Of a DNA stretch of 64,000 nucleotides, positions 1-64,000 are shown one piece after another. The notes under the pieces were generated by a model. That model did not search any database and had not been told where the DNA came from. It saw nothing but the letters and a program-made list of their open reading frames with translations. Positions within the stretch are counted from its first letter, which is position 1. Every line of letters starts with the position of its first letter. This DNA is from an uncultured archaeon. GTDB lineage: Archaea > Aenigmatarchaeota > Aenigmatarchaeia > CG10238-14 > SCSR01. Location: assembly GCA_964475145.1 (NCBI GenBank), contig CAYYVK010000001.1:6328-70327 (forward strand), given 5' to 3'. The translations under genes and the position numbers were made by a program.

Positions 1-517
1 AGGAAAGAAAAAGCCAGAAGTGTTTGAAGTTGGAATTGGCGGAAAAGATCCCAAAGAAAAGCTTGATTTTGCTAAGAGCATGCTTGGAAAAGAAATAAAC
101 CATAAAGATGTGTTTAGAGAAGGTGAGCTTGTAGATGTTATTGCTGTAACAAAAGGTAAAGGTACTGCTGGTCCAGTAAAAAGGTTTGGTGTAAAGATTC
201 AACCAAGACATGCTAAACAGAAAAGAAGGCACGTAGGTAGCCTAGGTCAGGAAAGACCAGGAAAGGTAAGACCTACTGTACCTATGGCTGGACAACTTGG
301 GTTTGCAAGAAGGACTGAGTTAAACAAGAGAATACTGAAACTTGGAGAGGGAGGTATATCCCCAAAAGGTGGATTTAAAAGATATGGAATTGTCAAGACC
401 AATTATATTGTGATAGAAGGCTCGGTTCCAGGTAGCAAGAAAAGACTAGTGATGATGAGACCAGCTATAAGACCTAAATTAATAAGCATGCATGAGTTTA
501 GGAAATTGGTGATATGA
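1..517 (+). CDS. rpl3: 50S ribosomal protein L3 (uL3), C-terminal part; 5' end lies upstream of window (frame continues from nt 2)
   Basis: ORF-track protein 20..517 continues without stop to window start; sits upstream of L4-L23; Gly/Lys-rich L3-like C-terminus; ATGA overlap with next gene. Confidence 0.8.
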   Translation, partial: GKKKPEVFEVGIGGKDPKEKLDFAKSMLGKEINHKDVFREGELVDVIAVTKGKGTAGPVKRFGVKIQPRHAKQKRRHVGSLGQERPGKVRPTVPMAGQLGFARRTELNKRILKLGEGGISPKGGFKRYGIVKTNYIVIEGSVPGSKKRLVMMRPAIRPKLISMHEFRKLVI

Positions 518-1317
518 TGGAAGTAGATGTTTTAAGCATAGAAGGTAAGCCTGTAGAAAAGATTAGCTTGCCAAAAGTATTTTCTGAACAAGTAAGAGAA
601 GACTTGATTAGAAGAGCTTTTTTATCGACCATGAGCAAACAAAGACAACCTTATGGTACAGATGTCATGGCTGGCCAAAGAACTTCTGCTCATTATCATG
701 GATACAGAAGGCATAGGTATACTATGATGAACAGAGAGATGGCTAGGTTGCCAAGGCTGCATGGTAAGACAGTTCCCTTCTTATACTTCCAAGCAAGGTT
801 TGTACCTCAAGCTAAAGGTGGAAGGGAGGCTCATCCTCCAAAAGTTGAGAAAGTCTGGGTAGAAAAGATAAACAAGAAGGAAAGACAAAAGGCTATTCGC
901 TCAGCAATAGCAGCTACGGCAAAGAAAGAGCTTGTAGCGAAAAGAGGGCACAAGATTAAGGATATACCTCTTCCTATAGTAGTAGAAGACAGTGTCCAAG
1001 AGTTGAAAAAGGCTAAGGATGTAGTAAAGTTTCTGAAGGCTGTTGGGCTGGAAGAGGAGCTAGAAAGAATAAAGAAGAAAAAAGTTAGAGCTGGTAAAGG
1101 TAAGGCCAGAGGAAGAAAGTATAAAAGAAAGGTAGGTCCTTTAATAGTTATAGCAGAAGATAAGGGAATTGGTAAGGCTGCAAGAAACTTACCCGGTATT
1201 CATGTTTGTAGGGTAGAAAACCTATGCGCAGCCTACCTTGCACCAGGTGGCATGCCTGGCAGATTAACTATCTGGGCTAAGTCTGCTCTTGAGAAGCTAA
1301 AGAATTTGGTTGGTTAA
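514..1317 (+). CDS. rpl4: 50S ribosomal protein L4 (uL4)
   Basis: 267 aa, basic; position L3-L4-L23; stop/start overlaps with neighbours. Confidence 0.8.
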
Positions 1318-1579
1318 AATGGACCCGTTCAAAATACTTAAGTATCCGCATACAACAGAAAAGTCTGTCAGGCTGGTAGAAAAGGAAAACAAGATAGTGT
1401 TTATTGTAGATAGAAAGGCGACCAAGCAAGAGATAAAAGAAGCTTTTGAGAAGCTTTTTGAAGTTAAAGTGGATAAAGTTAACACGCTTATAACAAAAAA
1501 AGGGGAGAAAAAAGCTTTCATAAAAATAAATCCTAAGTTTAAAGCAAGCGATGTCGCAGCAAAGCTAGGAATGATTTGA
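1310..1579 (+). CDS. rpl23: 50S ribosomal protein L23 (uL23)
   Basis: 89 aa; conserved position after L4; KxxLxYPxxTEK-like L23 N-terminus. Confidence 0.8.
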
Positions 1580-2152
1580 ACAAACTACTTTATCTTTTAT
1601 GAGCAACTTCAATTTTTCAAAATCTTTTATCATTTTCTCCCTTACTTTTGGAAACCTTCTTGCAGCTGAAGGGTGGAAGGTTGGAAAATAAATTCTTCCA
1701 TTTTTTCTTATTGGTTTGCCATGAATTTCAGAAACTTTGAACTTTTCATTAGGAAATAAAGCTTTGAGAGCAACATTCCCAAGCATCACAATTAGCTTTG
1801 GGTTTATAATTTCTATTTGCTTTGTAGTATGCAGCATACCATGCCTGATTTCTTCAGTAGTTGGTGCTCGCCTTCCTGGATAATATTTCAACGGTGAGGT
1901 GATAAAGACTTCTTCTCTCTTTATTCCAATCAAATCTAGAATTTCAGTTAAAAATCTACCAGACCTCCCTACAAATGGTCTGCCAACTTTGCTCTCAGTA
2001 GGTCCAGGTGATTCGCCGAGCAGCATGATTTTTGCATTTGGATTGCCTTCGCCAGGCACGGCTAATCCGAATTTATTTCTTTTGCATTCTTCACAGTTTT
2101 TTATTTCTTCTGAGATTTTTTCTAAAGCTTTAATTTTATAATCATCTACCAT
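1565..2152 (-). CDS. udg: uracil-DNA glycosylase, family 4 (thermophilic 4Fe-4S type)
   Basis: N-terminal CxxC cluster ([10 protein letters not shown]) followed by [17 protein letters not shown] and C-terminal HPSA motif typical of family-4 UDG. Confidence 0.75.
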
Positions 2153-2444
2153 TTTTCTACATCTTCTAATTTTTCCCTGCTCATTAAAGATATTTAAAGA
2201 GTAAAACTGAAAAACCCTAATATACTACTCTTGAACAAAAAGTTAAACCCGAAGGAAAATTACTGAGAAGCTATTGAAGCAAGAAACAATTAAAAGAAAC
2301 AAAAGACGGTAATTCTATTTGGCTGAGTTGAGGTATGGAATAGCTTGGGAAAGAAAATATATTTAAAAAACGTTAAATTCTAACTTTAAACTAAGAGATA
2401 TTAGCAACAAAACTAGGAATAACATAATTCTGATTTAAAGTTAC

Positions 2445-2456
2445 TTTTAAATATTT
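2445..2456 (+). promoter_or_regulatory. candidate TATA box (TTTTAAATATTT) about 20 nt upstream of TFB-like ATG; would imply leaderless or short-leader transcript
   Basis: A/T-rich TATA-like octamer at expected archaeal spacing in a 320-bp intergenic region. Confidence 0.25.
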
Positions 2457-2472
2457 ACCGATTTAATTTTAA

Positions 2473-3075
2473 GTGGTGCAGATGAGTAAACAGCGTGATA
2501 AAAATCTTGCCAGCAGTATAAGAGAGTTAGAAAGCCTTTGCGATAAACTCTACATTCCACAATCTGTTAAGGAGAAGGCTATTTCAATCTATTCTTCTGC
2601 ATTAGATAAAGGTTTACTACGTAGAAGCTCTAGTGTTAAATTGACCTATGCTGCTCTTTATGCTGCTTGCCGACATATGGATTTTCCAAGATTTATTTCT
2701 GAAATAGCTGAAGCAGGTCCTCTTAGCAGGAAAGAACTTCAGAGAAACTACAGGCTTCTGGTACGTGAAGGATTAGTAGAACCAAAAGCGCAAGATCCTC
2801 TCTTATATATTCCCAGAATTGCTGAAAAGTTAGGGATTTCGATGAAAGCTCAGGAGCTTGCTATTAGATACCTTAAGAAAGCTAAAGAGAAGCATATTTT
2901 ACCCGGGAAATCTCCACTAGCATTGGCTGCAGGAGCCCTTTACCTTGCTTGTATAGAGTGTGGTGAGAAGAAACTTCAAAGGGATATAGCGAAAGCAGCT
3001 TGTGTAAGTGAAGTAAGTATAAGAAATTCATATAAATATCTTATGAAAAAGCTAGACTGGAGCCTTCCTTGGTGA
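2473..3075 (+). CDS. TFB/TFIIB core-domain protein (two cyclin folds) lacking N-terminal Zn-ribbon and B-reader
   Basis: 200 aa matching both TFB cyclin repeats (AALYAACRHMDFPR...; KSPLALAAGALYLACIECGEKK...SIRNSYKYL); no CxxC ribbon encoded upstream in any frame. Confidence 0.7.
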   Translation: MVQMSKQRDKNLASSIRELESLCDKLYIPQSVKEKAISIYSSALDKGLLRRSSSVKLTYAALYAACRHMDFPRFISEIAEAGPLSRKELQRNYRLLVREGLVEPKAQDPLLYIPRIAEKLGISMKAQELAIRYLKKAKEKHILPGKSPLALAAGALYLACIECGEKKLQRDIAKAACVSEVSIRNSYKYLMKKLDWSLPW

Positions 3076-3312
3076 ATTATTTATTTTACTTAACTCTGTT
3101 ATTATATCCAGGCTAGGTTTTTCGTAAAGTACGTCACATAACACAACCTGAAATGCTCTAGTTGGCATCAAACCATCATTTACCCTTGTATAATACTTAT
3201 GCAAAAGATATCCAATTCGCTCAAAATAACCATCCAGTTCAAGCTTCCTTATTGTTGGATATACTTCTTCAAACTTTGACATTATAGGGTTTGAATAATA
3301 TAAATGCATCAA
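3052..3312 (-). CDS. hypothetical small protein
   Basis: 86-aa ORF, no recognisable motif; coding status uncertain. Confidence 0.2.
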   Translation of the reverse strand: MMHLYYSNPIMSKFEEVYPTIRKLELDGYFERIGYLLHKYYTRVNDGLMPTRAFQVVLCDVLYEKPSLDIITELSKINNSPRKAPV

Positions 3313-3600
3313 ATTAGTTATTTTCTCAACATCCTCTCCTGGAACTTCGTTTTCGACGACATTTCTTATTACACTATTAACTACAAACCAATCCTCCTCT
3401 TCTTTTTTTCTTAATGCATAAGCAGGGTCTCTAACCCATCTTTTCTTATCATACTCACGTATTGGGGGAGCTAAATTTTTTGCAGCATCCGAACATAATT
3501 TTTTTATGAGCGGGAGTGATTGATAGAGTTCTTTTAGTACTTCTTTTTTTCTAATTGAAAAAAGGATTTTTTTCCATATCCTCTATATCAGCGGTTGTTT

Positions 3601-4533
3601 CTATAAACGGAAAAAATGAAATAAAAATTCATAAACCCTCTGTTCCTCCTTACTCTTTACCTTTTTAGGCAATATTTCGAGAGCTTTCTTAGCTAAATCG
3701 TCTATGGTTACCCTTTCTTTCTGTTGAAATAATTTGAAAAATCTAACAAAAGCTCTTGGTTCTGAGTTAGAAGAATAGAGAAATTCCTTAACAGGTTCGT
3801 CAGCTTCTACATGATATGCGTCAAAAAGATTTAGCCATTCCTCATAAGAAATAGGAATCTCCCTATGGGCAAGGTAATTACGCTTATTTCTATATTTCAG
3901 ATATTTTTTAGGATCTAACGGAAGCTCTCCAAATCTAGGCAAAATTTCATCGAACTCATCAATTTTTAATTTTTCTGCATAGCTTGAAAGAAGATCTTCA
4001 GAGACAAGTATGAACTTCTTCCCATGATAAACTTCTTCTAAAGACCTTTTTAAGTCTTCAACAAAAACTTCTGGAGACTCTTTACCTTTAACTAATGCTT
4101 CAAATCTATAGTGGATATCATCTTCCACTATAACATTTGCATTATTCAATAAATCCTCTCTATTACAACAAGAGTTGTATACATAGTATCTTTCGCCCCA
4201 TGTTTCAGGAGATGCTAGTTTTAAGGGGTCTAAGATTCCGCTTCTACCATCTTGTCGGTAAGTAAATACCACAGGTAATAATTTTTTATCTCTTTCAACC
4301 GAAGTTTCTAAAGCCTTCATTATTCCAAACGTCTTTCCGGAGCCTTTTGGCCCTAACAAAAAAATGGGCATCCTATCGTCTGAGAGAAGGTACTCTTCTA
4401 AAAATCTTATAAAGGAGGAATTAATTGGAGTAATTTTCCTCAAACTTTCTAAATCAAAATCTTCAGCTCTTTCTACGAGTAAAGACATAATTAAGCAATG
4501 TTTCAGAAATTTTAAAAAGTTTTCTAAAGCCAA
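3601..4533 (-). CDS. P-loop ATPase of the 'archaeal ATPase' type (Walker A LLGPKGSGKTF)
   Basis: 310 aa; Walker A GPKGSGKT, DE-rich Walker B-like segment (VIVEDD); alternative start at internal Met (MSLLVER). Confidence 0.5.
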   Translation of the reverse strand: MALENFLKFLKHCLIMSLLVERAEDFDLESLRKITPINSSFIRFLEEYLLSDDRMPIFLLGPKGSGKTFGIMKALETSVERDKKLLPVVFTYRQDGRSGILDPLKLASPETWGERYYVYNSCCNREDLLNNANVIVEDDIHYRFEALVKGKESPEVFVEDLKRSLEEVYHGKKFILVSEDLLSSYAEKLKIDEFDEILPRFGELPLDPKKYLKYRNKRNYLAHREIPISYEEWLNLFDAYHVEADEPVKEFLYSSNSEPRAFVRFFKLFQQKERVTIDDLAKKALEILPKKVKSKEEQRVYEFLFHFFRL

Positions 4534-4563
4534 AATATTAATTTACTTAAAAACTAATAACAA

Positions 4564-5274
4564 GTGAGAAAGATGGGAAAAAGGATAATTGCCAGAGCAA
4601 GAGGAAAGGGCGGGCCAAGATATAGAGCACCGAGCCACAGGTATCTAGGTAAAGTAAGTTATTTTCCTTTTAATAAGGTCGTAGGCAAGGTTGTTGACAT
4701 AGTTCATGATCCTGGAAGGTCTGCTCCTGTCGCAATCATAAGGACTGAAGATGGAAAAGAAGTTTTGCACATTGCTCCTGAAGGCTTGCAAGTTGGTTCA
4801 GAAATAGAGTATGATGGAAAAATTGTAGTAGGTAACGTAGTAGAACTGGGGAAAATTCCAGAAGGGACTAAGATATGCGCAATAGAAACTTATCCTGGTT
4901 CTGGTCCAAAGCTATGCAGAAGTAGTGGAAGTTTTGCAGAAGTTGTAGGCAGAGTTGGTGATAAGGTTGTAGTTATGCTTTCATCTAAGAAGACAAAAGA
5001 ATTAGATGCTAGATGCAGAGCTACCATAGGAATTCCTGCTGGTAGTGGTAGGGTAGAAAAGCCATGGGTAAAGGCTGGCAAACATTGGTATGCTATGCAT
5101 GCAAGAGGCAAAATCTTCCCAAGGACAAAAGGTGTAGCAATGACGCCAACCGATCATCCTTATGGAGGTAAGAGTAAGAGGCCGAGACCGTCGAAGACTG
5201 TGGCTAGAACAGCTCCACCCGGAGCAAAAGTTGGTAGCATCGCAGCTAGGAGGGTTGGAAAGAAAAAGTTGTGA
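4564..5274 (+). CDS. rpl2: 50S ribosomal protein L2 (uL2); conserved N-terminus suggests true start at 4573 (MGKRII)
   Basis: GKRIIARARGKGG..., conserved L2 C-terminal HPYGGKSKRPRP-like motif. Confidence 0.9.
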   Translation: MRKMGKRIIARARGKGGPRYRAPSHRYLGKVSYFPFNKVVGKVVDIVHDPGRSAPVAIIRTEDGKEVLHIAPEGLQVGSEIEYDGKIVVGNVVELGKIPEGTKICAIETYPGSGPKLCRSSGSFAEVVGRVGDKVVVMLSSKKTKELDARCRATIGIPAGSGRVEKPWVKAGKHWYAMHARGKIFPRTKGVAMTPTDHPYGGKSKRPRPSKTVARTAPPGAKVGSIAARRVGKKKL

Positions 5275-5687
5275 TAATTATGAAAGAGTTTAGGTATAGA
5301 GGATATACGCTAGAAGAATTGAAAAAAATGTCTATAGAAGAATTTGCAAAGATAGCTGACGCAAAAATAAGAAGAAAGTTAAGAAGAGGATTAACTGAAC
5401 AAGAGAGAAAGCTCTTAGAAAAGTTAAGGAAAGAGCCTGACAAGTTTCACAAAACACATGTAAGAAGCATGGTAATACTTCCTGAAATGGTTGGAAAAAA
5501 GATTGGCGTCTATATTGGTGGTGGAAAGGCTGGAGACGCAAGCGGTAAATGGCAACCTATTACAATAACTCCTGAAATGATAGGATTTAGGCTTGGTGAC
5601 TTTGCAATAACAATAAAGCGTGTGAAACATTCTGCACCTGGTATAGGAGCTTCTAAGGGAAGCAAACACTATGCAACAAAGACCTAG
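5271..5687 (+). CDS. rps19: 30S ribosomal protein S19 (uS19)
   Basis: 138 aa; position L2-S19-L22; GHAAPG-like C-terminal segment (KHSAPGIGASKGSKH). Confidence 0.85.
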   Translation: MIIMKEFRYRGYTLEELKKMSIEEFAKIADAKIRRKLRRGLTEQERKLLEKLRKEPDKFHKTHVRSMVILPEMVGKKIGVYIGGGKAGDASGKWQPITITPEMIGFRLGDFAITIKRVKHSAPGIGASKGSKHYATKT

Positions 5688-6048
5688 TGATGGCATGAAA
5701 GTGACTGCAAGAACTACAGCAAGAATTTCTCTCAAGCATTCCACTCTCCTATGCAAAAAACTAAAAGGAAAGAAATTGTCAAAAGCAAAAAGCTTTTTGG
5801 AAAGGCTTATAGAAAAGAAGGAAAGTGTAGACGGAAAGTATTACACAAAAGCAAGCAGCGAAATCCTTAAACTACTAAATAATGTAGAAGCAAACGCAAA
5901 ACAAAAGAACATGGATGTAGAAAGGTTATTCATAAGTAGAATAAAAGCAGATAAAGGTTTTACCTTCGTGCTTCCAAAATCAAAGGCAAAGTTCAGGGGA
6001 AGAAGAGGAAAAGTAACAAACTTGGAAGTAGTGGTGGAAGAAAGGTGA
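5671..6048 (+). CDS. rpl22: 50S ribosomal protein L22 (uL22)
   Basis: position S19-L22-S3; basic 125-aa product; start may lie further upstream with non-ATG codon. Confidence 0.7.
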   Translation: MQQRPSDGMKVTARTTARISLKHSTLLCKKLKGKKLSKAKSFLERLIEKKESVDGKYYTKASSEILKLLNNVEANAKQKNMDVERLFISRIKADKGFTFVLPKSKAKFRGRRGKVTNLEVVVEER

Positions 6049-6671
6049 TAGAAAAGATTTTCGTAAAAACTGGCATTGCCATCTCAGACTTAGAGAAGTT
6101 TTTAAGGAAAAAGGTTGAGAAAGCTGGATATAGCCATTCAGAAATAGAGAGAACTCCTCTGGGAACTAGGATAATAATCTATGTTCATAAACCAGGCTTG
6201 ATCATAGGAAAGTCTGGAAGAAAAATAGACGAGCTTGCTGAAGAGATAAAAGAAAAGTTTAAGATAGAAAATCCAATGATAGACGTAAAAGAAGTTGAAC
6301 AGCCCATGCTGGATGCTAATATAGTTGCTTACAGGATTGCAAAAGCTATAGAAAAAGGAATAAACTACAAGAAAGTTTGCAATTATTACCTGGAGCAAGT
6401 AAGGAACGCAGGAGCAATAGGAGTAAGTATTGTAGTTTCTGGAAAACTTGCTGGAAAGGAAAGATCCAGGTTTCAAAAGTTTAGGTCTGGGTTTGTAGCA
6501 TACTCTGGCGAGTATGCTGAGAGGCTTGTAGAAAAGGGTTATTCCCAAGCTATGATCAAACCTGGTGTAGTTGGTGTTGAAGTGAGAATAATGAAGCAGC
6601 CTATAGAAGAGTTTAAAATGAAAGAAGGTGAGAAGGGTGAGAGCGAAGGAACTGAGGAAACTAAAGCCTGA
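6045..6671 (+). CDS. rps3: 30S ribosomal protein S3 (uS3)
   Basis: KH-domain segment (GLIIGKSGRKIDELAEEI), acidic C-terminal tail; conserved position. Confidence 0.9.
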   Translation: MIEKIFVKTGIAISDLEKFLRKKVEKAGYSHSEIERTPLGTRIIIYVHKPGLIIGKSGRKIDELAEEIKEKFKIENPMIDVKEVEQPMLDANIVAYRIAKAIEKGINYKKVCNYYLEQVRNAGAIGVSIVVSGKLAGKERSRFQKFRSGFVAYSGEYAERLVEKGYSQAMIKPGVVGVEVRIMKQPIEEFKMKEGEKGESEGTEETKA

Positions 6672-6843
6672 AGATTTAAATAGTCAACTACAAGAATTAA
6701 AATTAGAGCTGATGAAAGAATTGAGTAATGTAAAGATGGGCAGACCTGTAAAGAACCCTGGTAAAATAAAAGAGATTAAAAAGAACATTGCCAGGATTTT
6801 AACAATAAAAAGAGAATTAAAAGCAAGAGAGGGAAAAAGATAG
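6628..6843 (+). CDS. rpl29: 50S ribosomal protein L29 (uL29)
   Basis: 71 aa, LRKLKPEDLNSQLQELKLEL coiled-coil typical of L29; follows S3. Confidence 0.8.
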   Translation: MRRVRAKELRKLKPEDLNSQLQELKLELMKELSNVKMGRPVKNPGKIKEIKKNIARILTIKRELKAREGKR

Positions 6844-6845
6844 AA

Positions 6846-7181
6846 ATGGCAGAAGTGTGTCTTAAGTGTGGAGCTCCTGCTTCTCAAGGTATTTGCTCTA
6901 AGTGTGGATTGCCAGCAGAAATTTGTGTTTGTGAAGCTTTAGAAAAAGAAGAGAAGAAAATAAAAGTTTTTATCGAAAAGAGAAAGTTTAATAAGCCTAT
7001 AACAATAATTGAAGGAGTGAGAAGTAGAGGAAAAGAAATTACTTCTCAATTGAAGCAGAAGCTTGCATGCGGTGGAACCTACAAAAACGGGAAAATAGAG
7101 TTGCAAGGTGATCATAGAAATAGGTTAAAAGACTTGCTTAAAAGTTTTGGATTTGATGAAAGTCAAATAGAAATAATATAA
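6846..7181 (+). CDS. sui1: translation initiation factor aSUI1 (eIF1 homologue)
   Basis: N-terminal CxxC...CxxC...CVC zinc motif and SUI1 core (GGTYKNGKIELQGDHRNRLKDLL); archaeal L29-SUI1-Rpp29-S17 order. Confidence 0.8.
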   Translation: MAEVCLKCGAPASQGICSKCGLPAEICVCEALEKEEKKIKVFIEKRKFNKPITIIEGVRSRGKEITSQLKQKLACGGTYKNGKIELQGDHRNRLKDLLKSFGFDESQIEII

Positions 7182-7200
7182 AGTCTTTTTCTTTATAATT

Positions 7201-7479
7201 ATGCCCATTACACCAAAGAACTTAGTCAGACATGAACTGATAGGGTTAAAAGTAAAAGTTGTTAAATCTACTGAAAAAACTCAAAAAGGTTTAACAGGAG
7301 TAGTGATAGACGAAACTTATAACACGCTTAAGATTGAAACAAAAAATGGTGAAAAGACTGTGATAAAAAGCAATTGCGTTTTCATCTTTACCCTGCCAGA
7401 CAAAACAAAAGTACAAGTAGATGGTAAGGTTTTAGTAGGTAGACCAGAAAACAGGATAAAAAAGAAATTCTTATACTAG
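7201..7479 (+). CDS. rnp1: RNase P protein component 1 (Rpp29/Pop4)
   Basis: 92 aa; [14 protein letters not shown]...[18 protein letters not shown] Sm-like Rpp29 fold; conserved position before S17. Confidence 0.7.
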
Positions 7480-7529
7480 CCTTGTTTAAGAATTTATATT
7501 TTTCCAATTTCAAGTTTATTAAAAGTGGT

Positions 7530-7859
7530 CGGATGAAAGCTAGAAACATTGGAATAAAAGTTAAACCACCAGAGAAGGAATGCTCTGACCCTAAGTGTCC
7601 GTTTCATGGTCGTTTATCCATTAGAGGGAAGATCCTAGAAGGTTTGGTTGTCTCTGCCAAATCGCCAAAAAGTGTTATAATTGAACGAAATTATCTTCAT
7701 TATGTCCCAAAGTACAAGAGGTACGAGCGTAGACACAGTAGAATTGCTGCCTACAATCCTGAATGTATAAACGCAAAGGAGGGTGATAAAGTTAGAATTG
7801 CTGAATGCAGACCTTTGAGCAAGACTAAATCTTTTGTTGTCATAGAGGTGATTAAGTGA
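7530..7859 (+). CDS. rps17: 30S ribosomal protein S17 (uS17); start chosen at internal Met MKARNIG
   Basis: [16 protein letters not shown] zinc-knuckle-like S17 N-terminus; ORF-track ORF begins 48 nt earlier. Confidence 0.8.
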
Positions 7860-8152
7860 GCATGAATTTAAAGCCTGATCCAACGTACATAAAAATCATT
7901 TCAAGATTGGCAAAGGAAAATATGCTAACAAGAAAAGAAATAGCAAGAATTGTAGAACCAAATTTCCCTTACATCCCTCCACCAGAAAAGTTGATCTATG
8001 TATTAAGCGAGGTAGACAGATACATAGATAGTTTAGAAAAGAATGGAATGATAATAAAGTTTAGGTACAAAGGGAGTAGAAAAGATTACACGGTCCAAAT
8101 CACAGAAAGAGGATTAAGTTATGCTGAAAAGTTAAGAAAAGGTGAAAAATGA
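7856..8152 (+). CDS. hypothetical winged-helix-like protein inserted in r-protein operon
   Basis: 98 aa, ATGA-coupled to S17 and L14; no ribosomal-protein signature. Confidence 0.4.
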
Positions 8153-8547
8153 AAGCAGTTAAAGCGAAAGTCACTAAAGCATTGAACGTTGGAAGTTATC
8201 TCGTTTGTGCTGATAACACAGGGGCAAAACTCTTACAGATAATTTCTGTAGGCGGGTATAAAGGTACAAGAAGAAGGCAACCAAGAGCTGGAGTAGCTGA
8301 TGTTGTTAAATGCACGGTAAAAGAAGGTGATGTAAAGATTAGAAAGCAAGTGGTAACTGCAGTAATAATCAGGCAGAAGGCAGAATATAGAAGGAAAGAA
8401 GGAATTAGAATAAAGTTTGAGGATAATGCAGCAGTCTTAGTAAACGAAAGTCTAGAACCAAGAGGTACACAGATAAAAGGTCCTGTCGCAAGAGAAGTTG
8501 TAGAAAGGTTTCCTGCAATAGGAAAGATTGCTAGCATGGTTGTTTAG
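8149..8547 (+). CDS. rpl14: 50S ribosomal protein L14 (uL14)
   Basis: 132 aa; [14 protein letters not shown]... characteristic L14 N-terminus. Confidence 0.9.
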
Positions 8548-8549
8548 GT

Positions 8550-8936
8550 GTGCTTATGCCTAAATCAAAAAAACCTAGAAAGCAAAGAAAAGCCTTGTAT
8601 ACAGCACCATTACACAAGAGAAGAAAGCTTCTTTCTGCGCATTTATCCAAGGAACTTAGAGAAAAGTATAAACGAAGATCCTTACCAATAAGAAGAGGAG
8701 ATGAAGTAAAGATACTGCGTGGAGAATTTAAAGGAAAAGTTGGTAAGGTCTCTAAGGTTGATTTGAAGAAATTAAAAGTATACGTAGAAGGTGTGACTAG
8801 AAAAAGGACTGTAGGAACTGAAGTACAAGTACCCATTCATCCAAGCAATCTAATGATAATAAACCTTGAGTTAAGCGATAAAAGAAGGCTTCTCATCCTG
8901 GAGAGGAGTTCTAAGAAAGCAAGCCAACGTTTATAA
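8550..8936 (+). CDS. rpl24: 50S ribosomal protein L24 (uL24, KOW domain)
   Basis: KOW motif [19 protein letters not shown]; follows L14. Confidence 0.85.
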
Positions 8937-9011
8937 GCTTTTCTCACGATAATTTTAAAAATTCAAGGATAAGTTAAAAGAAGTTAAAATAGATTAAAAA
9001 GGTGGGAGTAT

Positions 9012-9710
9012 ATAGCAAAGTTAAAAAGGCTTTTAGCACCAAAATACTGGAAAATTCCAAGAAAGAAGTTAGAGTGGGTTGTATCGCCTAGGCCAGGGCC
9101 TCATAAGAAGTTAGAGTGCATCCCCTTGCTAATAGTGGTAAGAGATTTTCTACATCTAGCAGAAACTGGAAAAGAAGCTAAAAGTATAATAAAAAAAGGT
9201 GAAATTCTTGTAGACGGAAAGCCAAGAAAAGACCATGCTTATCCTGTTGGATTGTTTGATGTAGTCTTTATACCTAAACTTAACGAATGTTATAGAGTAG
9301 TTCCAACTTCATACGGCTTAGACTTGTTGAAAATAAATAAGGAGGAGTCTAACTTAAAAATCTGCAAAATCCTAAATAAAACTACTCTCAAAGGTGGAAA
9401 AACACAACTAAACTTGAACGATGGGAAAAACATTATTGTAACTGAAGATGTGTACAAGACTAACGATTCTCTTTTGATCGAGCTACCGAGCTTAAAAATA
9501 GTTCAGCATATTCCACTTGAAAAAGGTTGCACAGGAATTGTTGTAAAAGGGAAGAACTCTGGAAAAGTTTGTGTTGTTGATAAAGTTTACAAAGGTGAAT
9601 TTAGAAAACCTGCTAGAGTATTATGTAAAATTGGAGAAGAAAAAATTGAAACACTTCTGGACTACTTGATTGTCTTGGGGAAGGAAAAACCTCTCATTAC
9701 AGTGATGTAA
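9012..9710 (+). CDS. rps4e: 30S ribosomal protein S4e (eS4); N-terminus extends upstream of first ATG, probable ATA (or other non-ATG) start at 9012 preceded by AGGTGG
   Basis: Open frame from 8988; translated AKLKRLLAPKYWKIPRKKLEWVVSPRPGPHKK matches conserved eS4 N-terminus; first in-frame ATG only at 9126. Confidence 0.75.
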   Translation: MAKLKRLLAPKYWKIPRKKLEWVVSPRPGPHKKLECIPLLIVVRDFLHLAETGKEAKSIIKKGEILVDGKPRKDHAYPVGLFDVVFIPKLNECYRVVPTSYGLDLLKINKEESNLKICKILNKTTLKGGKTQLNLNDGKNIIVTEDVYKTNDSLLIELPSLKIVQHIPLEKGCTGIVVKGKNSGKVCVVDKVYKGEFRKPARVLCKIGEEKIETLLDYLIVLGKEKPLITVM

Positions 9711-10220
9711 ATGGAAGAAAATCCTATGCGTGAAATCAGGATAGAGAAAGTTACTTTAAACATAGGATGCGGCGGAGATTTGCAGAAGATAGAAAGAGCG
9801 AAAAAGCTCTTAGAAATGTTAAGCGGACAAAAGCCTACGGTAACAAAAAGTAAGAGAAGGTCTACTTTTGGAATAGCTAAGGGTAAGCCTGTAGGCGTTA
9901 AAGTTACTCTTAGGAAAAAGCATGCTGAAGAATTCTTTAAAAGAGTTCTACTGGCTGTAGATAAAAAAATTAAAAGGTCTCAATTCGATAGTGACGGAAA
10001 CTTGAACATAGGAATAAAAGAGTACATAGACTTACCAAACGTAAAGTATCAACCTACGATAGGAATACTGGGCTTGGATGTTGCTGTAACTTTTGAGAGG
10101 CCAGGTTACAGGGTGAAAAGAAGGAAAGTAAAAAAAGGAAAAATACCAAAAGAGCATAGAATTAATAAAGAGGATGTGATAAAATTTTTGGAAGAAAAAT
10201 TCGGTGTTAGAATTGAATGA
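9711..10220 (+). CDS. rpl5: 50S ribosomal protein L5 (uL5)
   Basis: 169 aa; KVTLNIGCGGD...; conserved position. Confidence 0.9.
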   Translation: MEENPMREIRIEKVTLNIGCGGDLQKIERAKKLLEMLSGQKPTVTKSKRRSTFGIAKGKPVGVKVTLRKKHAEEFFKRVLLAVDKKIKRSQFDSDGNLNIGIKEYIDLPNVKYQPTIGILGLDVAVTFERPGYRVKRRKVKKGKIPKEHRINKEDVIKFLEEKFGVRIE

Positions 10221-10224
10221 AGAG

Positions 10225-10383
10225 ATGCTTATACTGAGTGCAAACTTGAACGGGATAATACTGGAAAAGGCTGAAATGGAAGAAAACTTTAGTCTTTTCT
10301 ACTCGAAAATATTTGAAAAAATGGAAGAACTGGAAGATTCGGAGCAAGACCTCCTTTACTTGTTAGGAGAGGTAGGTAGCTAA
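10225..10383 (+). CDS. hypothetical acidic 52-aa ORF whose TAA overlaps S14 ATG
   Basis: [52 protein letters not shown]; coupling to S14 start; below ORF-track size cutoff. Confidence 0.2.
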
Positions 10384-10526
10384 TGCCAAAAAAGTTTGGT
10401 AGAGCTGCTCATCCTTGCAGAAGATGCGGAAGTACACGTGGTGTAATAAGAAAGTATGGACTTTACTACTGCAGGAAATGCTTCAGAGAAGTTGCCAGAA
10501 GCATAGGGTTTAAAAAATATTCTTAG
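10383..10526 (+). CDS. rps14: 30S ribosomal protein S14 type Z (uS14, zinc-binding)
   Basis: 47 aa [47 protein letters not shown] with CxxC...CxxC; follows L5. Confidence 0.85.
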
Positions 10527-10543
10527 AAGAACAAATAATATCT

Positions 10544-11410
10544 ATGTTTAGTGAAATTCGTTTTTTAGTTGCTCTTGTAGGCTCGGTCGTTGGTGGAGCT
10601 TACGATTTGAAGACGACTGAAATTCCTGACATAATTCCGCATGCAATGATAATTTTAGCTTTATTTTTAGCTATCGTGGAATCCTTAATTCAACATAGCT
10701 ACTTACCAATATTCTATAGTTTAGTAGCTGGTCTTCCATTCTTAGCTTTTGGTTTCTTGCTATACTATTTCGGACAATGGGGAGGTGGAGATGCCAAGCT
10801 ACTAGCGGCAATAGTATTTTTGCTGCCAACAAAACCTAATTTTCTAAATTTCAATTTCTTGTTACCTTTTCCACTAACTTATCTTTTAAACGTTCTGTAC
10901 GTTGGAGCTGGATACATGATACTTTATGCGTTAGTTCTTGCTTTCATGGAGAAAAAAATACTAAGAGAGTTCTTCAAAAGAGTGGAAGCATCTGCAACCT
11001 TTTTTTCCTTAGTAGCTCTTGCTTGCTTCATCGCATTTTTTGCTACGAACTTGTACTTTACAAGTGTACTTGATTTAGAAAAAGATCTTTTTATCTTGCT
11101 GAGAAATTCTGTATTGCCACTAGTACTCTTTGTTTCTCTAATTCTTCTTTGGAAGTTTGTGAGAGTTGTTGAAGATGTTGGATTTAAAAAAAGAATTCCA
11201 GTAAGTAAGCTAAAAGTTGGTGACGTGTTGCTCGAATCTAAGAGATGGGATGGAATAACAGAAGCCGAACTTAGAAAAATAAAAAAATCTGGCAAGAAAT
11301 TTGTTACAATAAAGACTGGTGTGAGGTTTGGCCCGGTCTTTTCTTTAGCCCTTTTATTCACATTCTTTTATGGAGACGTTACATTTTTCTTAACTAGATA
11401 TTTGATTTAA
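10544..11410 (+). CDS. type IV prepilin/prearchaellin peptidase (A24 family, FlaK/PibD/EppA-like) with extra C-terminal soluble domain
   Basis: Two catalytic Asp motifs in polytopic membrane context: GGAYDLKT (Asp ~21) and WGGGDAKLLAAIVFLLP (Asp ~83). Confidence 0.7.
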   Translation: MFSEIRFLVALVGSVVGGAYDLKTTEIPDIIPHAMIILALFLAIVESLIQHSYLPIFYSLVAGLPFLAFGFLLYYFGQWGGGDAKLLAAIVFLLPTKPNFLNFNFLLPFPLTYLLNVLYVGAGYMILYALVLAFMEKKILREFFKRVEASATFFSLVALACFIAFFATNLYFTSVLDLEKDLFILLRNSVLPLVLFVSLILLWKFVRVVEDVGFKKRIPVSKLKVGDVLLESKRWDGITEAELRKIKKSGKKFVTIKTGVRFGPVFSLALLFTFFYGDVTFFLTRYLI

Positions 11411-12690
11411 CTCTTTGCTAGTCTTTCTATACCATTCATGTATGGTCTGAGTGCCTCTGGTATTATAACACTACCATCCTTCTGTTGATATTGCTCTACT
11501 ATAGCAACTATAGTCCTGCTCGTTGCTAATGCTGTATTGTTTAAGGTATGAACAAAACCCTTAGGAGCTTGACCTGGCTTTTCTCTGTACCTTATGTTTA
11601 GCCTGCGTGCCTGATAATCTGTGCAGTTGCTGTTAGAGCCACTTTCTCTAAACTTTCCGTCGGCCATCCAAACTTCTATATCATATTTTTTTGCTGCTAC
11701 TGTCCCTATCTCTCCAGTACATACATTGACAACCCTATAGTGTAAGCCAAGCTTTTGATAAAGTTCTTCTGAGTTTTTCTGAAGCTCTTCGTGTATTTCC
11801 CAAGATTGCTCTGGTAAACAGAAAACAAATTGTTCTACTTTATTGAATTGATGCATCCTGAATAAACCCCGTGTGTACTTTCCATGCGCGCCTACTTCCT
11901 TCCTAAAGCATGGAGATACGCCGCAAAACTTGAGAGGAAGCTCGTCCTTATCTAGAACTTCATTCATGTACATTGCACCCAGTGGATGCTCTGCAGTAGC
12001 TATCAAGTACAAGTCCTCGTTCTCCACCTTATAAGTGACCATTTCAAAGTCTGTTGGGTCTATCATTCCTTCGTATGCTTTTCTATTTATCATGTAAGGA
12101 GGGTTTATTAGTATGAAACCTTTCTTCAAAAGACTATCTATAGCAAACCTTTGTATTGCTATATCTAACAGCACAAGCTCCTTTTTCAAGTAAAAGAATT
12201 GATGCCCTGCTACCTTTGCGCCTCTCTCCACGTCTATTAACCCTAAATTCTGTAAAATTGTCAGATGGTCCTTAGGCTGGAAATCAAACTTAGGTGGTTG
12301 CCCCCACCTCCTTATTTCGACATTATCGTTTTCGTCTTTTCCATAAGGCACAGAATCGTGTAGAAGGTTTGGTATAGACAACAAAAGAGACCTCTCCTTT
12401 TCCTTTAGCTCTTTAAGCTTTTGCTCTTTTTCTTCTATTTCTTCGGCTACTTTCGACGCTTCTTCCAACTTTTTCTTGAAAGACTTCCCCTCTTTCTTCA
12501 GCTCTGCTATCTCTCTTGTAAGCTCGTTCCTTCTTCGCCTTAGAAGATTAAGGTCTGTCTGAACTTTTCTCCAGAATTTATCCACTTCAACAAGCTCTTC
12601 AAAAAGCTTTAGCTTGCCTGGGTCTCTCCTTTTTTCTAAGTTCTTTCTAACGTAGTCCGGATTCTCTCTAACTAGTTTTATGTCTATCAT
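11407..12690 (-). CDS. serS: seryl-tRNA synthetase
   Basis: 427 aa; N-terminal coiled coil, class II core motifs (FRKE...GTRGL, GSGSALVGPR-like SNCTDYQARR). Confidence 0.9.
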   Translation of the reverse strand: MIDIKLVRENPDYVRKNLEKRRDPGKLKLFEELVEVDKFWRKVQTDLNLLRRRRNELTREIAELKKEGKSFKKKLEEASKVAEEIEEKEQKLKELKEKERSLLLSIPNLLHDSVPYGKDENDNVEIRRWGQPPKFDFQPKDHLTILQNLGLIDVERGAKVAGHQFFYLKKELVLLDIAIQRFAIDSLLKKGFILINPPYMINRKAYEGMIDPTDFEMVTYKVENEDLYLIATAEHPLGAMYMNEVLDKDELPLKFCGVSPCFRKEVGAHGKYTRGLFRMHQFNKVEQFVFCLPEQSWEIHEELQKNSEELYQKLGLHYRVVNVCTGEIGTVAAKKYDIEVWMADGKFRESGSNSNCTDYQARRLNIRYREKPGQAPKGFVHTLNNTALATSRTIVAIVEQYQQKDGSVIIPEALRPYMNGIERLAKS

Positions 12691-12770
12691 CCTACCACTA
12701 ATAGATTTTTAGGAGAGTATTAATTTAAAGAAAGTTAAAGTTTTAATTCTTTCCGGATAAACTTCTAAAA

Positions 12771-13421
12771 ATGGGAAGTGAGTTGAGAGGGGTTATTTAC
12801 GACTTCGACAACACATTAGTACTTACAGATAAATATCTCCAGAAAAAGATTGAAGAGATTTGTAAATATACCAGAAAAGAAATAAGGATAAATAGAAAAG
12901 AACTAGAAACTGGTTCCCATTTGATAAGCTGGCTAAAGAAGTGGCAAATTCCAAAGAGGAAAGCTGAAGAGATATACCTATCTGAAATTCATTCTCTTAC
13001 TCTTGTTGATTGTGCTAGAGAAATGCTAAAGCATGTGCATTCTTTAGACTATCCACAAGGTATTGCCACACATTCACCAAGGTGTGTTGTTGAAACTGTC
13101 TTAGAAAACAATAAAGCACTAGAATATGTAACAAAAATGGTTACTTTTGACGAAATTCTAAAATTGAAGTTAAAGCCTAAGCCTGCGCCTGACACCCTTC
13201 TATGGCTTGCTGACCAGTTGGATGTAAAGCCACAAAATTGTTTGTATGCAGGTGATACGCCTGAAGACATAAAAGCTGGAAAAAGTGCTGGTATGATAAC
13301 TGTTGGTGTAGCTTACGATAAAAATAGAATAAAGAGATTAAGAAAAACTTATCCAGACTTGGGGATAATGACTAGTAGCAAACAACTTTACAACTTGGTC
13401 TGTCTTCTTTTCTCCAGGTAA
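12771..13421 (+). CDS. HAD-superfamily hydrolase
   Basis: motif I IYDFDNTLV; C-terminal GD...D motif (AGDTPEDIKAG). Confidence 0.6.
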   Translation: MGSELRGVIYDFDNTLVLTDKYLQKKIEEICKYTRKEIRINRKELETGSHLISWLKKWQIPKRKAEEIYLSEIHSLTLVDCAREMLKHVHSLDYPQGIATHSPRCVVETVLENNKALEYVTKMVTFDEILKLKLKPKPAPDTLLWLADQLDVKPQNCLYAGDTPEDIKAGKSAGMITVGVAYDKNRIKRLRKTYPDLGIMTSSKQLYNLVCLLFSR

Positions 13422-13456
13422 ATAAATTTATTTACTCTTCACCAAATTATTTACGA

Positions 13457-14071
13457 ATGGTAGAGTTTACAGAAGTTTTAGTTAGCATTTCAGAGTCTTT
13501 TGTAAAATTCTTGCCAAATGTTATAGGAGCTTTGGTGCTTCTTGGGATAGGTTGGTTGATAGGAAGCGTTGTAGGAAGAATAGTAAAAGAAGTAATTAGA
13601 AGGTTAAAGCTTGACGACCTTCTTTTCAAGAAAAAGAAGCCTTTGTTCAAGTTGAGCGATCTTTTCTCAATAATCTTTTCATGGGCCATCTACATTCTCT
13701 TTATCCAAGCTTCTTTTGAAACTCTTGGAGTCCCTGTATTAGTAGAAGCTCTTGGTGCAATTCTTGCATTCATTCCTGGCTTGATAAAAGCAATAATCGT
13801 AGTTATAGCTGGTTATGCTGTTGCAGAGTATGTAAGAGAAAAGATAGAAGAGAGTAAAATTATGTATTCCAACCTTGTAGCAAAAATTATGTTCTTCCTT
13901 ATCATCTACATAGCAGTTGCTACAGCCTTGCCTTCTGTAGGTATAGATGCAAGCCTAATAAACATGATACTGATAATCATCGTTGCTTCGTTTGGTCTAG
14001 GTATAGCAATTGCAATCGGGCTTGGGTTTAAGGATACAGTAGCAAGACTTGCTAAGAAAAAGTTTAAGTAG
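13457..14071 (+). CDS. small polytopic membrane protein (conserved TM-helix/MscS-like N-terminal region?)
   Basis: 204 aa, 4-5 hydrophobic helices. Confidence 0.35.
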   Translation: MVEFTEVLVSISESFVKFLPNVIGALVLLGIGWLIGSVVGRIVKEVIRRLKLDDLLFKKKKPLFKLSDLFSIIFSWAIYILFIQASFETLGVPVLVEALGAILAFIPGLIKAIIVVIAGYAVAEYVREKIEESKIMYSNLVAKIMFFLIIYIAVATALPSVGIDASLINMILIIIVASFGLGIAIAIGLGFKDTVARLAKKKFK

Positions 14072-15341
14072 ACCTTCTTTTCTTCAGCTCTAAAGTCTTC
14101 TCTATAAGAAGAAAATAAGTTGAAATAAACGTTTGTACTCTTGAAATTAGTCCAAAAGGCTCAGGCCCTATTTTTGCCATCCCTTCCGACCTTAAACCGA
14201 CTTTCTCTTCTAACCCATCCAAGAATCTCATGGAAATAATTCTTAAGAGAGTTGAGAGGATGAAGACAAACCATATGCTAGTAAACTCTGCGACCATTCC
14301 TCCAACAAAAGGTGCTACTGCCGAGCTTAAACCAGTTAACATATTGTACATAGCAATAGAAGAAGATCCTTTCTCATGCGGTAGGATGTGTGAAAGATAT
14401 ACGAACAAAGCAGTATCGAAGCCTGCCCAAGAAGCTTGACCTATAAAAGCATAAAGATATACCCAAACTAAACTGTTAGAGATAGCATAGACGAATGGAT
14501 AAAAAGATATTGGAATTATACAGCTTAGCATGACAGTTCTTGTTCCTAAGTAGTCTACTAAAGACCCCCATGGACGATAAAAGATTATACGTGAAATAAA
14601 GCCTATGGCTGAAATTATAGCAACATCCATGATGCTTCCTCCTAAATTTTTCACTATATAGACTGAAAAGAAAGGTCCTGCGATGCTAACTGAAAAATTT
14701 AGGAATGCTATGGCGCCAATTAAATTTATCATTTTTTTGTTTTTTGTTATTTCAAGACAAAACGTTGACTTTAAAACTTCCTTAAAACTCCGAGTAGAAA
14801 GTATTACAGGTTCTTCAACATGAATAAAAACAATCTTGCTGATAATTCCCAGGAAACAAATCATGTAAAAGATGAAGTACACAAAACCAAATTGACGAAG
14901 TATTAAACCGCCTATCATACTTCCTACAAAATATCCTAAACTAGAAGCAGTGTTTAAATTGCCGATCACTTCTCCACGCCTATACTTTGGAGATAGTTGG
15001 ATAAACATGATCGTCCATGCTGGCACTGTGATAGAAGAGAGGATAGACTGGAGAGTTAGCAAAATTATCAAAGTATATACTTCTTTCACAAAAGATATGG
15101 GTATCCAAAAAAGAGACCAAACTATTCCTCCTAGAATGACTAGAAACTTTCTGTTTTTTGCTATTTCCACAACACTACCCCAAAGCACTTGAGAAAGTAA
15201 GCCAGTAATGTTTGGCAAAGATGAGACTAAACCTATTAGAGTTTTCGTAGCACCTAAGGATAGAGCAAACAAAGGTATGAAAGGTGCTATCAGTTCTTCC
15301 GCCAAACCTTGGACGAAAGATGAAACGTAAAAATGTTTCAT
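14064..15341 (-). CDS. MFS-type transporter
   Basis: 425 aa, ~12 TM helices, two-fold repeat. Confidence 0.55.
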   Translation of the reverse strand: MKHFYVSSFVQGLAEELIAPFIPLFALSLGATKTLIGLVSSLPNITGLLSQVLWGSVVEIAKNRKFLVILGGIVWSLFWIPISFVKEVYTLIILLTLQSILSSITVPAWTIMFIQLSPKYRRGEVIGNLNTASSLGYFVGSMIGGLILRQFGFVYFIFYMICFLGIISKIVFIHVEEPVILSTRSFKEVLKSTFCLEITKNKKMINLIGAIAFLNFSVSIAGPFFSVYIVKNLGGSIMDVAIISAIGFISRIIFYRPWGSLVDYLGTRTVMLSCIIPISFYPFVYAISNSLVWVYLYAFIGQASWAGFDTALFVYLSHILPHEKGSSSIAMYNMLTGLSSAVAPFVGGMVAEFTSIWFVFILSTLLRIISMRFLDGLEEKVGLRSEGMAKIGPEPFGLISRVQTFISTYFLLIEKTLELKKRRST

Positions 15342-15415
15342 AGGATTAATTTTGTTCTTTTGAGTTCTTATTCCTGAAGTTAACTTATTCTGAAAGAAAA
15401 GAGAAAATTATTCTT

Positions 15416-16738
15416 ATGGATAAGTTGAAGAGAACGCTCAGTCTTTTTGAAGCTATAATGTATGGTATAGGTGTAATTGTAGGAGTTGGTGTTTATACTC
15501 TCATCGGCAAAGCTTCCGGATTTGCTGGAAATGCTATATGGCTTGCTTTTGTTCTAGGAAGTTTCATAGCTATCTGCACTGGACTAAGCTATGCTGAACT
15601 TTCCTCCATGTTTCCCAAATCTTCAGCAGACTATTACTATGCAATGAAAGCTTTCAGAAATAGGGTCCTGGCCTTTCTCATCTCTTGGCTCTTGATTTTT
15701 GCAGGACTTATGGGAGTAGCTACAGTCTCACGCGGCTTTGGTGGCTATGCTAAAGGACTTACCAATATAGACGAAACTGTACTTTCTATACTCCTTATAA
15801 TCTTTATTTCCTTCGTAGCTATAAGAGGAATAAAGATTTCTTCTACACTCAACGTTTTCCTTGTAACCTTAACTATTTTTGGGTTATTGATTGTTATAGG
15901 ATTTGGAATGAAACACTTCGGCTCAGTAAACTATTTTTATTCACCATACGGAATAAACGGTGTATTACTGGCTGCTCCTATAATCTTCTTTGCCTTTCTA
16001 GGTTTTGAAAATATTGTAAGCATTGCTGAAGAAACTAAGTCACCAAGAAAGAATATTCCAAGAGCAATAATTGGCTCTCTTACAATAACTACAATTCTGT
16101 ATATTTTAGTCTCTTTGTCTATCGTAAGTCTAGTAGGGTGGCAAGCTTTAGCAAATTCAGACGCGCCACTAGCACTAGCAGTAGAAAAGGAAAGCAGACT
16201 AGGAAGCTTTATCGTCTCGCTGATAGCTTTGACCGCAACTTCGACGACAGTCCTTGGCTTGATCATTTACCTATCAAGAATTGTATACGGAATTGCAAAA
16301 GAAGGGTCTTTACCAAAGTTTCTTGCATTAGTTCATCCCACTTACAAAACACCATGGACAGCTATAATCCTTGTTGCAACCTTTTCTATCCTTTTTCTGT
16401 TTTTAGGCGATATGGTCTCTACCGCATCTTTAGCTACTTTTTCAACTTTAACAGCGTTCATAGCTGTTAACCTTGCGGTAATTCGATTGAGGAGGCATAA
16501 CATCCGAAGAAAGTTTAAAGTACCTCTAAACTTTAGGAATTTACCCATCCCATCTCTTCTTGGAATTCTACTCTGCTTTTTTATGCTTTCCAACGTAACT
16601 TTGGAAGTTTTTAAAGTAGGAATCTTGGTAATCCTTACAGGAATATTATACAGCCTCCTCATAGATAGAATACTAAAATGGCTAAAATTTTGGAAAAATT
16701 TAAAACGTGAACTACAGAAAATCTCTAGAAACTTCTAG
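15416..16738 (+). CDS. amino acid/polyamine permease (APC superfamily)
   Basis: 440 aa, 12 TM; N-terminal GVIVGVGVYTLIGKASG... APC signature. Confidence 0.65.
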   Translation: MDKLKRTLSLFEAIMYGIGVIVGVGVYTLIGKASGFAGNAIWLAFVLGSFIAICTGLSYAELSSMFPKSSADYYYAMKAFRNRVLAFLISWLLIFAGLMGVATVSRGFGGYAKGLTNIDETVLSILLIIFISFVAIRGIKISSTLNVFLVTLTIFGLLIVIGFGMKHFGSVNYFYSPYGINGVLLAAPIIFFAFLGFENIVSIAEETKSPRKNIPRAIIGSLTITTILYILVSLSIVSLVGWQALANSDAPLALAVEKESRLGSFIVSLIALTATSTTVLGLIIYLSRIVYGIAKEGSLPKFLALVHPTYKTPWTAIILVATFSILFLFLGDMVSTASLATFSTLTAFIAVNLAVIRLRRHNIRRKFKVPLNFRNLPIPSLLGILLCFFMLSNVTLEVFKVGILVILTGILYSLLIDRILKWLKFWKNLKRELQKISRNF

Positions 16739-17772
16739 TGCTTTATTCCTAGTGACCTATTTGTTTTTTCTATAGATTTAAACTTATCTCTTTCCAGCTC
16801 AAACATCGCTCTTATCGCATCTACGTTCTCTGGCACAACTATAGCTTCCTGATGCACCATGTGTCCCCAATACACATCCTTACCTTTAGCAGCTACAAGC
16901 TCTTCTATCACAGCAACTTCATACATATCGCTCCTTATTCTACCTAAATCTCTAAATTTTTCCAAAATTTTTGCAGTAGAAGTATATCCCTCACTTCCCT
17001 TGAATGTGAGAATTCTAGAACCATTCCTGAAAACTTCCAATAGCTTTTCTGTAGTTGTTTCTTTTTTAACTTTTGCATGAATCATATGGAAGTGTGCAAG
17101 TGTTGTTGGAACTTTGACAGCCATGCTTGTTATGTTTAGGTTTGGTAGAACAGTCTTCACGTCTGGAGCATGGTGTGAAGGAATCTTTAAATCTGGTGTT
17201 ATCGCATTTATTGGACCTTTTTCATCCTCCCACGGGTCTGCTGCTCTTCTTACCAAAGCTGCAAAGACTTCCTCTACTCCAAAGTTTTCCTCTACTGTAA
17301 AAATAGTCCTGACTAGAGAGGTTGTATTACAACTAACAACCCTAACAGAAGTTGCACCAAAAGCCTTTTCATAACTTGCTATTGCTGTAAAGCTTAAGTC
17401 AGCAACATGTGCCTTTTCACCACCCTGAAATACTTGCTTTACCTTGTACTTTTGATAAAGTGGTTTAAGAGTTTCACCTACACCTTCTGAAGTACAATCT
17501 ACAACTACATCCACTTCCCCACTTGCTAGAAGTTCTTCTAAAGTACCGTTCACTATCATTCCTGCATTTCTCATAGCTTCTAAAGAGTTTTGATTAGCTG
17601 CCCAAAGGTCTACGCCGTATAAAGGTGCTCCTGGTTCTAAAACTGTTTTTAAGACGAAAGAAGGAGATCTTGTAGATATGCCGATGAGCTTCATGTCATC
17701 TTGAAGTCTTATTGCATGAGCAACTCTTTTCCCTATAGTCCCTATACCATTAACAACTACTCTCACTGGCAT
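16735..17772 (-). CDS. gap: glyceraldehyde-3-phosphate dehydrogenase, archaeal type
   Basis: MPVRVVVNGIGTIGKRVAHAI Rossmann start, catalytic SCNTTS motif. Confidence 0.85.
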   Translation of the reverse strand: MPVRVVVNGIGTIGKRVAHAIRLQDDMKLIGISTRSPSFVLKTVLEPGAPLYGVDLWAANQNSLEAMRNAGMIVNGTLEELLASGEVDVVVDCTSEGVGETLKPLYQKYKVKQVFQGGEKAHVADLSFTAIASYEKAFGATSVRVVSCNTTSLVRTIFTVEENFGVEEVFAALVRRAADPWEDEKGPINAITPDLKIPSHHAPDVKTVLPNLNITSMAVKVPTTLAHFHMIHAKVKKETTTEKLLEVFRNGSRILTFKGSEGYTSTAKILEKFRDLGRIRSDMYEVAVIEELVAAKGKDVYWGHMVHQEAIVVPENVDAIRAMFELERDKFKSIEKTNRSLGIKH

Positions 17773-17798
17773 GTTTATAATTTTAAACTTTCTTCCTA

Positions 17799-18638
17799 TT
17801 AAGCTTTTATTACGCGAGAAATTTGCTCTATCAGGTCTGTAGGCAGCATTCCCTCCCCGTATTGCTTGGCTGCCAATTCTCCAGCTTTACCGTTTATGTA
17901 AGCAGCTGCACAAGCAGCAATAAATGTCTCAACCTTTCTAGCTAGAATGGCTGCGCATATCCCTGCAAGAGTATTGCCAAAACCAGCTTTAGTCATCAAA
18001 GGAGTTCCTGTCTTGTTAATTGCAACCTCTTTACCGTTTGAAATAACATCTATATGACCTTTAAGTATGATTGTTGCTCCCAACTCTGCTGCAACTTTTC
18101 TTACAGTTTCTGCTCTTTTCTTTAGGTCTGTTGAGACCTTCTTTCCTGACAAGACATAGAACTCAAAAGAATGAGGAGTAAGAACAAAATTTTCTTTTAT
18201 CACTTCTTTGTTTTTGGCAATAGCATAGAGTGCATCATCGTCAATTACACAAGGAACTTTAACTTCCTTCAAGAATTCTGTTATTGCAGAAAGTACATGC
18301 TCGCTTCTTGTTAAACCTCCACCTATCTCTACTGCAGTTCTTTTGTTCAAAATCTCTAAAAGCTTACTAACATGCCTTATCTCTAGAAATTCTCCTTCAA
18401 GAGGATAAGTCATGATGTTTGGCGAATGTGTGGCAATTATTCTTGCAGCTTCTTGAGGTGCAGCAACGGTCACCCAATCCACCCCTGCACGATAAGCAGC
18501 AAGACCAACTAATACAGGCGTTGTTGGGTATATCTTACTTCCACCCACCACAAGAAGATTGCCAAAGTCATGCTTCCTTGCCCAATCAGGTCTTTTCTTG
18601 TATATATGCTTGAGCAAGGATTTACCAACAACTTCCAT
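17799..18638 (-). CDS. ADP-dependent NAD(P)H-hydrate dehydratase (YjeF C-terminal/carbohydrate-kinase-like)
   Basis: 279 aa; GxGNTLAGICAAILARK and GGGLT motifs. Confidence 0.7.
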   Translation of the reverse strand: MEVVGKSLLKHIYKKRPDWARKHDFGNLLVVGGSKIYPTTPVLVGLAAYRAGVDWVTVAAPQEAARIIATHSPNIMTYPLEGEFLEIRHVSKLLEILNKRTAVEIGGGLTRSEHVLSAITEFLKEVKVPCVIDDDALYAIAKNKEVIKENFVLTPHSFEFYVLSGKKVSTDLKKRAETVRKVAAELGATIILKGHIDVISNGKEVAINKTGTPLMTKAGFGNTLAGICAAILARKVETFIAACAAAYINGKAGELAAKQYGEGMLPTDLIEQISRVIKA

Positions 18639-18766
18639 AAGAAAAATTAGTGTTTTAGTAAATATCTACTTTAGTATAATTACTCCTCTTCCCTTCCTCT
18701 TAAAGCCTTTTTTATATCCTTTATACCTTTTTTTCTTTTCTGGCAACTCTATAGTATCGACATCCA

Positions 18767-19348
18767 TCAATATTGTACCCCTTTTGTAGTTGGTATATCT
18801 TTCGGATGTTTAACATCTATTATTTCATTCACAAAATCTGACCTCTCTATAATCTCTTTAGGAGCATACCTTCCTGTTAGGACTAAGTCTGTTCTCTTAG
18901 GAAGTTTTTCTATAAGCTCAAGAAGCTCCTCAACTTTCAGAAGCTTTAGATGCAAAGCCAAGCATACTTCGTCTAGAACCAGTAAATGAGGTTTTTCTTT
19001 CAGCATAATTTTCTTTGCAAACTCTAATCCTCTTCTTGCAAACTCTCTGTCTAATTCTTCCACATTTCTTACTTTAAACGTGGCTTTCCCGTACTTTATC
19101 TTTCCTGTCTTATCATCTATTTTTAACCAACCAGGTCTACCAAACTGGTATATCTTGTAGTAAGGGTAAAGCATTTTTCTTATCTTGTATTCGCCTGTGT
19201 TTTTCCACCATTTGAGAAATTGAATTATAACAACTTTATGTTTGTGCCCAACAGAACGAAGAGCCAGCCCTAAAGCATTTGTAGTTTTTCCTGCGCCAGT
19301 TCCAGTGTATAAGTATACATAACCCATATATCTTATTTTAATCATCAT
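18767..19348 (-). CDS. cobO: cob(I)alamin adenosyltransferase (CobA/CobO/BtuR family)
   Basis: GYVYLYTGTGAGKTTNALGLALRSVGHKHKVVIIQFLK P-loop signature. Confidence 0.75.
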   Translation of the reverse strand: MMIKIRYMGYVYLYTGTGAGKTTNALGLALRSVGHKHKVVIIQFLKWWKNTGEYKIRKMLYPYYKIYQFGRPGWLKIDDKTGKIKYGKATFKVRNVEELDREFARRGLEFAKKIMLKEKPHLLVLDEVCLALHLKLLKVEELLELIEKLPKRTDLVLTGRYAPKEIIERSDFVNEIIDVKHPKDIPTTKGVQY

Positions 19349-19356
19349 AAATTAAT

Positions 19357-19656
19357 TTGGTGGTCAAGATTCAGCTGTTGTTGACGATACTTGCACTAAT
19401 AGATATAGCTGCTGGTTCTGCTTTAGTTTTCCGTCTATCCATCTTTTCATCCTACATCGGCTATGCAATCCTTGTAAAAGGTGGGTGGACTGTTTTAAGC
19501 ACGTTCAAAAGTGACTTTCTATTTTTGCTGATAGGTGTTCTAGACTGCATTGCTGCACTGATTTTACTTTTACCTAGTGCTTTAACTTCTCTTTCCTGGC
19601 TTGTAGGAATTTTAATTATGGTAAAAGGAGCTTGGTCTTTTCTATCTTCTCTCTAA
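19357..19656 (+). CDS. small membrane protein
   Basis: 99 aa, three hydrophobic helices; between cobO and RNR. Confidence 0.3.
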   Translation: MVVKIQLLLTILALIDIAAGSALVFRLSIFSSYIGYAILVKGGWTVLSTFKSDFLFLLIGVLDCIAALILLLPSALTSLSWLVGILIMVKGAWSFLSSL

Positions 19657-22600
19657 CTTAGTTCGCATACTTCACAAACGGATATACCCTCTCCTATTGG
19701 CTTCAGAACTTCCTGTTGTCTACTGCCTTGTCTGTAAACAGTAACACCTAAACATCCAAGGTCGTATGCAAGCATAAAAGCCTTTTCCACGTCATGAGGC
19801 GTAGCATCGTGTGGAAAGTTTATCGTTTTGCTTATACCATTGTCTACGAACTCTTGGAAGGCTGCTTGAATTCTTACATGCCATTCTGGTGAAATGTCAT
19901 GAGCTGTAACGAAGATTCTTCTTATTCTCTCCGGTATTTCTTTTATGTGCTGAATGCTTGTAGAACTTAAAACTTCTTTCAAAATTTTCTCGTCGTAAAA
20001 TCCTTCTTCTATGGCAATTCTCTCAAAGTAAGGATTAACAACAATCAAGTTTGTTCCTAAACTCTCAGCCACATTTCTTATATAACCTATAGCAAAAAGT
20101 GGTTCTATGCCTTGAGAACAACCTGCTATCTCACTTATGCTTCCAGTAGGTGCTATAGTAGTTACTGTAGCATTTCTCATTGCTTCATAACCAAGCTCAT
20201 CCCATCTGCTACCTTTAAAGTTTGGAAAGCTACCTTTTTCCTTACCAAGCTCTACAGAAGTTTTCCTTGCTTCTTCTGTTATAAATTTCATCAATTCTCT
20301 TGCAGTCTTGAGAGCTTCTTCAGAATTGTAAGGAATTCTCAACAAAATTAACATGTCAGCAAATCCCATTACACCCAAACCTATTTTCCTGTTTCCCTTT
20401 GTCATTTCCTCTATCTGCTTAATCGGATACTTATTGGCATCAATAACATTGTCTAAGAAACGAACTGCTAGTTTTACTGTTTTTCTAAGCTTTTCCCAAT
20501 CTATCTCGTACTTTCCTTCTACTTCTTTAACCATCTTAGAAAGGTTTATAGAGCCTAGATTGCAAGACTCGTAAGGCAAAAGAGGTTGTTCTGAGCAAGG
20601 GTTAGTAGACTCTATTTCACCCAACTTTGGTGTTGTGTTGCAATGCCTGTTTATCCTATCTATAAAAACTACACCAGGTTCACCATTCTTCCAAGCCATT
20701 GTAACTATTAAGTTCCAGATAGCTCTTGCTTTCAAGGTTTTAACTACTGCTTTGTTTCTAGGATTGATTAGCTCAAAGTCCTTGTCATTTTTTACAGCAT
20801 CCATGAATTTGTCCGTTATTGCCACAGAAATGTTAAAGTTTCTCAAAAATCCTTCTTGCTCTTTGCAAACTATAAAGTCTAATATATCTGGATGGTCCAC
20901 TCGCAAAATTCCCATGTTGGCTCCACGACGTTTTCCCCCTTGTTTTATCTCTTCTGTTGCTGCATTGAAAACTTTCATGAAGCTTATAGGTCCTGAAGCT
21001 GTGCCAGTAGTCGATTTTACTATATCACCTTTTGGCCTTAGACGAGAAAAGCTGAATCCGGTGTTGTGAACAAACACTAGGCCGTTGACACCAGCAAGAT
21101 AATTCTGAAAATTCTCTACTGTTAAATCATAAAAGATTTTATCTTCTTTCGTTCTTGAAACCGATTTTACAACCTCTAAAGATTCTACAAGTCTCAACAA
21201 CTTTTCAAGTTGGCGTAGGTTTAAAACATTACCAACTTTTCTTAAAAACTTTACTAAAGTAGCCTTAGCAACAACACCTCTCTTATGCCACTGTCCGAGT
21301 GAAATTTTTTCACCATCAACAACAGCAATTGTCTGATTACCGTTGGTCTTGAATTCAACATCAGACCCAGATAGTAACTTTTTAAATGATTCGAAATTTA
21401 ACGGTAGTCCAAAACTTCCACCCTTATGATTTTCTAACAAAGTTTTAAGTTTCTCCCTTTTGTCGTTTCGCTGTAAGTTCATGCCTATGAGTTCATAAAA
21501 CCTTAATAGCGAAGAATATTCCTCGACTTGCAAAACATAATCAACACCATCTTTTCTTTTTTTCTTTCTCATTCTTGCCTTTATTCCTATAGAGTTTAGA
21601 AAGTATGTAATCGCTTCTATCTGTTCTTCATTAATCATGGAGAGCTCAACACTAGGTTTGGAGCTAACATGCCCTTCTGCATCAAAAAGTCCTGTAATGA
21701 AAGAAAGTGTAGCATTTTTATTTTTATATACAGTTTCTCTTAGTTTAAGGTAGTACGAGATTATTTCTTTGTTCTTTATATCAATGTAGAAAATGTTCCT
21801 ATCTTTTTGGATCGAGTATCTTCTTCTAAACTTCTTCTCCAAATGTTTATTTATTTTTTCAAGCGTTTCTTTACAGTTGTCATAAATCCTCAATCTATCT
21901 GTTTCATAGCCAGCTGCTCTATTTCTATACCTTCCGATACTACCATCACCTACTATGAAGCCAGTCGTCCAATAATCGAAGTCAAAACTGGTCTTAACTT
22001 TTGGCGGAATAGCCCCTAAAATCATATCTCCTTTTTTAATCTCATCAGCTCTTTTTTGTACAACTTCAAAATTCGGTGTCATTACAAGAAAGGGATGCCA
22101 AGCAGAAGTCAAAATCTTAGTACCTTTGTTAGTTTTTATTTCGTGTTTTTCTTCGCCATTGCTTAAAACATACTTCCAAATAAATTGGACTTTACCCCTT
22201 GCTAACTCTTTTGTTTTTGGATCAAAAGAGAAAACGAATATTTGCTTGTCTCTCACGTCAATTCCGTGTCTATTAAACTCTCCATCATAAAATTCTTTGT
22301 GCCTATTTTTCTCGTAGAACCTACTCATACTTAAAACATGAAACTCTCCATCATTTTCAAATACAAGTTTAGCTCTTCCGTCTACACATCCTCCACCTGA
22401 TTTTTGAACGATTGCCATAACTTTAAGAGCATCAAAAATACTTTCTATGCTATCTTCAACAGGTATAACAAAACATGCAGATAAGTTAAGACCATCAGGA
22501 ACTCCTGCGTTCATAAGCGTTGGTGAATTTGGCAGAAACTCTAGATTTGTCATCATCCTGTAAAACTCCTCTTCTAGGCTTTTAATGTATTCCTCGTCTT

Positions 22601-23072
22601 TTCCGTACATCCTTTCGACTTCTGCTATAGCTTTGGCAACTCTCCTGAACATTTGCCCGGTAGACTCTATTATCTTGCCGTTAACGTCTTTTCTCAGATA
22701 CCTAGCTGCCAGAATTAATAAAGCATTTGTTGGTAGCTTCAACTCGTCCTCTACACCCAACATTGCTTTTATCCTTCTTGCCTCTGCCCTTTTTTGTCTG
22801 TACAAAATATATGCTTTAGCAGTCTTGTAATGTCCATTTTCTACAAGAACTTTTTCTACAAGATCCTGAACTTGTTCAACAGTAGGAATATCTCCAGGCT
22901 TCAGTTGTTTTTCCAGCAACTCTACAACTTGTTTAGAAAGCTTTTCTGCTATTGTCCTATCCTTTCCACCTACAGCCTGGGCAGCCTTAAAAATTGCGTT
23001 AGTAATTTTTTCAGGCTCGAAGTCGACGATTCTTCCGTCTCTTTTTTTGATTTTAGAAATTGTCATCAACAT
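19653..23072 (-). CDS. nrdJ: ribonucleoside-diphosphate reductase, class II (adenosylcobalamin-dependent), intein-containing precursor (1139 aa; ~697-aa mature extein)
   Basis: N-terminal ATP-cone; thiyl-radical loop TNPCSEQ; KSGGG/TGFSFSRLRP motif split by intein; C-terminal Cys pair CEVCE. Confidence 0.9.
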   Translation of the reverse strand: MLMTISKIKKRDGRIVDFEPEKITNAIFKAAQAVGGKDRTIAEKLSKQVVELLEKQLKPGDIPTVEQVQDLVEKVLVENGHYKTAKAYILYRQKRAEARRIKAMLGVEDELKLPTNALLILAARYLRKDVNGKIIESTGQMFRRVAKAIAEVERMYGKDEEYIKSLEEEFYRMMTNLEFLPNSPTLMNAGVPDGLNLSACFVIPVEDSIESIFDALKVMAIVQKSGGGCVDGRAKLVFENDGEFHVLSMSRFYEKNRHKEFYDGEFNRHGIDVRDKQIFVFSFDPKTKELARGKVQFIWKYVLSNGEEKHEIKTNKGTKILTSAWHPFLVMTPNFEVVQKRADEIKKGDMILGAIPPKVKTSFDFDYWTTGFIVGDGSIGRYRNRAAGYETDRLRIYDNCKETLEKINKHLEKKFRRRYSIQKDRNIFYIDIKNKEIISYYLKLRETVYKNKNATLSFITGLFDAEGHVSSKPSVELSMINEEQIEAITYFLNSIGIKARMRKKKRKDGVDYVLQVEEYSSLLRFYELIGMNLQRNDKREKLKTLLENHKGGSFGLPLNFESFKKLLSGSDVEFKTNGNQTIAVVDGEKISLGQWHKRGVVAKATLVKFLRKVGNVLNLRQLEKLLRLVESLEVVKSVSRTKEDKIFYDLTVENFQNYLAGVNGLVFVHNTGFSFSRLRPKGDIVKSTTGTASGPISFMKVFNAATEEIKQGGKRRGANMGILRVDHPDILDFIVCKEQEGFLRNFNISVAITDKFMDAVKNDKDFELINPRNKAVVKTLKARAIWNLIVTMAWKNGEPGVVFIDRINRHCNTTPKLGEIESTNPCSEQPLLPYESCNLGSINLSKMVKEVEGKYEIDWEKLRKTVKLAVRFLDNVIDANKYPIKQIEEMTKGNRKIGLGVMGFADMLILLRIPYNSEEALKTARELMKFITEEARKTSVELGKEKGSFPNFKGSRWDELGYEAMRNATVTTIAPTGSISEIAGCSQGIEPLFAIGYIRNVAESLGTNLIVVNPYFERIAIEEGFYDEKILKEVLSSTSIQHIKEIPERIRRIFVTAHDISPEWHVRIQAAFQEFVDNGISKTINFPHDATPHDVEKAFMLAYDLGCLGVTVYRQGSRQQEVLKPIGEGISVCEVCELS
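21063..22388 (-). mobile_element. intein (442 aa) with LAGLIDADG homing-endonuclease domain inside nrdJ
   Basis: Starts with Cys directly after KSGGG, ends VHN before Thr of TGFSFS; block B TSAWHPF, LAGLIDADG blocks GFIVGDGSIG and GLFDAEGHV. Confidence 0.85.
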
Positions 23073-23129
23073 AAGTTTTTGTTTATAGCTTAAAAACCTT
23101 TTCTGTTGTAGAAAAAATATTTTCCAAGT

Positions 23130-23720
23130 TTATTCTTCTACCCCAAAATCTTTTAGAGTATACTTAAACTCTGCATCTGACTTTATCTGCTTCCTTTCTT
23201 TCATGATTTCTCTTGTCAATAACATGCAGGCTGTAGCTAAAGATTTTTTACCCTTATTGTTCATAGGAATTACTAAATCTATGTTTTTCGTCTCATGTCC
23301 TGTATCACACATTGCAACTATAGGAACTCTAGCTGTTACTGCCTCCTTTATAGCTTGTTGATCAATCACAGGATCTACAACAAACATAACATCAGCCTCA
23401 AAATAGTCCTTGTAATGAGGGTTCGTGAGCATCCCAGGCATAAACCTACCAACCACAACTTTTGCTCCTATCAGTTCGCCAAACTTTTTTATAGCTTCTT
23501 GGGCTACAGGCTTTCTGCTTGCAACTACAATGTTTTTATGTCTTGCCAAGAATTTTGCAGCGACTCTAATTCTCTCGTCTATCTCCCTTAGGTTTAAAAC
23601 TGCTAACCCGTCAGCTCTTATCTTGTATATGAACTCTTTCATGTCTTTTGTCTTTTGTTTCATTCCTATATGGATTCCAGAAGCAAGATATTGTTGCTTG
23701 CTCAAGAGTAATTTTGCCAT
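23130..23720 (-). CDS. rps2: 30S ribosomal protein S2 (uS2)
   Basis: 196 aa; LLASGIHIG...RADGLAVLNL; VVDP...PIVAMCDT. Confidence 0.85.
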   Translation of the reverse strand: MAKLLLSKQQYLASGIHIGMKQKTKDMKEFIYKIRADGLAVLNLREIDERIRVAAKFLARHKNIVVASRKPVAQEAIKKFGELIGAKVVVGRFMPGMLTNPHYKDYFEADVMFVVDPVIDQQAIKEAVTARVPIVAMCDTGHETKNIDLVIPMNNKGKKSLATACMLLTREIMKERKQIKSDAEFKYTLKDFGVEE

Positions 23721-24224
23721 TTATACACCTCTTGATTTTTTGCCAGCAGACGTCAAACCGCGAAACACCCTACCTTTATGCGTCGGTCTGCATATCCAGT
23801 TTATCTTTGGGTCATTCTTTATGCTTGGATTGTTAGGATCGACCAGAATGACTTCAAACCATTTATAAGTGCCATCTTCACCAACAGGATAACTGTTCAA
23901 AACTTCAAGGTTTGGAAACTTCCTAGCTGCTTTCTCTTCTGCCTGCCATTGCAAACTTTTACCAGGTGTAAATTTGACAAGACCTGCCTTGCTAGGTTTT
24001 CTTCCTCTCCTTCCATACAAAGGTCTTCTTCTACCACCCTTTCTTACCCTCACTCTGCAGAGGACAAAACCAGGCTTTGCCTTGTAGCCTAAAGCTCTTG
24101 CCCTGTCTAAGCGTGTAGGTTTTTCTACTCTTTCGACTACATTCTGCTTCCTCCACAGGATTAGCTTTGAAGCTAAGTTTTTCTGCCAGTTTTCTCTTAA
24201 ATGCTGGTATAGGCCTTTTACCAT
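23721..24224 (-). CDS. rpl15e: 50S ribosomal protein L15e (eL15)
   Basis: 167 aa; [10 protein letters not shown]...[19 protein letters not shown] typical eL15. Confidence 0.85.
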
Positions 24225-24269
24225 ACGCTCGCCCTTAGTATTTGTATTGTTTTGTTTTTAAATTTAAAC

Positions 24270-25760
24270 TTAAAAAGGATATCCTAAACCTAGTGTAAAC
24301 AAGTAGACGTCAAACATGTCCCTGTTTAGTGTATTCACGTAAGAGACTTCATAACCTTTCTTTACTGGTGTAATAGTAGCTTCTAAAGAGATTTTTTTAG
24401 AGGCGAAAAGGAGCAAAGAAATGAGAAGCATTCTTTCATCATCACCAACTCCACCATCAGTAAAATTGGCTATCCAAGCAGTATTGTAAGCAGGTGTACT
24501 CTTGAGTACTACTCCTGGTATTATCCCTCCGGTCTCTGTTGTATTTTCTGCTTGAATTAACACCCTATTATAATCGTTATCATCTGGAAGTATGATATAA
24601 TATCTTCCCCACCTATTTACCAGGCCAGCAGCTACAGCATGCGCAGGTGGACCCTTACCTGGCTTATTCGGATCTATCTGGTATCCAAACTCGTATCTGA
24701 TAAAATCATAAAACTTGTACTTCGGCTGAAATGTTATGCCAATTTTTCCTTCACGGATATAGCTTAAAAGAAAAGTAAAGTTTTCACTCTGATTGTGAAG
24801 GTTTGGTAACTCGAATTTCTCACCTACACCTACTTTCAAATCAGCAGTACCATTCCAATCTGTGTCGAAGTAAACACTACTAAAGTTGCAAACCCAAAAA
24901 GAATAAGCATAAGGCTCTTCTACATTTTGACTGTCTACTTGATAGACGTAAGATTGTATCTTCAAGCTCCCATTGGTTATGTTTGAACAGTAAGGAGAAG
25001 GTAAAGAACCTTCTGTTTGGATATTACCTGATGGTAGTTGACTTGTTAAAATTGGGGCAGGAATATGGTAAAAATACTTCCAAGGTTGGTAGATTATATC
25101 ACTTGCGTTGCACGGCTTTTCGTCGCATTCGTATGTGACTCTAAATTTGTCGTAATCGGAAAACCTGGAAGTCTCTGTAATTGTCGTGTTAGTTAGCCCG
25201 AATATTTGTTTTGTTCCTAGATCGAGTAAAGTAGCGTTCAAGTCAGAAATCTCAACTATTCCGTTTCCGCTGCTAAGATAAGAATTTAGCATGCTAGTAT
25301 AAGGTGTAAGGTTTCTGTAACCCCAAATTAAAAGAAGGTCAGAACCAAAGTAGCAGGGATTAACAATACCAAGATAACTCGGACAAAACTCAATTCTAAT
25401 AGGTCTATTGTTCACCTCAAGCCCATAGGTCCAGTTGTTCAAAACGCTAATTTGTTCGTCTGTGCAATTACATGCTACAACTATTCTTCCTTTTATTGTC
25501 CCTTGTGTTGTATACCAAAAGACGGTATTGTTACCTAGAACTGTCTTAGTCAGGAAATCGGAAAGTGCATTTCTGTCAAAAGAAACACTGTATAGGATGC
25601 CTATCCTATCAGCAGTAGTTATCACATCTCGTAGTTTTAGAAGTGTGTCTGCAGCATCCCATCCGGTCTCGTAATAAAAAGGTGGGAAAAATATTGTTAG
25701 TGTAACTATCAGAATTATTATGGTTGAAATTGCTTCTATAATAGATATTTGTCCGCGCAT
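24270..25760 (-). CDS. large pilin-like surface glycoprotein with class III (type IV prepilin-like) signal peptide
   Basis: MRG|QISIIEAISTIIILIVTL N-terminus; ~19 N-x-S/T sequons in 496 aa; last gene of pilus locus. Confidence 0.5.
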   Translation of the reverse strand: MRGQISIIEAISTIIILIVTLTIFFPPFYYETGWDAADTLLKLRDVITTADRIGILYSVSFDRNALSDFLTKTVLGNNTVFWYTTQGTIKGRIVVACNCTDEQISVLNNWTYGLEVNNRPIRIEFCPSYLGIVNPCYFGSDLLLIWGYRNLTPYTSMLNSYLSSGNGIVEISDLNATLLDLGTKQIFGLTNTTITETSRFSDYDKFRVTYECDEKPCNASDIIYQPWKYFYHIPAPILTSQLPSGNIQTEGSLPSPYCSNITNGSLKIQSYVYQVDSQNVEEPYAYSFWVCNFSSVYFDTDWNGTADLKVGVGEKFELPNLHNQSENFTFLLSYIREGKIGITFQPKYKFYDFIRYEFGYQIDPNKPGKGPPAHAVAAGLVNRWGRYYIILPDDNDYNRVLIQAENTTETGGIIPGVVLKSTPAYNTAWIANFTDGGVGDDERMLLISLLLFASKKISLEATITPVKKGYEVSYVNTLNRDMFDVYLFTLGLGYPF

Positions 25761-25761
25761 C

Positions 25762-26268
25762 TTACCACACTCTTACACTTATTTTTGCATAAGAGCCTGA
25801 ATCTAAGGCCGCTATTCTAGTTACTTCTGCTATATTCTGTCTGGAAATCTTGGTAGGAGGTGAACAGCTTGCTAAGAGTGTGTTAGAAATTAAGTCTGCA
25901 ATCGTGATCTCAAATTGATAATCTTGTGGTACTCCTAATTTTTCGGCGATGGAATTGTAGTCTGAAGAACATGTTTGATTAAAGGCTTGTATTTTATCGA
26001 GAGAAATTAAGTTTGTTAAATTCTTCAACTCGCTAGAAAGGCCTATTCTCTTTATTTCACCAGGACTCGTTTGGGTCCAATTGAGTGGTTCGCCAAAATC
26101 GTTTACTAAAAGCTCAGAAATCTGGTAAGCTTCTGCTTTTAGAAGCCTATTTCTTATTTCTGCTCTGTACACCGAAGTAGCAGAAATTGTTTGAAAAACT
26201 ATGTATGTGGCAAACATTACAAACAATACTAGAGAAAAATAGTATTCGGAAGATACTTGAGCCTTCAT
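25762..26268 (-). CDS. pilin-like protein (class III signal peptide MKA|QVSSEYYF...)
   Basis: short charged N-terminus then ~20-aa hydrophobic helix; stop/start abuts neighbours. Confidence 0.4.
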   Translation of the reverse strand: MKAQVSSEYYFSLVLFVMFATYIVFQTISATSVYRAEIRNRLLKAEAYQISELLVNDFGEPLNWTQTSPGEIKRIGLSSELKNLTNLISLDKIQAFNQTCSSDYNSIAEKLGVPQDYQFEITIADLISNTLLASCSPPTKISRQNIAEVTRIAALDSGSYAKISVRVW

Positions 26269-27188
26269 ACTACCAGCAACCCTACTCTTGATAAGAACAT
26301 GAATGAAACTAAAACTATCACGCTAAGGATTAAGCTATGTTTTAATCCTGCTATTACAGAATTCTCGCTTATCTGTCCTGCAACCAAGCCAGCAAAGAAT
26401 GCTTGCATAAAAGCCATGTAGAAGAAGAGGGAAACATAGTAGGAGGGTATGCCAGGCTTAACACCAAACAAACTAGTTGAAGTTAGTTCAAAAAGTGCAC
26501 ATATACTGCAAGCTCCAGCTGTACAACTCTCGCAAGGGTTTGTTAGCCCGACTACCTGTCCAAAGGTTGGAGAATAGAAAACAGGCATTAACAAATGATT
26601 GATAAGAACGATTATCACTATGAAAATTATAGTTATAGCATAGATTATTAGCAAGTGTTTATGTAATATGCTTCTCTTCTCCTTTTCTGCCTCTTGCAAG
26701 GTTATCAAGTTGTCTGCAACAGAATCTATGACAGAAACTATCTCACCTCCAGACAAATGAGCCTCTCTTATTATATTCACTGCCATATAAAGCCTTTTAC
26801 TACTTTTTACCCTTTCAGCAAACTGACCTAGAACCTTATCTACACTCATCCCCCAGCTTATTTGATTAGACATCTTCTTTACTTCCAGGCTCAGCCTACC
26901 ATAGCCTATTTTACTAGTTTGTTGTATTGCCTTGTAAAGTGGCATTCCAGAGCTTATAGCTTCTGCCAAATCGTGTAAAAAGTTTGGAAATACTGCCTCC
27001 ATTTCTTTTATGTCTCTGTACTTCTGGTACTGGTAAAGGAAATACATGAAAACTATTGCTAAAGTAGAAACTATTATCCCATTAGCTAAAACTCCCCTGT
27101 CGCCAGTTAAAACACCTATAAGAATAGCTCCTAGTAGAATTGCTCCAGAAATCCCTATCATCCTAATTTCTCTCTTAATTTTATTCAC
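26265..27188 (-). CDS. pilus-assembly platform protein, TadC/FlaJ half-size (T2SS-F domain)
   Basis: 307 aa; cytoplasmic helical domain followed by 3-4 TM helices; paired with a second such gene next to a FlaI/TadA ATPase. Confidence 0.55.
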   Translation of the reverse strand: MNKIKREIRMIGISGAILLGAILIGVLTGDRGVLANGIIVSTLAIVFMYFLYQYQKYRDIKEMEAVFPNFLHDLAEAISSGMPLYKAIQQTSKIGYGRLSLEVKKMSNQISWGMSVDKVLGQFAERVKSSKRLYMAVNIIREAHLSGGEIVSVIDSVADNLITLQEAEKEKRSILHKHLLIIYAITIIFIVIIVLINHLLMPVFYSPTFGQVVGLTNPCESCTAGACSICALFELTSTSLFGVKPGIPSYYVSLFFYMAFMQAFFAGLVAGQISENSVIAGLKHSLILSVIVLVSFMFLSRVGLLVV

Positions 27189-28041
27189 CTCCTGGTGTTG
27201 CTGCCTTTACAAGATAGAGGAAAAGAATCGAAACTGACGGTATTACCACGAAAATCATCATAAATTGGAGGGGAAGTACGTTGCCTCCTCCTATTCCAGA
27301 AATTATTGCAGTTAGGACTGTCATAAAAATAGCTGCAAGAATTATCGCAACAAGGTATATCTCCAAGTAAATCGTCAGGCTGTGAGCAAACTCGTATAAT
27401 TTTCTTCTGTATTCTACCATCATGCTATTGGACTTCTCTTTCAAGTATACATTCAAATCTCCACCTGCTCTTACGATTGAAAGGATTCCGTAAAAGATTT
27501 CACTAAGCTTTTTTGATGGTGACCTTTCAATAGCTCTTTCAAGTGCTGTGTTTACGTCTAGTCCGAACATCTCTATGTCTGTATTAATGGAGTTTATCTC
27601 AGCTGCAATTTCTTCCCTTCCAAACTTGGAAGACATCTTTAAAATTTTTGATAAAGGTAGTTTTGTACTAGCTATAGTTGAAAGATAGAGGAGGGAAAAA
27701 GGTAGTGCGCTATCTATCTTCTTCTCCCTATCTCTAATCAAAAGCTTTGGATAGTTTATGTACAAGTAAAAGAAGATTATAGAGAGGAAGACTGATGTGG
27801 TGAAACCAGTAAAAAATGCAAAAGCAAAGCTTTTAAACAATAATCCGTAGATGAAAGAAAATATAGGCAACTCGAAAAGGAAAACTATTAAGCCTGTTAG
27901 CAAAGATTTGGAAATGAACTCTTCCACAGAAATTTTAGACTTTGATTTTCTTAAATCAGATTTTAAGTCTGGAAAGTAAACTGTAAGCTTGCCCGCATAC
28001 TCGCTGAAAAGTTTGTAGGCAACCCTATCATAGAAACCCAT
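27181..28041 (-). CDS. pilus-assembly platform protein, TadB/FlaJ half-size (T2SS-F domain)
   Basis: 286 aa polytopic membrane protein; overlaps both neighbours by a few nt. Confidence 0.5.
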   Translation of the reverse strand: MGFYDRVAYKLFSEYAGKLTVYFPDLKSDLRKSKSKISVEEFISKSLLTGLIVFLFELPIFSFIYGLLFKSFAFAFFTGFTTSVFLSIIFFYLYINYPKLLIRDREKKIDSALPFSLLYLSTIASTKLPLSKILKMSSKFGREEIAAEINSINTDIEMFGLDVNTALERAIERSPSKKLSEIFYGILSIVRAGGDLNVYLKEKSNSMMVEYRRKLYEFAHSLTIYLEIYLVAIILAAIFMTVLTAIISGIGGGNVLPLQFMMIFVVIPSVSILFLYLVKAATPGGE

Positions 28042-29841
28042 CTAGCTCTCACCCATTACTACTGCCAGAACTCGAACAGGTGATGTATAATAAAGGTTTA
28101 TTACCTGGTACACACTTCTATAATCTGTTATGTTCTTTTTCTTCATCCACTCTAGAATCAAAGCCCTCCTTTGTAGCTCGTCTATCACGTCTTGCTCTGG
28201 TATACCAAACGTCTTTGAAATTTTCTTAAGAGTTAGACTCTTGCCTTGTACATCAAACTTGTCTGTGAAAGAATTCCACTTTAGCACAGTATTTACAGTG
28301 GGTCTTTGAGTCTCAAAATCAAAACCTGTTACCTCTACCACTTCACTCACTCTTCTAACAAACTTTTCTTTATACCTAGCACGAATTAGGAAAACTATCA
28401 AATCTAAGCTTGCAACGAGTGGAGGAGGTAGGGCAATAGGTTGTGTTGTTAATCTGTCAAAAAGTTTATTCATGTCTTCTGCATGTATTGTTGCAAGAGA
28501 TGGGTGACCAGTAGAGATTTGTTGGAATAGGATGTAAGCTTCTTTACCCCTAACCTCCCCAACTACTATATAATCTGGTCTTTGTCTTAGGCTTTCTCTC
28601 AGCAGGTCGAACAAGTCTACCTCTCCTCTTTCTCCCTTACTTATAGCAGTTCTTGCAACAGTAGGAACCCAGTGAGGATGTGGTAACCTTATTTCTGCAG
28701 TATCCTCTATAGAAACGATCTTCTTCTCTGGCCTGATAAAAAGAGAAAGAACGTTTAGCATAGAAGTTTTACCAGTTGCTGTACCACCAGAAATCAGAAT
28801 ACTTCTCCCATAATCTACTGCCAGCCATAAGAATGCTAAAGTCTTTGCATCGACTGTTCCATAGTTCATTAAATGAATAGGCGTTAAAGGCTCTTCTGTG
28901 AATTTTCTGATAGTAAAATTGCTTCCTTTTCTTGCTATGTCTGTGGCTAAAGTTGCTTGTAAACGCGAGCCGTCAGGGAGAGTTCCATCAACCAAAGGTT
29001 CAGCAACTGAAATAGATTTACCGCTTAACTGAGCTAACCTTATTATAAAAGAGTCTAGTTCCTCAGCAGAAGGAAAAACTACATTAGTAACTATAGAGCC
29101 AAAAGCAGGATCTCTATGATAGACAAAAATTGGCACCCCTACTCCGTCGCAAGAAATGTCCTCTATATTCGGGTCTTGCATTAATGGTTCTATTCTTCCC
29201 AAACCAACAAAATCTCTGTTTATGTAGTAATCAAGTATTTCTCTTTCCTCTGGTGTAATTTCTACCTTAAAGTATTTTAGCAATTCACTTATCTGTTGAC
29301 GGATATACTCTCTTGCTTCAGCCACTCCTAATTTAGAGAAGTCTACCTCCAGCCTCTGTTCTAGGAGCTCTCTAAGCTTATTCATCAAACTTTTTATCTT
29401 ATCACTCAAAGGCGGTTCAACTAACTGATAAACATATTTATTTGCCTTTTCGTCCCAGAAGATCCGAGCATAAGCAAAAATCTTTTCACCTTTTTTTGGA
29501 TTTCTTGGAATTAAAGGATATATGGTGACTCCTTTTTTAATTTCTACAGCTTCTTTTTTTCCTATCCCAACTTTTTTAATTTCTGTTGGAATCTCTAATC
29601 CCTCTTCTACCTTTACTTCTTTTCGAATGGCTGGTTTTTCTACTTCCTTAGGAACTTCTACACCACCTATCATTGGCCGAATCTTTAACGGTACTTCTAT
29701 CACACCTCCAGTAGACTTTATAGCTAAAGAAACTCCCAGCGGGCCTATTCCTGCTCCTTCTGCTTCAGCACTCTTAGCTTCCGTTAGGACTTTCTTCGCA
29801 CCCCTAATCATTTTTCTTGCTACTATTTTAGCTATCCTCAT
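28042..29841 (-). CDS. type IV pilus/archaellum-family secretion ATPase (FlaI/TadA/VirB11-like) with ~120-aa Lys/Glu-rich N-terminal extension
   Basis: Walker A ILISGGTATGKTS; DYIVVGEVRG Walker B/Asp box; His box TGHPSLATIHAED. Confidence 0.8.
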   Translation of the reverse strand: MRIAKIVARKMIRGAKKVLTEAKSAEAEGAGIGPLGVSLAIKSTGGVIEVPLKIRPMIGGVEVPKEVEKPAIRKEVKVEEGLEIPTEIKKVGIGKKEAVEIKKGVTIYPLIPRNPKKGEKIFAYARIFWDEKANKYVYQLVEPPLSDKIKSLMNKLRELLEQRLEVDFSKLGVAEAREYIRQQISELLKYFKVEITPEEREILDYYINRDFVGLGRIEPLMQDPNIEDISCDGVGVPIFVYHRDPAFGSIVTNVVFPSAEELDSFIIRLAQLSGKSISVAEPLVDGTLPDGSRLQATLATDIARKGSNFTIRKFTEEPLTPIHLMNYGTVDAKTLAFLWLAVDYGRSILISGGTATGKTSMLNVLSLFIRPEKKIVSIEDTAEIRLPHPHWVPTVARTAISKGERGEVDLFDLLRESLRQRPDYIVVGEVRGKEAYILFQQISTGHPSLATIHAEDMNKLFDRLTTQPIALPPPLVASLDLIVFLIRARYKEKFVRRVSEVVEVTGFDFETQRPTVNTVLKWNSFTDKFDVQGKSLTLKKISKTFGIPEQDVIDELQRRALILEWMKKKNITDYRSVYQVINLYYTSPVRVLAVVMGES

Positions 29842-30263
29842 CAGCTTACCCCTAAAATATTTTTATCTTTTTCTAATGTTAAAGTTATAGGCTTAATCGA
29901 GTAAGAAAAGCCGTTGAAAAGAAGTGTATAGTTTAAATTGTGTAAGGATGACTTATCTGCGACTCCTCCTGGTTGAGTAATTACACTAGACTGATTGTTG
30001 CTAAAACTTATCTCTGTGTAATAACCTCCTGTCATGTTCTGGAGTTTGAAAGAAAGAGCAGCATAATCACATATTTTACATTCAGCAAGAAGGTTTATAG
30101 CAATCGCTGAAACGTAGCTATTAACCAATTTTCTGTGACCAGAAGCAACGTCTTCTCTAAATAGGTCGGACTGAAGTTTAAAAAAGTATCCTAATGCTCC
30201 TAGTATGCTTATGCTTAAGACAAAGAAAATTACAAATTGTACTACGACTGTTTGAGCTTTCAT
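29841..30263 (-). CDS. pilin-like protein (MKA|QTVVVQFVIFFVL...)
   Basis: class III-like signal peptide; 140 aa. Confidence 0.4.
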   Translation of the reverse strand: MKAQTVVVQFVIFFVLSISILGALGYFFKLQSDLFREDVASGHRKLVNSYVSAIAINLLAECKICDYAALSFKLQNMTGGYYTEISFSNNQSSVITQPGGVADKSSLHNLNYTLLFNGFSYSIKPITLTLEKDKNILGVS

Positions 30264-30874
30264 CCTAAAAGAATTTTTACTTTTGTTATAGTTAAACCTT
30301 CTGGAGTTGTGGTTATTTCACCCCTAGATATACCTATTGTTTTACCAGTAGAGGTTGTGGGACCTGTTACCTCTAACTCGATCTTCTGTCTTACATTAGG
30401 GTTGCTTGGGTCTACTAGCTCTCTAAACCATATTTTGTAAGTGATGTTGTAACCGTCTCCAAAAGGATCTGCACGACCACAAGTAACGAAAGAGTTACTT
30501 CCTAGGTATGCTGAATCTGAAGGAGATACACAATTATCGCCAGCCAAGAGTGCAACCCAGTCTCCTGTTGCTGCTAGGTTAGTAGCTTTGCTAAAAAAAG
30601 TAAACTGAATACTGTTACTTGCAGTTTCAATTATCCATATGCCGTCTACGTCTAATTTAAACGTATCATACCCACCCTTGTTAGCAACGGTTGTTATCTT
30701 TCTTTGTAAGGAGTTTGGATTGTTTGGGTCAAAATATCCAGCTACTCTTTCTGTTACAGACCTGCTCTGCATTTTTTGTATTAACGGCAAACCCCATGTA
30801 TATGCCATCGCAACAAGTGTTATGGCTATTAGCACTACCAAAACAGCAGAAATGATCTCACTCACACCTTTCAT
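30260..30874 (-). CDS. type IV pilin (archaeal class III signal peptide MKG|VSEIISAVLVVLIAITLVA)
   Basis: Textbook prepilin/prearchaellin N-terminus; first pilin of locus. Confidence 0.6.
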   Translation of the reverse strand: MKGVSEIISAVLVVLIAITLVAMAYTWGLPLIQKMQSRSVTERVAGYFDPNNPNSLQRKITTVANKGGYDTFKLDVDGIWIIETASNSIQFTFFSKATNLAATGDWVALLAGDNCVSPSDSAYLGSNSFVTCGRADPFGDGYNITYKIWFRELVDPSNPNVRQKIELEVTGPTTSTGKTIGISRGEITTTPEGLTITKVKILLG

Positions 30875-30877
30875 ATT

Positions 30878-31345
30878 TTATAGTGTTGGTTTTGGTGGTA
30901 ATAAAGGTTTTTTAATAGTAATTGGTGGTCTTCTTAGTCTCTTCTCCACTTCTTCCAAAGATGCTTGCATAGCCTGGTTCGCTTCTACCATCTTCTTTGT
31001 CATTTCTATTAGCTGGTCCAGCTTTTGAGCAATAGAAGGAGTGATTCCTTCCTTAGAAGCTACTTCCTCTTCTGCCGACGCTTTTATGAAATTTATTAGT
31101 TCTTCTAACCTTGAAGTCAGATCTTCTAACCTGGAAGGAAGCTTTGAAAGCTCTATTCTCAAGGCATCGTTGGCCTTTGCTAATTCGTCTACAATTTGTT
31201 GATTCATCCTGATTATATCTACAAGCTCTTTATAAAGCTCTTTCGAGTCAAAAGCTTTGGAAGCTTCTAACTGCTCTATTCTCTTTTCCAACCTTCTTAA
31301 AGGAGAAATAGGAATTATTTCTACTTCCTCTGTACATTCTGGCAT
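30878..31345 (-). CDS. coiled-coil protein (prefoldin-like heptad repeats), function unknown
   Basis: 155 aa; long heptad-repeat helices, Pro-rich basic tail. Confidence 0.3.
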   Translation of the reverse strand: MPECTEEVEIIPISPLRRLEKRIEQLEASKAFDSKELYKELVDIIRMNQQIVDELAKANDALRIELSKLPSRLEDLTSRLEELINFIKASAEEEVASKEGITPSIAQKLDQLIEMTKKMVEANQAMQASLEEVEKRLRRPPITIKKPLLPPKPTL

Positions 31346-31383
31346 ATTTATTATTTTAAAATTAAAGTTAATAAAAGTACCAG

Positions 31384-33030
31384 TTAGTATTCTTCCTCGC
31401 CACTAGGAGTAGGTGTTGATGGCTTTTCCTTGGAAAGCTTTCCAGCAGCTATAACATCATCTATTCTCAGAATCATTTCAGCAGCTTCTGCAGCTGAAAT
31501 TATTGCTTGCCTCTTCACTTTTAGAGGTTCTACCACGCCATACTCAAACGCATCTTCTATTCTTCCCTCAAAGATGTTTATGCCATAAGTGCTTTTGCCT
31601 TGCTCGTGAGCTGCTCTAAGTTGTACAAGAATGTCTATTGGGTCTAGACCTGCATTCTCGGCTAAAGTCCTTGGAACTATTTCTAAAGCATCTGCAAAAG
31701 CTTTTATAGCCAATTGTTCTCTCCCTGAAAACTTTTCTGCAAACTCTTTTAATTGCTTAGAAACTTCAGCCTCAGGAGCCCCTGCACCTGGAAGTATCTT
31801 ACCAACTTCTACTGCTGATGCTACAGCACCTATTGCATCTTCTATACTTCTATCAACTTCATCAACAACATGCTCCGTGCTTCCCCTTACTAGAATAGTC
31901 ACTGCCTTAGGATCTTTGCAACCTGTTACAAAAGTTACTTCTTCTCCACCTATTTTCTTCTCTTCTACCAGCTTGGCATAACCTAAGTCTTCTTTTGTCA
32001 AATCTTCTAAGTTTGAAACTATTCTTCCACCTGTTGCTCTTGCTAAAGCCTCCATGTCAGACTGTTTCACTCTTCTGCAAGCAAGAATGCCTTTTTTAGC
32101 TAGGTAGTGCTGAGCAACGTCGTCTATACCTTTCTGACAGAATACCACGTTAGCGCCTGTTGCAGCAACCTTTTCCACCATTTCTTTTAGCATCTTCTGT
32201 TCTTGCTCTAAAAATGCTTGCATCTGTTCTGGAGATGTAATTCTTATTTGTGCGTCTGTCTCAGGCTCTTTTACTTCAAGCGCAACATCCAATAAAGCTA
32301 TCTTTGCATCTTTTATTGTTTTAGGCATTCCTGGATGCACTACCTCCTTATCTATAGCAATTCCCCTTATTAGCTCTGTTTCTTCAGAAGAAGCACCATG
32401 TTTCTTCAATCTTTTTATGTTGTCTGTATCTACGACAATTTTTCCATCTTTTTTCTCTGCTACACTTCTTACTGCTTCAACAACCAGAGAAGCTAACTTT
32501 GGAGATGCCTTTTCCACAGACTTTCCAGACATGGCAGTAATCGCTATCTTTTTCAAGTCTTCTGTATCTTCTAGTGTAACCGGCCTTGCAATTTTCTCTA
32601 GAATCTTTAAAGCCTCTTCTTTAGCAATCTTAAAACCTTTTGTTATGACAGTTGGATGAACTTCTTGATCTAAAAGTTGCTCAGCATTTTTCAAAAGCTC
32701 GCCTGCTAAAATAACGGAAGTAGTGGTACCGTCGCCTGTCTCCTCGTTCTGTGTCTTTGCTACTTCAACCATCATCTTAGCAGCTGGGTGCTCTATCTCC
32801 ATTTCTTCTAGAATAGTCACACCATCGTTGGTAATAACTATATCACCTATACTGTCTACAAGCATTTTGTCCATTCCCTTAGGTCCTAGAGTAGTTTTCA
32901 CAGCCTCAGCAACTGCCTTAGCAGCTGCTATGTTATTGCGTTGAGCATCCTTACCTGTAGTTCTTAACGTACCTTCTGGCAATATCAAAACCGGCTGTCC
33001 TCCTAATTGACCTATCATTGCCTGAGCCAT
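31384..33030 (-). CDS. ths: thermosome subunit (group II chaperonin)
   Basis: 548 aa; [25 protein letters not shown] motifs; acidic GEEEY tail. Confidence 0.9.
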
Positions 33031-33037
33031 CAGAACA

Positions 33038-33043
33038 CCTCCT
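33038..33043 (-). promoter_or_regulatory. Shine-Dalgarno AGGAGG 7 nt upstream of thermosome ATG
   Basis: minus-strand AGGAGGTGTTCTGATG. Confidence 0.4.
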
Positions 33044-33368
33044 AAATCAGTATATTAGTATACGTACATTCATATATTTAAATTTTATTCTGGTAGGCCA
33101 AGTTTTTTACTTGTACTGCTTCCATTTGGCTTCTTATTCCATACAGAAAGGGTTGAACTATTTTTCTGCAGATCTTCTCCTACCAATTGAAAGCAGTAGA
33201 AGAAATTATTGATAGATGTGATGGCACTTTAGCCTTTAATATTGAGAAATTAAGTACTCTTGAATGTTATCCAGAAATTAAGGAAAAATTCTAAAACTCG
33301 TGAAACAAAATAATTGCATTCACTTCCCCAAGCTTGAACCTCTAAAATTTCAGATTGTATTTACCTCT

Positions 33369-34271
33369 TTAGAGACATGAAGATTCTACAACCTTTCTCA
33401 AATCTTTTCTACTAGTTTCTTTCAATTCTTCTTTCGATATGATTGGCAAATTGTCTAAATACTTTTTTCTATACTGTTGGATTACAAACAAAACCTTCGA
33501 GAGGGTCACCGCTGACATTTCTCTGAAATGTTGCAAACTTCTTAGAACTTTTTCCTCGTCTTCGTAAAGCGCTGTAATAAATACTTTTTCCTCTCTTCCA
33601 ATAATATTAAAAATTGATCCACGCACCGGAGAATTCTCTATTTTCATACGCTTAAACTCTTTGACAACTTCACTTTCGAAATCATCTTTTGGTTTGAGAT
33701 ACACCGGTTCTGATTGATCAAACCTAAAGTTAACTCGAAGTTTTGTGTTCAGCAATTCTTCCATCTTTTCTACATGCTCGAGTTTCGGGTTCACACGTTT
33801 GTGCTCTATTTCATACAATGCCTTTTTGGATATACCTATCCTTTTCGCCATATCCTCTAGCGTATACTTGTTCTCTAACCTCTTCCTCCTAAGCAACTCT
33901 GCGTCTATTTCTACTACATGCTTACCTTTGCTAGCCATAACTGCTGATGAGGTATTATCAATAATAGATTCTAGCGTTTGAGGCGTGACCACTGCCACAG
34001 AGAAACGGTTGTACACTGTATTGTCCTGGAGCTTAAATTTTGTACATCTATAAGCTACGATAAATGGGCAAGCTGAAAGAAAGTATGCCAAGTTCTTTAG
34101 GCTAAAAGCACTTTCCTGTGAAATGCAGTCCACGTTAAATAAAACCTTTAACAGGAGTAGATAATCTCTTCTAGCAGCAATGTCAAAACATCCACTAGTC
34201 ACGAACACATCAAATTCTTTTCTCTTTAGCATCTCGGCTACTTGCTTTAGCAGTAGAAACTTATTAAACAT
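33369..34271 (-). CDS. XRE-family HTH transcriptional regulator with N- and C-terminal domains of unknown function; start set at internal Met (MFNKF) to avoid tRNA overlap
   Basis: HTH TLEDMAKRIGISKKALYEIEHKRVNP; ORF-track start 34343 would overlap tRNA at 34314..34410. Confidence 0.5.
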   Translation of the reverse strand: MFNKFLLLKQVAEMLKRKEFDVFVTSGCFDIAARRDYLLLLKVLFNVDCISQESAFSLKNLAYFLSACPFIVAYRCTKFKLQDNTVYNRFSVAVVTPQTLESIIDNTSSAVMASKGKHVVEIDAELLRRKRLENKYTLEDMAKRIGISKKALYEIEHKRVNPKLEHVEKMEELLNTKLRVNFRFDQSEPVYLKPKDDFESEVVKEFKRMKIENSPVRGSIFNIIGREEKVFITALYEDEEKVLRSLQHFREMSAVTLSKVLFVIQQYRKKYLDNLPIISKEELKETSRKDLRKVVESSCL

Positions 34272-34313
34272 TTCTCTCAATAAATTATTGAAAAGAAATA
34301 TATTTATGATATT

Positions 34314-34410
34314 GGGCGAGTAGCTTAGCCTGGTGGAGCACAAGTGCTTAATCGCCTTATAAGGCAGCTAAGCTAGCGAGGGGTCGAGGGTTCAAATCCC
34401 TCCTCGCCCA
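34314..34410 (+). tRNA. tRNA (97 nt) with one or more non-canonical insertions/introns; isotype unresolved
   Basis: Perfect acceptor GGGCGAG/CTCGCCC, T-arm GAGGG-TTCAAAT-CCCTC, D-arm GCTT-AGCCTGGTG-GAGC, discriminator A. Anticodon region holds perfect helix GCTTA/TAAGC enclosing 18 nt with nested hairpin GCCT-TATA-AGGC; about 23 nt exceed a 74-nt tRNA. Confidence 0.7.
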
Positions 34411-34442
34411 CTTTTATAGATATTTAAAAGGAATTTTATCTT

Positions 34443-36089
34443 ATGGAGAAAAGATACGAGTTTTGGACTGACAAGCTTGCAAGAGAAATTGTAGAGAGAA
34501 AGAAGTTTCGCTTTATTGATGAGGAAATACCAACTTTCAAAAAATTCGTCGTAAAGACTGCTGCTTCAGTTTCTGGAGTGCTCCATATAGGCAGACTTAG
34601 CGATACGATCAGAAGTGAAGCTGTATATCTCTCTTTAAAAGATGCCGGGTTCGATGCAGAGTTTATATGGGTTGCGGATAATGTTGATCCTCTAAGAAAA
34701 ATACCCAGAGGGATACCAGAAAGCTACAAAGAATTTTTAGGCGTACCTGTTACAGAAGTACCTGACCCTTTTGGTTGCCATAAATCTTACGAAGAGCACT
34801 TTAGGTCTGAGTATCTTGAAGTTGTCAACCAGTTCATTCGAAGCGATATGAAAATCTTTTCCATGAGAGAAGAATACTTAAAAGGAAATTTCAGGAATGA
34901 GATAAAGACTATTCTGGAAAATTATGAAGCTATTGTAGAAATACAGAACAAGAACAGACCAAAAGATAGACCTTTACCAAAAGATTGGAGCCCATGGCAA
35001 CCTATATGCAAGAACTGCGGTAAAATCATCACTCCTAGAGTAACAAAGATAGAAAACGGTAAAGTTTACTATGTTTGTAAAGATTATGCTTTTAAAACAA
35101 CTGTAGCAAAGGGTTGTGGATATGAAGGTGAAGATAACCCCTTGCACGGGAATGGCAAGCTCATGTACAAAAGTGAGCTTGCTTCTCAGTGGTACCACTG
35201 GCAAGTTTGTTCTGAAGGTTTCGGGAAGGAATATATAGTGCCAGGAAGTGCCTTTTGGATAAATGCTGAAATAGTAGAAAGGGTTTTTAGATTTCCTATG
35301 CCTGTACCAATTTTCTACGAGCACCTAGTAGTAGATGGTAAAAAAATGTCAGCATCTGTCGGCAACGTTGTATATCCAGCTGACTGGATGAAAGTTGCAA
35401 CACCTGAATTGCTTAGACTACTATTTTTAAAAGACCCCATGAGAGTAAGAGATTTTAGATGGAGTGATGTACCAAGGTTGATGGAAGAGTACAAAAGGTT
35501 AGAAGAAATTTACTACGGAAAAAGACCTGTAAAGAATGAAAGAGAAAAGGCAAACCTCACCAGACTTTTCGAGCTTGTGAGAGTCGAGCCTTTACCAAAA
35601 GAAAAGCCTTTCAGAATATCTTTTGACTTTGCATGCATGCTTGTACAAATTATACCAAAGGAAAAAAGGATAGAAAGAATTATAGAAATTTTAAGAAAAA
35701 CGCAGGGTATAAAAGAGCTTTCTGAAGAAGAAAAGGTATTGCTTGAAAAAACGCTACAAAAGGCAGAAAACTGGGTAAACCTTTATGCACCTGAAAATAT
35801 GAAGATAAAGGTTTTAGAATACATTCCTGAGGAAGTTAAGAATAAGCTATCAGAAGAGCAGAAGATTGCACTAAGGGAGCTTGGCGAATTTTTAAAAGAA
35901 GATAGGAAAGACGAAGAAATAAGAGAAGAGATAGTAAAAATATCGGAAAGAATAAAAATTCCATACTCTAAAATCTTTGAAGCTGCCTATACTGTACTGA
36001 TTGACAAGCCTTTCGGCCCAAGACTAGTCCCGTTTATCCAAAGCCTTGACAAAAGCTTTGTAGTAAAGAGGTTTGTTGAGTTAAGATGA
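34443..36089 (+). CDS. lysK: lysyl-tRNA synthetase, class I (archaeal type)
   Basis: 548 aa; HIGR (HIGH-like), KMSAS (KMSKS), Cys-rich zinc segment CKNCGK...C..C. Confidence 0.85.
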   Translation: MEKRYEFWTDKLAREIVERKKFRFIDEEIPTFKKFVVKTAASVSGVLHIGRLSDTIRSEAVYLSLKDAGFDAEFIWVADNVDPLRKIPRGIPESYKEFLGVPVTEVPDPFGCHKSYEEHFRSEYLEVVNQFIRSDMKIFSMREEYLKGNFRNEIKTILENYEAIVEIQNKNRPKDRPLPKDWSPWQPICKNCGKIITPRVTKIENGKVYYVCKDYAFKTTVAKGCGYEGEDNPLHGNGKLMYKSELASQWYHWQVCSEGFGKEYIVPGSAFWINAEIVERVFRFPMPVPIFYEHLVVDGKKMSASVGNVVYPADWMKVATPELLRLLFLKDPMRVRDFRWSDVPRLMEEYKRLEEIYYGKRPVKNEREKANLTRLFELVRVEPLPKEKPFRISFDFACMLVQIIPKEKRIERIIEILRKTQGIKELSEEEKVLLEKTLQKAENWVNLYAPENMKIKVLEYIPEEVKNKLSEEQKIALRELGEFLKEDRKDEEIREEIVKISERIKIPYSKIFEAAYTVLIDKPFGPRLVPFIQSLDKSFVVKRFVELR

Positions 36090-36110
36090 AATTAAAGTTA
36101 ACTGATTAGT

Positions 36111-37151
36111 ATGGAGCTCGAATCAAAAATTTTTAAGAATGAAGAAATTTTGTTGCCAGAATACTTACCAGAAATTCTCCCCCATAGAGAGAGTCAGATA
36201 AAACTCTTAGCAGAGAACCTTTTAGCAACTTTAAAAGGGAGGAAGCAAAATACATTCATCTTTGGCCCTCCAGGGATAGGAAAAACAGCAACAGTAAAGT
36301 ACGTGTTTAGAGAGTTTGAAGATTATTCTGGTATAAAAACTGTATATACAAATTGTTGGGATCATAGAACTGCTACAGCTGTCCTTTCACACCTTGCACT
36401 TAGTTTAGGAATGTTTGTGCAAAGACATGGTTGGTCGAAAGATGAAATAATGTCAAGGCTTCTAGAAGGACTAAAAAAGTGGGGAAAAAGTGTTGTAGTT
36501 TGTCTAGACGAAGTAGATCAACTAATATTCAGGGATGCTTCCGTCTTGTACGACCTGCTTAGGATAGACCAGTACGTGAAAAATCCTATTACTCTTATTT
36601 TCATTTCGAACAATCCTCACGTCTTTGCTAAAGTGGAACCGAGGATAAAAAGTAGCTTATCTGTAGAAGAAATAGAATTCAAGCCTTACACACTCCAGGA
36701 AATGAAGGATATACTAGAAGAGAGAGCAAAAAATGCCTTTACTGCAGTCGAGAAAGGAGTTGTGCTGCTTGCGGCTAATCGTGCTGTTCAAATGGGAGGA
36801 GATGTTAGAATAGGTTTGGACTGCCTGCTAAGAGCTGGAAGGCTAGCAGAACGTGAAAATGCTGAGATGGTAAAAGTAGAACATGTAAAAAGGGTTCTTA
36901 AAGAAGTTGAACCTGTTAAACCGAAGATCCTTAGGGAAAAGATAAACGAACATGAAAAAGTGTTGCTAGAGATACTTGATAAGGAAAAAATTCTTAGTTC
37001 TGGAGACCTTTACAGGAAATATTGTGAAGTATCTTCAAACCCTGTAAGCGACAGAGCTTTTAGAGATCTAGTGAAACATTTACAAGAATTAAAGCTGATA
37101 AGAGTAAGGAAAGGAAAGTCAAGAAACCTAAGAATAATATCAAAAATATAA
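36111..37151 (+). CDS. cdc6: Orc1/Cdc6 replication initiator
   Basis: AAA+ Walker A FGPPGIGKTATVKY, Walker B VVCLDEVDQL, C-terminal winged helix. Confidence 0.85.
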   Translation: MELESKIFKNEEILLPEYLPEILPHRESQIKLLAENLLATLKGRKQNTFIFGPPGIGKTATVKYVFREFEDYSGIKTVYTNCWDHRTATAVLSHLALSLGMFVQRHGWSKDEIMSRLLEGLKKWGKSVVVCLDEVDQLIFRDASVLYDLLRIDQYVKNPITLIFISNNPHVFAKVEPRIKSSLSVEEIEFKPYTLQEMKDILEERAKNAFTAVEKGVVLLAANRAVQMGGDVRIGLDCLLRAGRLAERENAEMVKVEHVKRVLKEVEPVKPKILREKINEHEKVLLEILDKEKILSSGDLYRKYCEVSSNPVSDRAFRDLVKHLQELKLIRVRKGKSRNLRIISKI

Positions 37152-37179
37152 ACTGATAAGTATTGAAATATTATAGGAT

Positions 37180-37295
37180 AGCGGGGTGGAGCATAGCCTT
37201 GGAAATTCCAGGGCTCTCGAAGCCTGGAGTGCTCGTCGATGCTAAGCGAAAGGCTCATAACCCGAAGGTCGTTGGTTCAAATCCAACCCCCGCTA
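37180..37295 (+). tRNA. initiator tRNA-Met (CAT), 116 nt, with two insertions: ~11 nt in D-loop and 32 nt inside the 5' strand of the anticodon stem
   Basis: A1:U72 acceptor AGCGGGG/CCCCGCT, three G:C pairs 29-31:39-41, loop CTCATAA, variable AGGTC, T-arm GTTGG-TTCAAAT-CCAAC; D-loop ATAGCC[TTGGAAATTCC]AGG; anticodon stem TCG[AAGCCTGGAGTGCTCGTCGATGCTAAGCGAAA]GG / CCCGA. Confidence 0.75.
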
Positions 37296-37350
37296 TAAAC
37301 TTTAGAACTCTTGCATTGCAAACTTAATTATCAATTTTTAATTAGAATGT

Positions 37351-37872
37351 ATGAAGGTGTTCTTAACAGGAGCGCCGGGCTCTGGCAAGTCAACTGTCTT
37401 AATGAATATAGTTGAAATTTTAAGAGAAAAAGGGTTAAAAATTGGTGGTATTGTTACACCAGAAATAAGAAGTGGGAGGAGAAGAATTGGTTTTGGAGTA
37501 AAAGACGTCTTTTCTTGTGAAGAAGGGATCTTAGCGAGAGTAGACGAAAAAGTTGGTCCTAAAGTTGGAAAGTATACAATCAATTTGGAAAGCTTTGAAA
37601 AGATTGCTTTACCCGCATTAGATTTTGCTTTTGAAAATTGTGACTTGGTTGTTATAGACGAGATTGGGAAAATGGAAGCTTTCAGCAAGAGATTCATGGA
37701 AAAAGTTTTTGAAATTTTAAGTTCGAAGAAGAAAGTCTTGGCAGTTTTGCATAGAAACTTTGTCTCGGAATTTAAAAGTTTTGGTAGAGTTATAGAAGTT
37801 ACTGAGAAGAATAGAGACGTATTACCACAAGAGTTGGTAAAATACTTTTTAAGTGGGTCCGCGCAGAATTGA
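37351..37872 (+). CDS. nucleoside-triphosphatase THEP1 family (P-loop NTPase)
   Basis: MKVFLTGAPGSGKST Walker A, VVIDEIGKME Walker B; 173 aa. Confidence 0.7.
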   Translation: MKVFLTGAPGSGKSTVLMNIVEILREKGLKIGGIVTPEIRSGRRRIGFGVKDVFSCEEGILARVDEKVGPKVGKYTINLESFEKIALPALDFAFENCDLVVIDEIGKMEAFSKRFMEKVFEILSSKKKVLAVLHRNFVSEFKSFGRVIEVTEKNRDVLPQELVKYFLSGSAQN

Positions 37873-37925
37873 ACTGCGATCTCCACTTTGTAAGAGTGGC
37901 GTCCTAACCGTTAGACTACGGACCC
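37854..37925 (-). tRNA. tRNA-Val (TAC), 72 nt, no intron
   Basis: Reverse complement GGGTCCG-TA-GTCT-AACGGTTA-GGAC-G-CCACT-CTTACAA-AGTGG-AGAT-CGCAG-TTCAATT-CTGCG-CGGACCC-A. Confidence 0.85.
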
Positions 37926-37964
37926 TTTGTAATTAATTATTAATATGAAAAATAAATTTGAAGT

Positions 37965-40022
37965 GTGAGCCTTAAAAAGGAAAGCATCCTGAACCTACTT
38001 GTACTGATAGCAATCTATGCATTTCTTTTAAACTATTTCAAGCCAAGCCTAATCCTGAGAGATACACACATAGCTGGTGGTGATACAGGATCGTTTAACT
38101 ACATGTTATTTTACATGAAAGAGTATCTATTACCTAACGGTAAACTAATTGGTTGGAGTCCGGGCTGGTTTGCTGGCATTCCTATTTTTCAGTTTTACTT
38201 TCCTGCACCATTTTTAGTTGCAGTAATATTAAGCTATGCAACTCCACTAAACATAGCCTTTAAGCTTGTTACAGTCTCAGGGACTTTCTTACTGCCTATA
38301 ACCTGCTTTTTATTTGCTAAATCATTGAAGTTAAAGTTTCCTCTACCAGCCATTGCTGCAACACTGGCGCTTCTCTTTCTTTTTAACGAAGGAAACTCTA
38401 TGTGGGGAGGTAATATTCCAAGTACATTAGCTGGTGAATTTTCTTACAGCCTTAGCCTTGCTTTTACAGTTTTGTTTTTAGGGTCGATTTTTAGAGGAGT
38501 TAAGGAAAACAGATTTTTATTAGCAAACGTTTTGCTTCTGAGTTTCACCGCTCTAACGCACGTCTACACCCTACTCTTTGCTGTGGCATGCTCTCTTTTT
38601 TTCCTCTTCAAAAAATCTAGGAGTGAAGTTGTTAAAAACTTAAAGTATCTCTTAAAGGTTTACTTTTTAGCGTTTCTTTTAGTAAGCTTTTGGTTCATTC
38701 CTGCCCTTGCTAAGTCTGAATACAGAACTCCCCTTAATTACGTGTGGCAAACTAAAGACCTAAAGGAGGTTGTTCCAATTACATTATTACCTGCTCTAGT
38801 TTTAGCTTTTTTTGGTGCTTTAGCAGGATTTAGATTAAGAGATGAAAGAGTTTACTATATTTTGTTCGCAACTCTTGTTTCCTTAGTCTTGTACAAGCTA
38901 ACACCTTTCCTTAAACTAACAGATGCAAGGTGCTTACCATTCTTCCAACTAATGCTATGCTTTTTAGCAGCTTATGCTTTTGTTCCATTGGCTTCGGAAA
39001 GATTAAAACCACTTTTACCTGTAATCGTTCTTCTTTTAACAATTGCTTTTGTAGCCAAAACGATGTCTTACATACCTTACTGGATAGAATGGAATTATAG
39101 CGGGTTCGAAAGCAAAAACGGTTGGCAGCAGTTCGATGCTATAAACAAATACTTGCAAAGCTTGCCAGAAGGTAGAGTTGTTCATGAATTTTCTCGTATA
39201 CATGACAAATTTGGAACAGTAAGGGCTTTCGAATCTATCCCATTTTTTGCTAAAAAACCTGTTTTAGAGGGACTACTGATAGAATCTGCAGTGAACGCAC
39301 CTTTTGTATTTTGGATACAGTCAGAAATTTCTGAAACACCCACTTGCCCAATCCCAGGAATGACTTGCTCACAATTTTCTTTAGAGAATGCAACGCCTCA
39401 CCTACAACTTTTTAACGTAAACTATATAGTTGCTACTTCTGAAAAACTGAAAAATGCTTTGAGAAACAATTCACAATACACCTTTTTAAAAAAGTTTGAT
39501 GAAATAGAAATCTACAAAGTAAACAACAGTGGAAAGTATGTTGAATTAGCTAGGTACGAGCCTGTATTAGTAAAAACTAAAGACTGGAAGAAATTATCGC
39601 TAGAATGGTTTAAGAACAAAAATTTGCTAGATGTGCCACTTGTTTTTTCTGGCGATGAAAAGAGCTTTAAAATTGTAATAAACGATGACCTAACAAAATT
39701 GGTTAAGATACCTGTAGAAGCTAATTGCTCTTTAGAAGAGTTTGTAGCAAACGAAGAAATAAAGATTAAGACTTCTTGTGTAGGAAAACCCTTGTTAATA
39801 AAAATTTCTTATTTTCCAAACTGGAAGGTAGAAGGGGCTGAAAAGATTTACTTAGCATCGCCTGCCTTCATGCTTGTTTTCCCAAAAAATGAAAATGTGA
39901 GGATATACTACACGGAAACCTTAAGCGACCTGATAGGAAAAGTTTTTTCGATGGTTGGATTGATAGTATTAATAGCTTCTGCAGCATCAAAAAGAATTTC
40001 TAAATTCTTAAGCTCAATCTAA
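37965..40022 (+). CDS. large polytopic membrane protein, probable GT-C-fold glycosyltransferase (YfhO/DUF2298-like)
   Basis: 685 aa: ~400-aa multi-TM N-terminal domain, ~270-aa soluble domain, terminal TM; convergent with GT2 gene. Confidence 0.4.
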   Translation: MSLKKESILNLLVLIAIYAFLLNYFKPSLILRDTHIAGGDTGSFNYMLFYMKEYLLPNGKLIGWSPGWFAGIPIFQFYFPAPFLVAVILSYATPLNIAFKLVTVSGTFLLPITCFLFAKSLKLKFPLPAIAATLALLFLFNEGNSMWGGNIPSTLAGEFSYSLSLAFTVLFLGSIFRGVKENRFLLANVLLLSFTALTHVYTLLFAVACSLFFLFKKSRSEVVKNLKYLLKVYFLAFLLVSFWFIPALAKSEYRTPLNYVWQTKDLKEVVPITLLPALVLAFFGALAGFRLRDERVYYILFATLVSLVLYKLTPFLKLTDARCLPFFQLMLCFLAAYAFVPLASERLKPLLPVIVLLLTIAFVAKTMSYIPYWIEWNYSGFESKNGWQQFDAINKYLQSLPEGRVVHEFSRIHDKFGTVRAFESIPFFAKKPVLEGLLIESAVNAPFVFWIQSEISETPTCPIPGMTCSQFSLENATPHLQLFNVNYIVATSEKLKNALRNNSQYTFLKKFDEIEIYKVNNSGKYVELARYEPVLVKTKDWKKLSLEWFKNKNLLDVPLVFSGDEKSFKIVINDDLTKLVKIPVEANCSLEEFVANEEIKIKTSCVGKPLLIKISYFPNWKVEGAEKIYLASPAFMLVFPKNENVRIYYTETLSDLIGKVFSMVGLIVLIASAASKRISKFLSSI

Positions 40023-40683
40023 GCAGGTTTAAAAACATTCTGGGTATGTGAGAAAGCTGGAAGCTAGTAGTTTCTAGCTTTTTAACTGGCGTGTATACTT
40101 CTTTAATCTCAAAACCTTTCCTTCTTATCTTGTTTAAAAGCTCTACGTCAAACTCAAAACCTTTGCACCTAAAGTTCATGCCTATAGAGTCTAGCACATA
40201 CCTTTTCACAAATTTTAATCCTGCCTGTGTATCTTCTAGTTGTAAGTGAAGGAAAAACCTTACTAGAATGTTCCAAAACCTTCCTGCAACTTTTCTTAGA
40301 AAAGGCCAATCTACACAAGAAAACCTTTGACCCTTCCATTTAGAAGCTATTGCACAATCTGTACTTTCCAAAGCCTTAACAACATTCCTTATCTCTTTGC
40401 ATCCAAAGCTACCATCTGCATCAACAAAGCCTATGTAAGAACCTTTAGCAACCTTAAAACCTTCTACTATTGCGGCACCTTTTCCTATCTTTTCCCTGAA
40501 GACAAGAGATTTGACGTTTTTCCTTCTAAACTCATCAACAATCTCAGGAGTTCTATCCGTACAACCGTTGCAAACAACTATTATTTCTTCTGATGGAAAA
40601 CACTTACAGAGCTCCTTCAAAAAGCTACCGATGTGCTTTTCCTCGTTGTAGGCTGGAATTATTATGGATATTTTAGCCATCAA
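40000..40683 (-). CDS. family-2 glycosyltransferase (dolichyl/polyprenyl-phosphate sugar synthase-like)
   Basis: IIIPAYNEEKHIGSFL, GFVDADGSF (DxD), QAGLK motifs. Confidence 0.75.
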   Translation of the reverse strand: MMAKISIIIPAYNEEKHIGSFLKELCKCFPSEEIIVVCNGCTDRTPEIVDEFRRKNVKSLVFREKIGKGAAIVEGFKVAKGSYIGFVDADGSFGCKEIRNVVKALESTDCAIASKWKGQRFSCVDWPFLRKVAGRFWNILVRFFLHLQLEDTQAGLKFVKRYVLDSIGMNFRCKGFEFDVELLNKIRRKGFEIKEVYTPVKKLETTSFQLSHIPRMFLNLLRLSLRI

Positions 40684-40699
40684 TAAAAACTTGAAAAAG

Positions 40700-41629
40700 C
40701 TAGTATTTAGACTTTTTAACAGCTAAGAGAAAGAGAGCAAGAGCAAGCAAAACTATCTGAAGTAAGCCGAATAGGTCAAACTCTGGTAAGCTAGCAATTC
40801 CAACTTTTATTGGAATCTCTAACTTGTACCAGCATTTGTTATCTATACACGCTGAATTTGTCCCATATGGAATTAGGGGGCATGGACAGCTTATTTGATC
40901 GTCAGCCGTAGGCCTTACAAAAAGATAGAGGGTAAGATCTGTAGCTAAGAGAAAGTTCATTCTTGGATAGAACTTAGCTATTTCGCCCCAGTATACAGAG
41001 CTCGTATTACCGCTTGAAGGACTGACCCAAACTGCTTCCGGGAAAGAGGATGAAATATTTACAGAAAAGTTGGTTGCTAATGCGCCTCTGTTTATAACAC
41101 CCACTTCCCAGACAAATTGCTGCCCTACAGTCGCAGAGCTTAAGGGTGCTGTTACCTCAAACGCAATTGGCTGAATAGAACGATTTACTGTACCATTGTA
41201 CAAACTAGGATTTATTGGATCAGAAAAGTTACATATAACTACATTTAATGTAGTATAGTCGTAGGCTGGAAACATTATCGTACAACCATCCTCCTCTCCC
41301 GCAACTGAAGTTTTTGTACATTTTTGGTCTGGTGTGTTCAAGTAGCATTCTACCTTAATATCCCTTCTGCTACCATCGCTATAAGAAGCGTTCCATCGTA
41401 CGTTCAAGTAGTCTCTAACATGGCCCTCAAGCCCAAGTGGATGCTCTCCTGTCATCAGTGTTTCTGGATATAAAAAGTTTCCACCGTATGGGGAATATTT
41501 TACAGGAAACACCCATATAGATAAAATTGTAAAAGTGAAATTAGCTGGCAGTAACTGGAATTGGGCATACCCTGCAGGAGTAAAAACCAAAACTAAAGTA
41601 ATAAAAAGCAATAGAGTGATTTTCTTCAT
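40700..41629 (-). CDS. secreted surface glycoprotein with Sec signal peptide and PEF-CTERM-like sorting signal
   Basis: MKKITLLLFITLVLVFTPAGYA signal; ~9 N-x-S/T sequons; C-terminus ...SLPEFDLFGLLQIVLLALALFLLAVKKSKY (PEF, TM helix, basic tail). Confidence 0.5.
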   Translation of the reverse strand: MKKITLLLFITLVLVFTPAGYAQFQLLPANFTFTILSIWVFPVKYSPYGGNFLYPETLMTGEHPLGLEGHVRDYLNVRWNASYSDGSRRDIKVECYLNTPDQKCTKTSVAGEEDGCTIMFPAYDYTTLNVVICNFSDPINPSLYNGTVNRSIQPIAFEVTAPLSSATVGQQFVWEVGVINRGALATNFSVNISSSFPEAVWVSPSSGNTSSVYWGEIAKFYPRMNFLLATDLTLYLFVRPTADDQISCPCPLIPYGTNSACIDNKCWYKLEIPIKVGIASLPEFDLFGLLQIVLLALALFLLAVKKSKY

Positions 41630-41662
41630 AATACATATTTTGAGATGCTATTAATTAATTAC

Positions 41663-42391
41663 TCATTGAGCAAGAATTCCTAAGGTAGCTGCTATTAAGA
41701 AGATTATTTGGCGGATTTCATATCTAGGTCTCCACTTGAAGATTCCATTACCAGAAAGTCTAACAGTTCCTTTATCACCGTTAAGCGTTACTTGATACTT
41801 ACAGCCTCCATTCAGAAGCTTTATGTTTGGTCTAAAGCTTATCACTCTCAAGCAGTTGCTAAACTTTTGCATATACTCCTTAAACTTTTCATTTTTTTCT
41901 AGGGTTCTGCCTCTAAGAACCTCGTAGATTAAACCTTCTACGTTCTTGAACATTGCCTGCTTTAGCTCTAAAGAATGGTTGGTGTATATCTTTTGTAAAT
42001 CTTCTGAACTCAGTTTTAAAGGTGTAAACTTCGTACCTAAAATTTTTTCCAAACCTGCTACTATTTCTTCTGTTTTCCTATCAGGGCCTCGATAGATTTC
42101 TAGAGTTTTTGTCAACAGGTTTATAAAACAGTACACACGTTTTAACACTTTGCTCTTACCGTTTTGTTTTAAGAATGTAACTATCTCTTCTGCTTCCTCT
42201 TCAGAAAAAACTTTTCTCATGCTATCGTCTATATCCTCATACCACCAGTACTGGATGAACAACTCTTGTTTGTTGTATTTGCTAGGTCTCGAAGTTATCC
42301 ATCCTCCGTTCAATTTAACATTCTTTAAAGCTACCCATATTTCACGAATGGTAAACGTTTTCTCGAAGGTGTAAAGAGTTATACACGGCAT
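41663..42391 (-). CDS. hypothetical protein with C-terminal TM helix
   Basis: 242 aa; no recognised motif. Confidence 0.3.
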   Translation of the reverse strand: MPCITLYTFEKTFTIREIWVALKNVKLNGGWITSRPSKYNKQELFIQYWWYEDIDDSMRKVFSEEEAEEIVTFLKQNGKSKVLKRVYCFINLLTKTLEIYRGPDRKTEEIVAGLEKILGTKFTPLKLSSEDLQKIYTNHSLELKQAMFKNVEGLIYEVLRGRTLEKNEKFKEYMQKFSNCLRVISFRPNIKLLNGGCKYQVTLNGDKGTVRLSGNGIFKWRPRYEIRQIIFLIAATLGILAQ

Positions 42392-42498
42392 GTTACCACC
42401 TCCTTCTAATCATTAATATATATACATTAAGGTATATTTAAATGTTTCTATAGTGTACTTCCGATACTTTTTTATACTATTACTACAAAAGAACATAC

Positions 42499-42969
42499 AT
42501 GGGAAAAATAACATCTAAGGAAGAAGAGTACGATACAAGAAACGCAAGGAGAATAAAAGAGCTTCTCGATAAAAATGAAAGAGGTCTTACAATAGCAGAA
42601 ATAGCTAATCAGCTAAAGCTCAACAGACATACAGTAGCAAAGTTGTGTGAAAGGATGTTAATAGAAAAAAAGATCAATTATGACGAAAAAGGTCCTGCAA
42701 AAGTCTACTACTCTGTTGGTCCAAGCAGGTTTGTTGGTAGAATAGACTTAAGCCCTACCGAGAAATTGTGGATAGATGTTTTCAAACATCCTAAATATAG
42801 CGGGGAGGAAGAGTTTGTAAGAATAAACCAAACTAAACATGATAACTTAATTAGATCGAGTAGCAAGTTTAAGTCTGTTGGAGCTATAGCAATTAAAAAG
42901 AGTCAACTAATAAACTTTATAAGAATTCTAAGGGATGTCGCAAGAAAGGAGTTTGGCTTGAACGTCTAG
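42499..42969 (+). CDS. winged-helix transcriptional regulator
   Basis: LTIAEIANQLKLNRHTVAKLCERMLIEKKI HTH. Confidence 0.45.
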   Translation: MGKITSKEEEYDTRNARRIKELLDKNERGLTIAEIANQLKLNRHTVAKLCERMLIEKKINYDEKGPAKVYYSVGPSRFVGRIDLSPTEKLWIDVFKHPKYSGEEEFVRINQTKHDNLIRSSSKFKSVGAIAIKKSQLINFIRILRDVARKEFGLNV

Positions 42970-43011
42970 AAAAGAATTTTATGTGTGCTGTTAAATAATA
43001 ACTGAGGAAAA

Positions 43012-43422
43012 ATGGAAAAAAATAGAGAACTGGAAGAAAAGATTTTGGCGCACAGAATACTAGAAGTAAGGTTAGGTGCTTTGCTAAAGAATAGAGATCA
43101 AATGATTGCTAAATTGAACGAAATAGAAAACACTATAGAAGGTATAAATGAAATAAGAAAAAGTGACAAGTTTCTCTTTCCCCTTGGGAGTGACACATAT
43201 GTTTTCGGAAATGTGACAAATAAGGAAAAGCTGGTAGTTGAGATGGGTGCTGGTGTAGCATTTGAAAAAACTTTTGATTCTGCAGTTGAGACACTGAAAA
43301 AGAAAAAGAATGAGTTGGAAAAACTCGTAGCCGAAACTCAGGAAGAGATATCAAAAACTTCTCTTGCTCTTCAACAAATAGATTCTGAAATCCAGAAGCT
43401 TGCTAGCAAATCTTCCAAATAG
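43012..43422 (+). CDS. pfdA: prefoldin alpha subunit
   Basis: 136 aa coiled-coil with central beta-hairpin segment FLFPLGSDTYVFGNV...VVEMGAGVAFEK; conserved pfdA-ftsY adjacency. Confidence 0.65.
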   Translation: MEKNRELEEKILAHRILEVRLGALLKNRDQMIAKLNEIENTIEGINEIRKSDKFLFPLGSDTYVFGNVTNKEKLVVEMGAGVAFEKTFDSAVETLKKKKNELEKLVAETQEEISKTSLALQQIDSEIQKLASKSSK

Positions 43423-43433
43423 GGGTAAGTAAA

Positions 43434-44540
43434 ATGTTCAGTCTTTTGAAAGAAAAATTTAAGAAAATGATAAAATCCTTTTCTGAAAAAGTTGAGGAAA
43501 AAGGAAAGAGTGTGGAAGAATTAAGAAAAGAAATTGAAAAGTTATCCAAAGAAGAAACTGAAAAAGCAATAGAAAAAATTAAGTTGAAGGTTGAAGAACT
43601 ACCAGAAGTTAAAAAGGAAATTGAAGAAGAACTTAAAAAAGTAAAACCAAAAGAAAAAAAAGGCTTATTCAAAAAAATTGCCGAGAAGATAACAAAAAAA
43701 ATTTCTGAAAAAACTTTATCAGAAGAAGATGTAGAGCCTATACTTAACGAGCTTGGTAAAGATCTTATAGAAGCTGATGTCGCCTATAGTGTTGTAGAAA
43801 AGATGAAAAACGATTTGAAAAAAAGTCTAGTCGGAAAGGAAATAAAAAGAGGGAAAGAGAAAGAAGCTATAACGCTTGCTTTAAAAGAGAGCATTTTAAA
43901 AATACTAGAAGTTCCTAGCTTTAGCTTAACAGAAAAATTGAAAAATAAAAAACCTGTTTTAATTCTCTTCTTAGGTTTTAACGGTAGTGGTAAGACGACA
44001 AGTCTTGCTAAAGTTGCAAAGTGGCTAATAGACAAAGGCTATTCTTGTGTTTTTGCTGCTGCAGATACTTTTAGAGCTGGTTCAGAGGAACAGTTAGAAG
44101 AGCATGCAAAGAAAATATGTGCAAGAGTCATAAAGCATAAGTACGGTGCAGATCCTGCTGCTGTGATATTTGATGCTGTAAGACATGCGGAAGCGAATGG
44201 TATAGATTTTGTTTTAGCGGATACAGCAGGAAGAAGCCATACAAACGAAAACTTGATGAATGAAATGGAAAAGATAATTCGAGTAAATAAACCAGACGTA
44301 AAAGTGCTAGTGATAGACAGTCTCACAGGAAACGATGCAGTTCTACAAGCAAAGTTTTTTGGGAAGCTTGGAATAGATGCTCTTATCTTCACGAAAGTAG
44401 ACGTGAATGAAAAAGGAGGGGCAATACTTTCTGTTGTTGATGAACTAAAAAAACCTATTTTGTTCCTTTGTAATGGACAAGACTATTCAAACTTAGAAGA
44501 ATTTTCTCCTCAAAAGTTCGTCGAGAACCTTCTTAGTTAA
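43434..44540 (+). CDS. ftsY: signal recognition particle receptor FtsY
   Basis: KE-rich N-domain; NG domain GFNGSGKTTSLAKVAKWL, DTAGR, TKVD motifs. Confidence 0.85.
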   Translation: MFSLLKEKFKKMIKSFSEKVEEKGKSVEELRKEIEKLSKEETEKAIEKIKLKVEELPEVKKEIEEELKKVKPKEKKGLFKKIAEKITKKISEKTLSEEDVEPILNELGKDLIEADVAYSVVEKMKNDLKKSLVGKEIKRGKEKEAITLALKESILKILEVPSFSLTEKLKNKKPVLILFLGFNGSGKTTSLAKVAKWLIDKGYSCVFAAADTFRAGSEEQLEEHAKKICARVIKHKYGADPAAVIFDAVRHAEANGIDFVLADTAGRSHTNENLMNEMEKIIRVNKPDVKVLVIDSLTGNDAVLQAKFFGKLGIDALIFTKVDVNEKGGAILSVVDELKKPILFLCNGQDYSNLEEFSPQKFVENLLS

Positions 44541-44693
44541 TTCACCACTCTTAGTGGTAGAAAAATTCTCCTACGCTACTGAAAGTAGTTAGGCATCTAT
44601 ATCCGACTCCCTTTTCCAACTATTTCTCATGAGAGCTTTTAAAAAACAAGCTCATGAACTTTTCGAAAGTTTTAGTTACTTTGAGGTGTTAAG

Positions 44694-45026
44694 ATGGAAA
44701 GGTACAAATCAGAACATAGAAAACAGAACAGGATTGTAAAGTTCATAAAAGAATACAACGGATTAGTTCCTGTGTTAGGTGGGCTAATAGTTAGTGGAGC
44801 AGCTGGAATAATTGCTTTTGCTGTAGGTAGCGCACAAAGTGCTAGCGATTCCTTCCGATACTTAACGCAAACAGGAGACTTTCTTGGCGCAATAGGGATG
44901 CTTTATGCAAGAGGTAGTGAGCTTGCTGGTAAGTATGCCTTAGCTGGCTATGTCGGTGGCCAATTTGTCACTTATAAACTTAAGAAAAGTGTTTCAAACT
45001 TTTTTGCTGGAATACTGGGGAGGTGA
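44694..45026 (+). CDS. hypothetical small membrane protein (2 TM)
   Basis: 110 aa; Gly/Ala-rich helices. Confidence 0.3.
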   Translation: MERYKSEHRKQNRIVKFIKEYNGLVPVLGGLIVSGAAGIIAFAVGSAQSASDSFRYLTQTGDFLGAIGMLYARGSELAGKYALAGYVGGQFVTYKLKKSVSNFFAGILGR

Positions 45027-45029
45027 AAA

Positions 45030-45320
45030 ATGTCTGAAATAGTCCAACTGTTAGAGAAGTATAAACTTCCACTAGCATTTGGAAGTGGTGTTGCTGCAAC
45101 ACTTTTAGTTCAATACGTTCTTGTGCCAAGAGTTCAGAAATGGAAAGAAGATCTTGCAGAAAAAATTGCAGAGAAACAGGCTAAATACCTAAAAAGTTGT
45201 ACCTCGCAGAATTGTGACGGAATAGTTTACCAAAGTGAATTGAAGAGGTTCGTCAAGGAAGTTGTTAAAGAGAGTTTAGCTGAACTACTGGAGAATTATA
45301 AGCAATCTTTGGAAAAATAG
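45030..45320 (+). CDS. hypothetical protein (1 TM)
   Basis: 96 aa. Confidence 0.3.
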   Translation: MSEIVQLLEKYKLPLAFGSGVAATLLVQYVLVPRVQKWKEDLAEKIAEKQAKYLKSCTSQNCDGIVYQSELKRFVKEVVKESLAELLENYKQSLEK

Positions 45321-45338
45321 AAAGTTGAGCGGGAAAAT

Positions 45339-45737
45339 ATGGAAGTAAAATATGAGAAAAGTTTACCGAATTTTTTAGAAACTCTTTCCTACTCTTTAAA
45401 GAATTTTGCTGAAATTCTAAAACACCAAGAAAAAATAGACATTAGAGAGGAATTGTTGAAAGTAGGTTTGTACTTGCTTTCAGAAGCTAGAAATAATGAG
45501 TTAAAAAATCTTATCTTAGATTTTTTCCCTAAACCTTATAGACCAGTAGCGGATGCAATAATAGAAAAGTATAAGAAAGAACCTTGGGACGTCACAGTAG
45601 ACTTTATTTCGAGTGTAATAAAAGAACTTGGAAGGGACAAGGAAAAAGGTGTGTACAGGTCTACAGAAGAAGTTGTAAAAAGTACTTTTAAGAAATTGGT
45701 TGTAAGTAGCTTAGTCAAAGAACTTTTTAGCGCTTAG
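45339..45737 (+). CDS. hypothetical helical protein
   Basis: 132 aa. Confidence 0.3.
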   Translation: MEVKYEKSLPNFLETLSYSLKNFAEILKHQEKIDIREELLKVGLYLLSEARNNELKNLILDFFPKPYRPVADAIIEKYKKEPWDVTVDFISSVIKELGRDKEKGVYRSTEEVVKSTFKKLVVSSLVKELFSA

Positions 45738-45749
45738 AGTGGCTAAAAA

Positions 45750-46088
45750 ATGGAGCTCGATAGACTTATTAAAACACTAGAAACTTATGATAAGGTATTT
45801 TCTTTTCATCATACAAAAGAAGCTAGCCTAGAATTAAGAAACAGTATCTTAAAAGACCCTGAACTAAGACCATATGATAAAATGCTCTTTACAAGTTATC
45901 TAGATCGACTAAGCCAAACAAAGAACGAACAAAATAATAGTTCATTCTGGAGTTATGCGCTTGTAGGCTTACTTGGTGTTGCAGGTGGTTTTTTGATCCG
46001 AGGTTTGCTCCAAGAATTTCTTGAAAATCTTGTAGAAGATGTGAATAAAAAAGTCCTCGAGAGGCTTGAGTATGAGAGAAAAAAGTAA
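45750..46088 (+). CDS. hypothetical protein with C-terminal TM helix
   Basis: 112 aa. Confidence 0.3.
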   Translation: MELDRLIKTLETYDKVFSFHHTKEASLELRNSILKDPELRPYDKMLFTSYLDRLSQTKNEQNNSSFWSYALVGLLGVAGGFLIRGLLQEFLENLVEDVNKKVLERLEYERKK

Positions 46089-46524
46089 AATTGGGTATGA
46101 GTTTGAAAAAATAGTAGCAAAACTTTTCGAGCTAAAGGGGTATGAAGTAGAAACAAATAAAATTCTGGTTGGCAAGAGTGGGGTTCAACACGAGATAGAC
46201 ATCTACGGCAAGTTAAAAGGAACTACCATGGCTGCTGAGTGCAAGTATAGAAGTATAGAAGAAAAGGTTGAGAAAAATGACATAGCTATATTTTTGATGA
46301 AGCTAGACGACTTAAACATCCAAGAAGCCTACATAATAACAAACTCCAAGTTTGATGAAAATGCAATCAGAATAGGAAATTATTATAACATCAAAATGAT
46401 AGACGGAGATTCTCTAAAAGAAGAGTTTAGAAAGTATGGAATTAGTTACACACTCGAACCCCTTCCAGATGGTCCACTTTTAAATATCGTTAAATCTTTT
46501 ATAAATCTCGCTAAACAAATTTAA
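46066..46524 (+). CDS. stand-alone Mrr-cat-type restriction-endonuclease-fold (PD-(D/E)xK) protein
   Basis: 152 aa; FELKGYEVE...GVQHEIDIYGK...AECKYRS matches D-x(n)-E-x-K core. Confidence 0.55.
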   Translation: MSMREKSKIGYEFEKIVAKLFELKGYEVETNKILVGKSGVQHEIDIYGKLKGTTMAAECKYRSIEEKVEKNDIAIFLMKLDDLNIQEAYIITNSKFDENAIRIGNYYNIKMIDGDSLKEEFRKYGISYTLEPLPDGPLLNIVKSFINLAKQI

Positions 46525-47437
46525 ACGTGCTTTTCCCTCTTTTAGGTTTCAGTTCTAGTATAAATTCTGACCTTACTGTTTCTAAGAATTCACGAAGCAT
46601 TTGCTCATTCTCTGCTGAGAGTGTGTCCCACTCCAGTAAACTCTCGTCTAATTTGGAGTACATTTTTTTACTTGCTTCTAACAATTTTCTTGGAGCCCCT
46701 CCTCTTTCCAAAAGTTTTGAAAGTTCTCTTAGATTTGATTTTATTTTTCTACACTGGGCTTTTTCTCCTATCAGCCTATATACAAGATTAACTACCTTTT
46801 CTACCTCCCTTACATCTAACGGTGGTCTATCAACAGCTAGATCTGCTAGAAGATAAACCTGATAGATGTTCTTCTCTGCTATCTTAATAAGCTTTTCAAA
46901 ACCTTCATCTAGAGAATTAAATTTGTTCGCCGCTCTTATTATTGCCTTATACACAAAATCCCTCTTTGGAAAATCTTCTGGAACAAGATTTGCAATCCTT
47001 TCTGCTATTCTAAACCCCTTTATCAGCTCGACGTTAGACTCGTCTGCAAGAATAGAAAAAAGCTCTCCCTCTACTTCTGCAAACTTATAGCCAACTTTCT
47101 CAAGACGTTTACCCACTTCTAGTTCTACCTTCTTACAAACTCCTGAAAAAAGTTTACTATCTCTCAGCCTAAACTCGTCACCAGTTTCTTGGTAAAAGTT
47201 TGCATAAGGTTGGAGAAAAGCCAGGATAGATGCAAGCTCCTCTGAGAAAAAATTTTTATTCAAGGCATTATAGTTTATGACAAACCTATAGTTCTTAAAA
47301 TCTGCAAATCCTCTTATGCTTTTGTCTTCAAAAAATCTGCCATCCTTATCTAACTCTAATTGAAAAGTGTTTGGAAAGCCAAAATAGTCTGTATAAAGCT
47401 TTACATCTTCTAATACTTTCTTTGCTTTCTCTTCCAT
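46511..47437 (-). CDS. hypothetical protein
   Basis: 308 aa; 4-nt spacing to upstream HAD-like gene. Confidence 0.35.
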   Translation of the reverse strand: MEEKAKKVLEDVKLYTDYFGFPNTFQLELDKDGRFFEDKSIRGFADFKNYRFVINYNALNKNFFSEELASILAFLQPYANFYQETGDEFRLRDSKLFSGVCKKVELEVGKRLEKVGYKFAEVEGELFSILADESNVELIKGFRIAERIANLVPEDFPKRDFVYKAIIRAANKFNSLDEGFEKLIKIAEKNIYQVYLLADLAVDRPPLDVREVEKVVNLVYRLIGEKAQCRKIKSNLRELSKLLERGGAPRKLLEASKKMYSKLDESLLEWDTLSAENEQMLREFLETVRSEFILELKPKRGKSTFKFV

Positions 47438-47440
47438 CTT

Positions 47441-48628
47441 TCACCTTTTAAAAATTTCTGCATACTTCCTAATCTTTTCTATATCCTCTTCGGTAAAATG
47501 CCATTCCGGAATTTTAGCTTCCATCTCATTACAAATATCGTCTATAAAACTTTTCTCACTTTCCTCTTTGCCGCTTTCAAACCTTTCTAGCATCTCCTGT
47601 AATCTTGAACCTAATTCAGAATTTCTAAACTTCAGATTTTTGTCGATAAACTTAGTATTTTGTACAAGTTTCTGAATTGCATTCTTCATTGTTTCTTTGT
47701 CTAAAGAGTCTAAAGTGCTTTTCAGCTTTTTCACCTCGTTGATACTTAAGCATAGATTATAGTAAGATGAAGGATCGAGAAAGAGAGTTGTTAATCTACC
47801 AACCAACCATGACTTTACAATGTTAGTTATTTTACTTAAGTCTTCCTTCAAAGAAGCATCACCAAAGTAGAGTATACTTGGATATTTTGGCAAATTGTAG
47901 GAAGTTTCTTTTTCATCTTTTCTTGGAATTCCAACATAAAGCCCTAAACCACCTCTTGCAAAAAGTGGCTCCTCAAGCCCTATTTCTTCTGTAGAGTCTA
48001 TGTCAGTAGAGTAGATGCATAAGTCTGAAGAGCACCCAAACATCTTTGAAATGTTTTGTGTAGCTTCTAGCTTATTGTAGCCCAGGTTGTGACGCATTCC
48101 CTTAAAGTATCCTTCCTCGTCCCATTCAAAAGTAGATCCAAAACAAAAAGTAGCTGGAAGAGAAAATTTTTCTGTTGCAAACTCTTGCACCAAATCTACA
48201 GGCTCACCTGAGTTTAGAGCTATGGTAAAACCAATCTCTGTTAACTCCTTTTTAGCTTGTAAAGCTCCTGGTGTTAGTTTTGCTTCTCTTACTGTCTTCT
48301 CTCTTGCTTCTACATAATCTTCCTTCTTCATCCTCGTCTCCCTCAACTCTTGATTTAAAAGCTCTTCCCATCCTTTGTTTTCATGCTCACAAACTAACTT
48401 CAAGAAGAGCTTTTTCAACAAATTAACTTTTTCTTTCACCCTTCTGTTTCTCATGTTCTCAAACAGCCTCTCGTACAAGTTCTCGGTAGTAAGTGTGTGG
48501 TCTATGTCGAAGATGAAAAGCAAACGTGGTATGTACTTGAAGTGTGCTCCAGAGAAATCGTACTTGTTTGCAATCTTTAGGTAGAGTGTACAAACTTCTT
48601 TTGTGTAATTATTTGTAAAGTTTTCCAT
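47441..48628 (-). CDS. HAD-like domain protein (motif I FIFDIDHTLT) with long C-terminal helical extension
   Basis: 395 aa; DxDxT motif, later YFGDAS. Confidence 0.4.
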   Translation of the reverse strand: MENFTNNYTKEVCTLYLKIANKYDFSGAHFKYIPRLLFIFDIDHTLTTENLYERLFENMRNRRVKEKVNLLKKLFLKLVCEHENKGWEELLNQELRETRMKKEDYVEAREKTVREAKLTPGALQAKKELTEIGFTIALNSGEPVDLVQEFATEKFSLPATFCFGSTFEWDEEGYFKGMRHNLGYNKLEATQNISKMFGCSSDLCIYSTDIDSTEEIGLEEPLFARGGLGLYVGIPRKDEKETSYNLPKYPSILYFGDASLKEDLSKITNIVKSWLVGRLTTLFLDPSSYYNLCLSINEVKKLKSTLDSLDKETMKNAIQKLVQNTKFIDKNLKFRNSELGSRLQEMLERFESGKEESEKSFIDDICNEMEAKIPEWHFTEEDIEKIRKYAEIFKR

Positions 48629-48892
48629 CAGTTAAATTTACTACCCCCAGTGGTAAAAATCTTATACTTTTAATTCACCACTCAATAGTAGCTATGAGAA
48701 AAATGAAAAATTCAGAAGATCTGGCAAAAGCGATCATTTCTGTTGCAAGAAAGTTCGTCTCAGAATTAAAGAGAATGTGTGAAAACCCTTCTTTAAAGGG
48801 AAATTTACTGAAAGAAAGGCTTAGAAGGAAGTTGAAAGAGTTTGAATCTATCCTAGACTTCTTAGAATTTACTCGGAAATTGACTCGAAAGT

Positions 48893-49681
48893 CTAGGAAA
48901 ACTTAAAATCTTCTAGCTTCACTTCCTTTGCACTTTTCCAAATGCTTTTCATATAGCTATCAAAAACTTTTACTAAAGCTGGGTCTGTAGAGTAGAGTGA
49001 AGTAAACGGGAACTTTTCTTGTCTTGTTGGGTTATGGTCTAATCTTATTAGCACTTCTTTACCGTCTGCGACCATAATCCTTGGATGCACATTAGTAACG
49101 AAAATTCTTATTTGAACCTTATGAGAATAGTACCATTTTGCTTGATAGTAATTTTTCTCGTCTATGCCCTTCATGGCTATTATTCTTACAGTAGCTCCCC
49201 TTTTCACAGCATTCTTTACTGCCTCGCCTAGCTTTGGTGAGTAGGTAAAATCTCTACTTATCACATAAGCATACTTTTCTACTCTATCAAACATTTCGCA
49301 TACCCTATTTACAAATTCTTTTAAGCCTTTCCCTCTTGCTGTCCATAAACCCTCTATCACGTTTTGTCTAACAGGCTTTATCGATTGTAAAAGCTTGATC
49401 GATTCTTCCAACTCCTTTAGCTCACTTTTTCTTTCTTCCAAGAGGTTTGTCAATGCTACTTGTGGAGGGATCGCCCTGAACTCTTTTGGTCTACCTCCTA
49501 CAAACTCTACAAGTTGCTTGTTTGCAAGCTGCTCTAAAACTTCATAAACTTTTGACTGGGGTATTCCAGAATCCTTTCCTATTACACTAGCTTTTGCCGA
49601 GCCTAGGGAGAGAAGTGTTGAATAGGCAAGTGCCTCATATTCGCTCAAGCCAAACTTTTTGAGCAAATCTTTTGCTTCCAT
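48893..49681 (-). CDS. TrmB-family transcriptional regulator
   Basis: N-terminal wHTH GLSEYEALAYSTLLSLGSAKASVIGKDSGIPQSKVYEVLEQL; C-terminal effector domain. Confidence 0.7.
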   Translation of the reverse strand: MEAKDLLKKFGLSEYEALAYSTLLSLGSAKASVIGKDSGIPQSKVYEVLEQLANKQLVEFVGGRPKEFRAIPPQVALTNLLEERKSELKELEESIKLLQSIKPVRQNVIEGLWTARGKGLKEFVNRVCEMFDRVEKYAYVISRDFTYSPKLGEAVKNAVKRGATVRIIAMKGIDEKNYYQAKWYYSHKVQIRIFVTNVHPRIMVADGKEVLIRLDHNPTRQEKFPFTSLYSTDPALVKVFDSYMKSIWKSAKEVKLEDFKFS

Positions 49682-49762
49682 TTATTCTTAGTTTATAATG
49701 AATAAAATAAAAATGTTTCCGTTTTTGAGAAGTTTTTATTCTGCGATAAGCTAATTAATTTT

Positions 49763-50275
49763 ATGGAAGTTTTTGGCATAAGCATGCAAGAGTTAATCTT
49801 CTCCATATTTCTTCCCTTTGTTTTGTTCTATCTTCTGTTCTTTGCCTTATTAAGAAAGTCTAAGATACTTGGCGAAAATAAGAATTTAGACGCTGCCACC
49901 GCTTTAGTGTTCTCAGCCTTAGTAATCACAAGCATGTACTCCCTTGGGATAACACGATACTTAGCAAACTTTGGTGCAGCTGTCGCGGTTGCATGTTTTG
50001 CTGCCTTGTTTATCTATGGCACTATAAAGATGACTCTCACAAAAGGGTGGGAATATGCTACAGAAGTAGACAGAAAAAAATTTGAAGAACTGGAGAAAAA
50101 AGGTGAAGAGCTGTGGAAGGAATTTCTCAAAGGAGATTCTTCTGCCTTTCCTGCTTTGGAGAATGTGGTAAAAGAACTTGAAGTGCTAGCGAAAAAGTTG
50201 AAGAAGGATTTGAACCAGATCGAGTGGTACAAAAAATATAAAGAGTATAAAAGGCGTCCTGAAAAAGGTGGCTGA
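49763..50275 (+). CDS. membrane protein with charged C-terminal tail
   Basis: 170 aa, 3 TM. Confidence 0.35.
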   Translation: MEVFGISMQELIFSIFLPFVLFYLLFFALLRKSKILGENKNLDAATALVFSALVITSMYSLGITRYLANFGAAVAVACFAALFIYGTIKMTLTKGWEYATEVDRKKFEELEKKGEELWKEFLKGDSSAFPALENVVKELEVLAKKLKKDLNQIEWYKKYKEYKRRPEKGG

Positions 50276-50542
50276 ATGTTTGAGTTGCTTTTTCAGTTTT
50301 TATTTTTCATGCTTTCCTTCCTGCTAGTTTTTGGTATGCTGAACAAATTAAGAATTTTTAACAGAAACTTGAATGTTGTAATAGCTTTCGTAATTGCTTT
50401 TTATGTTATTTCTGTTTCTTTTATCTTTGCAGAAGATGTGCAGAAAGTTCTAGCGTGTTTTGGAATTCTTGTTATTATCGTCCTTGGCGCAGTCTTAGTC
50501 TACACAGCCTCTGGGTTAAGAGAACAGAAAAGGAAGTTTTAA
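50276..50542 (+). CDS. small membrane protein
   Basis: 88 aa, 3 TM; starts 1 nt after previous stop. Confidence 0.3.
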   Translation: MFELLFQFLFFMLSFLLVFGMLNKLRIFNRNLNVVIAFVIAFYVISVSFIFAEDVQKVLACFGILVIIVLGAVLVYTASGLREQKRKF

Positions 50543-50567
50543 ATACTTAAAATAATAAAAAATTTTT

Positions 50568-51449
50568 ATGAAAAAGTTGTTAGCGTTGTTGCCAGTAATG
50601 CTTTTATTAATTCTCCAAGCAGCAAATGCTCAGGAAGAAACTGTTAACATAATATCCAACATTCTTGTTCAGTTCTCTGGTGTTATATTCATCATTGCTT
50701 TTGTTATAATACTTTTGTTGATTGCTGGTGTTTTTCCAAGAATATCTATTGGAGGAATTCCGTGGGGAACTATTGGGTTGCTTATAGCTATTCTCATAGT
50801 AATGCTCGTTCCATTTTTCATCGACTTAGAGTGGCTAACATCACAATTTAAGGTTAGCCTTCCTCAATATCAGCAATCGCCGCTTCCTGCGCCTGCAGTA
50901 ACAGTTCTTTCTGATTGGCTAGGATTACCTAAAGACTGGATGTACATACCTGCGATAATATACTTCTTTCTCCTGCCTTTTGCAGCAGTCTTTGCTCTTA
51001 TTTATGCGTTCTTAGCTAGCATAAACATGTGGGGAGGAAAGAACAACATAAACAGGCTGCTCGCGTTTATAATAACGATAATGACCATACCTACTGGTAT
51101 TTTAACAAGAATGACGATGGTAATGTTTGTATTCCTAGGTATGTGGACGCTTGGCGTTTTCTTTGTGACTTTTGTCGTTGGTGTTCTCTACAGGGGAGCA
51201 GGAGTTATAGCGAAAGAAAGGGCAACCTACAAAGCCATGAGGGGTCCGATAAGGGAGCTGGCAGAATCGTTTAGAAAGTATGCTGATAGAAAAATTGCAG
51301 CTATCGCGCCTACCGAGCGTGTGAAACAAGAGACCATGAGAAGGACAAGAGATGATATAGAAGAAAAGATATATCTAGGTGAAATAAAAACTCTTGACGA
51401 AGCTAAAAGTCAGTTTGATAAGCAGTATGAGAGTATAGTCGGTAAATAA
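50568..51449 (+). CDS. membrane protein with signal peptide
   Basis: 293 aa; MKKLLALLPVMLLLILQAANA signal then 6 TM. Confidence 0.4.
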   Translation: MKKLLALLPVMLLLILQAANAQEETVNIISNILVQFSGVIFIIAFVIILLLIAGVFPRISIGGIPWGTIGLLIAILIVMLVPFFIDLEWLTSQFKVSLPQYQQSPLPAPAVTVLSDWLGLPKDWMYIPAIIYFFLLPFAAVFALIYAFLASINMWGGKNNINRLLAFIITIMTIPTGILTRMTMVMFVFLGMWTLGVFFVTFVVGVLYRGAGVIAKERATYKAMRGPIRELAESFRKYADRKIAAIAPTERVKQETMRRTRDDIEEKIYLGEIKTLDEAKSQFDKQYESIVGK

Positions 51450-51533
51450 AAGATTTAAAAATCTTTAATTTAATATCAATAAGAATAGTAGGCTTGGCAT
51501 TAAAAACAATAAAATCAAAGGAGGTGTAAGTGA

Positions 51534-51824
51534 ATGGCAACAAATCAAGCAACTCAAGATAATGTGGTATACGTCGGCAGGAAGCCTAGCATGGCATACG
51601 TCCTAGCGGTAATCACTCAGTTCAACAACGGACAGGAAGAAGTTCATGTAAAAGCACGTGGGAAAAGTATAAGTAAAGCAGTAGATGTTGCAGAAATAAT
51701 AAGGAGAAGGTTCCTGACCGGCGTAAAGATAAAGAATATAGAGCTTGGCACTGAAGAAAAAGAGTTGCCTGAAGGTAAAGGAAAGATAAACGTTTCAACA
51801 ATATCAATAACACTAGCAAAGTAA
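51534..51824 (+). CDS. albA: DNA/RNA-binding protein Alba
   Basis: 96 aa; [19 protein letters not shown]...[22 protein letters not shown]. Confidence 0.8.
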
Positions 51825-51858
51825 AGGCCTAAGTCGATGAAGAAATTCAGAGACTTTT

Positions 51859-53400
51859 TCATCTTTCCAAAACAAACATCTTTTTTGTTATTGGTATTTC
51901 TCTTACTCGATGAATCAACATTTCCCTCTTTTCTCCAATGCCGATAGGAATTTCTTCTGCTAATAAGTTAGAAGCTCTTTCCAGCTTCCTCAGTTTTTCC
52001 GCATAGATTGTGAGAATTTTCTCTTCTTTCTTTACAGGATCTCCAAGTTTCTTGTGTAAAGTTACACCAGCTCCCTTATCTTTTGGTGCTCCTGCTGCTT
52101 TGGCAACCTCGGATATACCCCCATTATCGATCCACAACACTCTCCCATTTTTCTCTGACTTTATATCCAATTTATACGCACCTACCTCCACTTCCTCAGG
52201 ACTTATCTTTTTCCCTCCTTGGGCTTCCATTATTTCATAGAGTTTTTTCATGGCTTTACCAGAGTTTAATGCAGCTTTAGCTAGATTCTCGGAATTTCTT
52301 TTACCCACCATGCTCAGAAGTATTTGTGCTAAAGAGCATACCTTCTCTTCTAGATCGCTTACAATTCTTCTTCTTGAAATGACTTCTAAAGCCTCCCTTG
52401 CTTCAAGAGCAGGACCTATCGAATAGCCTACAGGCTGTTCCCCATAAGTAACAGCGCACTGAACTTTTATTCCAACCCTTTTCCCAAGCTCTATAAAATC
52501 TTTTGCTAACAAATCTGCATCTCCTATAGTCTTAATTTTTGCTCCTCTACCAGTAGGTATATCTATCACCAAATGTGTAGCTCCAACCGCTTTTTTCTTT
52601 GCCATTATAGATGGTAGAAGAAGAGGATCTATACCAAGAGGGTATTCTATCTGAATGAATATATCGTCTGCAGGGGCTAGCTGTAAAGTGCCTCCCCAAA
52701 CTATGCAACCGTTTGTTTTTTCTACCACTTTCTTCATTTCTTCAATGGTTAAGTTAACTGGCATCAAACATCCTGCTCTATCAGCTGTGCCTGCTGGTGA
52801 AGTAATTGCTCTAGAAGATGTCTTTGGTATTGTTAAGCCAAGACAAGCGATTATAGGAACGAGGAGTAGCGTAGTCTTATCTCCTGGCACACCACCTGCA
52901 GAATGTTTATCACAAATAATTTTCCTCTTCAGATTAAGCTTTTTTCCAGTCTCGACCATAGCAATAGATAAGCTTGTAGCCTCGTCTAAGTCTAGTCCAG
53001 TATTGTGAAGAGTGGTAACAAAAGCAGATATTTCTATATCGGTCAAGTTTCTTTCTACAATATCTTTAACAATTTGCTTTATTTCGTCATAGTTCAGTTT
53101 TCTTCCTTTTAGCTTGTTCCTGATGAAATGAAGAGATTGAGGGAATTTTGCAACTTCCACTTCTAACGTTTCTTCCCTTCTTAGCCCAAGGGCTGCTTTG
53201 ACTTCCTCGTACAAGCCTATCGTACCTTTTTCTACTATCTTTTCTGTCACGTTTACTATAGCAGTTACACAATTCTTTTTGTAACCAACCCTAACTCTGT
53301 CAAGACTATGTATACCTAAATCTCCTGCATCCTCCATGTTCAAAATTACTATCGGTTTACCACCCGACTCCAAGCCTAGGAACTTTGCCTTCAAGTTCAT
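51859..53400 (-). CDS. deoA: AMP phosphorylase (thymidine-phosphorylase family, archaeal DeoA-like)
   Basis: 513 aa; N-terminal ~90-aa extension plus glycosyl-transferase family-3 core (SAGGVPGDKTTL; TGRGAKIKT). Confidence 0.8.
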   Translation of the reverse strand: MNLKAKFLGLESGGKPIVILNMEDAGDLGIHSLDRVRVGYKKNCVTAIVNVTEKIVEKGTIGLYEEVKAALGLRREETLEVEVAKFPQSLHFIRNKLKGRKLNYDEIKQIVKDIVERNLTDIEISAFVTTLHNTGLDLDEATSLSIAMVETGKKLNLKRKIICDKHSAGGVPGDKTTLLLVPIIACLGLTIPKTSSRAITSPAGTADRAGCLMPVNLTIEEMKKVVEKTNGCIVWGGTLQLAPADDIFIQIEYPLGIDPLLLPSIMAKKKAVGATHLVIDIPTGRGAKIKTIGDADLLAKDFIELGKRVGIKVQCAVTYGEQPVGYSIGPALEAREALEVISRRRIVSDLEEKVCSLAQILLSMVGKRNSENLAKAALNSGKAMKKLYEIMEAQGGKKISPEEVEVGAYKLDIKSEKNGRVLWIDNGGISEVAKAAGAPKDKGAGVTLHKKLGDPVKKEEKILTIYAEKLRKLERASNLLAEEIPIGIGEKREMLIHRVREIPITKKMFVLER

Positions 53401-53774
53401 GCTACACTACACACTCCTTCTATACATTTGCATGACAAAGAAGGTTTTGGAGAAATTATCTGAGGGCAAATAACCTTAAATCCGCTACATGTAACGTTAC
53501 TCCTTTTGTTTATGCATTCCCAATTGGCTCCGGCTGTCTCTGGACAACAATTAGTGGAAAGCCATTCACAATCTGTATCAAAAGTGCATGAACGAATTAT
53601 CTCAGGTGTATGAACTGGTATTGTAGTTGATGGAGCTGTGGTCGTGGTTGTTGTCCCTATAGTTATTTGTGTGACGCATAAATTTTTCTGGACAGATTTT
53701 AGAAAGATCCAGAAGCCGATCAACATAGTTAAAATGGTGAAAAGGATATAAGGAGTACACCTTCTTACCTTCAT
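53397..53774 (-). CDS. small secreted/anchored Cys-rich protein with poly-Thr linker
   Basis: 125 aa; N-terminal TM/signal, TTTTTTAPSTT linker, 11 Cys in final 60 aa; 4-nt overlap with deoA start. Confidence 0.4.
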   Translation of the reverse strand: MKVRRCTPYILFTILTMLIGFWIFLKSVQKNLCVTQITIGTTTTTTAPSTTIPVHTPEIIRSCTFDTDCEWLSTNCCPETAGANWECINKRSNVTCSGFKVICPQIISPKPSLSCKCIEGVCSVA

Positions 53775-53849
53775 AAGTTAAATTTTGTTATCTGAAAATA
53801 AATGCTTAGGAAGACATTTTCTTGAGTGCCAGCCTCAAAAGATTAGAAG

Positions 53850-55091
53850 TTATCTGGAAGAAACAAAACCAAACTTGTTTAATGCTAGCTTGAGTTCTTT
53901 ATGTGTCTTGGAATACTCTTGTAGCGAGATTCCTTCTAATGCAGCATCCAATGCTTGCCTCATTGCGATAGCACCTATTCTTGTTTGAAGAGAGTGTATT
54001 CCACCGCCAGCTTGAACAATGAAATCGTTACCAAATACTTTTATCAATTGAGGTATATGGCCAGGATGCAACCCTCCAGAAGCAACAGGCATAACAGGCT
54101 TAAACTTCCATAGCCCTTCTTTTAACGCTTTACAATTTTCTAAAACTTCTTCCTTCTTCTCAAACATTTTCCCTACTCCTGTGCCTACGTGCAACTGATC
54201 TACACCAACAATTCTCGCAAGCTTTGCAATAACTTTCATGGATATACCATGCTTAGAATTTCTTGTTAGAGCTGCATGCCCTGCCCTATGTGCATGAATA
54301 ACAAGGTTAAAGTCTTGATTCCTTAAAGTCTGCAACGCAGACCAACCTATAGTAATTATGTCAACCATTATATACTCGTTCCCAACGTTCTCCACAGCCT
54401 TGGCACGTTTTAGCATTTCTTGCGTTTCTGCAGTAACGTTTATCATGTATGCTTTCTTCTCACCAGTTTCTTTTTCAGCCTTTTCTTTTGCTTTAAATGT
54501 TTTCTCTAACCTCTTCTCGAACTTATTGAAGTTTTGGCTGCTTAAGTTTTCATCATCTTTTACTATATCAATACCATTAACCCAAGCTTCGTAAGCAACT
54601 TTTACATGTTCTTCTGTTCTTAATCCAATCTTAGGTTTTATTATTGTCCCCAGCAAAGGTCTATTTGTCCTAAAAATTTTCCTTATCCCTTTTATTCCAT
54701 ACTTCGGACCTTTGAAGCTTTTCAGAAGCTTCTCTGGAATTGTTAAATCGACGAGCCTTAAACTTTTTATCTCTTTCATGCCAAAGATGTTTCCTGCCAC
54801 GCTAGAGAGGATCTGAGGAATATTTCCAGGTTCAAAAAGCTCAACAGGATAAGCAACGTTTATTCTTTTTCCCTCAATCTTAAAAACTTTTGCTGCAAGT
54901 TTTCTAACATACTTTTTCTCAGTTTTCACTTCTGTCCACGTTCCAGTCGAGCTCTCTGCAGCAATTGCACCAGCTGCTCTTTCTATACTTGAATTCCCTG
55001 CAGGCTCTAAAACGAATTCACATACCAAATCGTCCTTGCCTGGCTTGTAACCAAGGTCTACATAGTCTTCGTATCGCACACCATCACCCAA
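53850..55091 (-). CDS. rbcL: ribulose-1,5-bisphosphate carboxylase, form III
   Basis: 413 aa; GTIIKPKIGL, KDDENLSSQ, AGGGIHS-type motifs; clustered with AMPpase and R15P isomerase. Confidence 0.9.
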   Translation of the reverse strand: MGDGVRYEDYVDLGYKPGKDDLVCEFVLEPAGNSSIERAAGAIAAESSTGTWTEVKTEKKYVRKLAAKVFKIEGKRINVAYPVELFEPGNIPQILSSVAGNIFGMKEIKSLRLVDLTIPEKLLKSFKGPKYGIKGIRKIFRTNRPLLGTIIKPKIGLRTEEHVKVAYEAWVNGIDIVKDDENLSSQNFNKFEKRLEKTFKAKEKAEKETGEKKAYMINVTAETQEMLKRAKAVENVGNEYIMVDIITIGWSALQTLRNQDFNLVIHAHRAGHAALTRNSKHGISMKVIAKLARIVGVDQLHVGTGVGKMFEKKEEVLENCKALKEGLWKFKPVMPVASGGLHPGHIPQLIKVFGNDFIVQAGGGIHSLQTRIGAIAMRQALDAALEGISLQEYSKTHKELKLALNKFGFVSSR

Positions 55092-55923
55092 ACCTTTTCA
55101 TAAATTCTTTTGGCGTGAAAATTCCTTTTTCATTCACCAAGTAAGAAACAAGGTCAAACTCTACCAGATCAAAAGCCGGATTTCTCACTTTAATCTTTTT
55201 AGTGTTGATTTTAGAAAAAATTTCAGCATAAATTTCTTCTGCTGGCCTTTCTTCTATCACAAGCTTTTTCCTCTTATCTATCTTTAGAGTATTGCCAACA
55301 ACGATAAATGGTTTTTTCTCTCTTGCAGCTGCTAGCGCAAGGTTTTTTGTACCTATCTTGTTCACTACACCCTTAGGCTCAACAACTCTTATAGCATCTG
55401 TTCCAACTACTACACAATCTACATCTTTCATAAAATAGCTAACAGAATTGTCTGTAATGAGTGTGACAGGTATTCCAATCTTAGAAAGCTCTTTAGCAGT
55501 TTTCACCCCTTGCTCAAGAGGTTCTGTTATCGTAGCAAAAACACGGAATTTTTTCCCTTTTTTCCAGGCATTCTTTAAAACAGATAAAGCTTCACCAGAA
55601 TGACAGTGAGTCATTATTGTATGTCCATTACCAATAAGCTTACTTCCAATCCTTGCAACCCTTTTGGTAGAAGTTTCTAGTCTTTTGATGAGATAGTCTA
55701 TCGTTTTGACACTCTTTTTCTTTTTCAAAATCTCTAAGCAATTGTGTAAAACTACTGCAGTTGGTCTTGCACGCTCAAGTATCATTGCTGCAACCTCAAA
55801 CTTTAAACCAAATCCATACTTCTTACAGAACTTCCTCAAGAATTTTAACGAATACAAAGCAATCTCTTTAGCACCTTGAACTTTCATGCTCTGTATGCTT
55901 TCAGCAACTCTGGAAACATCCAT
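55084..55923 (-). CDS. ribose-1,5-bisphosphate isomerase (eIF-2B alpha/beta/delta-like family)
   Basis: 279 aa; GTDAIRVVEPKGVVNKIGT and CHSG motifs; 8-nt overlap with rbcL. Confidence 0.8.
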   Translation of the reverse strand: MDVSRVAESIQSMKVQGAKEIALYSLKFLRKFCKKYGFGLKFEVAAMILERARPTAVVLHNCLEILKKKKSVKTIDYLIKRLETSTKRVARIGSKLIGNGHTIMTHCHSGEALSVLKNAWKKGKKFRVFATITEPLEQGVKTAKELSKIGIPVTLITDNSVSYFMKDVDCVVVGTDAIRVVEPKGVVNKIGTKNLALAAAREKKPFIVVGNTLKIDKRKKLVIEERPAEEIYAEIFSKINTKKIKVRNPAFDLVEFDLVSYLVNEKGIFTPKEFMKRFG

Positions 55924-55955
55924 AGAATAAATATTGTTTGATACAATTATAAAGT

Positions 55956-56627
55956 ATGAAAAGTTCAGAGGAAGAGAGAAAAAGGTTGGTAGAAACTCTA
56001 GAGAAAAGGGGGTATATTCGCAGCAAAGAGGTTAAGGAAGCAATGCTGAAAGTCAAAAGAGAGGACTTTGTTCCAGAAGAATATAAAAAAGATGCTTATC
56101 TAGATACACCACTTCCAATCCCAGGTAATGTAACTATATCTGCACCCCATAGCTAAGGGGAAATGCATGCAATCTCCCTAGAAGCTCTGCAGCTTAAACC
56201 TAGAGAAAAGTTTTTGGAAGTTGGCGCTGGCTCAGGAATAATGCTTGCTTATGCTTACGAAATAATTAGAAGCAAGGAGAAAGTTTTTGGGATAGAGATT
56301 GTTCCAGAAGCTTACAAGTTTGGAAAAGAAAATTTGGAAAAAGCAGGATATGGCAACAAAGTTAAGCTTGTTCTTGGAGATGGTTCTTTAGGATTGCCCA
56401 ACTATGCCCCATTCGATAAGGTCTTAATAAGTGCTGCATGCCCAGATATACCCAAACCGTTAAAGGAGCAGACTAAAGTTGGAGGGAGAATAGTCGCAGT
56501 TATTGGTTTACCACATGGGGATCAACACCTTGTTTTAGTTGAAAAAACAAAAGGTGGAAAATTTTTAAGAAAAAAACTTTTACCTGTAGTTTTTGTTCCG
56601 CTAGTTGGAGAGTACGGATGGAAATAA
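55956..56627 (+). pseudogene. pcm: protein-L-isoaspartate O-methyltransferase (pcm) interrupted by in-frame TAA; either pseudogene or split gene (66-aa N-fragment 55956..56156 and 154-aa C-fragment 56163..56627 with its own AAGGGG RBS)
   Basis: ...TISAPHS*GEMHAISLEALQL versus canonical contiguous TISxPHM; downstream SAM motif LEVGAGSGIMLAYAY. Confidence 0.6.
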
Positions 56628-56721
56628 TTATTAGGCAGGAAAAAGGATGAAGTGAAAAGTTATAAATCCTAAGAAAAGGATTGTATTTCGCCATATATTT
56701 TTTAAAAGGTAAGAGAGAAAT

Positions 56722-57639
56722 ATGCTAGGTTGGATAACTTTTGTACTCTTTCTTCTTACTCTTTTGTCCGGGATTTTGAAGAAGAAAAGAGTCCACTCTT
56801 ACCTAGCTTTCTTGACACTTTTCTCTTTGTTGCTTCATACTTATTACAACCGATTCCTTTCTCAGTTATGTATTTTCATCCTGCTATTCTTCTTCCTAAC
56901 CTTTATCACAGGTTTCAGAAAGTTTAAAATTCCAAGAAGAAGGGTGTTGCATACACTCTTCGCCCTCTTGACACTTTTACTTACTCTTTTTCATATTTAC
57001 TCCTTTACCCCTCTTCAAAGAAGAGTTGAAGCTGTAAAAGGAGAGATTACACTTCCTTCTCCAAGGTATAGTAGTAATGTAAGCATTGAAGAAGCTCTTC
57101 TCAAAAGAAGATCTATCAGAGAATATCAAGATAAACCTGTTAGCTTACAGCAAGTTGCACAAATTTTATGGGCTGTTCAAGGAATAACTTCGAAGTGGGG
57201 TGGAAGAACAGCACCTTCTGCTGGAGCTACTTATCCTTTAGAAGTCTACATAGTAGTAAGAAAAGTTGAAAATCTTGAGCCAGGGGTTTATCGTTACATC
57301 CCGAGTACACATTCTTTAAGCATTATTGCAAAGGGTGAATATTCACAAAAACTTATGGAAGCTTCTCTTAACCAGAAATGGGTTGGTGATGCAAGTTTTA
57401 ATTTGGTTATAGCAGCTGATTTTTCTCGAACTACACGAGTATATGGAGAAAGGGGCATAAGATATGTTTACTTAGAAGCTGGGCATGCTGCTCAAAACGT
57501 CTACTTGCAAGTGGTTAGTTTGAACCTTGGTTGTGTTGTTGTAGGAGCTTTCAACGATAATCTTGTGAAATCTTACTTGAAACTACCTCAAAACGTCCAG
57601 CCAATATACGTTGTTCCAGTTGGAATTCCTTTGAAATAG
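56722..57639 (+). CDS. nitroreductase-family (SagB-type) dehydrogenase with N-terminal membrane anchor
   Basis: 305 aa; 3 TM helices then RRSIREYQDKPVSLQQVAQILWAVQGIT and C-terminal nitroreductase fold. Confidence 0.55.
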   Translation: MLGWITFVLFLLTLLSGILKKKRVHSYLAFLTLFSLLLHTYYNRFLSQLCIFILLFFFLTFITGFRKFKIPRRRVLHTLFALLTLLLTLFHIYSFTPLQRRVEAVKGEITLPSPRYSSNVSIEEALLKRRSIREYQDKPVSLQQVAQILWAVQGITSKWGGRTAPSAGATYPLEVYIVVRKVENLEPGVYRYIPSTHSLSIIAKGEYSQKLMEASLNQKWVGDASFNLVIAADFSRTTRVYGERGIRYVYLEAGHAAQNVYLQVVSLNLGCVVVGAFNDNLVKSYLKLPQNVQPIYVVPVGIPLK

Positions 57640-57646
57640 GGTTAAG

Positions 57647-57748
57647 TGGGGTCGACGGGATTCGAACCCGCACACCGAGGTTTCCTCATCAAATCAGAGC
57701 TCCATTCAGCTGGAGCCTCGTGTCACTACCAGGTTAGACGACGACCCC
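57647..57748 (-). tRNA. tRNA-Trp (CCA) with 28-nt intron at canonical 37/38 position
   Basis: GGGGTCG-TC-GTCT-AACCTGGTAG-TGAC-A-CGAGG-CTCCAG[CTGAATGGAGCTCTGATTTGATGAGGAA]A-CCTCG-GTGT-GCGGG-TTCGAAT-CCCGT-CGACCCC-A; intron UGGAG pairs with anticodon loop. Confidence 0.8.
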
Positions 57749-57790
57749 TTCTTAGCTTAATGTTATTATTCCTCATTTCAAATAAAAATT

Positions 57791-59866
57791 ATGGGTAAAC
57801 CTTCTCAGGAAGCAGAAAAACCAAAAATTTCTCCTGAATACATGGAATTCCTCCTTGCAGAAATCCGCGCTAGAAAGCCTAAAGGGTTCTACGAAAGGCT
57901 GTGCAAGCTTGCTGAAAAGCTGAGGTTAAATCCGCCAAAGCAGTTTGCTGAAAAGCTGAACTATGATGTTGTATACTCAGGCTTAAACGTTACTCCAACA
58001 GGCGTCTTTTCTGCATCTTTTCTGCTCTTGTTTATTTTTTCTTTTGTTTGCTTTTTCTTCTCTTTTTTGATATCTGACGTTGCATTGCTCATAATCCTGG
58101 CAGTTTTGCCGATTGTACTCTTTTGGTATGTTTTTACCTATCCTTCCTACCAAGCAGAAGTTACGAGAATACAAGCTGGCAACGAAGCTATAAAGTTAAT
58201 ACTCTACATGGCAATTTACCTTAAGTCTAACCCCAGCTTTGAGGGTGCAGTACAGTTTGCTGTACAGCATTCAAAAGGACCGATAAGCGATGATATAAGA
58301 AAAGCTTTTTGGGACCTAGAGACTGGTAAGTACAGGACAGTAGAAGAGGCTCTAGGCGTTTATTCACAGAAATGGGTTTGGTGGAACGAAGATTTCGTCC
58401 GCTCACTAAACTTGCTTTACACGATACTTGTAGAGCCGAGTGAAAAAGGAAGAGAAGAAATTCTCAAAAAAGCGTTAGACCATATACTCATAACAACTCA
58501 TAGAAAGATGAAAGCTTATGTAGAAGAAATATCCGGTCCTATATCCATTTTGCACATTCTAGGCTTGCTACTACCAGCGTTGGGAATAGTAATGTTTCCA
58601 ATGATAGCAATTTTTCTACAGAATTCTGTAAGCATTCCTCAACTCATCGTAGGCTACATTGTATTCCTGCCGATTTTAAACTTGTTCTTTGTTAACAGGT
58701 TGCTTAGAAAAAGGCCTGGTGCTTTCATGGCCCCTGATGTTTCTAAGCATCCTGACCTACCACCACCAAACTTTTTTGCTGTAAAAATAGGTAAGGTGAA
58801 GCTGATAGTGCCAGTTTTCTTGCTATCCCTACTAGTTGGTATGATAACAATGATGTACGGTGCTTACCACTTCCTCAACCTAGGCATGACTATTTCATCA
58901 CTACCGCCTGATATCGTGAAGAAGGTTGTGCTAGAAGAGGCTGGCATAAACGTGAAAAACTTCCTTGTAGTTACTTCTTTTGTAGGTGGTTTTGCGATTT
59001 TTTTCATCTTGAACTACTATCTCAGAAGTGTGCAGAGGATAAAGGTAAGGAATGAAATAAAAGAGATAGAAAGGGATTTTACTGCTTGCATGTTTTCCTT
59101 AGGCAATTTCTTCTCAGAAGGGTACCCTATAGAGTTTGGAATAGGTAAGGCTATAGACGAGTACAGGAGGCTTGGGATGGAAAAAAGACCAACCTATGGC
59201 TTTTTGGTAAGGCTTTATGAGACTATGAAGAATTTTGGTGTGAGCTTTAAGTCTGCCCTTTTTGGTGAAAGGTTTATGCTGATAAAACATTATCACTCAG
59301 TCCTGATAGAGGATACTATGAGAATACTTGCTGATGCTTCTGAAAAGGGTTCCTATTTTTTGGGAACGGTTGCAAAAACACTTTCTAACTATCTAGAAAG
59401 CATATACACGATAGAAGATAGAATAAGGGAACTTTTAGCTGAGACTAGAAGCTCGATAAAGATGCAAGCGAGCTTTGTCATTCCTATGATAAACGGAATA
59501 ATCATGGCTCTTTCAGCTTTTATAGTCAACATGCTCAGGATACTGGCAGAAATGATAGGTAAAATTCAACAGATGTTTGGAATAAGCTTGAGTAGGATGG
59601 CTGGAAAGGATTTGCTAACTATTTTAATCGGAAACTACGAGAACATGGTTCCATCCACACTCCTTCAGGCAGTGATAGGAATATATACTGTTGAAGCAAT
59701 TGCAATTTTTTCTATACTCTTGAGTGGGATAGAAAACGGTATAGATCCTGTTGCGAAGGATTGGGAAATTTCTAACAACTTGATTAAAGGCATGGCACTG
59801 TTTTTCTTGATATACTTGGTAGCACTTTTTGTTTTTGGAAACATCCTAACCAGTGTTCAACCATGA
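57791..59866 (+). CDS. large polytopic membrane protein, possible full-length FlaJ/TadC-like pilus platform protein
   Basis: 691 aa; two cytoplasmic helical domains each followed by TM clusters; precedes five pilin-like ORFs. Confidence 0.4.
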   Translation: MGKPSQEAEKPKISPEYMEFLLAEIRARKPKGFYERLCKLAEKLRLNPPKQFAEKLNYDVVYSGLNVTPTGVFSASFLLLFIFSFVCFFFSFLISDVALLIILAVLPIVLFWYVFTYPSYQAEVTRIQAGNEAIKLILYMAIYLKSNPSFEGAVQFAVQHSKGPISDDIRKAFWDLETGKYRTVEEALGVYSQKWVWWNEDFVRSLNLLYTILVEPSEKGREEILKKALDHILITTHRKMKAYVEEISGPISILHILGLLLPALGIVMFPMIAIFLQNSVSIPQLIVGYIVFLPILNLFFVNRLLRKRPGAFMAPDVSKHPDLPPPNFFAVKIGKVKLIVPVFLLSLLVGMITMMYGAYHFLNLGMTISSLPPDIVKKVVLEEAGINVKNFLVVTSFVGGFAIFFILNYYLRSVQRIKVRNEIKEIERDFTACMFSLGNFFSEGYPIEFGIGKAIDEYRRLGMEKRPTYGFLVRLYETMKNFGVSFKSALFGERFMLIKHYHSVLIEDTMRILADASEKGSYFLGTVAKTLSNYLESIYTIEDRIRELLAETRSSIKMQASFVIPMINGIIMALSAFIVNMLRILAEMIGKIQQMFGISLSRMAGKDLLTILIGNYENMVPSTLLQAVIGIYTVEAIAIFSILLSGIENGIDPVAKDWEISNNLIKGMALFFLIYLVALFVFGNILTSVQP

Positions 59867-60249
59867 GCGACGTAGGCAAGATGCTGGCACAAGTTATTTA
59901 TGTAACAGTAGCAATAGCTGCAATGATAATTTTTGTCCTTCTAGTTCAGCAGAGAAAGGTTGAGGAATGTAGTCAAGTAATCTACGGCAATGCCCTGGAA
60001 GCCTTGGGTAAACTGAGAGTCTGTGTGAACAACTGTTGGTCTAAGCATGACTTTGGAAGGAGTAGCATGAACGAAGACTGTTACGTAGTAAAATTTATTT
60101 CTTCTGGAAGCATAGACAAGGATACTGCTGAAAAAATTCTTAGCAACCCAGCAAAAGTATCTTTTCTTGTTGATGTGCAACCAAACGTAGAAACTATTTT
60201 GCGAGTTAGGTACAATTCTACTGGAATCGTACAGATAATTCCTTATTAA
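59863..60249 (+). CDS. pilin-like protein (N-terminal hydrophobic helix)
   Basis: 128 aa; MSDVGKMLAQVIYVTVAIAAMIIFVLL. Confidence 0.3.
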   Translation: MSDVGKMLAQVIYVTVAIAAMIIFVLLVQQRKVEECSQVIYGNALEALGKLRVCVNNCWSKHDFGRSSMNEDCYVVKFISSGSIDKDTAEKILSNPAKVSFLVDVQPNVETILRVRYNSTGIVQIIPY

Positions 60250-60269
60250 TTGCTTACTTAAATATTTTT

Positions 60270-60764
60270 ATGAAGGGTATTGCAATTTCTACTGTAGCTC
60301 TGTTTATAATTGCTGTTTTTGTTGTCGTAATGCTTATAATTTTCATAGGGTCGAACTTTTCCCCTGCTTTGAGGAGTGCATACTGCTCTTTGCTAATAGG
60401 GTTGAGAGGTTTCCTTCCTTTGCCAGAAAGCTTAAAGCCTGGATTGCCTACTTACTGCAAGGAAGACGTATATCCACAGACTTATTACATAGAATCCGAC
60501 CAGCCTGACAAGATAGCTTATGAGGTTGCTTCTTACATTCTGGCATGCTGGGAGGTTACTGGAAGAGTAGACTTGAAAGCGAACAGGACATGCTCAGAAG
60601 TTGTTATAAAGCGTATACAGGGAGTTGTAGACAAGAGTTTAGTTATGAGTAAACTACCTGAAAATTATCGAAACATATTTGATTGGAAAGCTGATATCAT
60701 CGATAGACCAAAATCTTTAGGTATACTGTACGAATACCCAAGCAAGAAGGTGGTGGTTGTATGA
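60270..60764 (+). CDS. pilin-like protein, class III signal peptide MKG|IAISTVALFIIAVF
   Basis: 164 aa. Confidence 0.45.
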   Translation: MKGIAISTVALFIIAVFVVVMLIIFIGSNFSPALRSAYCSLLIGLRGFLPLPESLKPGLPTYCKEDVYPQTYYIESDQPDKIAYEVASYILACWEVTGRVDLKANRTCSEVVIKRIQGVVDKSLVMSKLPENYRNIFDWKADIIDRPKSLGILYEYPSKKVVVV

Positions 60765-61156
60765 AAGGATTCATGGTACTAGAGTATCCGTTCAAGATGC
60801 TGCTCTACCTAGTTGTAATAGTAGTGGTAATCGGTATCATCCTGTTTTTCAGGAAAGAAATCATGTCTGGTTTAAACTTTTGCTGGATAGGAGGGTGCCA
60901 CCCAGAACCGTGCAAGACTGTAAGAGTAAACGAAGCTTCTATCGATACATCAGTGCTAGACAAGTACTGTAACCTCTGCTGGCAGAAGACTGGTAAAATA
61001 GGTTTGAAGGAAGATTGTTTGTGCTATGTCGTGAGCGGAAGTTTTACTCCCTTTGCTTACACATCAGAACATTGTGTGCTTAAGTGTAACTCTAACTCAC
61101 AGTTTGTCACGTTTACTTACAGCCATTTGTTTAATCAGATATTTATAGAGTGTTGA
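60761..61156 (+). CDS. pilin-like protein with G|FxxxE motif (MKG|FMVLEYPF...)
   Basis: 131 aa; 6 Cys in C-terminal domain. Confidence 0.5.
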   Translation: MKGFMVLEYPFKMLLYLVVIVVVIGIILFFRKEIMSGLNFCWIGGCHPEPCKTVRVNEASIDTSVLDKYCNLCWQKTGKIGLKEDCLCYVVSGSFTPFAYTSEHCVLKCNSNSQFVTFTYSHLFNQIFIEC

Positions 61157-61157
61157 G

Positions 61158-61595
61158 ATGGAGTTGAAGTACGTTGCTGCAGTAATAGTTGCTTTTGTAG
61201 TAATGATAGTGTTTTTTGGTTTTTATGCTGGTTTGTTCAAATTAAATGTTGGGTTTAACCAGCATGTTGACGTAAAGTATGCTTGCTCCAAATTGAATGG
61301 AACGACAATCTCAAAGATGGATTTGGAAACGATACTATATGGGTTTCTTACTGACCAGTGCAACTATTTTGAGTTTAATTTGACCGAAAGTCTGCAGATT
61401 AGTGAAATAGAAAGGATTGTACACAAGATAGACAATAAGGTAGAAGTACTACCAAAGAACGATTGCAAGCTACCTTTGACTGCTACGAACACTGTTTTTG
61501 TCTGCTGCTCTGATCCTTTAGAACAAGGAAAACGAATAAATATCTCAAAAAGACAAATTACTTATAGTGATGTGCTGATATGCCAAAAGGAATAA
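61158..61595 (+). CDS. pilin-like/hydrophobic N-terminus protein
   Basis: 145 aa; MELKYVAAVIVAFVVMIVFFGF. Confidence 0.3.
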   Translation: MELKYVAAVIVAFVVMIVFFGFYAGLFKLNVGFNQHVDVKYACSKLNGTTISKMDLETILYGFLTDQCNYFEFNLTESLQISEIERIVHKIDNKVEVLPKNDCKLPLTATNTVFVCCSDPLEQGKRINISKRQITYSDVLICQKE

Positions 61596-62440
61596 GTGCC
61601 CTAGAAATTATATTTGCTATGTTCATTCTTATAGTCGTTGCTTTTGTAGTCATTAGGCTTTTTACAGGAGTTGTAAGCCCTAGCACTTTACCGAACATAC
61701 AAGACTTCAAGGATACATACAACTACCAGCGAGAAAAGCAGAAATGTGAAAACTTGTGCAACAGGTTTATAGAAAGCAACTGTCAAGACTACAGTGCAGC
61801 AGCTTCCTATTGCTTGCAGAAAGTAGCTGTAAGCATAGACGGAAATTCTGTTACAGGAGAAAAGGGACATTATGGAATGGTTGCTAATCTACCCTATTGT
61901 GAAGATGGATTGTACTGTTTTCATGTAAGCGATTGTGTGTGCGGGAGCATTAAGCTTGATGCAAAAAATTGCTTGACCTACCTTGATACCTATTATAGGG
62001 AGGTTGCAGGTTTTGACGAGGATACGACAAAGCGGCTAATATGTTCTGACACTGGTGTGAAATATGGTTCGTGCTGTCCTCAACCAACCACGTGTAACCC
62101 AAAGCAGTGGAGCATAAAGCCGAAAGGGTTTGACGAAAGTACTTACCCAGACATAGACGCAACTCATTGGTGGGTGAACGCAGGATATAAAAGGTATTGC
62201 ACAGGTGGAGGTGGAGCACTTAGTTTAGATTGTACTGGTGGTAGTGGAACTATAACATGTAATTGGGATAATTGTGAGATTACAAGTGGAGAAGGAATAC
62301 TCACCGTGGATACTAAAACTCATATTGTTAATACCGTAAGAGGTTCATATACATTTTCAGGTTTATCTCCAGGAGTGTATAAGGCTGTACTCAGTTGTGA
62401 TAATGGTGTTGAAATTCGAGGAAACATTATAGTAGGGTAA
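61580..62440 (+). CDS. pilin-like protein with class III signal peptide (MPKG|ISALEIIFAMFILIVVAF) and Cys-rich extracellular domain
   Basis: 286 aa; >20 Cys; Gly-rich GGGGALSLDCTGGSG. Confidence 0.5.
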   Translation: MPKGISALEIIFAMFILIVVAFVVIRLFTGVVSPSTLPNIQDFKDTYNYQREKQKCENLCNRFIESNCQDYSAAASYCLQKVAVSIDGNSVTGEKGHYGMVANLPYCEDGLYCFHVSDCVCGSIKLDAKNCLTYLDTYYREVAGFDEDTTKRLICSDTGVKYGSCCPQPTTCNPKQWSIKPKGFDESTYPDIDATHWWVNAGYKRYCTGGGGALSLDCTGGSGTITCNWDNCEITSGEGILTVDTKTHIVNTVRGSYTFSGLSPGVYKAVLSCDNGVEIRGNIIVG

Positions 62441-62910
62441 TTATTAGTAGAAAAAATATTACCAACTTAAGGATGTAACTTTTCTGTAGGAGTAATACAT
62501 TTATTGGGACTAACTTGGATCTCTGTCAGTTCGTAGTCCTAAATCATTCATAGTAGACTGTTCCAGCGATTACATATTAACGCAACAAGAAGCCTTTATC
62601 AATCAAAAATATTGGGCGTCGTAGGCAAGGTGGTTGGTTTAAGTGTTATAAAGATAAGACGTACCAGTCATACGAATAACGGTAAGTCATGAAGCTATTA
62701 GGAAGAGATGAAAGAAACTAAAAATCGTTCTCTAATAACTTTCCTTATAGAGATGCTGCTATTAATGAAATGAGTGAATTCCTAAGATTGTTTGTATTCT
62801 AGTACAACTGCATAATAGCATACGAGTTTAAGTAAAACATCTATGAAATTAGAAGAGTGTTAAGTTGATAGTATGAAAAGTTTAAATCGTTAGAAAGCTA
62901 AAATATTAAT

Positions 62911-64000
62911 ATGTTAAAAAGGATGTTTTTAGTATTTCCTGTTTTCATGCTTTTGTTAATTTCTGTAGTTAAGGCAGGTTGTATAGAGTCTATAGGATAT
63001 CCTCCAGCTTATCCAGGTATCGATCCTTGGTGCTCTTTACCTGGTAATGTGTGTCAACAAGGAGATGGTATATTTGGTACGCTTAAAACCACTGGTTGCC
63101 CCTCAACACCGAGTGTTCAAATCGAAATAAAAGGAGATGGTTGCTCTATAACAGATACCTTTTCTGCAGGCAGGTACTACTGCAGTGGGCCTGGCTGTTG
63201 GTACGAATATCTATGGTACATCCCACAACTGCCTTCCGGCTGCCTTGGAAAAATAGTTACTGTTACTGTTACATCAGAAGGTGTGTCGGCATCAAAAACT
63301 ATAAAGCTTTCTACAGATTCTACTAGAGACAATCCTCCGACAATGCCTAAGCCAGGAGAGTGGTCAGTATCACCTATATATTCAACGGATAAAGTGTCGT
63401 ATACTGCTTATGCTGAAGATGATAAAGGATTGAAAGAAATAAAAATTTTAGCTATGATCAACGGTCAACCATGGACTGTAGTTAAAGTGTGTTCCGTCTC
63501 TGGAACTTCTGCCTCCTGCACGTATACAGGAGGGCCTTATCCTGCTGACACTGAAGTTTGCTTCAAGGGTGCTGCAACTGATACAAGAGGTCAAGAAGCA
63601 AGTAGCACAGATGTTGGTGCGAGAGCAGAGTGTCAGCGTGTCCTTAGCCCGCCACATGACACAGATAACGGTAAAAATTATACGACAAAAGGTGTATGCA
63701 TAGATACAAGAACATGGGAAGACTTCTGCCCGTGGGAAGGGCCTAGAGGATATTGTTGTGGTATTTTGCCAGGGTATTACTGGCATGTTATAAACTTGTC
63801 AACGGACGGAACAGTTACTTGCTGCAGAACAAGCTCACCAAAACCCGTTGGAGGCTGTTTGGAAACAAGGATAATAAACTGTAAAAATGTTTTGGGAGAA
63901 TATTACCCAAGTGCTAGAGAGTGTAGCTTAGAACTATATGATTGCTCGAAAGAGGGAAAGACTTGCTTTAACGGAGCTTGTGTTTCTGGAATACCGACAA
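62911..64000 (+). CDS. secreted Cys-rich protein, 3' end beyond window
   Basis: ATG at 62911, open to window end (>360 aa); signal peptide MLKRMFLVFPVFMLLLISVVKAG; many Cys; not in ORF track because no stop. Confidence 0.5.
   Translation, partial: MLKRMFLVFPVFMLLLISVVKAGCIESIGYPPAYPGIDPWCSLPGNVCQQGDGIFGTLKTTGCPSTPSVQIEIKGDGCSITDTFSAGRYYCSGPGCWYEYLWYIPQLPSGCLGKIVTVTVTSEGVSASKTIKLSTDSTRDNPPTMPKPGEWSVSPIYSTDKVSYTAYAEDDKGLKEIKILAMINGQPWTVVKVCSVSGTSASCTYTGGPYPADTEVCFKGAATDTRGQEASSTDVGARAECQRVLSPPHDTDNGKNYTTKGVCIDTRTWEDFCPWEGPRGYCCGILPGYYWHVINLSTDGTVTCCRTSSPKPVGGCLETRIINCKNVLGEYYPSARECSLELYDCSKEGKTCFNGACVSGIPT

Follow-up and report, generated by a model that had tools for sequence, protein, structure and literature searches.

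A predicted PI-PfuI-type intein with a LAGLIDADG homing endonuclease domain in the nrdJ gene of an uncultured archaeon

The ribonucleotide reductase (RNR) gene nrdJ of an uncultured archaeon is interrupted in frame by a sequence that is very probably a canonical PI-PfuI-type intein of class 1, i.e. an element that splices itself out of the host protein and encodes a homing endonuclease that spreads the nrdJ insertion. The gene lies in the window, the 64,000-nt stretch of DNA analysed here. The insert has the anatomy of an intein and is homologous to PI-PfuI, and it carries population-genetic signatures of recent horizontal movement together with purifying selection on the endonuclease.

Splicing and DNA cleavage in the window organism are predicted to proceed as follows. 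The nrdJ mRNA would be translated into a 1139-aa precursor, from which the HINT domain (Cys1, Ser95/His98, Asp421, His441-Asn442 and Thr+1) would remove 442 residues and ligate Gly228 to Thr. Ligation would remake the GGG-TG motif and yield an active 697-aa B12-dependent RNR. The freed intein would act as a double-motif LAGLIDADG homing endonuclease, with Asp148 and Glu238 as catalytic residues and an accessory Stirrup DNA-binding domain. It would cut intein-less nrdJ at the GGG/ACC junction (here and below, a slash within a motif marks the insertion point), and with the intein-bearing copy as repair template the element would spread. The homing-cycle framework is that of PMC7765530.

The host gene and its neighbour

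The nrdJ precursor is encoded by a single 1139-aa open reading frame in the ORF list (19653..23072, minus strand). Pfam finds an ATP-cone at the N-terminus and the Ribonuc_red_lgN and Ribonuc_red_lgC domains, with one intein inside the product. The NCBIfam model TIGR02504 (NrdJ_Z) gives 723 bits, above its cutoff of 399.95. In a PDB sequence comparison the spliced protein matches T. maritima NrdJ (1xje) with E=3e-135, and its redox-active cysteine, which lies 28 residues before the GGG-TG motif, aligns to Tm Cys134. By these matches the host is assigned to the class II (B12-dependent) RNRs, and both this identity and the ORF length agree with the initial annotation of the region. It should be pointed out that public gene calls start nrdJ two codons later (MTISK..., 1137 aa).

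The N-extein (aa 1-228; 22389..23072, minus strand) ends in ...AIVQKSGGG, and the C-extein (469 aa plus stop; 19653..21062, minus strand) starts with TGFSFSRLRP. Direct computation bears out the earlier claim that 442 residues split this motif and that their excision restores a 697-aa enzyme: without the insert KSGGG/TGFSFSRLRP is rejoined, and the protein reads continuously through VQKSGGGTGFSFSRLRP. Homologues that have no intein (687-707 aa) show the motif unbroken. In annotation, nrdJ should be described as intein-containing, with 697 aa in the mature product, and not as an RNR of unusual length.

An ATP:cob(I)alamin adenosyltransferase gene of the CobA/BtuR family (18767..19348, minus strand; PF02572 CobA_CobO_BtuR, E=1e-44) is found on the same strand approximately 300 nt downstream of nrdJ, which confirms the neighbour that had been noted initially. 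A small ORF on the opposite strand (19357..19656) lies between the two. The true cobA start is likely to be at 19327, which gives a protein of 186 aa and matches the calls in relatives. The nrdJ-cobA linkage is also present in six related loci (L003-L008).

Anatomy of the intein

The intein is 442 aa in length (1326 bp; 21063..22388, minus strand) and is supported by Pfam, NCBIfam and alignment with the PI-PfuI crystal-structure sequence 1dq3. It comprises residues 229-670 of the ORF, with borders GGG/C at aa 228/229 and HN/T at aa 670/671, and runs from Cys1 to His441-Asn442 before Thr+1. These are exactly the borders first proposed. The 1dq3 match extends over the full insert (query 1-442 against chain 1-454, E=3e-172).

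The Pfam Intein_splicing profile scores 104 bits on the insert (cutoff 35.8). The N-terminal splicing (HINT) region, intein aa 1-130 (21999..22388, minus strand), matches TIGR01445 intein_Nterm with 31.4 bits (cutoff 24.5) and aligns with PI-PfuI residues 1 to approximately 131. The C-terminal splicing region, aa 403-442 (21063..21182, minus strand), matches TIGR01443 intein_Cterm with 21.8 bits (cutoff 15.6). All three profiles are above cutoff and supply the HMM block annotation that had been suggested as a check.

Residue invariance was judged on seven intein alleles that are 60-92% identical. Block A is represented by Cys1, which is invariant. Block B, TSAWHPF, occupies aa 94-100 (22089..22109, minus strand), with T94, S95 and H98 invariant. 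The 'T' position of the TxxH signature is held by Ser95 and not by Thr94 (S-A-W-H), and PI-PfuI likewise has S-P-W-H. Block F (FYDLTVE, with Asp421) and block G (GLVFVHN) are also in place; F419-V424, H441 and N442 are invariant, and the Thr+1 of the C-extein is Thr in all allelic copies. The intein is probably competent for splicing, because the splicing residues are present and nrdJ is apparently an essential single-copy RNR. All sequence-level criteria point to a class 1 intein whose homing endonuclease is of the double-motif LAGLIDADG type.

Endonuclease and Stirrup domains

In double-motif LAGLIDADG endonucleases some 90-100 aa separate the two motifs, and a catalytic acidic residue closes each of them. 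The endonuclease domain of the window intein spans aa 131-322 (21423..21998, minus strand) and matches PF09062, the PI-PfuI Endonuc_subdom (106 bits, E=1.7e-30), as well as PF14528 LAGLIDADG_3 (50.3 bits, cutoff 22.5, E=2.9e-13). Motif 1, WTTGFIVGDGSI, is at aa 140-151 (21936..21971, minus strand) and includes Asp148; motif 2, LSFITGLFDAEGHV, is at aa 228-241 (21666..21707, minus strand) and includes Glu238. Both predicted catalytic residues are invariant in the seven alleles. A coordinate check located block B and the two dodecapeptide motifs that had been read originally. D148, E238 and both motifs are intact in the window copy, in line with the initial description of the domain as apparently intact. 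In one close relative (P0006/L006) motif 1 has lost 1 aa (GFI-GDGSIG), a hint that some copies have started to decay.

The Stirrup, an extra DNA-binding domain that characterises PI-PfuI, is at aa 324-402 (21183..21419, minus strand). It matches PF09061 with 92.9 bits (cutoff 26.6) over profile positions 1-79 of 79, and the region was also aligned to 1dq3. AlphaFold2, given a 5-row alignment, produced a model of low quality (mean pLDDT 55, pTM 0.33) that is too weak for fold comparison, a step which the sequence match with 1dq3 makes superfluous.

Distribution among relatives

Database relatives were gathered by protein search with the spliced extein; a word-index search with the intein alone returned one odd fragment only (P0001) and missed even identical entries. 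The precursor protein is found with 0-3 aa differences in independent NCBI, JGI and ENA assemblies (P0002-P0005). Within the population to which the window belongs, all five alleles sampled contain the intein, so that no empty target site is visible there. Among more distant relatives, P0014 shares 80% identity with the window extein, and its 90%-identity cluster holds HDN90837.1 (Candidatus Aenigmarchaeota). P0018 and P0023 also come from Candidatus Aenigmarchaeota, and P0023 is 73% identical to the window extein. The probable assignment of the window host to the Aenigmarchaeota is based on the source names of these cluster relatives. Other relatives have different inteins at other sites.

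A separate RNR intein is found in relatives, not in the window, at KQGG/C...HN/(K/R)RRGA (e.g. L005, 3001..7749). It has no +1 nucleophile (Cys, Ser or Thr), and it may be more interesting than the window intein. Within the window, Pfam scans of six long ORFs (513-691 aa) and one 496-aa ORF revealed no further intein.

Mobility and selection

A sister lineage has both filled and empty sites. The flanks of the intein-plus L003 and the intein-less L004 are 96.5-96.9% identical in DNA, and their exteins share all but 6 of 694 aa; the sole gap coincides exactly with the intein borders. The fused window junction reads ATCGTTCAAAAATCAGGTGGAGGA/ACCGGATTCAGCTTTTCTCGTCTA and the empty site that occurs naturally in L004 reads CTTGTTCAGAAGGCAGGTGGCGGA/ACCGGATTTTCATTTTCTAAGATA, and both are candidate substrates of the endonuclease; the L003-like version carries GGC GGG GGG.

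Comparison of the window with L005/L006, from a related species, gives an intein dS of 0.16-0.17, against background values of 0.66 for the extein, 0.5 for S2, 0.65 for L15e, 0.56 for CarbK and 0.8 for CobA. These estimates, like the omega values below, come from a simple Nei-Gojobori script applied to sequence pairs, not from a phylogenetic model. Intein dS is about 4-fold below that of the host genes (Fisher p~1e-16), and transfer therefore probably took place after the species split, which indicates recent movement between lineages. The intein is also 62-67% identical to Thermococcus/Thermococcales alleles, compared with 46-48% for the extein. Low intein dS could also have arisen by ordinary homologous recombination between alleles that both carried the intein, not by endonuclease-driven homing. 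The extein flanks show no clearly visible co-conversion tract when the window is compared with L005/L006. A search of IMG/VR contigs for a viral vector gave only remote LAGLIDADG matches (26-35%), and composition is uninformative, as the differences are too small (GC 0.339 in the intein vs 0.382 in the extein; GC3 0.30 vs 0.315).

Omega is 0.24-0.28 for the intein and 0.25-0.32 for its endonuclease domain (binomial test of neutrality, p=0.004 and 0.0007), so that the domain appears to be under purifying selection (omega ~0.3). Polymorphism among relatives, low intein dS, an endonuclease omega below 1 and the higher identity of the intein than of the host enzyme to Thermococcales give indirect support to the proposal that the window intein is still mobile. 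A stronger version, in which it is a currently active homing element among thermophilic Aenigmarchaeota (DPANN) and has passed between phyla, either to or from Thermococcales, is tentative and on balance doubtful. If it holds, DNA exchange between these ultra-small archaea and the organisms associated with them might be traced through the tree of intein alleles.

Alternative readings

The insert might have been a lineage-specific RNR insertion domain, or the product of chimeric assembly or a frameshift. No point in favour of this was found, and its likelihood is negligible. The insert has no RNR-domain similarity and resembles PI-PfuI over its full length; the ORF is single and uninterrupted, and the same architecture recurs in independent NCBI, JGI and ENA assemblies. 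The Pfam and 1dq3 matches and these assemblies refute both an RNR domain and an assembly artefact. A more serious question is whether the intein splices but has an inactive endonuclease in the window lineage, the element being fixed and its homing cycle having reached the decay phase; splicing would then be retained because nrdJ is essential. The presence of the intein in every sampled allele of the window's population (P0002-P0005) and the motif 1 deletion in P0006 are compatible with this, as is the omega of the endonuclease and Stirrup regions (0.25-0.49), 6-12 times the 0.04 of the extein. Yet the window copy keeps D148, E238 and both motifs, endonuclease-domain omega is significantly below 1, the 4-fold reduction of intein dS relative to the genomic background implies transfer after the species split, and gain/loss polymorphism among relatives is clean. 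Endonuclease decay in the window lineage is judged unlikely.

A role for the intein as a conditional post-translational switch of RNR (e.g. in response to redox state or temperature), and not as a purely selfish element, is considered highly improbable. The idea draws on its position in a catalytic-site motif close behind the redox cysteine and on the Cys1 nucleophile. An environment-sensitive archaeal intein, that of P. horikoshii RadA, is a reported precedent (PMC4513877), and inteins cluster in replication-related proteins, with 43 counted in archaeal RNRs, a pattern for which a functional meaning has been argued (PMC4760082). However, nothing in the sequence requires a switch, and the near-identical host L004 does well without the intein. 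The sporadic distribution, with different inteins at other sites in relatives, fits selfish mobility. A splicing, PI-PfuI-type homing intein remains the preferred reading. With its relatives, the window intein forms a compact natural data set on the homing cycle in uncultured thermophilic archaea, comprising filled and empty sites at ~97% DNA identity, intein dS well below that of the host, and one copy whose LAGLIDADG motif is damaged. On the practical side, it is another candidate thermostable splicing domain and rare-cutting endonuclease.

Comparison with known inteins

PI-SceI (the yeast VMA1 intein) and PI-PkoII (2cw7) are textbook intein-encoded LAGLIDADG homing endonucleases. They have the same general architecture as the window intein and presumably the same splice-then-home mechanism, but they occupy other host genes and sites, have no PF09061 Stirrup, and are only remotely similar to it (E=3.5e-9 for PI-PkoII). 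Closer in position are the inteins of three archaeal class II RNRs (P0123, P0124 and P0126), which share the GGG/TGFSFS site, the Cys1...HN/T borders, a similar length and a LAGLIDADG endonuclease. Their identity to the window intein is 30-34%, and they represent a different sub-lineage of the allele. InBase site letters, e.g. rir1-b, are used in PMC4071816, and none is assigned here to the window site.

The closest known system is PI-PfuI, the Pfu RIR1-1 intein of the P. furiosus RNR (PDB 1DQ3). The two inteins share the host enzyme, ribonucleotide reductase, and the combination of HINT, LAGLIDADG endonuclease with PI-PfuI subdomain, and Stirrup; they are collinear throughout (442 vs 454 aa, 58-60% identity). 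D148 and E238 of the window intein align with D149 and E250 of PI-PfuI, for which the structure paper (2000) reportedly describes a catalytic role. Thermococcus sp. JdFR-02 (L001) has an intein at the same GGG/TG site as the window intein (MGGG/TGLNFS), and this Thermococcus intein is 71% identical to PI-PfuI. Unlike the host of PI-PfuI, the window host is probably a member of the Aenigmarchaeota (DPANN), and identity between its RNR and the Thermococcales enzyme is only 46-48%. The aenigmarchaeal alleles differ from those of Thermococcales by a 9-aa deletion before motif 2 and a 2-aa deletion after motif 1. Of the two inteins, PI-PfuI is the one with measured activity.

By homology the window intein is placed in the PI-PfuI allele family, which has long been known and crystallised, and its novelty is therefore low. 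A near relative is already labelled "intein-containing" by NCBI, and RNR is known to be among the most intein-rich archaeal proteins. Current understanding is unchanged. What the window intein adds to the PI-PfuI family is a member from a probable DPANN lineage.

The nrdJ gene and its host

The nrdJ precursor is an uninterrupted open reading frame of 1139 aa (19653..23072, minus strand). Translation places within it a 442-aa insert (21063..22388, minus strand) that splits a conserved RNR motif, exactly where the initial annotation had put it. At the N-side border VQKSGGG (aa 222–228) is followed by Cys229, and at the C-side border VFVHN (aa 666–670) precedes TGFSFSRLRP; sub-feature coordinates were verified by re-translation. 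Deletion of the 442 residues yields a protein with continuous KSGGGTGFSFSRLRP, whose length of 697 aa agrees with the ~697-aa enzyme anticipated earlier. The same protein, with 0–3 substitutions and an N-terminus called two codons shorter, recurs in independent assemblies of NCBI, JGI and ENA (P0002–P0005), and therefore a sequencing or assembly artefact is ruled out as the origin of the insert. The first ATG (23066..23072) gives MLMTISK... (1139 aa) and all public calls use the second Met (MTISK..., 1137 aa), but the choice leaves the intein unaffected.

The host protein is a class II RNR, based on its TIGR02504 NrdJ_Z score (723 bits vs a cutoff of 400) and the match of the spliced form to T. 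maritima NrdJ (1xje; E=3e-135). The insertion point lies between the equivalents of Gly162 and Val163 of the T. maritima enzyme, 28 residues past that of the redox-active Cys134. Downstream on the same strand is a CobA/BtuR-family corrinoid adenosyltransferase gene (18767..19348, minus strand; PF02572, E=1e-44), the cob(I)alamin adenosyltransferase that had been named as a neighbour; relatives keep the nrdJ–cobA pair. Between the two genes, a hydrophobic 99-aa reading frame on the opposite strand (19357..19656, plus strand) overlaps the nrdJ stop by 4 nt and has no Pfam match. An opposite-strand gene of 90–98 aa is called at this position in the related loci L005, L006, L007 and L008, and thus the frame may encode a real small membrane protein.

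Archaeal markers in the window are ribosomal protein L15e, a thermosome, a class I LysRS and intron-containing tRNAs. Two tRNA genes found with Rfam are longer than standard (~97–102 nt) and are most likely of this intron-containing archaeal type; ARAGORN could not type one (34314..34411, plus strand) and missed the other (57647..57748, minus strand). Among named proteins, those closest to the extein, i.e. the RNR without its intein, come from Candidatus Aenigmarchaeota MAGs: P0018, P0023 (73% identity) and HDN90837.1. The last clusters at 90% identity with P0014, which shares 80% identity with the window extein. The host is probably a member of the Aenigmarchaeota (DPANN), as assigned from database labels of relatives, not phylogeny.

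Splicing and endonuclease domains

Four Pfam domains in the insert score well above their gathering cutoffs: Intein_splicing (104 vs 35.8 bits), PI-PfuI Endonuc_subdom (106 vs 24.4), LAGLIDADG_3 (50 vs 22.5) and Stirrup (93 vs 26.6). NCBIfam models of intein N- and C-terminal splicing regions match as well. Seven alleles were aligned: those of the window, three Aenigmarchaeota-like relatives, an uncultured archaeon, Thermococcus sp. JdFR-02, and PI-PfuI, the Pyrococcus furiosus RNR intein. Cys1, Thr94/Ser95/His98 (block B), Asp421 (block F), His441 and Asn442 are invariant in all seven, and Thr at +1 is found in all copies; the Cys start, block B, His-Asn end and following Thr read initially are borne out. 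Asp148 and Glu238, at the ends of LAGLIDADG motifs 1 and 2, are likewise invariant (7/7), in keeping with the intact appearance ascribed to the endonuclease domain.

An intein-only word search had a single match, P0001, a 282-aa Thermococcales-type RNR/intein fragment from a Logan assembly. Where it departs from PI-PfuI, nearly all changes are of C-to-T type (T>M/I, S/P>L/F, H>Y; e.g. TSPWHPFF to MLLWYLFF). Such a pattern points to a library that was treated with bisulfite or strongly deaminated, not to real divergence.

Mobility

All alleles sampled from the population of the window itself have the intein; relatives have both filled and empty alleles. Locus L003 encodes P0014, with an intein 72% identical to that of the window, and L004 encodes P0012, an intein-less protein of 694 aa. 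The loci are collinear at 96.5–96.9% DNA identity, their exteins differ at six of 694 residues, and their sole gap is the 1326-bp intein. The three Gly codons 5′ of the insertion point read GGC GGG GGG in the intein-plus locus (L003:1671-1677) and GGT GGC GGA in the intein-less one (L004:1860-1866). These synonymous differences, at −7, −4 and −1, lie together where cleavage and recognition are presumed to occur, in genes that are otherwise ~97% identical, and could represent target-site variation affecting cleavage, or a short conversion tract.

Loci L005 and L006, from a syntenic sister species, have nrdJ genes of ~88% nucleotide identity to that of the window. Synonymous divergence from the window (dS, Nei–Gojobori) is 0.66 for the extein, 0.48–0.53 for S2, 0.63–0.67 for L15e, 0.55–0.58 for a carbohydrate-kinase gene and 0.77–0.84 for cobA, but 0.16–0.17 for the intein (40 of 268 synonymous sites differ, vs 197 of 447 in the extein; Fisher p~1e-16). 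The intein copies thus share an ancestor about four times more recent than that of the surrounding genomes, and intein-bearing DNA passed between the two lineages after their split. Another possible source of the low intein dS is plain recombination between two filled alleles; the extein flanks show no clear co-conversion tract. No viral carrier for the intein was found.

Since the transfer, omega has been 0.24–0.28 for the intein, 0.25–0.32 for its endonuclease domain and 0.04 for the extein. Values are significantly below neutrality for the endonuclease domain (binomial p=0.004 and 0.0007) and for the whole intein (~1e-8). Given these comparative data, the reading of the intein as still mobile is more than a guess. 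The closest sister-species copy, P0006 (L006:2537-3859), has GFI-GDGSIG for GFIVGDGSIG, a 1-aa in-frame deletion in the first LAGLIDADG helix that may be a first sign of endonuclease decay in a single copy; L005, of the same species, retains the full motif.

Older movement is also indicated. Compared with the Thermococcus allele, the window intein shows 62–64% identity and that of L003 67%; for the corresponding exteins the figure is only 46–48%. Among the Aenigmarchaeota-like alleles, intein divergence outpaces that of the extein (identities of 72 vs 80% and 63 vs 73%), yet it is the intein that is closer to Thermococcales, which implies transfer between these phyla. Deletions common to the Aenigmarchaeal alleles suggest that the intein entered once and then spread.

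Proposed splicing and homing

The anatomy, homology and evolutionary signatures are established at the sequence level; from these we infer the following steps. The nrdJ precursor would be translated and undergo an N-S acyl shift at Cys1, attack of the thioester by Thr+1, cyclization of Asn442 and an O-N shift, giving a native Gly-Thr bond, as in the general mechanism (PMC7765530). The freed 442-aa protein would then use Asp148 and Glu238 to cleave intein-less nrdJ at GGG|ACC, and repair would copy the filled allele into the cut gene, as in the homing cycle (PMC7765530).

Inteins at other sites in related RNRs

Close relatives carry other inteins at other sites, and the RNR of this clade has been invaded at no fewer than four. 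A second family, at KQGG|xRRGANMG, is recognized by the Pfam models Intein_splicing and LAGLIDADG_3 (e.g. L005:5134-6468, P0122 aa 712–1156). Its sequences begin with Cys1, have TYNH as block B and YTMDIE as block F, and end in VHN. This family is absent from the window, where the site reads IKQGGKRRGANMG uninterrupted. It is found in L005 and not in L006, at ~98% DNA identity, so that gain or loss is recent. In 13 of 13 complete sequences (P0007, P0122, P0125, P0210 and L009–L017), with mutual identity down to 36%, Lys or Arg follows the terminal Asn; in P0198, this site is occupied by a more distant intein, with Ser at +1. A literature search found no description of such an intein without a +1 nucleophile, and none is known to us. 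Canonical trans-esterification is impossible without Cys, Ser or Thr at +1 (PMC7765530). The element would either splice by an undescribed route or not be excised, and this family is possibly of more interest than the window intein.

At TNP|CGEQPLL, at least three different inteins occur in relatives, ending in Asp (...YSLD|CGEQ; P0009, P0010, P0011, P0015, P0019, P0038), Gln (...VVHQ|CGEQ; P0021, P0037) or Asn, the last in a 153-aa mini-intein (...ISRN|CGEE; L001:~6900-7360, Thermococcus sp. JdFR-02). C-terminal Asp and Gln are known atypical variants. P0008 has a further intein at FLPN|SPTLMNAG.

Comparison with known inteins

RNR is a classic intein hot-spot. Forty-three archaeal RNR inteins have been counted (PMC4760082), and the inference of gene flow from inteins is established practice (PMC4071816). 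A cluster relative, RLI77361.1, is already labelled by NCBI 'intein-containing adenosylcobalamin-dependent ribonucleoside-diphosphate reductase'. Other archaeal RNRs have more diverged inteins at the same site (30–34% identity). The window intein aligns with the crystallized PI-PfuI (1dq3) over its whole length (query 1–442, chain 1–454; E=3e-172 in a PDB search) at 58–60% identity. D149 and E250 of PI-PfuI, the equivalents of Asp148 and Glu238, are reportedly catalytic, according to the structure paper of 2000. By its alignment, the window intein belongs to the PI-PfuI (Pfu RIR1-1) allele family, and its hosts are a lineage new to that family and distant.

Follow-up and report, generated by a model that had tools for sequence, protein, structure and literature searches.

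Type IV pilus systems of archaea and the organization of the locus

The type IV pili (T4P) of the euryarchaeal "clade 2" of Makarova et al. (2016) are represented by those of H. volcanii, with PilB3-C3 and its PilA pilins and the PilB4 locus, and by the A. fulgidus GspE (PDB 2OAP). The loci of this clade often contain two tadC-like genes and a minor pilin of 250-550 aa (PMC4858521). A census by Sivabalasarma & Albers in 2026 assigned a single platform gene to system 2 and placed the DPANN loci with two platform genes in systems 1 and 4A, the former being reported in some DPANN (10.64898/2026.04.22.720090). System 1, or "clade 1," is exemplified by the Epd locus of M. maripaludis, which comprises 11 genes, with a dedicated peptidase (EppA/EpdA), a major pilin without a globular head, and an ATPase of a kind described as very divergent outliers. 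In archaeal T4P loci, DUF2341 proteins have been proposed as tip adhesins (PMC4858521). T4P loci with unrecognisable pilins were reported earlier in DPANN archaea (PMC6393860).

We analyzed a window of 64,000 nucleotides from an Aenigmatarchaeota genome, in which a co-directional and tightly packed block of genes occupies positions 24270-31345 on the minus strand, as the first-pass annotation had described. Nine genes were claimed there, but we count eight, because the accompanying list comprised eight items and the intergenic gaps (+1, -4, -8, 0, -1, -4, and +3 nt, the last one separating the coiled-coil and pilin genes) fit no ninth gene. The genes encode, in order, a coiled-coil protein, a pilin of 204 aa, a protein of 140 aa, a secretion ATPase, the N- and C-terminal halves of a platform protein, and two proteins of 168 and 496 aa, and the same set was obtained in an independent JGI gene call on the identical public contig. 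At least eight Aenigmatarchaeota genomes share the gene order, which is identical in the loci L001, L002/4, L005, L006, L007, L009, and L073 and differs slightly in L016, with the ATPase identity across loci ranging from 86% down to 48%. The module of the ATPase and the split platform reaches Woesearchaeota, Nanoarchaeota, and Thermoplasmatota. Given the domain E-values (see below) and a gene order that is kept as a whole in different genomes, the arrangement cannot be due to chance. Thus, the eight genes are a conserved operon, presumably co-transcribed. Altogether, we regard it as probable that this operon serves one non-archaellum T4P of an Aenigmatarchaeota (DPANN) archaeon.

The neighbors of the operon are housekeeping genes (thermosome, L15e, S2, and RNR). 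An AT-rich spacer of 38 nt (31346..31383, minus strand; CTTTTATTAACTTTAATTTTAAAATAATAAAT), read directly, lies between the stop codon of the thermosome gene and the first operon gene and possibly contains an archaeal TATA-type promoter, from which a leaderless or short-leadered transcript would start. Scans for bacterial-type promoters and terminators, which are inapplicable to archaea, gave no excess over shuffled sequences.

The ATPase and the split platform

The GspE/FlaI-family ATPase (28042..29841, minus strand; 599 aa) matched T2SSE with an E-value of 1.1e-34, bearing out its earlier identification as a secretion ATPase. The P-loop (GGTATGKTS) was read directly from the sequence, and both Walker B (DYIVVGEVR at residue 423) and the His box at residue 445 are intact. 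Its N-terminus begins with a short basic stretch, continued by a variable linker rich in K and E (approximately residues 21-100). The C-terminus resembles PilB3_C, although with 23.3 bits it stays below the cut-off of 27; many close homologs also have such a C-terminus. The N-terminal extension noticed in the first-pass annotation is real, running ~82-120 residues past the start of the alignments with A. fulgidus GspE and FlaI and containing 35 K or E among the first 125 residues of the protein, but it is not unusual, since the combination of a short basic segment and a variable charged linker occurs at the N-terminus of nearly all relatives.

The best solved relative of the ATPase is A. fulgidus GspE (399 bits over residues 122-591), followed by S. 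acidocaldarius FlaI (275 bits) and CpaF/TadA (163 bits). By sequence, the ATPase thus appears closest to A. fulgidus GspE and the PilB3-type enzymes. We regard it as a mainstream enzyme, because of the 399 bits to 2OAP and the 42% identity to the Thermoplasmatota homologs, and in this respect it differs from the divergent ATPases of clade 1. Note that the placement in "clade 2" or "system 2" is indirect, via 2OAP and PilB3_C, and that the single platform gene of system 2 in the 2026 census speaks against it.

Two platform genes follow the ATPase gene directly, as the platform gene or genes do in clade 2. The first one (27181..28041, minus strand; 286 aa), which adjoins the ATPase gene in 65 loci, encodes a T2SSF domain (E-value of 2.1e-11) flanked by hydrophobic segments and aligns to positions 10-248 of 555 in an ArlJ model. 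The second one (26265..27188, minus strand; T2SSF E-value of 4.1e-14) aligns to positions 198-443 of 465 in an ArlJ model and corresponds to the second half of a profile including fused platforms of 482 aa; its start is ambiguous, as translation from the GTG at 27188 would give 307 aa and from the ATG at 27161, which JGI chose, 298 aa. Judging from the matches to the ArlJ models and the fused 482-aa platform of Nitrosopumilus, the two genes encode the N- and C-terminal halves of a FlaJ/PilC-type protein. Split platforms are frequent throughout this ATPase clade (see also PMC4858521).

The first-pass annotation compared this layout to bacterial Tad and methanococcal Epd pili, and the comparison holds for the gene layout but not for the ATPase sequence, which is nearer to A. 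fulgidus GspE and FlaI than to CpaF/TadA. With Tad/Flp systems the locus shares one ATPase, two separate T2SS-F platform genes, the lack of a retraction ATPase, and an adhesive role, if the latter is assigned correctly here. On the other hand, the ATPase reached 184 of the 373 bits required by the TadA model, and no short Flp pilin, secretin, or TadZ/TadG-like gene of the Tad type was found at the locus in the Pfam and NCBIfam searches. The likeness to Epd extends to several class III minor pilins besides the single ATPase and the two half-size platform genes, and the ortholog in L001 (see below) matches the large proteins of the DUF2341 type, for which a role as tip adhesins was proposed (PMC4858521). 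Nevertheless, the sole A24 peptidase seen here is encoded 13 kb away, and the 204-aa pilin has a globular head.

Automated pipelines usually label such genes FlaI and FlaJ. Accordingly named relatives in JGI ("flagellar protein FlaI" and "flagellin-like protein") would fit a reduced archaellum, or the remnant of one, giving motility, and so would the best NCBIfam match of the ATPase (the FlaI model), the best matches of the platform halves (ArlJ models), and the finding that most Aenigmarchaeota MAGs encode FlaG, FlaI, and FlaJ, listed as a "subset of archaellum proteins" (PMC8407114). Homologous ATPase and platform proteins, class III substrates, and an A24 peptidase are indeed common to both machines. 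However, the scores fall below the cut-offs (415 against 550 bits for FlaI; 74 against 550 for ArlJ), the ATPase is nearer to the non-archaellum GspE of A. fulgidus than to S. acidocaldarius FlaI, and the platform is encoded by two genes in place of the single ArlJ gene. Furthermore, none of the eight proteins matched the archaellin, ArlF/G, ArlH/KaiC, or ArlCDE/X families, whereas seven core components occur in every archaellum studied (PMC4858521). We therefore consider the archaellum reading highly improbable.

The pilin-like proteins, the coiled-coil protein, and the peptidase

Four proteins carry class III-type N-termini exactly as first quoted (MKG|VSEII, MKA|QT, MKA|QV, and MRG|QISIIE), each with K/R at -2, G/A at -1, and a hydrophobic segment of at least 20 residues. 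The first-pass annotation had held that platform genes lacking T2SS-F homology and pilin candidates outside class III would speak against a pilus locus; both platform halves scored above the Pfam gathering score, and the N-termini are of the class III type. It also found no named family for the pilin set, in agreement with our searches of Pfam and NCBIfam, in which nothing reached a curated cut-off and the 140-aa protein was left without any family. Only a minority of the members of the pilin families showed weak N-terminal matches to TIGR02537, UpsA, DUF7289, and DUF7287.

The 204-aa pilin (MKG|VSEIISAV...; 30260..30874, minus strand) was modeled as a typical pilin with one helix of 46 residues and a beta domain (pLDDT 92), and possesses one nearly invariant sequon (N143-I-T). 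Its gene is kept immediately upstream of the ATPase gene even in Woesearchaeota-type loci. This protein is most likely the major pilin, although the 140-aa protein (MKA|QTVVVQF...; 29841..30263, minus strand) could take that part instead. The latter, with its hydrophobic segment at residues 1-30, belongs to a family conserved at the same position in eight distinct loci, with K2, Q9, F10, F13, and F14 invariant and CxxC in most relatives, and is a candidate minor pilin. Another candidate minor pilin is the 168-aa protein (MKA|QVSSEYYF...; 25762..26268, minus strand), of which the N-terminus is of the Q-x-S-x-E type. In the family alignment, Q4 is invariant and MK[GA]|Q.S.E[YF] is conserved, and 4 of the 14 members weakly matched DUF7287. 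The ortholog in the closest relative (L001) is 491 aa long with a DUF2341 insertion, suggesting that relatives can bear an adhesin domain at this position.

The weak match of the 204-aa pilin family to UpsA might point to a pilus for DNA or nutrient uptake, or for cell-to-cell exchange (Ups/competence-like), rather than for plain adhesion. The retention of the operon in genomes of ~0.75-0.8 Mb and its position among the housekeeping genes would suit such a role; DPANN cells must import most of their building blocks. Nevertheless, the match is confined to the signal peptide and helix region and scores 19 bits, with the cut-off at 130. The Pfam and NCBIfam searches turned up neither DNA-processing nor ComEC-like or nuclease genes at the locus, archaea lack a PilT-type retraction ATPase (PMC4858521), and the swappable LamG/DUF2341-type modules described below point to binding and not transport. 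We find the uptake reading quite improbable.

The coiled-coil protein (30878..31345, minus strand; 155 aa), encoded by the first gene of the operon, appears to be cytoplasmic, with neither a transmembrane nor any other hydrophobic segment, and gave generic coiled-coil matches only in the Pfam and NCBIfam searches. The protein starts with a conserved motif near its N-terminus (E-x-E-[IL]-I-P-x-S-P-[IL]-R-[RK]-[LM]-E-K-R) and ends in a Pro/Lys-rich tail, and its gene stands first in the operon at 13 distinct Aenigmatarchaeota loci, some of them distant. We presume that the protein is an accessory or scaffold subunit.

The prepilin (class III signal) peptidase that was thought to complete the apparatus is encoded ~13 kb from the operon (10544..11410, plus strand; 288 aa). 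It matched Peptidase_A24 above the gathering score (E-value of 7.1e-10), and both catalytic Asp motifs are present in the translation (...AYD21L... and GGGD83AKL). This peptidase presumably processes all four pilin-like proteins.

The 496-aa protein and the proposed machine

The last gene of the operon (24270..25760, minus strand) encodes the 496-aa protein (MRG|QISIIE...). After a short hydrophobic helix and a small helical bundle, the protein was confidently predicted to fold into a GATase1/ThuA-like alpha/beta domain plus a beta-rich module in the middle (approximately residues 236-343), which is absent from relatives of ~350 aa and replaced in those of 500-840 aa, in one case by Laminin_G_3+DUF2341. 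The protein thus looks like a scaffold bearing a swappable outer module. Instead of the ~19 sequons reported previously, we counted 15 N-x-S/T, approximately three times the expectation (4.65 +/- 1.9 in shuffles; 0 of 500 reached 15), and the family median is 10.5, making the protein a candidate glycoprotein. Cys pairs covary in this family. Together with the module swapping and DUF2341 in the 168-aa ortholog, the sequon excess and the Cys covariation suggest a surface role for the last two genes. CofB/TcpB of type IVb pili and GspK of the T2SS, the largest pilin-like proteins of their own operons, likewise combine a class III N-terminus with additional domains foreign to pilins; they presumably act in the priming of assembly and at the tip of the filament, and can be taken as functional analogues. 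We propose the 496-aa protein as a candidate tip or host-contact subunit, perhaps a tip adhesin.

In contrast to classical pilins with a long alpha-1 helix, the hydrophobic helix of the 496-aa protein is short (22 residues, 3-24) and stops at a nearly invariant F-P kink, so the protein may lie outside the filament or could remain at the base of the apparatus. The latter would agree with a short pseudopilus or surface-display assembly (bindosome- or T2SS-like) holding the large glycoprotein and class III proteins, in which the base-anchored protein is likened to FlaF binding the S-layer. The break after the helix, the large non-pilin alpha/beta domain, and the resemblance of the ATPase to the bindosome BasE and of the platform to BasF favor this idea, and archaeal TFF machines displaying class III binding proteins have been proposed to be widespread (10.64898/2026.04.22.720090). 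However, the resemblance is far below the cut-offs (191 against 1000 bits for BasE; 21 against 1300 for BasF), no substrate-binding protein was found at the locus in the Pfam and NCBIfam searches, and the 204-aa protein has both the full-length alpha-1 helix of a polymerising pilin and a retained position next to the ATPase gene. A display assembly is therefore rather unlikely.

Altogether, we read the operon from its sequences as putatively encoding an adhesive T4P of the euryarchaeal "clade 2" kind, neither an archaellum nor a Tad system, with an adhesive or host-contact role. Besides the ATPase type with its extended N-terminus and the adjoining platform genes, it shares with clade 2 the several class III pilins, one large minor pilin (250-550 aa), and the lack of archaellum accessory genes. 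In contrast, the pilins here are not PilA-like, the large protein is alpha/beta and GATase1-like while the arCOG02911 protein has been described as all-beta and Ig-like, and the operon begins with a conserved gene for a cytoplasmic coiled-coil protein. The assembly motor is ordinary, and the system is of a known kind, in a lineage-specific variant.

In this pilus, the A24 peptidase would cut the three-residue leaders (MKG/MKA/MRG) off the four pilin-like proteins, and the hexameric ATPase would dock on a platform in which the two half-size T2SS-F proteins act as one FlaJ/PilC. ATP hydrolysis would then raise pilins from the membrane into a filament, the core of which would be packed N-terminal helices, with the 204-aa pilin most likely as the main subunit, while the 140-, 168-, and 496-aa proteins would be present in low abundance and serve in priming or at the tip. 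Presumably N-glycosylated to a high degree, the 496-aa protein would show its replaceable module on the GATase1-like scaffold and contact a surface or a host cell. The coiled-coil protein may scaffold or regulate the ATPase via the extended N-terminus of the latter. The same genomes hold a second, paralogous ATPase/platform module, which adjoins canonical MKGISPxVAxVLLIAIT pilins.

The predicted pilus operon and its assembly machinery

The pilus operon comprises eight ORFs on the minus strand at 24270-31345, not the nine genes counted in the first-pass annotation. In the transcription order, they encode a coiled-coil protein of 155 aa without a hydrophobic segment (gene 1, 30878-31345), a 204-aa protein starting with MKG/VSEIISAV (gene 2, 30260-30874; the slash follows position -1 here and below), a 140-aa protein starting with MKA/QTVVVQF (gene 3, 29841-30263), an ATPase of 599 aa (gene 4, 28042-29841), two membrane proteins of 286 and 307 aa (gene 5, 27181-28041, and gene 6, 26265-27188, respectively), a 168-aa protein starting with MKA/QVSSEYYF (gene 7, 25762-26268), and a 496-aa protein starting with MRG/QISIIEAI (gene 8, 24270-25760). 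The junctions between consecutive genes are +3, -4, -1, 0, -8, -4, and +1 nt. A gene call made independently by JGI, on a public contig whose ATPase is identical, gave the same eight genes and differs solely in placing the start of the 307-aa gene at a downstream ATG (298 aa).

Directly upstream of the operon and on the same strand lies a thermosome gene (31384-33030, minus strand), separated by an AT-rich spacer of 38 nt. This adjacency is kept in relatives down to 65% ATPase identity (L001, L002, and L075; L numbers designate the loci around the ATPase homologs fetched from other genomes), and the thermosome gene and the operon are possibly co-transcribed. A scan for bacterial-type promoters and terminators, which is of a type that does not apply to archaea, yielded no excess over shuffled sequences. 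On its downstream side, the operon is followed on the same strand by genes encoding L15e and S2 of the ribosome and a ribonucleotide reductase that contains an intein. In the large subunit of this reductase (19653-23072, minus strand, 1139 aa), the intein bears a LAGLIDADG endonuclease and splits the protein, as it also does in L001; intein domains also occur in P0073 (1019 aa), one distant homolog of the ATPase.

The ATPase matched Pfam T2SSE above the gathering score (E 1.1e-34) with the P-loop (GGTATGKTS), Walker B motif (DYIVVGEVR), and His box intact. Its C-terminus matched PilB3_C with 23.3 bits, under the cut-off of 27, and PilB3_C is on record for many of its close homologs. The first ~100 residues are K/E-rich and lie beyond the region common to A. 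fulgidus GspE and FlaI. This N-terminal extension, noticed in the first-pass annotation, is thus present and K/E-rich as described, but it is not unusual, being a trait of the family. Across 108 homologs, conservation is moderate over residues 1-20, poor over the linker of variable length at residues 21-100, and resumes near residue 100. A short stretch of basic residues at the very N-terminus was found in the Aenigmatarchaeota orthologs, their paralogs (L-R-G-x-L-Y-R-K), and Woesearchaeota homologs. Subsystem-specific N-terminal extensions are a general feature of the archaeal TFF ATPases in a recent census (10.64898/2026.04.22.720090). No second ATPase or platform was detected within the window by tblastn.

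The HMM search proposed earlier for the two platform genes upheld their T2SS-F homology, as both scored above the Pfam T2SSF gathering score (53.1 and 44.3 bits vs 25.2). The 286-aa protein aligns to the N-terminal half and the 307-aa protein to the C-terminal half of ArlJ models, and the latter also matches the second half of a profile that includes the fused 482-aa platforms of Nitrosopumilus. Taken together, the two proteins correspond to one FlaJ/PilC. The predicted peptidase at 10.5 kb was confirmed as a Peptidase_A24 protein (10544-11410; E 7.1e-10) with both catalytic Asp motifs, AYD21 and GGGD83. Judged from the sequences, the four parts that define a machine of the type IV filament kind, namely the ATPase, platform, class III pilin-like proteins, and A24 peptidase, are all present and intact, in agreement with the claim that the operon and the peptidase form a complete apparatus.

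The coiled-coil protein bears no membrane segment and received generic coiled-coil matches alone. Within Aenigmatarchaeota, no other non-core gene of the operon is kept as widely as the one encoding this protein, in which an N-terminal motif and a Pro/Lys-rich tail are conserved. The basic segment of the ATPase is present with or without the coiled-coil gene, giving no support for a specific pairing of the two. One halobacterial subtype of T4P has a coiled-coil protein in the cytoplasm as an accessory component (PMC4858521). Our guess is that the protein encoded here might be a scaffold or regulator at the ATPase.

Comparison with known type IV filament systems

The best NCBIfam score of the ATPase was for archaellum FlaI (NF058587), at 415 bits under the cut-off of 550. 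The nearest solved structure is the non-archaellum GspE of A. fulgidus (2OAP; 399 bits over residues 122-591), which scores above S. acidocaldarius FlaI (275 bits) and CpaF (163 bits). The platform is split, and none of the eight operon proteins matched ArlH (KaiC-like), ArlF, ArlG, or archaellin. We thus reject the archaellum, from which the locus had already been set apart in the first reading. The ATPase is far under the NCBIfam cut-offs for BasE, TadA, VirB11, and GspE. The bindosome label fails on the curated cut-off for the ATPase and on the signature genes, which are missing.

The suggested resemblance to bacterial Tad pili is borne out by two platform halves next to one ATPase but not by the ATPase itself, as the TadA score is under its cut-off (TIGR03819, 184 bits vs 373) and the match to CpaF is weaker than that to A. 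fulgidus GspE (163 vs 399 bits). There is also no Flp-like protein in the operon, and the bacterial Tad/Flp system was rejected. The resemblance to the Epd pilus (system 1, clade 1) likewise stands in part. The two platform genes adjoin the ATPase as in the Epd pilus, but the eight-gene operon lacks its own dedicated peptidase, and the candidate major pilin of 204 aa carries a globular head and is not headless and Flp-like. The ATPase evidence (2OAP and PilB3_C), drawn from solved structures and Pfam families, would point away from clade 1 albeit indirectly.

Clade 2 pili combine ATPases of the PilB3/GspE type with several pilins and a single large minor pilin, two tadC-like genes are frequent, and nanoarchaeal representatives are included in this clade (PMC4858521). 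With regard to clade 2 (system 2), the operon ATPase has an N-terminal extension, and its match to PilB3_C stays below the cut-off. The operon pilins do not share the PilA-type N-terminus of clade 2 pilins, which was found instead beside a paralogous module (see below), and the 496-aa protein is alpha/beta, unlike the all-beta arCOG02911 minor pilin of clade 2. The best fit for the operon would be the euryarchaeal "clade 2" kind of pilus of Makarova et al. (2016), and this assignment is indirect. In the 2026 census, the two-platform loci of DPANN archaea fall into systems 1 and 4A, and the platforms of system 2 are single genes (10.64898/2026.04.22.720090).

The pilin-like proteins

All four pilin-like proteins have K or R at position -2 and G or A at position -1, followed by a hydrophobic stretch, and the class III-type N-termini claimed for them are therefore present throughout. 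The class III-like pattern occurs in 6 of the 162 ORFs of at least 60 aa in the window, three of which are in the operon and three in a cluster near 60 kb; the scan missed the 168-aa protein, which is slightly under the hydrophobicity threshold used. As claimed, the proteins belong to no named pilin family, none of the four reaching any curated family threshold. The candidate major pilins (the 204-aa and 140-aa proteins) are 137-201 aa when mature. The 204-aa protein was modelled as a helix (residues 2-47) with a beta domain as the globular head. The 140-aa family is restricted to closer relatives and bears CxxC in most members. The 168-aa family has a mature N-terminus of the Q-x-S-x-E type, and its member in L001 carries a DUF2341 insertion of ~320 aa.

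By word search, the family of the 496-aa protein comprises 89 relatives; a profile search gave 477 clusters for it when clustered at 50% identity. All of its named members are from Aenigmatarchaeota, and no Pfam domain was found in any member. In a confident AF2 model (pLDDT 88.5, pTM 0.87), a hydrophobic helix of 22 residues ends at F25-P26, a pair that hardly varies in the family, and is accompanied by a small bundle of helices, a domain of the beta-alpha-beta type, and an extended region rich in beta strands. We counted 15 sequons (N-x-S/T) in the protein, fewer than the ~19 given earlier but in excess of the 4.65 +/- 1.9 in shuffled sequences, none of 500 shuffles attaining this number; across the family, the median is 10.5. 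Three Cys pairs, 126/136, 212/217, and 258/291, covary, being gained or lost jointly across the family. The sequon excess and the covarying Cys pairs are consistent with an extracellular glycoprotein. We do not propose a GATase1 enzyme role for the protein, as its conserved Cys residues are off the position of the nucleophile elbow and its top structural neighbours are not catalytic.

A conserved frame (residues 1-235 and 343-496) surrounds a middle module (~236-343). The module is missing in the family members of ~345-365 aa and is replaced by inserts of 150-360 aa in others, one of which consists of Laminin_G_3 and DUF2341. Such module swapping would be expected of a part contacting a variable partner. 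The protein, suggested as a tip adhesin in the first reading, may sit either at the tip or at the base. Separately, C97-N98-C99 of the protein (24270-25760, minus strand) does not vary among 70 family members, 68 of which also conserve N98-C-T as a sequon. This motif may represent a disulfide of the CxC type, a site for metal binding, or a sequon with obligatory glycosylation.

Conservation, possible role, and other features of the window

Relatives of the ATPase number in the thousands, and the closest of those with a name come from Aenigmatarchaeota MAGs. Among the matches in species-representative genomes, its identity is 52-66% to the Aenigmatarchaeota orthologs, 43-48% to Woesearchaeota and Nanoarchaeota, about 42% to Thermoplasmatota and MG-III, and about 34% to Nitrosopumilus. 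The full eight-gene order is kept in L001 (86% ATPase identity; contig of 757 kb), L002/L004 (791 kb), L005, L006, L007, L009, and L073, while L016 keeps it except for the 140-aa gene. Distant Aenigmatarchaeota loci are shorter, with the coiled-coil gene, a short pilin, the ATPase, two platform genes, and a 168-like gene. The combination of the ATPase with two half-platform genes recurs across DPANN and Thermoplasmatota, and we thus regard the split platform as old in this ATPase clade; the platform of Nitrosopumilus is fused. The same Aenigmatarchaeota genomes possess a paralogous module of an ATPase and two platform genes (43-46% identity; L035, L051, L038, and L033), flanked by canonical PilA-like pilins (MKGISPxVAxVLLIAIT). 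These genomes therefore have two distinct pilus systems, of which that in the window is the non-PilA one.

The current view of DPANN archaea is of cells that live attached to a host. To our knowledge, almost nothing is known about how Aenigmatarchaeota locate and hold their hosts. We infer an adhesive or host-contact role of the pilus because motility genes are absent from the locus, the distal proteins are modular and predicted to be glycosylated, DUF2341 is present in close relatives, and DPANN archaea are regarded as host-dependent (PMC8407114, PMC6393860). DUF2341 has been proposed as a tip-adhesin domain (PMC4858521). A more far-reaching reading, which we consider rather doubtful, is that the 496-aa protein is the founding member of a family of host-recognition proteins carried on the pilus and specific to Aenigmatarchaeota, with a class III-anchored, heavily glycosylated GATase1/GIFT-like scaffold and an exchangeable cassette (a beta module, LamG plus DUF2341, or none). 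Together with the DUF2341-capable small pilin, it would set the hosts open to attachment by a given DPANN lineage. The operon would then determine the host range of these episymbionts, and the coiled-coil protein would count as a new subunit associated with the motor.

T4P loci with unrecognisable pilins have been noted in DPANN archaea (PMC6393860), and papers on Aenigmarchaeota gave these genes as partial archaellum sets (PMC8407114). We found no published description of the eight-gene architecture with the leading coiled-coil gene, of the predicted GATase1-like fold of the 496-aa protein, or of its cassette-like middle module. Altogether, the locus is a lineage-specific version of a known machine type, the assembly machinery itself adding nothing new to type IV pilus biology, and its main worth is as a lead to DPANN host recognition. 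The operon is retained gene for gene in genomes of ~0.8 Mb. Its genes are usually mislabelled as an archaellum; reading them as an adhesive pilus shifts the expectation from swimming to attachment and names two candidates for host contact. One is the 496-aa scaffold with the module that relatives swap, and the other is the 168-aa pilin, which has DUF2341 in a close relative.

A second co-directional cluster (57791-62440, plus strand) encodes a 691-aa polytopic membrane protein followed by five small Cys-rich proteins, three of which have class III-like N-termini (MKG/IAIS, MKG/FMVLE, and MPKG/ISALE). One protein of the cluster gave a weak Flp1_like match. The 691-aa protein (57791-59866) was considered as a diverged platform and rejected, having no Pfam match and no significant match to either platform-half profile. 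No ATPase lies near the cluster within the window, and a search for the cluster beside a paralogous ATPase of other genomes found no homologs in any of the 74 fetched ATPase loci. Immediately 3' of the cluster, a Cys-rich ORF (about 62911-64000, plus strand) with a Sec-type signal-like N-terminus, MLKRMFLVFPVFMLLLISVVKAG, is truncated by the end of the window.

A 685-aa membrane protein (37965-40022, plus strand) matches PTPS_related (PF10131, E 1.3e-32) as its family. This possible membrane glycosyltransferase-like protein could be relevant to the heavy N-glycosylation predicted for the pilus proteins. Two tRNA matches are over-long (97-102 nt), at 34314-34411 (plus strand) and 57647-57748 (minus strand). 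ARAGORN gave no anticodon for the former and missed the latter, and both are probably intron-containing archaeal tRNAs.

Follow-up and report, generated by a model that had tools for sequence, protein, structure and literature searches.

The window, the whole stretch of 64,000 nucleotides that was analyzed, comes from an Aenigmatarchaeota (DPANN) archaeon and very probably harbors a functional tRNA-Ile(UAU) gene that two protein-spliced introns interrupt. The shorter one, intron A, lies at the noncanonical position 27/28, and the longer one, intron B, at the canonical position 37/38.

The tRNA Gene and Its Surroundings

The gene and its flanking features are as follows.

31384-33030, minus strand: thermosome
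33369-34271, minus strand: helix-turn-helix/PDDEXK regulator, divergent, upstream of the tRNA
34277-34291, no strand assigned: palindrome TCAATAA-A-TTATTGA, a perfect 7-nt inverted repeat, read from the sequence
34314-34410, plus strand: tRNA-Ile(UAU) gene with two introns; 97-nt precursor body, CCA not encoded (Rfam, ARAGORN)
34411-34415, plus strand: C followed by TTTT, directly after the discriminator base, read from the sequence
34443-36089: class I lysyl-tRNA synthetase
36111-37151: Cdc6/Orc1

A sequence-only reading had recognized a 97-nt tRNA with about 23 nt of extra sequence at 34314-34410 on the plus strand (GGGCGAGTAGCTTAGCCTGGTGGAGCACAAGTGCTTAATCGCCTTATAAGGCAGCTAAGCTAGCGAGGGGTCGAGGGTTCAAATCCCTCCTCGCCCA), and both the gene and its surplus were confirmed with Rfam and ARAGORN. 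The Rfam model RF00005 matched all 97 nt over its full length (model positions 1-71) with 43.0 bits at a gathering threshold of 29. In the alignment the acceptor, D and T arms fitted the model, and 38 nt of the anticodon region were left unaligned. ARAGORN detected the gene as "tRNA-???" with the 4-base anticodon taat. From position 26 to the T stem the gene contains 45 nt compared with 22 in a standard tRNA, which amounts to a surplus of 23 nt.

The neighboring genes are archaeal. The thermosome showed 78-83% identity to many Candidatus Aenigmatarchaeota proteins, and the named matches of the lysyl-tRNA synthetase likewise point to Aenigmatarchaeota. The regulator had been placed downstream of the tRNA, with an open reading frame overlapping it. 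It is located upstream in divergent orientation, and an overlap arises only if the frame is extended to the TTG at 34343. Starting from the ATG at 34271, the regulator has 300 aa and leaves a gap of 42 nt to the tRNA; the genes called in related loci encode 286-300 aa. The palindrome lies 23-37 nt 5' of the tRNA and 6 nt 5' of the ATG of the divergent regulator. It is kept in the related loci L121, L125 and L129 with A or T as the central base, and is likely a TATA box and/or an operator common to regulator and tRNA, for which it is our candidate. The C plus TTTT run likely represents a putative archaeal oligo-T terminator.

A tRNA-Trp(CCA) was located at 57647-57748 on the minus strand, and no further tRNA-like genes were found in the 64-kb window by Rfam at a permissive E-value. 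The tRNA-Trp(CCA) contains a canonical intron of 28 nt (index 40-67 of that gene) in a motif with three of four pairs in the central helix and an outer helix of 5 bp. Toward the 5' end of this intron lies CTGA and toward the 3' end TGATGA, which resemble box D and box C; a full box C/D guide RNA, as in other archaeal tRNA-Trp introns, would by far exceed its length.

Several other gene groups were observed in the window. A ribosomal-protein cluster at 80-10220 comprises L3, L4, L2, S19, L22, S3, L14, L24 and L5, with SUI1 after S3, and is interrupted after L4 by a uracil-DNA glycosylase (1565-2152, minus strand) and TFIIB (2482-3075). The ribonucleotide reductase at 19653-23072 (minus strand) contains an intein with a LAGLIDADG/PI-PfuI-type endonuclease. 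Genes for AMP phosphorylase-like, RuBisCO large-subunit and IF-2B-family (ribose-1,5-bisphosphate isomerase-like) proteins at 51859-55923 (minus strand) form the archaeal nucleotide-salvage set.

Exons, Introns and Splice Motifs

Precursor positions are given below as window coordinates or as tRNA index, where index 1 corresponds to 34314.

34314-34341, plus strand: exon 1 (acceptor 5' strand, D arm, A26, C27), identical in L121, L125 and L152
34342-34351, plus strand: intron A, AAGTGCTTAA, 10 nt, noncanonical position 27/28 (splice-motif rule, index 29-38)
34352-34361, plus strand: exon 2, TCGCCTTATA, positions 28-37 (anticodon stem 5' strand and loop through A37)
34358-34360, plus strand: anticodon TAT (UAU), codon AUA, Ile (ARAGORN, excision enumeration)
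34362-34374, plus strand: intron B, AGGCAGCTAAGCT, 13 nt, canonical position 37/38 (splice-motif rule, index 49-61)
34375-34410, plus strand: exon 3 (A38, GCGAG stem strand, variable loop GGGTC, T arm, acceptor 3' strand, A73)
34332-34356, plus strand: bulge-helix-loop motif of intron A (motif scan, fold of the 84-mer)
34352-34379, plus strand: bulge-helix-bulge motif of intron B (motif scan, geometry of PMC4090602)

The splice geometry was taken from PMC4090602 and consists of a 4-bp central helix followed by a 3-nt bulge on each strand. For an intron at 37/38, both cuts then fall behind the second base of a bulge. As applied here, the rule asks for four base pairs in the central helix and two or more in the outer helix, with each cut placed between bases 2 and 3 of a bulge. 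Used alone, apart from any fit to a cloverleaf, it returned exactly introns A and B. Only intron B has the strict motif; intron A has the relaxed form (hBH, bulge-helix-loop) defined in PMC5829648 and PMC3239211. The suggestion that the extra sequence is intronic and comprises more than one intron was borne out by the rule and by the relatives described below, and that of a relaxed bulge-helix-bulge motif held for one of the two introns. The extra sequence had also been assigned to noncanonical positions, which is correct for intron A and incorrect for intron B.

In the motif of intron B, the central helix is formed by CTTA at 34356-34359 and TAAG at 34369-34372 (index C43-A46 and T56-G59), with all four positions paired. 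It is flanked by bulges at 34360-34362 (TA/A, index T47 A48/A49, the slash marking the cut) and 34373-34375 (CT/A, index C60 T61/A62). The outer helix has 4 bp in the precursor (34352-34355 with 34376-34379, index 39-42 with 63-66), and the inner helix consists of a single base pair, 34363 with 34368. In the canonical motif the first two anticodon bases lie within the central helix (PMC4090602). Placement of intron B at 38/39 or 39/40 would give the same spliced product as 37/38. Position 37/38 was chosen by the motif rule, and the base that varies among relatives (A, G, T or C) is then the first base of intron B.

The motif of intron A draws on the D arm. Its central 4-bp helix is formed by GAGC at 34336-34339 and GCTT at 34346-34349 (index G23-C26 and G33-T36), again with four of four positions paired, and its 4-bp outer helix by 34332-34335 and 34353-34356 (index G19-G22 and C40-C43). 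The 3-nt bulge is AA/T at 34350-34352 (index A37 A38/T39). There is no inner helix, and the 5' bulge is replaced by a 6-nt loop, within which the 5' cut falls after 34341 (index C28).

Excision of intron A restores a perfect CTCGC/GCGAG anticodon stem. The spliced product of 74 nt reads ...GAGC-A-CTCGC-CTTATAA-GCGAG-GGGTC..., with the loop CUUAUAA, U33, A37 and the anticodon UAU, and was identified by ARAGORN as tRNA-Ile(tat).

The two-intron solution was compared with chance. When one or two segments were excised from the 45-nt region in 7,052 ways, a single mature sequence had a 5-bp stem, U33 and a purine at position 37. When the region was shuffled and no motif was imposed, a solution with five pairs was obtained in 34% of cases with G-U pairs allowed and in 10% with five Watson-Crick pairs, so that a 5-bp stem by itself is not rare. 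A cloverleaf consistent with the splice motif was obtained in 1 of 20,000 shuffles. A single intron of 22-24 nt was rejected, as no placement leaves a 5-bp stem. Strict motifs with GCCT/AGGC or GCTTA/TAAGC as the central helix were rejected by hand on account of facing bulges (a 3x3 internal loop) or unpaired outer helices; the motif scan contained no intron built on either helix.

Syntenic and Metagenomic Relatives

In loci with a class I lysyl-tRNA synthetase of 92%, 82%, 77% and 61% identity to that of the window, the tRNA was found upstream of the synthetase gene, and the gene order is that of the window in the first three of these groups. No tRNA was found upstream of the synthetase in L134, L135 and L137, where the enzyme is 53-59% identical. 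Exon 2 (TCGCCTTATA) is conserved among the syntenic relatives. In the 92% and 82% groups all exons are identical to those of the window, and the differences are confined to intron A and the first base of intron B. Intron A is AAAGTGTTCAA (11 nt) or AAAGGTGTTCAA (12 nt) in these groups compared with AAGTGCTTAA (10 nt) in the window, and intron B begins with G or T instead of A. L129, from the 77% group, has AACCGTGTTTAA as intron A, an intron B that is longer and begins with C, and, as its third intron, 18 nt at 43/44; its exons differ from those of the window in the acceptor and T stems, where the changes are compensatory. In the 61% locus, L133, position 27/28 is uninterrupted (GAGCA-ATCGC-CTTATA), and an intron is present in the D-loop. 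Both L129 (1397-1519) and L133 (1357-1475) are overlooked by Rfam at the gathering threshold.

A metagenome scan with the pattern GCCTGGTRGAGCA-N(0-30)-TCGCCTTATA gave 26 true matches. One further hit, L139, was a chance match to the pattern without a tRNA. As TCGCCTTATA belonged to the search pattern, its presence in the 26 matches is not independent evidence, and an independent test of CTTATA comes from the syntenic loci only. The tRNA of L154 is identical to that of the window. L152 carries exon 1, exon 2 and the anticodon stem of the window gene without intron A, and reads GAGCA-CTCGC-CTTATA. Since GAGCA and CTCGC are already joined in this sequence, it provides the most direct confirmation of the boundaries of intron A and excludes an 8-nt excision.

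The homologue set (the window, L121-L133 and L138-L164) contained 23 distinct precursors. All 23 gave a 74-nt tRNA-Ile(UAU) by the same splice rule, with no more than one central-helix position mismatched. Agreement in 23 of 23 extended to the 3' side of the loop, namely the junction left by intron B and A38, which the search pattern did not cover. The homologues contain one to four introns at positions 9/10, 14/15, 27/28, 37/38 and 43/44. Up to three introns had been suggested for the window gene; it has two (10 and 13 nt), and higher numbers occur among its relatives, with three in L129 and four in L157. The intron at 37/38 was present in all 23 distinct homologues, and the search pattern did not demand one. 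Those at 9/10, 14/15, 27/28 and 43/44 were gained or lost between close lineages. Among relatives intron A ranges from 10 to 16 nt, and it is missing from L152 and 12 other distinct sequences. Its helix was kept in eight of eight variants: the 3' strand of the central helix is GCTT, GTTC, GTTT or GCTC, each of which pairs with GAGC. As the partner strand belongs to the exon, this helix changes on one side only, from G-C to G-U.

Covariation was evaluated on 13 distinct spliced sequences. In these, 100% of the cloverleaf cells were paired, and compensatory changes occurred at eight pairs; none of 500 shuffles equaled these values. The pair 27:43, in which the base immediately 5' of intron A pairs with the opposite strand of the anticodon stem, was A-U nine times and C-G four times. 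The filter by which spliced forms were selected permitted all four combinations at this pair.

A shared start was observed among introns at three positions. AGTG begins the 9/10 intron of L160, the D-loop introns of L133, L148 and L157, and intron A of L164 and the window. Examples are AGTGTTTAAACAC..., AGTGAC...CAC..., AGTGTTTTGCG... and, in the window, A-AGTGCTTAA; AGTGTTT is common to L160 and L164. The match is short, and the common start might be a sign of intron transposition.

Alternative Readings of the Precursor

The sequence-only reading had divided the surplus into three short introns (CAAGT, a central 11 nt and TAGCGAG), which would leave GCTTA/TAAGC as the anticodon stem and CCA, CGA or GCA as the anticodon. 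GCTTA/TAAGC is the most stable local fold, and ARAGORN accepted all three products as 74-nt cloverleaves, so that cloverleaf fit or sequence alone cannot reject them. The excision of 5 + 11 + 7 nt nevertheless proved wrong: the introns measure 10 and 13 nt, and the spliced 74-mer has the anticodon UAU and none of these three. The 5- and 7-nt segments are too short for a splice motif and are absent from the list of the motif scan. In L121 and L125 the supposed stem is broken (GTTCA against TAAGC, a C-A mismatch), and in L152, L148 and L133 it is absent. The CAAGT segment is 1-2 nt longer in close relatives, and the "intron" CAAGT and the "exon" GCTTA vary in length and sequence as one unit. In addition, the window already has the tRNA-Trp(CCA) at 57647-57748, and a tRNA-Ser would require a long variable arm. 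On the sequences compared, the three-intron division is already contradicted, and we consider it extremely improbable. A smaller departure keeps both introns and shortens intron A to 8 nt (34343-34350), with the central helix shifted by one pair and a tRNA of 76 nt. The motif scan includes this intron (index 30-37, central helix 4/4, outer helix 5 bp), and ARAGORN accepted the 76-mer as tRNA-Ile(tat). However, position 26 of the product would be followed by two surplus bases before the anticodon stem begins, 27:43 would be an A-G mismatch, only one base would separate the 5' bulge from the returning strand of the central helix, and the uninterrupted GAGCA-CTCGC of L152 fits the 10-nt excision only. 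The shorter intron is therefore very unlikely.

ARAGORN in intron mode (-i) proposed a class II tRNA-Leu(UAA) with one 11-nt intron in the anticodon loop and a long variable arm, and the 3' end GGGTTCRAATCCCTCCTCGCCCA is indeed common to many unrelated tRNA-Leu genes. A scan of the genome collection with GGGTTCRAATCCCTCCTCGCCCA gave, among the matches listed, almost exclusively bacterial genomes, and the three bacterial loci checked were tRNA-Leu or tRNA-Tyr. The archaeal matches among those listed, L013 (a Bathyarchaeia tRNA-Leu) and L081 (Heimdallarchaeota), were unrelated over the rest of the molecule and were set aside. That the Bathyarchaeia tRNA-Leu shares the 3' end and differs everywhere else speaks against a tRNA-Leu in the window, as do two non-pairs in the predicted anticodon stem and a D arm of the class I type. 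L152 and L138 lack the supposed variable arm, L133 has unrelated sequence in its place, and we give this assignment next to no probability. A decayed, nonfunctional tRNA pseudogene whose insertions are never removed would account for the low scores from standard tools and for the relatives overlooked by them (L129 and L133 with Rfam). Against such decay, the exons are invariant or change in a compensatory manner across lineages, down to a lysyl-tRNA synthetase identity of 61%, the spliced forms show 100% cloverleaf pairing, the place upstream of the synthetase is conserved, and the neighboring genes use AUA as their major Ile codon. A pseudogene is thus highly improbable, and a functional tRNA-Ile(UAU) with introns of 10 and 13 nt is the reading followed below.

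Folding and Proposed Splicing

The GCTTA/TAAGC helix and the GCCT-TATA-AGGC hairpin pointed out in the sequence-only reading are both present and thermodynamically favored. Together with the tRNA body they gave -33.8 kcal/mol, the most stable of three conformers evaluated; the two splicing-competent conformers, with -26.7 and -28.4 kcal/mol, were less stable in silico. The GCTTA/TAAGC helix exists because GCTT must complement GAGC of the D stem and TAAG must complement CTTA of the loop, by which the two intron segments come to match each other as well. After removal of intron B in silico, the minimum-energy fold of the resulting 84-mer contained exactly the motif of intron A. The motifs of introns A and B share 34353-34356 (index 40-43) and are mutually exclusive, from which we infer sequential removal of the introns, the precursor refolding after the first excision.

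For intron B, loop positions 32-35 (CUUA) would pair with UAAG of the intron, and the anticodon stem would serve as the outer helix. For intron A, GAGC of the D-stem 3' strand would pair with GCUU of the intron, D-loop GGUG and exon 2 CGCC would form the outer helix, and the 3' cut would fall in the bulge AA/U. The splicing endonuclease is predicted to cut between bulge bases 2 and 3, and a ligase would join the exons to a 74-nt tRNA with the stem CUCGC/GCGAG, the loop CUUAUAA and A37. Endonucleases of broad specificity comprise the (alpha-beta)2, epsilon2 and loop-bearing alpha4 types, and loop-bearing endonucleases have been reported in diverse DPANN lineages. Cleavage of bulge-helix-loop motifs needs such a broad-specificity enzyme (PMC5829648, PMC3239211), and one would be needed here because the 5' cut of intron A lies in a loop. 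Neither a splicing endonuclease nor an RtcB ligase or TiaS was detected in the window by a Pfam search that covered 64 of its 67 open reading frames with 110 aa or more.

An additional complementarity was observed in the precursor. Intron B plus A38 (GCTAAGCTA, 34367-34375 region) contains a perfect 9-nt complement of U8-C16 (TAGCTTAGC, 34321-34329), and this pairing lengthens the acceptor stem to a 16-bp rod in the minimum-energy fold. Only part of the match is forced by the central helix. The unrelated 37/38 intron of the L133 type instead has ATTGCTC, which is complementary to GAGCAAT (positions 22-28).

Decoding and Implications

In six nearby genes, ATA accounts for 97 of 186 Ile codons, followed by ATT with 67 and ATC with 22. 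The Ile of the HIGH motif in the adjacent lysyl-tRNA synthetase is encoded by ATA. As AUA is the commonest Ile codon nearby, a tRNA-Ile(UAU) is needed. Judged by its anticodon, the mature tRNA decodes AUA as Ile, and it would accordingly be a substrate for charging with Ile.

The contrast between the universal 37/38 intron and the variable others could reflect a functional constraint. One possibility, drawn by analogy, is that pairing of U34-A35 with the intron is needed for a modification of the UAU anticodon that prevents misreading of AUG. Eukaryotic nuclear tRNA-Ile(UAU) retains a 37/38 intron, and in yeast the pseudouridines at positions 34 and 36 of this tRNA are intron-dependent. If true, an intron-dependent modification of UAU would have its parallel in these eukaryotic pseudouridines; eukaryotes are another domain of life, and their endonuclease follows another mode of recognition. 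The wider interpretation, of which such a modification is one possible part, holds that the canonical 37/38 intron is kept for function as noncanonical ones come and go, and that the 10-nt intron A is the shortest archaeal tRNA intron on record, with a D-arm motif that forces an ordered two-step splicing. We regard this combination as unlikely.

With respect to annotation, the gene supplies the AUA decoder for about half of the neighboring Ile codons, and its anticodon is left unnamed by ARAGORN and its alignment by Rfam is limited to the arms, with a low score. The three-intron and D-loop-intron relatives escape standard tools altogether. Incomplete-looking tRNA sets of DPANN archaea have already been put down to hard-to-detect genes (PMC5829648), and the locus is a worked example for recovering such tRNA genes. 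With respect to intron evolution, it offers one orthologous tRNA with one to four introns at five positions across close lineages. Neither point alters current understanding.

Comparison with Known Systems

Close parallels to the window gene exist in the ARMAN lineages, which have a tRNA-Ile(UAU) with a canonical intron and lack TiaS (PMC3239211). ARMAN-2 (Candidatus Micrarchaeum; Fujishima et al. 2011, PMC3239211) resembles the window in being a DPANN archaeon with a UAU anticodon and a strict bulge-helix-bulge intron at 37/38. The ARMAN endonuclease cleaves both strict and bulge-helix-loop motifs, and splicing of a 13-nt noncanonical bulge-helix-loop intron of ARMAN-2 was shown in vitro (PMC3239211). 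However, the ARMAN-2 tRNA-Ile(UAU) gene has one intron of 25 nt, whereas the window gene combines a 13-nt canonical intron and a 10-nt intron at 27/28 in one tRNA, and the host lineage in the window is Aenigmatarchaeota instead of Candidatus Micrarchaeum.

Archaeal tRNAs with multiple introns and relaxed motifs are well known (PMC4090602). The multi-intron tRNAs of Thermoproteales, like the window gene, combine canonical and noncanonical introns whose relaxed motifs are formed partly from exon bases. In the example of Sugahara et al. 2007, as relayed in PMC4090602, tRNA-Pro(UGG) of Pyrobaculum islandicum has introns at 25/26, 37/38 and 56/57. Where introns are neighbors in multi-intron archaeal tRNAs, one is excised before the motif of the next forms (PMC8450103). 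Thermoproteales are members of another phylum, and the examples listed by the review PMC4090602 do not include position 27/28.

Few archaea have tRNA-Ile(UAU); among 167 archaeal genomes, it was found only in Korarchaeum cryptofilum and Nanoarchaeum equitans (PMC6000648), and the gene of K. cryptofilum has an intron (PMC8450103). As in the window, a genomically encoded UAU replaces the agmatidine-modified CAU for AUA in these two organisms; the window gene differs from theirs in belonging to a whole clade of uncultivated relatives with one to four introns. Both tRNA-Ile(UAU) and multi-intron tRNAs are thus already known in archaea. The only formal extension is the 10-nt intron A, which falls short by 1 nt of the 11-129 nt published for archaeal tRNA introns (PMC4090602).

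Follow-up and report, generated by a model that had tools for sequence, protein, structure and literature searches.

Does the segment at positions 37180-37295 of the window, by which we mean the whole stretch of 64,000 nucleotides (64 kb) of archaeal DNA that was analysed, encode an initiator tRNA-Met that has to be spliced twice, and if so, at which sites? The reading that we favour, and for which our confidence is high, is that a DPANN archaeon has its functional gene for initiator tRNA-Met on the plus strand of this segment, and that the precursor would carry two BHB introns, one of 28 nt between tRNA positions 14 and 15 and one of 13 nt between positions 29 and 30.

An initiator tRNA-Met gene downstream of cdc6/orc1

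Archaeal initiator tRNAs are characterised by an A1:U72 pair, by G:C pairs at 29:41, 30:40 and 31:39, and by a CAU anticodon. The segment contains each of these elements, in agreement with an earlier sequence-only reading that had described it as an archaeal-type initiator gene of 116 nt. The strings quoted in that reading were all found within the segment, including ATAGCC-TTGGAAATTCC-AGG and TCG followed after 32 nt by GG. The 5' acceptor strand AGCGGGG lies opposite the 3' strand CCCCGCTA (A1:U72, discriminator A), the anticodon loop reads CTCATAA, the variable region AGGTC and the T arm GTTGG-TTCAAAT-CCAAC. The gene starts 29 nt downstream of cdc6/orc1 (36111-37151) and is followed by a gene for a THEP1-type NTPase (37351-37872); genes for a thermosome subunit and a class I LysRS add to an archaeal gene context. 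An independent contig (L245), which matches 6.7 kb of the window at 99.6% identity, carries the identical tRNA gene.

The locus was missed by ARAGORN when the 64-kb window was searched with and without the intron options, and also by Rfam at the gathering threshold. At a permissive threshold, the Rfam tRNA model recognised only the 3' part of the gene, namely the anticodon and T arms, with a score of 15 bits. A tRNA-Trp call that ARAGORN made at an 80% threshold was rejected as spurious. Judged by its sequence, the segment is nevertheless a real gene for an archaeal initiator tRNA-Met, interrupted by two introns at non-canonical positions, and its match to an initiator tRNA goes far beyond chance.

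Exon-intron structure

The arrangement of exons and introns is presented in Table 1. The introns together account for 41 nt. The junction of intron 1 can slide by 1 nt (14/15 being equivalent to 13/14) owing to a repeated A, and the junction of intron 2 is unique. Exons 1 and 2 are contiguous in the orthologue L127 and in 22 intron-less genes, and the exon 2 block also occurs in intron-less DPANN initiator genes. Positions 52-59 of the gene read GCTC-G-TCG, i.e. the 3' strand of the D stem, G26 and U27-G29, and are directly preceded by AGCCTGGAGT. Combined, AGCCTGGAGT and GCTC-G-TCG come close to the D arm of Escherichia coli tRNA-fMet and coincide all but completely with the D arm shared by the intron-less DPANN initiators L046, L016 and L075.

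Table 1. Parts of the initiator tRNA-Met gene and of its proposed BHB motifs in the window, and introns of the syntenic orthologues by tRNA position. A slash within a bulge marks the cut; nucleotides numbered in bulges and in helix h' are counted from the start of the gene unless tRNA numbering is stated.
Feature or locus	Position	Strand	Length and sequence, or Cdc6 identity	Description
Initiator tRNA-Met gene	37180-37295	+	116 nt, AGCGGGGTGGAGCATAGCCTTGGAAATTCCAGGGCTCTCGAAGCCTGGAGTGCTCGTCGATGCTAAGCGAAAGGCTCATAACCCGAAGGTCGTTGGTTCAAATCCAACCCCCGCTA	identified by reading of the sequence
Exon 1	37180-37193	+	14 nt, AGCGGGGTGGAGCA	tRNA positions 1-14: acceptor 5' strand, U8 G9, D-stem 5' strand G10-C13, A14
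Intron 1	37194-37221	+	28 nt, TAGCCTTGGAAATTCCAGGGCTCTCGAA	between 14/15, in the D-loop; absent from L127
Exon 2	37222-37238	+	17 nt, GCCTGGAGTGCTCGTCG	tRNA positions 15-29: remainder of D-loop with G18 G19, D-stem 3' strand GCUC, G26, U27 C28 G29
Intron 2	37239-37251	+	13 nt, ATGCTAAGCGAAA	between 29/30; splits the run of three G:C pairs of the anticodon stem
Exon 3	37252-37295	+	44 nt	tRNA positions 30-73: G30 G31, loop CUCAUAA (anticodon CAU), CCCGA, AGGUC, T arm, CCCCGCU, A73
BHB-1, 5' side	37188-37194	+		H strand GGAG, then bulge C13 A14 / U15 with 5' splice site
BHB-1, inner helix h'	37195-37215	+	AGCCTTGGA / TCCAGGGCT, loop AAT	9-bp hairpin, gene positions 16-24 / 28-36
BHB-1, 3' side	37216-37222	+		H strand CTCG, then A41 A42 / G43 with 3' splice site
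BHB-2, 5' side	37231-37239	+		outer strand GC, H strand TCGT, bulge C58 G59 / A60 (tRNA C28 G29) with 5' splice site
BHB-2, 3' side	37246-37254	+		H strand GCGA, bulge A71 A72 / G73 with 3' splice site, outer strand GC of exon 3
L120-L122			Cdc6 92%	introns 14/15 (29 nt) and 64/65 (31 nt); intron 2 absent
L123-L124			Cdc6 88%	introns 14/15 (29 nt) and 64/65 (31 nt); intron 2 absent
L125			Cdc6 85%	introns 14/15 (28 nt) and 29/30 (14 nt); gene runs off contig end
L126			Cdc6 75%	introns 14/15 (30 nt), 29/30 (21 nt), 37/38 (14 nt) and 43/44 (25 nt)
L127			Cdc6 73%	introns 29/30 (14 nt), 37/38 (13 nt), 51/52 (30 nt) and 59/60 (18 nt); intron 1 absent
L128			Cdc6 68%	14/15 intron (21 nt) only
L129			Cdc6 68%	introns 10/11 (20 nt), 20a/21 (12 nt), 32/33 (17 nt) and 59/60 (20 nt)

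This arrangement departs from the sequence-only reading in several respects. Of the two sites proposed in that reading, 29/30 was confirmed, and the one placed at about 20/21 was found to lie at 14/15. Its 11-nt D-loop insert has to be replaced by a 28-nt intron, the whole of which is absent from L127, and its 32-nt intron at 29/30 starts 2 nt before the end of intron 1 and extends through the whole of exon 2 and the 13-nt intron 2. Conversely, TAGCC and AGGGCTCTCG, which had been assigned to exons, both belong to intron 1, such that 15 nt of this intron were taken as exon. The error can be explained by the presence of a decoy of exon 2 within intron 1: AGCC(T)TGG...AG(G)GCTC-TCGA in the intron resembles AGCCTGGAGTGCTCGTCGA, with 17 of 19 nt alignable. 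One might speculate that intron 1 originated from a tandem duplication of exon 2. However, the likeness may simply reflect the pairing that is required for helix H of the splicing motif, because distant introns at 14/15 resemble exon 2 in CUC(G/A/U)AA alone.

Syntenic orthologues as natural deletion controls

The named matches among the Cdc6 homologues are MAGs of Candidatus Aenigmarchaeota (59-64% identical), and metagenomic relatives are 68-92% identical. The organism is therefore most likely a DPANN archaeon closest to the Aenigmarchaeota MAGs. The gene order LysRS-Cdc6-tRNA(-NTPase) is kept on the contigs of relatives, and synteny extends down to a Cdc6 identity of 52%.

The syntenic orthologues (Table 1) effectively serve as natural deletion controls for both introns. 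In L120-L124 and L128, GCTCGTCGGGCTCATAA is uninterrupted, intron 2 being missing exactly at the 29/30 junction, and exon 2 runs straight into GGCTCATAA. Likewise, GGAGCAGCCTGGAGT is uninterrupted in L127, as is GGAGCAGCCTGGAGTGCTCG at the same site, intron 1 being missing exactly at the 14/15 junction. The relatives with Cdc6 proteins of 88-92% identity differ from the window gene by the 29/30 intron and by the 64/65 intron. An intron is also present at the 14/15 site of L120, L123, L125, L126, L128, L145, L152, L190, L215 and L247, its hairpin differing in sequence from that of the window gene. In L125, the changes in the hairpin are compensatory (C-G to U-A and U-G to C-G), and in L190, L215, L128 and L247 the intron sequences are unrelated, with the hairpin still at the same place. 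These junctions bear out the view, already put forward in the sequence-only reading, that the precursor would undergo two splicing events at non-canonical positions.

The predicted spliced product

Removal of both introns would yield the 75-mer AGCGGGGUGGAGC-AGCCUGGAGU-GCUC-G-UCGGG-CUCAUAA-CCCGA-AGGUC-GUUGG-UUCAAAU-CCAAC-CCCCGCU-A. Its MFE fold is a perfect cloverleaf with acceptor, D, anticodon and T arms (-32.5 kcal/mol), and ARAGORN accepts it as tRNA-Met(CAT) up to 115% of the default threshold. The initiator elements A1:U72, G29-31:C39-41 and CAU within the 7-nt loop CUCAUAA are all found in this product, and UCG/GG (joined at the slash) pairs with CCCGA once the 13-nt intron is removed, not before. 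Compared to the intron-less metagenomic gene L153, the 75-mer differs by one compensated T-stem pair, and compared to the gene of Ca. Iainarchaeum (L046), in which AGCGGGGTGGAGCAGCTAGGAGTGCTCGTCGGG precedes a 42-nt 3' sequence identical to that of the window gene, it differs by two D-loop bases.

The parse with an 11-nt intron at about 20/21 and a 32-nt intron at 29/30 predicts instead a mature tRNA of 73 nt. This 73-mer has all initiator elements of the 3' half and is accepted by ARAGORN at the default threshold; indeed, a titration of the ARAGORN threshold separates the two parses only weakly (115% for the 75-mer versus 110% for the 73-mer). However, the MFE fold of the 73-mer is not a cloverleaf, nucleotide 26 is lacking, and nothing remains between G19 and the 3' strand of the D stem, so that positions 20 and 21 are missing. 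Helix H would amount to 1/4 pairs at one of its junctions and to 2/4 (0 Watson-Crick) at the other, and GCCTGGAGTGCTCGTCG, an exon block in all intron-less relatives, would be lost. Moreover, L127 lacks the entire 28-nt segment, including the pieces that this parse treats as exon, and in L120-L124 GCTCGTCG is joined straight to GGCTCATAA. We therefore see hardly any chance that the 73-nt form is the mature tRNA, and take the 75-mer as the product.

Relaxed BHB motifs at both introns

In a BHB motif, exon nucleotides -6 to -3 pair with intron nucleotides -6 to -3, and the 3-nt bulges are cut after the second nucleotide; in the strict form (hBHBh'), the two bulges are on opposite strands and have an outer helix (h) and an inner helix (h') next to them, whereas both motifs of the window gene are of relaxed forms only. 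When our scoring was checked on canonical introns at 37/38, most of these gave h = 5, i.e. the anticodon stem, mainly in genes without a 29/30 intron. This validates the geometry used here.

Helix H of BHB-1 is formed, in gene numbering, by G10-C39, A11-U38 and G12-C37, with G9 opposing G40 (3/4 Watson-Crick pairs); in L123, a U in place of G9 provides a fourth, U-G, pair. BHB-1 has a clean 5' bulge CA/U and a 9-bp helix h', but its 3' site lacks an outer helix, so that it can be classified as a relaxed motif of the HBh' type. The RNAfold MFE structure of the 116-nt precursor contains its pairs and bulge exactly. For BHB-2, helix H comprises U54-A70, C55-G69, G56-C68 and U57-G67, i.e. 4/4 pairs, three of which are Watson-Crick and one U-G. 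The outer helix has h = 2 (G52-C75 and C53-G74, or G22-C32 and C23-G31 in tRNA numbering). The 3' bulge AA/G is clean, but on the 5' side the bulge widens to a loop of 9 nt, and the intron interior UGCUAA is essentially loop, by which BHB-2 can be classified as a relaxed motif of the hBH/BHL type. A group I or group II self-splicing intron, the ribozyme core of which would span hundreds of nucleotides, was ruled out (inserts of 28 and 13 nt; no Rfam intron match).

The two motifs have no nucleotide in common, each of them using one strand of the future D stem, and they can therefore coexist in one precursor. A structure with both motifs has a predicted energy of -36.3 kcal/mol as specified and of -40.5 kcal/mol when optimised under constraint, compared to -45.6 kcal/mol for the MFE. 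The MFE structures do not include BHB-2, whether computed for the complete precursor or for the RNA from which intron 1 has been removed, and this makes a preferred splicing order or a dependence on protein binding possible. BHB-1, on the other hand, persists in the MFE structure after removal of intron 2. In line with these folds, the introns could be real and yet be removed in a fixed order, or with the help of a lineage-specific factor beyond EndA, and ordered removal has been documented for multi-intron tRNAs (PMC8450103, PMC3728597). Against this, the use of disjoint nucleotides means that no order is forced, and the gap of 5-9 kcal/mol to the MFE is within reach of protein binding. We regard a fixed order or an additional factor as possible, though rather unlikely.

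It should be noted that an unconstrained BHB scan of the 116-mer over all pairs of sites is noisy: several chance sites score equally well, and the true introns are not top-ranked by the ad hoc score. The parse is decided by the orthologues, and the BHB motif alone is insufficient for this purpose.

Variation and conservation of introns among initiator genes

Related genes were sought in two scans. A scan of genome contigs with the 42-nt 3' half CTCATAA...GCTA gave 119 loci, 116 of them bacterial and three archaeal and useful. Many bacteria, among them Dehalococcoidia, Zixibacteria and Omnitrophota, have exactly these 42 nt in their tRNA-fMet genes, and three DPANN initiator genes (L046, L016 and L075) likewise have them unchanged. 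A metagenome scan with the exon 2 block AGCCTGGAGTGCTCGTCG gave 120 loci, with one match per contig stretch in all 120 stretches. Together with the syntenic loci this resulted in 108 initiator genes, 77 of which are distinct. The 77 genes were aligned to the 75-mer with long insertions left free, the automatic parses being imperfect for a few distant genes (L193, L199). ARAGORN identified all 77 spliced products as tRNA-Met(CAT), with exact ends in 76.

The number of introns per distinct gene varied from none (22 genes) through one (24), two (8), three (13) and four (8) to five (2 genes, L212 and L186); L129 is an additional four-intron gene beyond this tally. Across the orthologues, at least 12 intron sites are used, among them 10/11, 14/15, 20a/21, 29/30, 32/33, 37/38, 43/44, 51/52, 59/60, 62/63 and 64/65. 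The neighbourhood with Cdc6 or the NTPase is kept by multi-intron genes such as L126, L127, L149 and L186.

All 23 distinct introns at 29/30 (those of the window gene and of 22 other genes; 13-33 nt) have 4/4 pairs in helix H. Their intron H strand is GCGA, ACGA, ATGA or GTGA, always complementary to the exon UCGU, their first base is A in 23/23 cases, and their interiors are hairpins of unrelated sequence. The introns at 14/15 (16-32 nt) consist in 10/10 distinct cases of one nucleotide, a hairpin of unrelated sequence, CUC(G/A/U) and AA/G. When all 121 introns are considered, 72 have 4/4 pairs in helix H and 114 have at least 3/4, as opposed to 2.8% and 17%, respectively, upon random placement of introns of equal lengths in the same genes. 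The maintenance of exons and BHB pairing in the face of diverging introns indicates purifying selection.

These observations also bear on the idea that the gene is a decaying or non-functional copy, the functional initiator tRNA being supplied by another locus of the genome. That standard tRNA finders miss the gene, and that the visible sequence amounts to 64 kb of the genome, would fit such a scenario. However, the exons, intact over the whole of their 75 nt, match intron-less genes that appear functional, the locus is syntenic in relatives over the full range of Cdc6 identities given above, and it is the introns that diverge, not the exons or the BHB pairing. The sequence-only reading had named, as signs of a pseudogene, an intron-less copy at another locus together with BHB-incompatible junctions; a second initiator-type anticodon arm was not found anywhere else in the 64-kb window, the corrected junctions are BHB-compatible, and each of the 120 scanned contig stretches had a single match. 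A non-functional copy is accordingly improbable.

Even less credence can be given to the view that the inserts are retained, which would leave the mature tRNA with a larger D arm and one additional hairpin. Nothing specific speaks for this, except that the hairpin of intron 1 is stable. Retention would leave the strands of the D stem separated and the G29-G31 stem, an initiator identity element, split. Moreover, relatives with and without the inserts share identical exons, and conserved splice-site motifs are located at the insert ends. We thus consider retention to be next to impossible, and removal of both introns as the fate of the precursor that best fits the data.

Proposed processing of the precursor

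In archaea, tRNA precursors are cleaved by EndA, ligated by RtcB and trimmed by RNase P and RNase Z, followed by CCA addition. What we infer for the window gene with respect to transcription, enzymes, cleavage chemistry and the order of events builds on the exon-intron structure, the motifs and the motif conservation described above. In the precursor, the D stem would be unable to form, its 5' strand G10-A11-G12 being paired with CUC of intron 1 instead, in a HBh' motif with the bulge CA/U, the 9-bp hairpin and the 3' site AA/G. The 3' strand of the D stem, G26 and U27 would pair with the GCGA that ends intron 2, leaving the bulges CG/A and AA/G. The tRNA splicing endonuclease EndA would then cut at four sites, after A14, A42, G59 and A72 in gene numbering, and RtcB would ligate the three exons of 14, 17 and 44 nt. 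Lastly, RNase P and RNase Z would trim the ends, and CCA would be added post-transcriptionally, as can be deduced from the fact that the gene is directly followed by TAAAC and not by an encoded CCA. The product would be a canonical 75-nt initiator tRNA. Of the 74 window ORFs of at least 90 aa, 30 with lengths that would suit EndA or RtcB were scanned with Pfam. Neither enzyme was found among these 30 ORFs, 8 of which had no Pfam match at all.

Comparison with known systems

In Euryarchaeota (Haloferax), the intron of tRNA-Trp hosts a box C/D guide RNA, as reportedly described by Clouet d'Orval and colleagues in 2001. An RNA of this kind would be expected to have a C box RUGAUGA, a D box CUGA, a guide of at least about 10 nt and a total length of at least about 50 nt. 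The suggestion that an intron of the window gene might likewise host a guide RNA did not hold: unlike the Haloferax intron, the introns of 28 and 13 nt are too short and have no C or D boxes, neither UGAUGA nor GAUGA nor CUGA being present within the gene. A resemblance to the guide-bearing intron of Haloferax was observed in the tRNA-Trp intron of the window (57682-57709) instead. An Rfam search of the window tRNA-Trp region at E≤10 gave no C/D family.

A disrupted initiator gene has a precedent in Thermofilum pendens, where the initiator tRNA-Met gene is permuted (Chan et al. 2011, cited in PMC4090602). In both cases, the gene for an essential initiator tRNA is disrupted and would depend on BHB processing; the gene of T. 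pendens is circularly permuted, whereas the window gene is collinear with two introns. Other DPANN archaea also have disrupted tRNA genes with multiple and non-canonical introns, and their predicted tRNA sets are incomplete and need manual curation (PMC5829648), a problem that is well illustrated by the window gene. Relaxed BHB motifs are reported to require an EndA that has a specificity loop, and the only enzymes known to accept them are EndAs of broad specificity (PMC5829648). Endonucleases of broad specificity are known from DPANN, namely the epsilon2 EndA of ARMAN-2 (PMC3239211, PMC3488258) and an alpha4 EndA with an L3 loop (PMC5829648). For the lineage of the window gene, from which no such enzyme has been characterised, the relaxed motifs predict an endonuclease of broad specificity. 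In the literature searched, the coverage of which is incomplete, we found no analysis of tRNA introns in Aenigmarchaeota. The intron-less DPANN initiators (Ca. Iainarchaeum AUK171, L046; archaeon SMBSF43, L016; LFW-252_1, L075; the metagenomic L153 and L240, and others) are, in contrast, uninterrupted. They differ from the predicted mature sequence by 2-5 bases and share with it A1:U72, G29-31:C39-41, CUCAUAA and the D arm GAGC-AGCNNGGAGU-GCUC.

Multi-intron archaeal tRNA genes with relaxed BHB motifs, non-canonical introns in DPANN and a disrupted initiator gene were thus already known (PMC4033280, PMC5829648, PMC8450103, PMC4090602). What appears to go beyond the published accounts is that orthologous initiator genes contain between 0 and 5 introns, and that close relatives differ in the introns present. 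We see a slightly better than even chance that the initiator gene of this DPANN lineage, located next to cdc6, is the most intron-dense archaeal tRNA gene described, and that it is actively gaining and losing BHB introns. The window gene would then be one allele in a series that resembles the 'snapshot of intron insertion' sought by reviews, and the same exons with 0-5 introns and single-intron differences represent a compact natural data set on the origin, movement and loss of BHB introns. Each round of translation initiation would rely on two non-canonical splicing events at relaxed motifs. Furthermore, this essential gene was invisible to ARAGORN and Rfam and was misparsed on first reading. 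Therefore, estimates of genome completeness and of tRNA sets in DPANN are likely to be too low unless searches for multi-intron genes are included.

The closest parallel is provided by the multi-intron tRNA genes of the Thermoproteales (Sugahara et al. 2007/2008, summarised in PMC4033280 and PMC8450103). As in these genes, the introns are short, there are several per gene, and they are inserted at non-canonical sites that include the D arm and the anticodon stem. Relaxed BHB motifs (hBH, HBh', BHL) are a further shared trait, as is the failure of standard finders to detect the genes. Unlike the Thermoproteales, which are Crenarchaeota, the window lineage belongs to the DPANN near the Aenigmarchaeota, with low-GC genomes. 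Three is the largest number of introns per archaeal tRNA gene that is stated in reviews and in the tRNAscan-SE 2.0 paper, and an earlier report of more than three was not found in the literature searched, which was covered incompletely. The orthologue set appears to surpass this number: the published maximum for the Thermoproteales is three introns per gene, whereas the orthologues of the window gene have up to five.

Intron gain and loss in the initiator tRNA gene

The predicted introns of the initiator tRNA-Met gene differ even between close relatives of the window. The intron at 29/30 (tRNA numbering) is present in the window gene and absent from the syntenic loci L120-L124, whose Cdc6 proteins are 88-92% identical to that of the window, while these loci carry a 31-nt intron at 64/65 that is missing from the window gene. 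A relative with 73% Cdc6 identity is without the 14/15 intron. As judged from sequence comparison across the window gene and L120-L129, these differences are snapshots of the gain and loss of bulge-helix-bulge (BHB) introns in a single syntenic gene.

The first intron of the window gene contains a decoy of the exon that follows it; when 37194-37221 is set against 37221-37240 and three gaps are allowed, 17 of 19 nt can be aligned. Because of this decoy, the sequence-only reading placed the exon-intron boundaries wrongly. The resemblance might have originated by local duplication or, alternatively, might reflect only the base pairing that the BHB helix requires. In distant 14/15 introns, resemblance to the exon is limited to CUC(G/A/U)AA.

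Other genes of the window

Features of the window and of one related initiator tRNA gene
Feature	Position or length	Strand	Introns
Predicted tRNA-Ile(UAU) gene	34314-34410	+	34342-34351, 34362-34374
tRNA-Trp(CCA) gene	57647-57748	-	57682-57709 (canonical)
Adjacent thymidine/AMP-phosphorylase-like, RuBisCO large subunit and ribose-1,5-bisphosphate isomerase-like genes	51862-55923	-	
ORFs without Pfam match	24273-25760, 25765-26268, 30263-31345, 42499-42966, 49763-50272, 60270-60761, 62911-63999		
Initiator tRNA gene of L212	193 nt		10/11, 29/30, 37/38, 51/52, 59/60

For the unspliced tRNA-Ile candidate, ARAGORN reports 'tRNA-???' with anticodon taat and no type. Two introns were predicted in it, one of 10 nt at 27/28 (4/4 pairs in the central BHB helix, including one G-U) and one of 13 nt at 37/38 (4/4 Watson-Crick pairs), and with both removed the resulting 74-mer is typed as tRNA-Ile(tat). 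The gene would thus encode tRNA-Ile(UAU), provided that both introns are excised. Decoding of Ile via a UAU anticodon is uncommon among archaea. A length of 10 nt is very short for an intron.

The tRNA-Trp intron is 28 nt long (CUGAAUGGAGCUCUGAUUUGAUGAGGAA). Its core, AAUGGAGCU-CUGA-N2-3-(U/C)GAUGA, is kept in the syntenic tRNA-Trp loci L250 and L251, where the gene adjoining tRNA-Trp is 76-77% identical to that of the window; the other intron positions are variable. UGGAGC of the intron is complementary to exon positions G31-A36, and the base five upstream of CUGA pairs with C34, which is the target of the known box C/D guide in the tRNA-Trp intron. No C/D family match was found in Rfam for this region. 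The intron could be a miniature D'/C' guide.

The phosphorylase-like gene encodes Glycos_transf_3 and PYNP_C domains, and the isomerase-like assignment is based on gene position and an IF-2B family match in L250 and L251. Together with the RuBisCO gene, their predicted products make up an archaeal AMP salvage module, which is ordinary in DPANN and confirms the lineage type. Eight ORFs of the window (152-496 aa) had no Pfam match at E<=0.001.

Initiator-type tRNAs elsewhere

In the genome-contig scan (L001-L119), the 42-nt 3' part of the archaeal initiator tRNA (CTCATAA...CCCCGCTA) was found to be identical in tRNA-fMet of many bacterial MAGs (Dehalococcoidia, Zixibacteria, Omnitrophota, Planctomycetia and others). 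Since these bacterial genes start with CGCGGGG, a C1-U72 mismatch is expected in them. U33 is nearly universal in tRNAs; in the metagenome scan, many related initiator genes (e.g. L132, L135, L164 and L170) have the anticodon loop CCCAUAA, with C33, and a mature length of 76 nt. These C33 genes mostly carry the canonical 37/38 intron alone, in some cases 90-110 nt long.

Among initiator genes that are orthologous or otherwise related to that of the window, four BHB-type introns each are predicted in L126, L127, L129, L130, L131, L137, L146, L149 and L195, and five each in L186 and L212. In silico splicing of all these genes yields a canonical tRNA-Met(CAT) of 75-76 nt. The stated maximum per archaeal tRNA gene is three introns (PMC4033280, PMC8450103).
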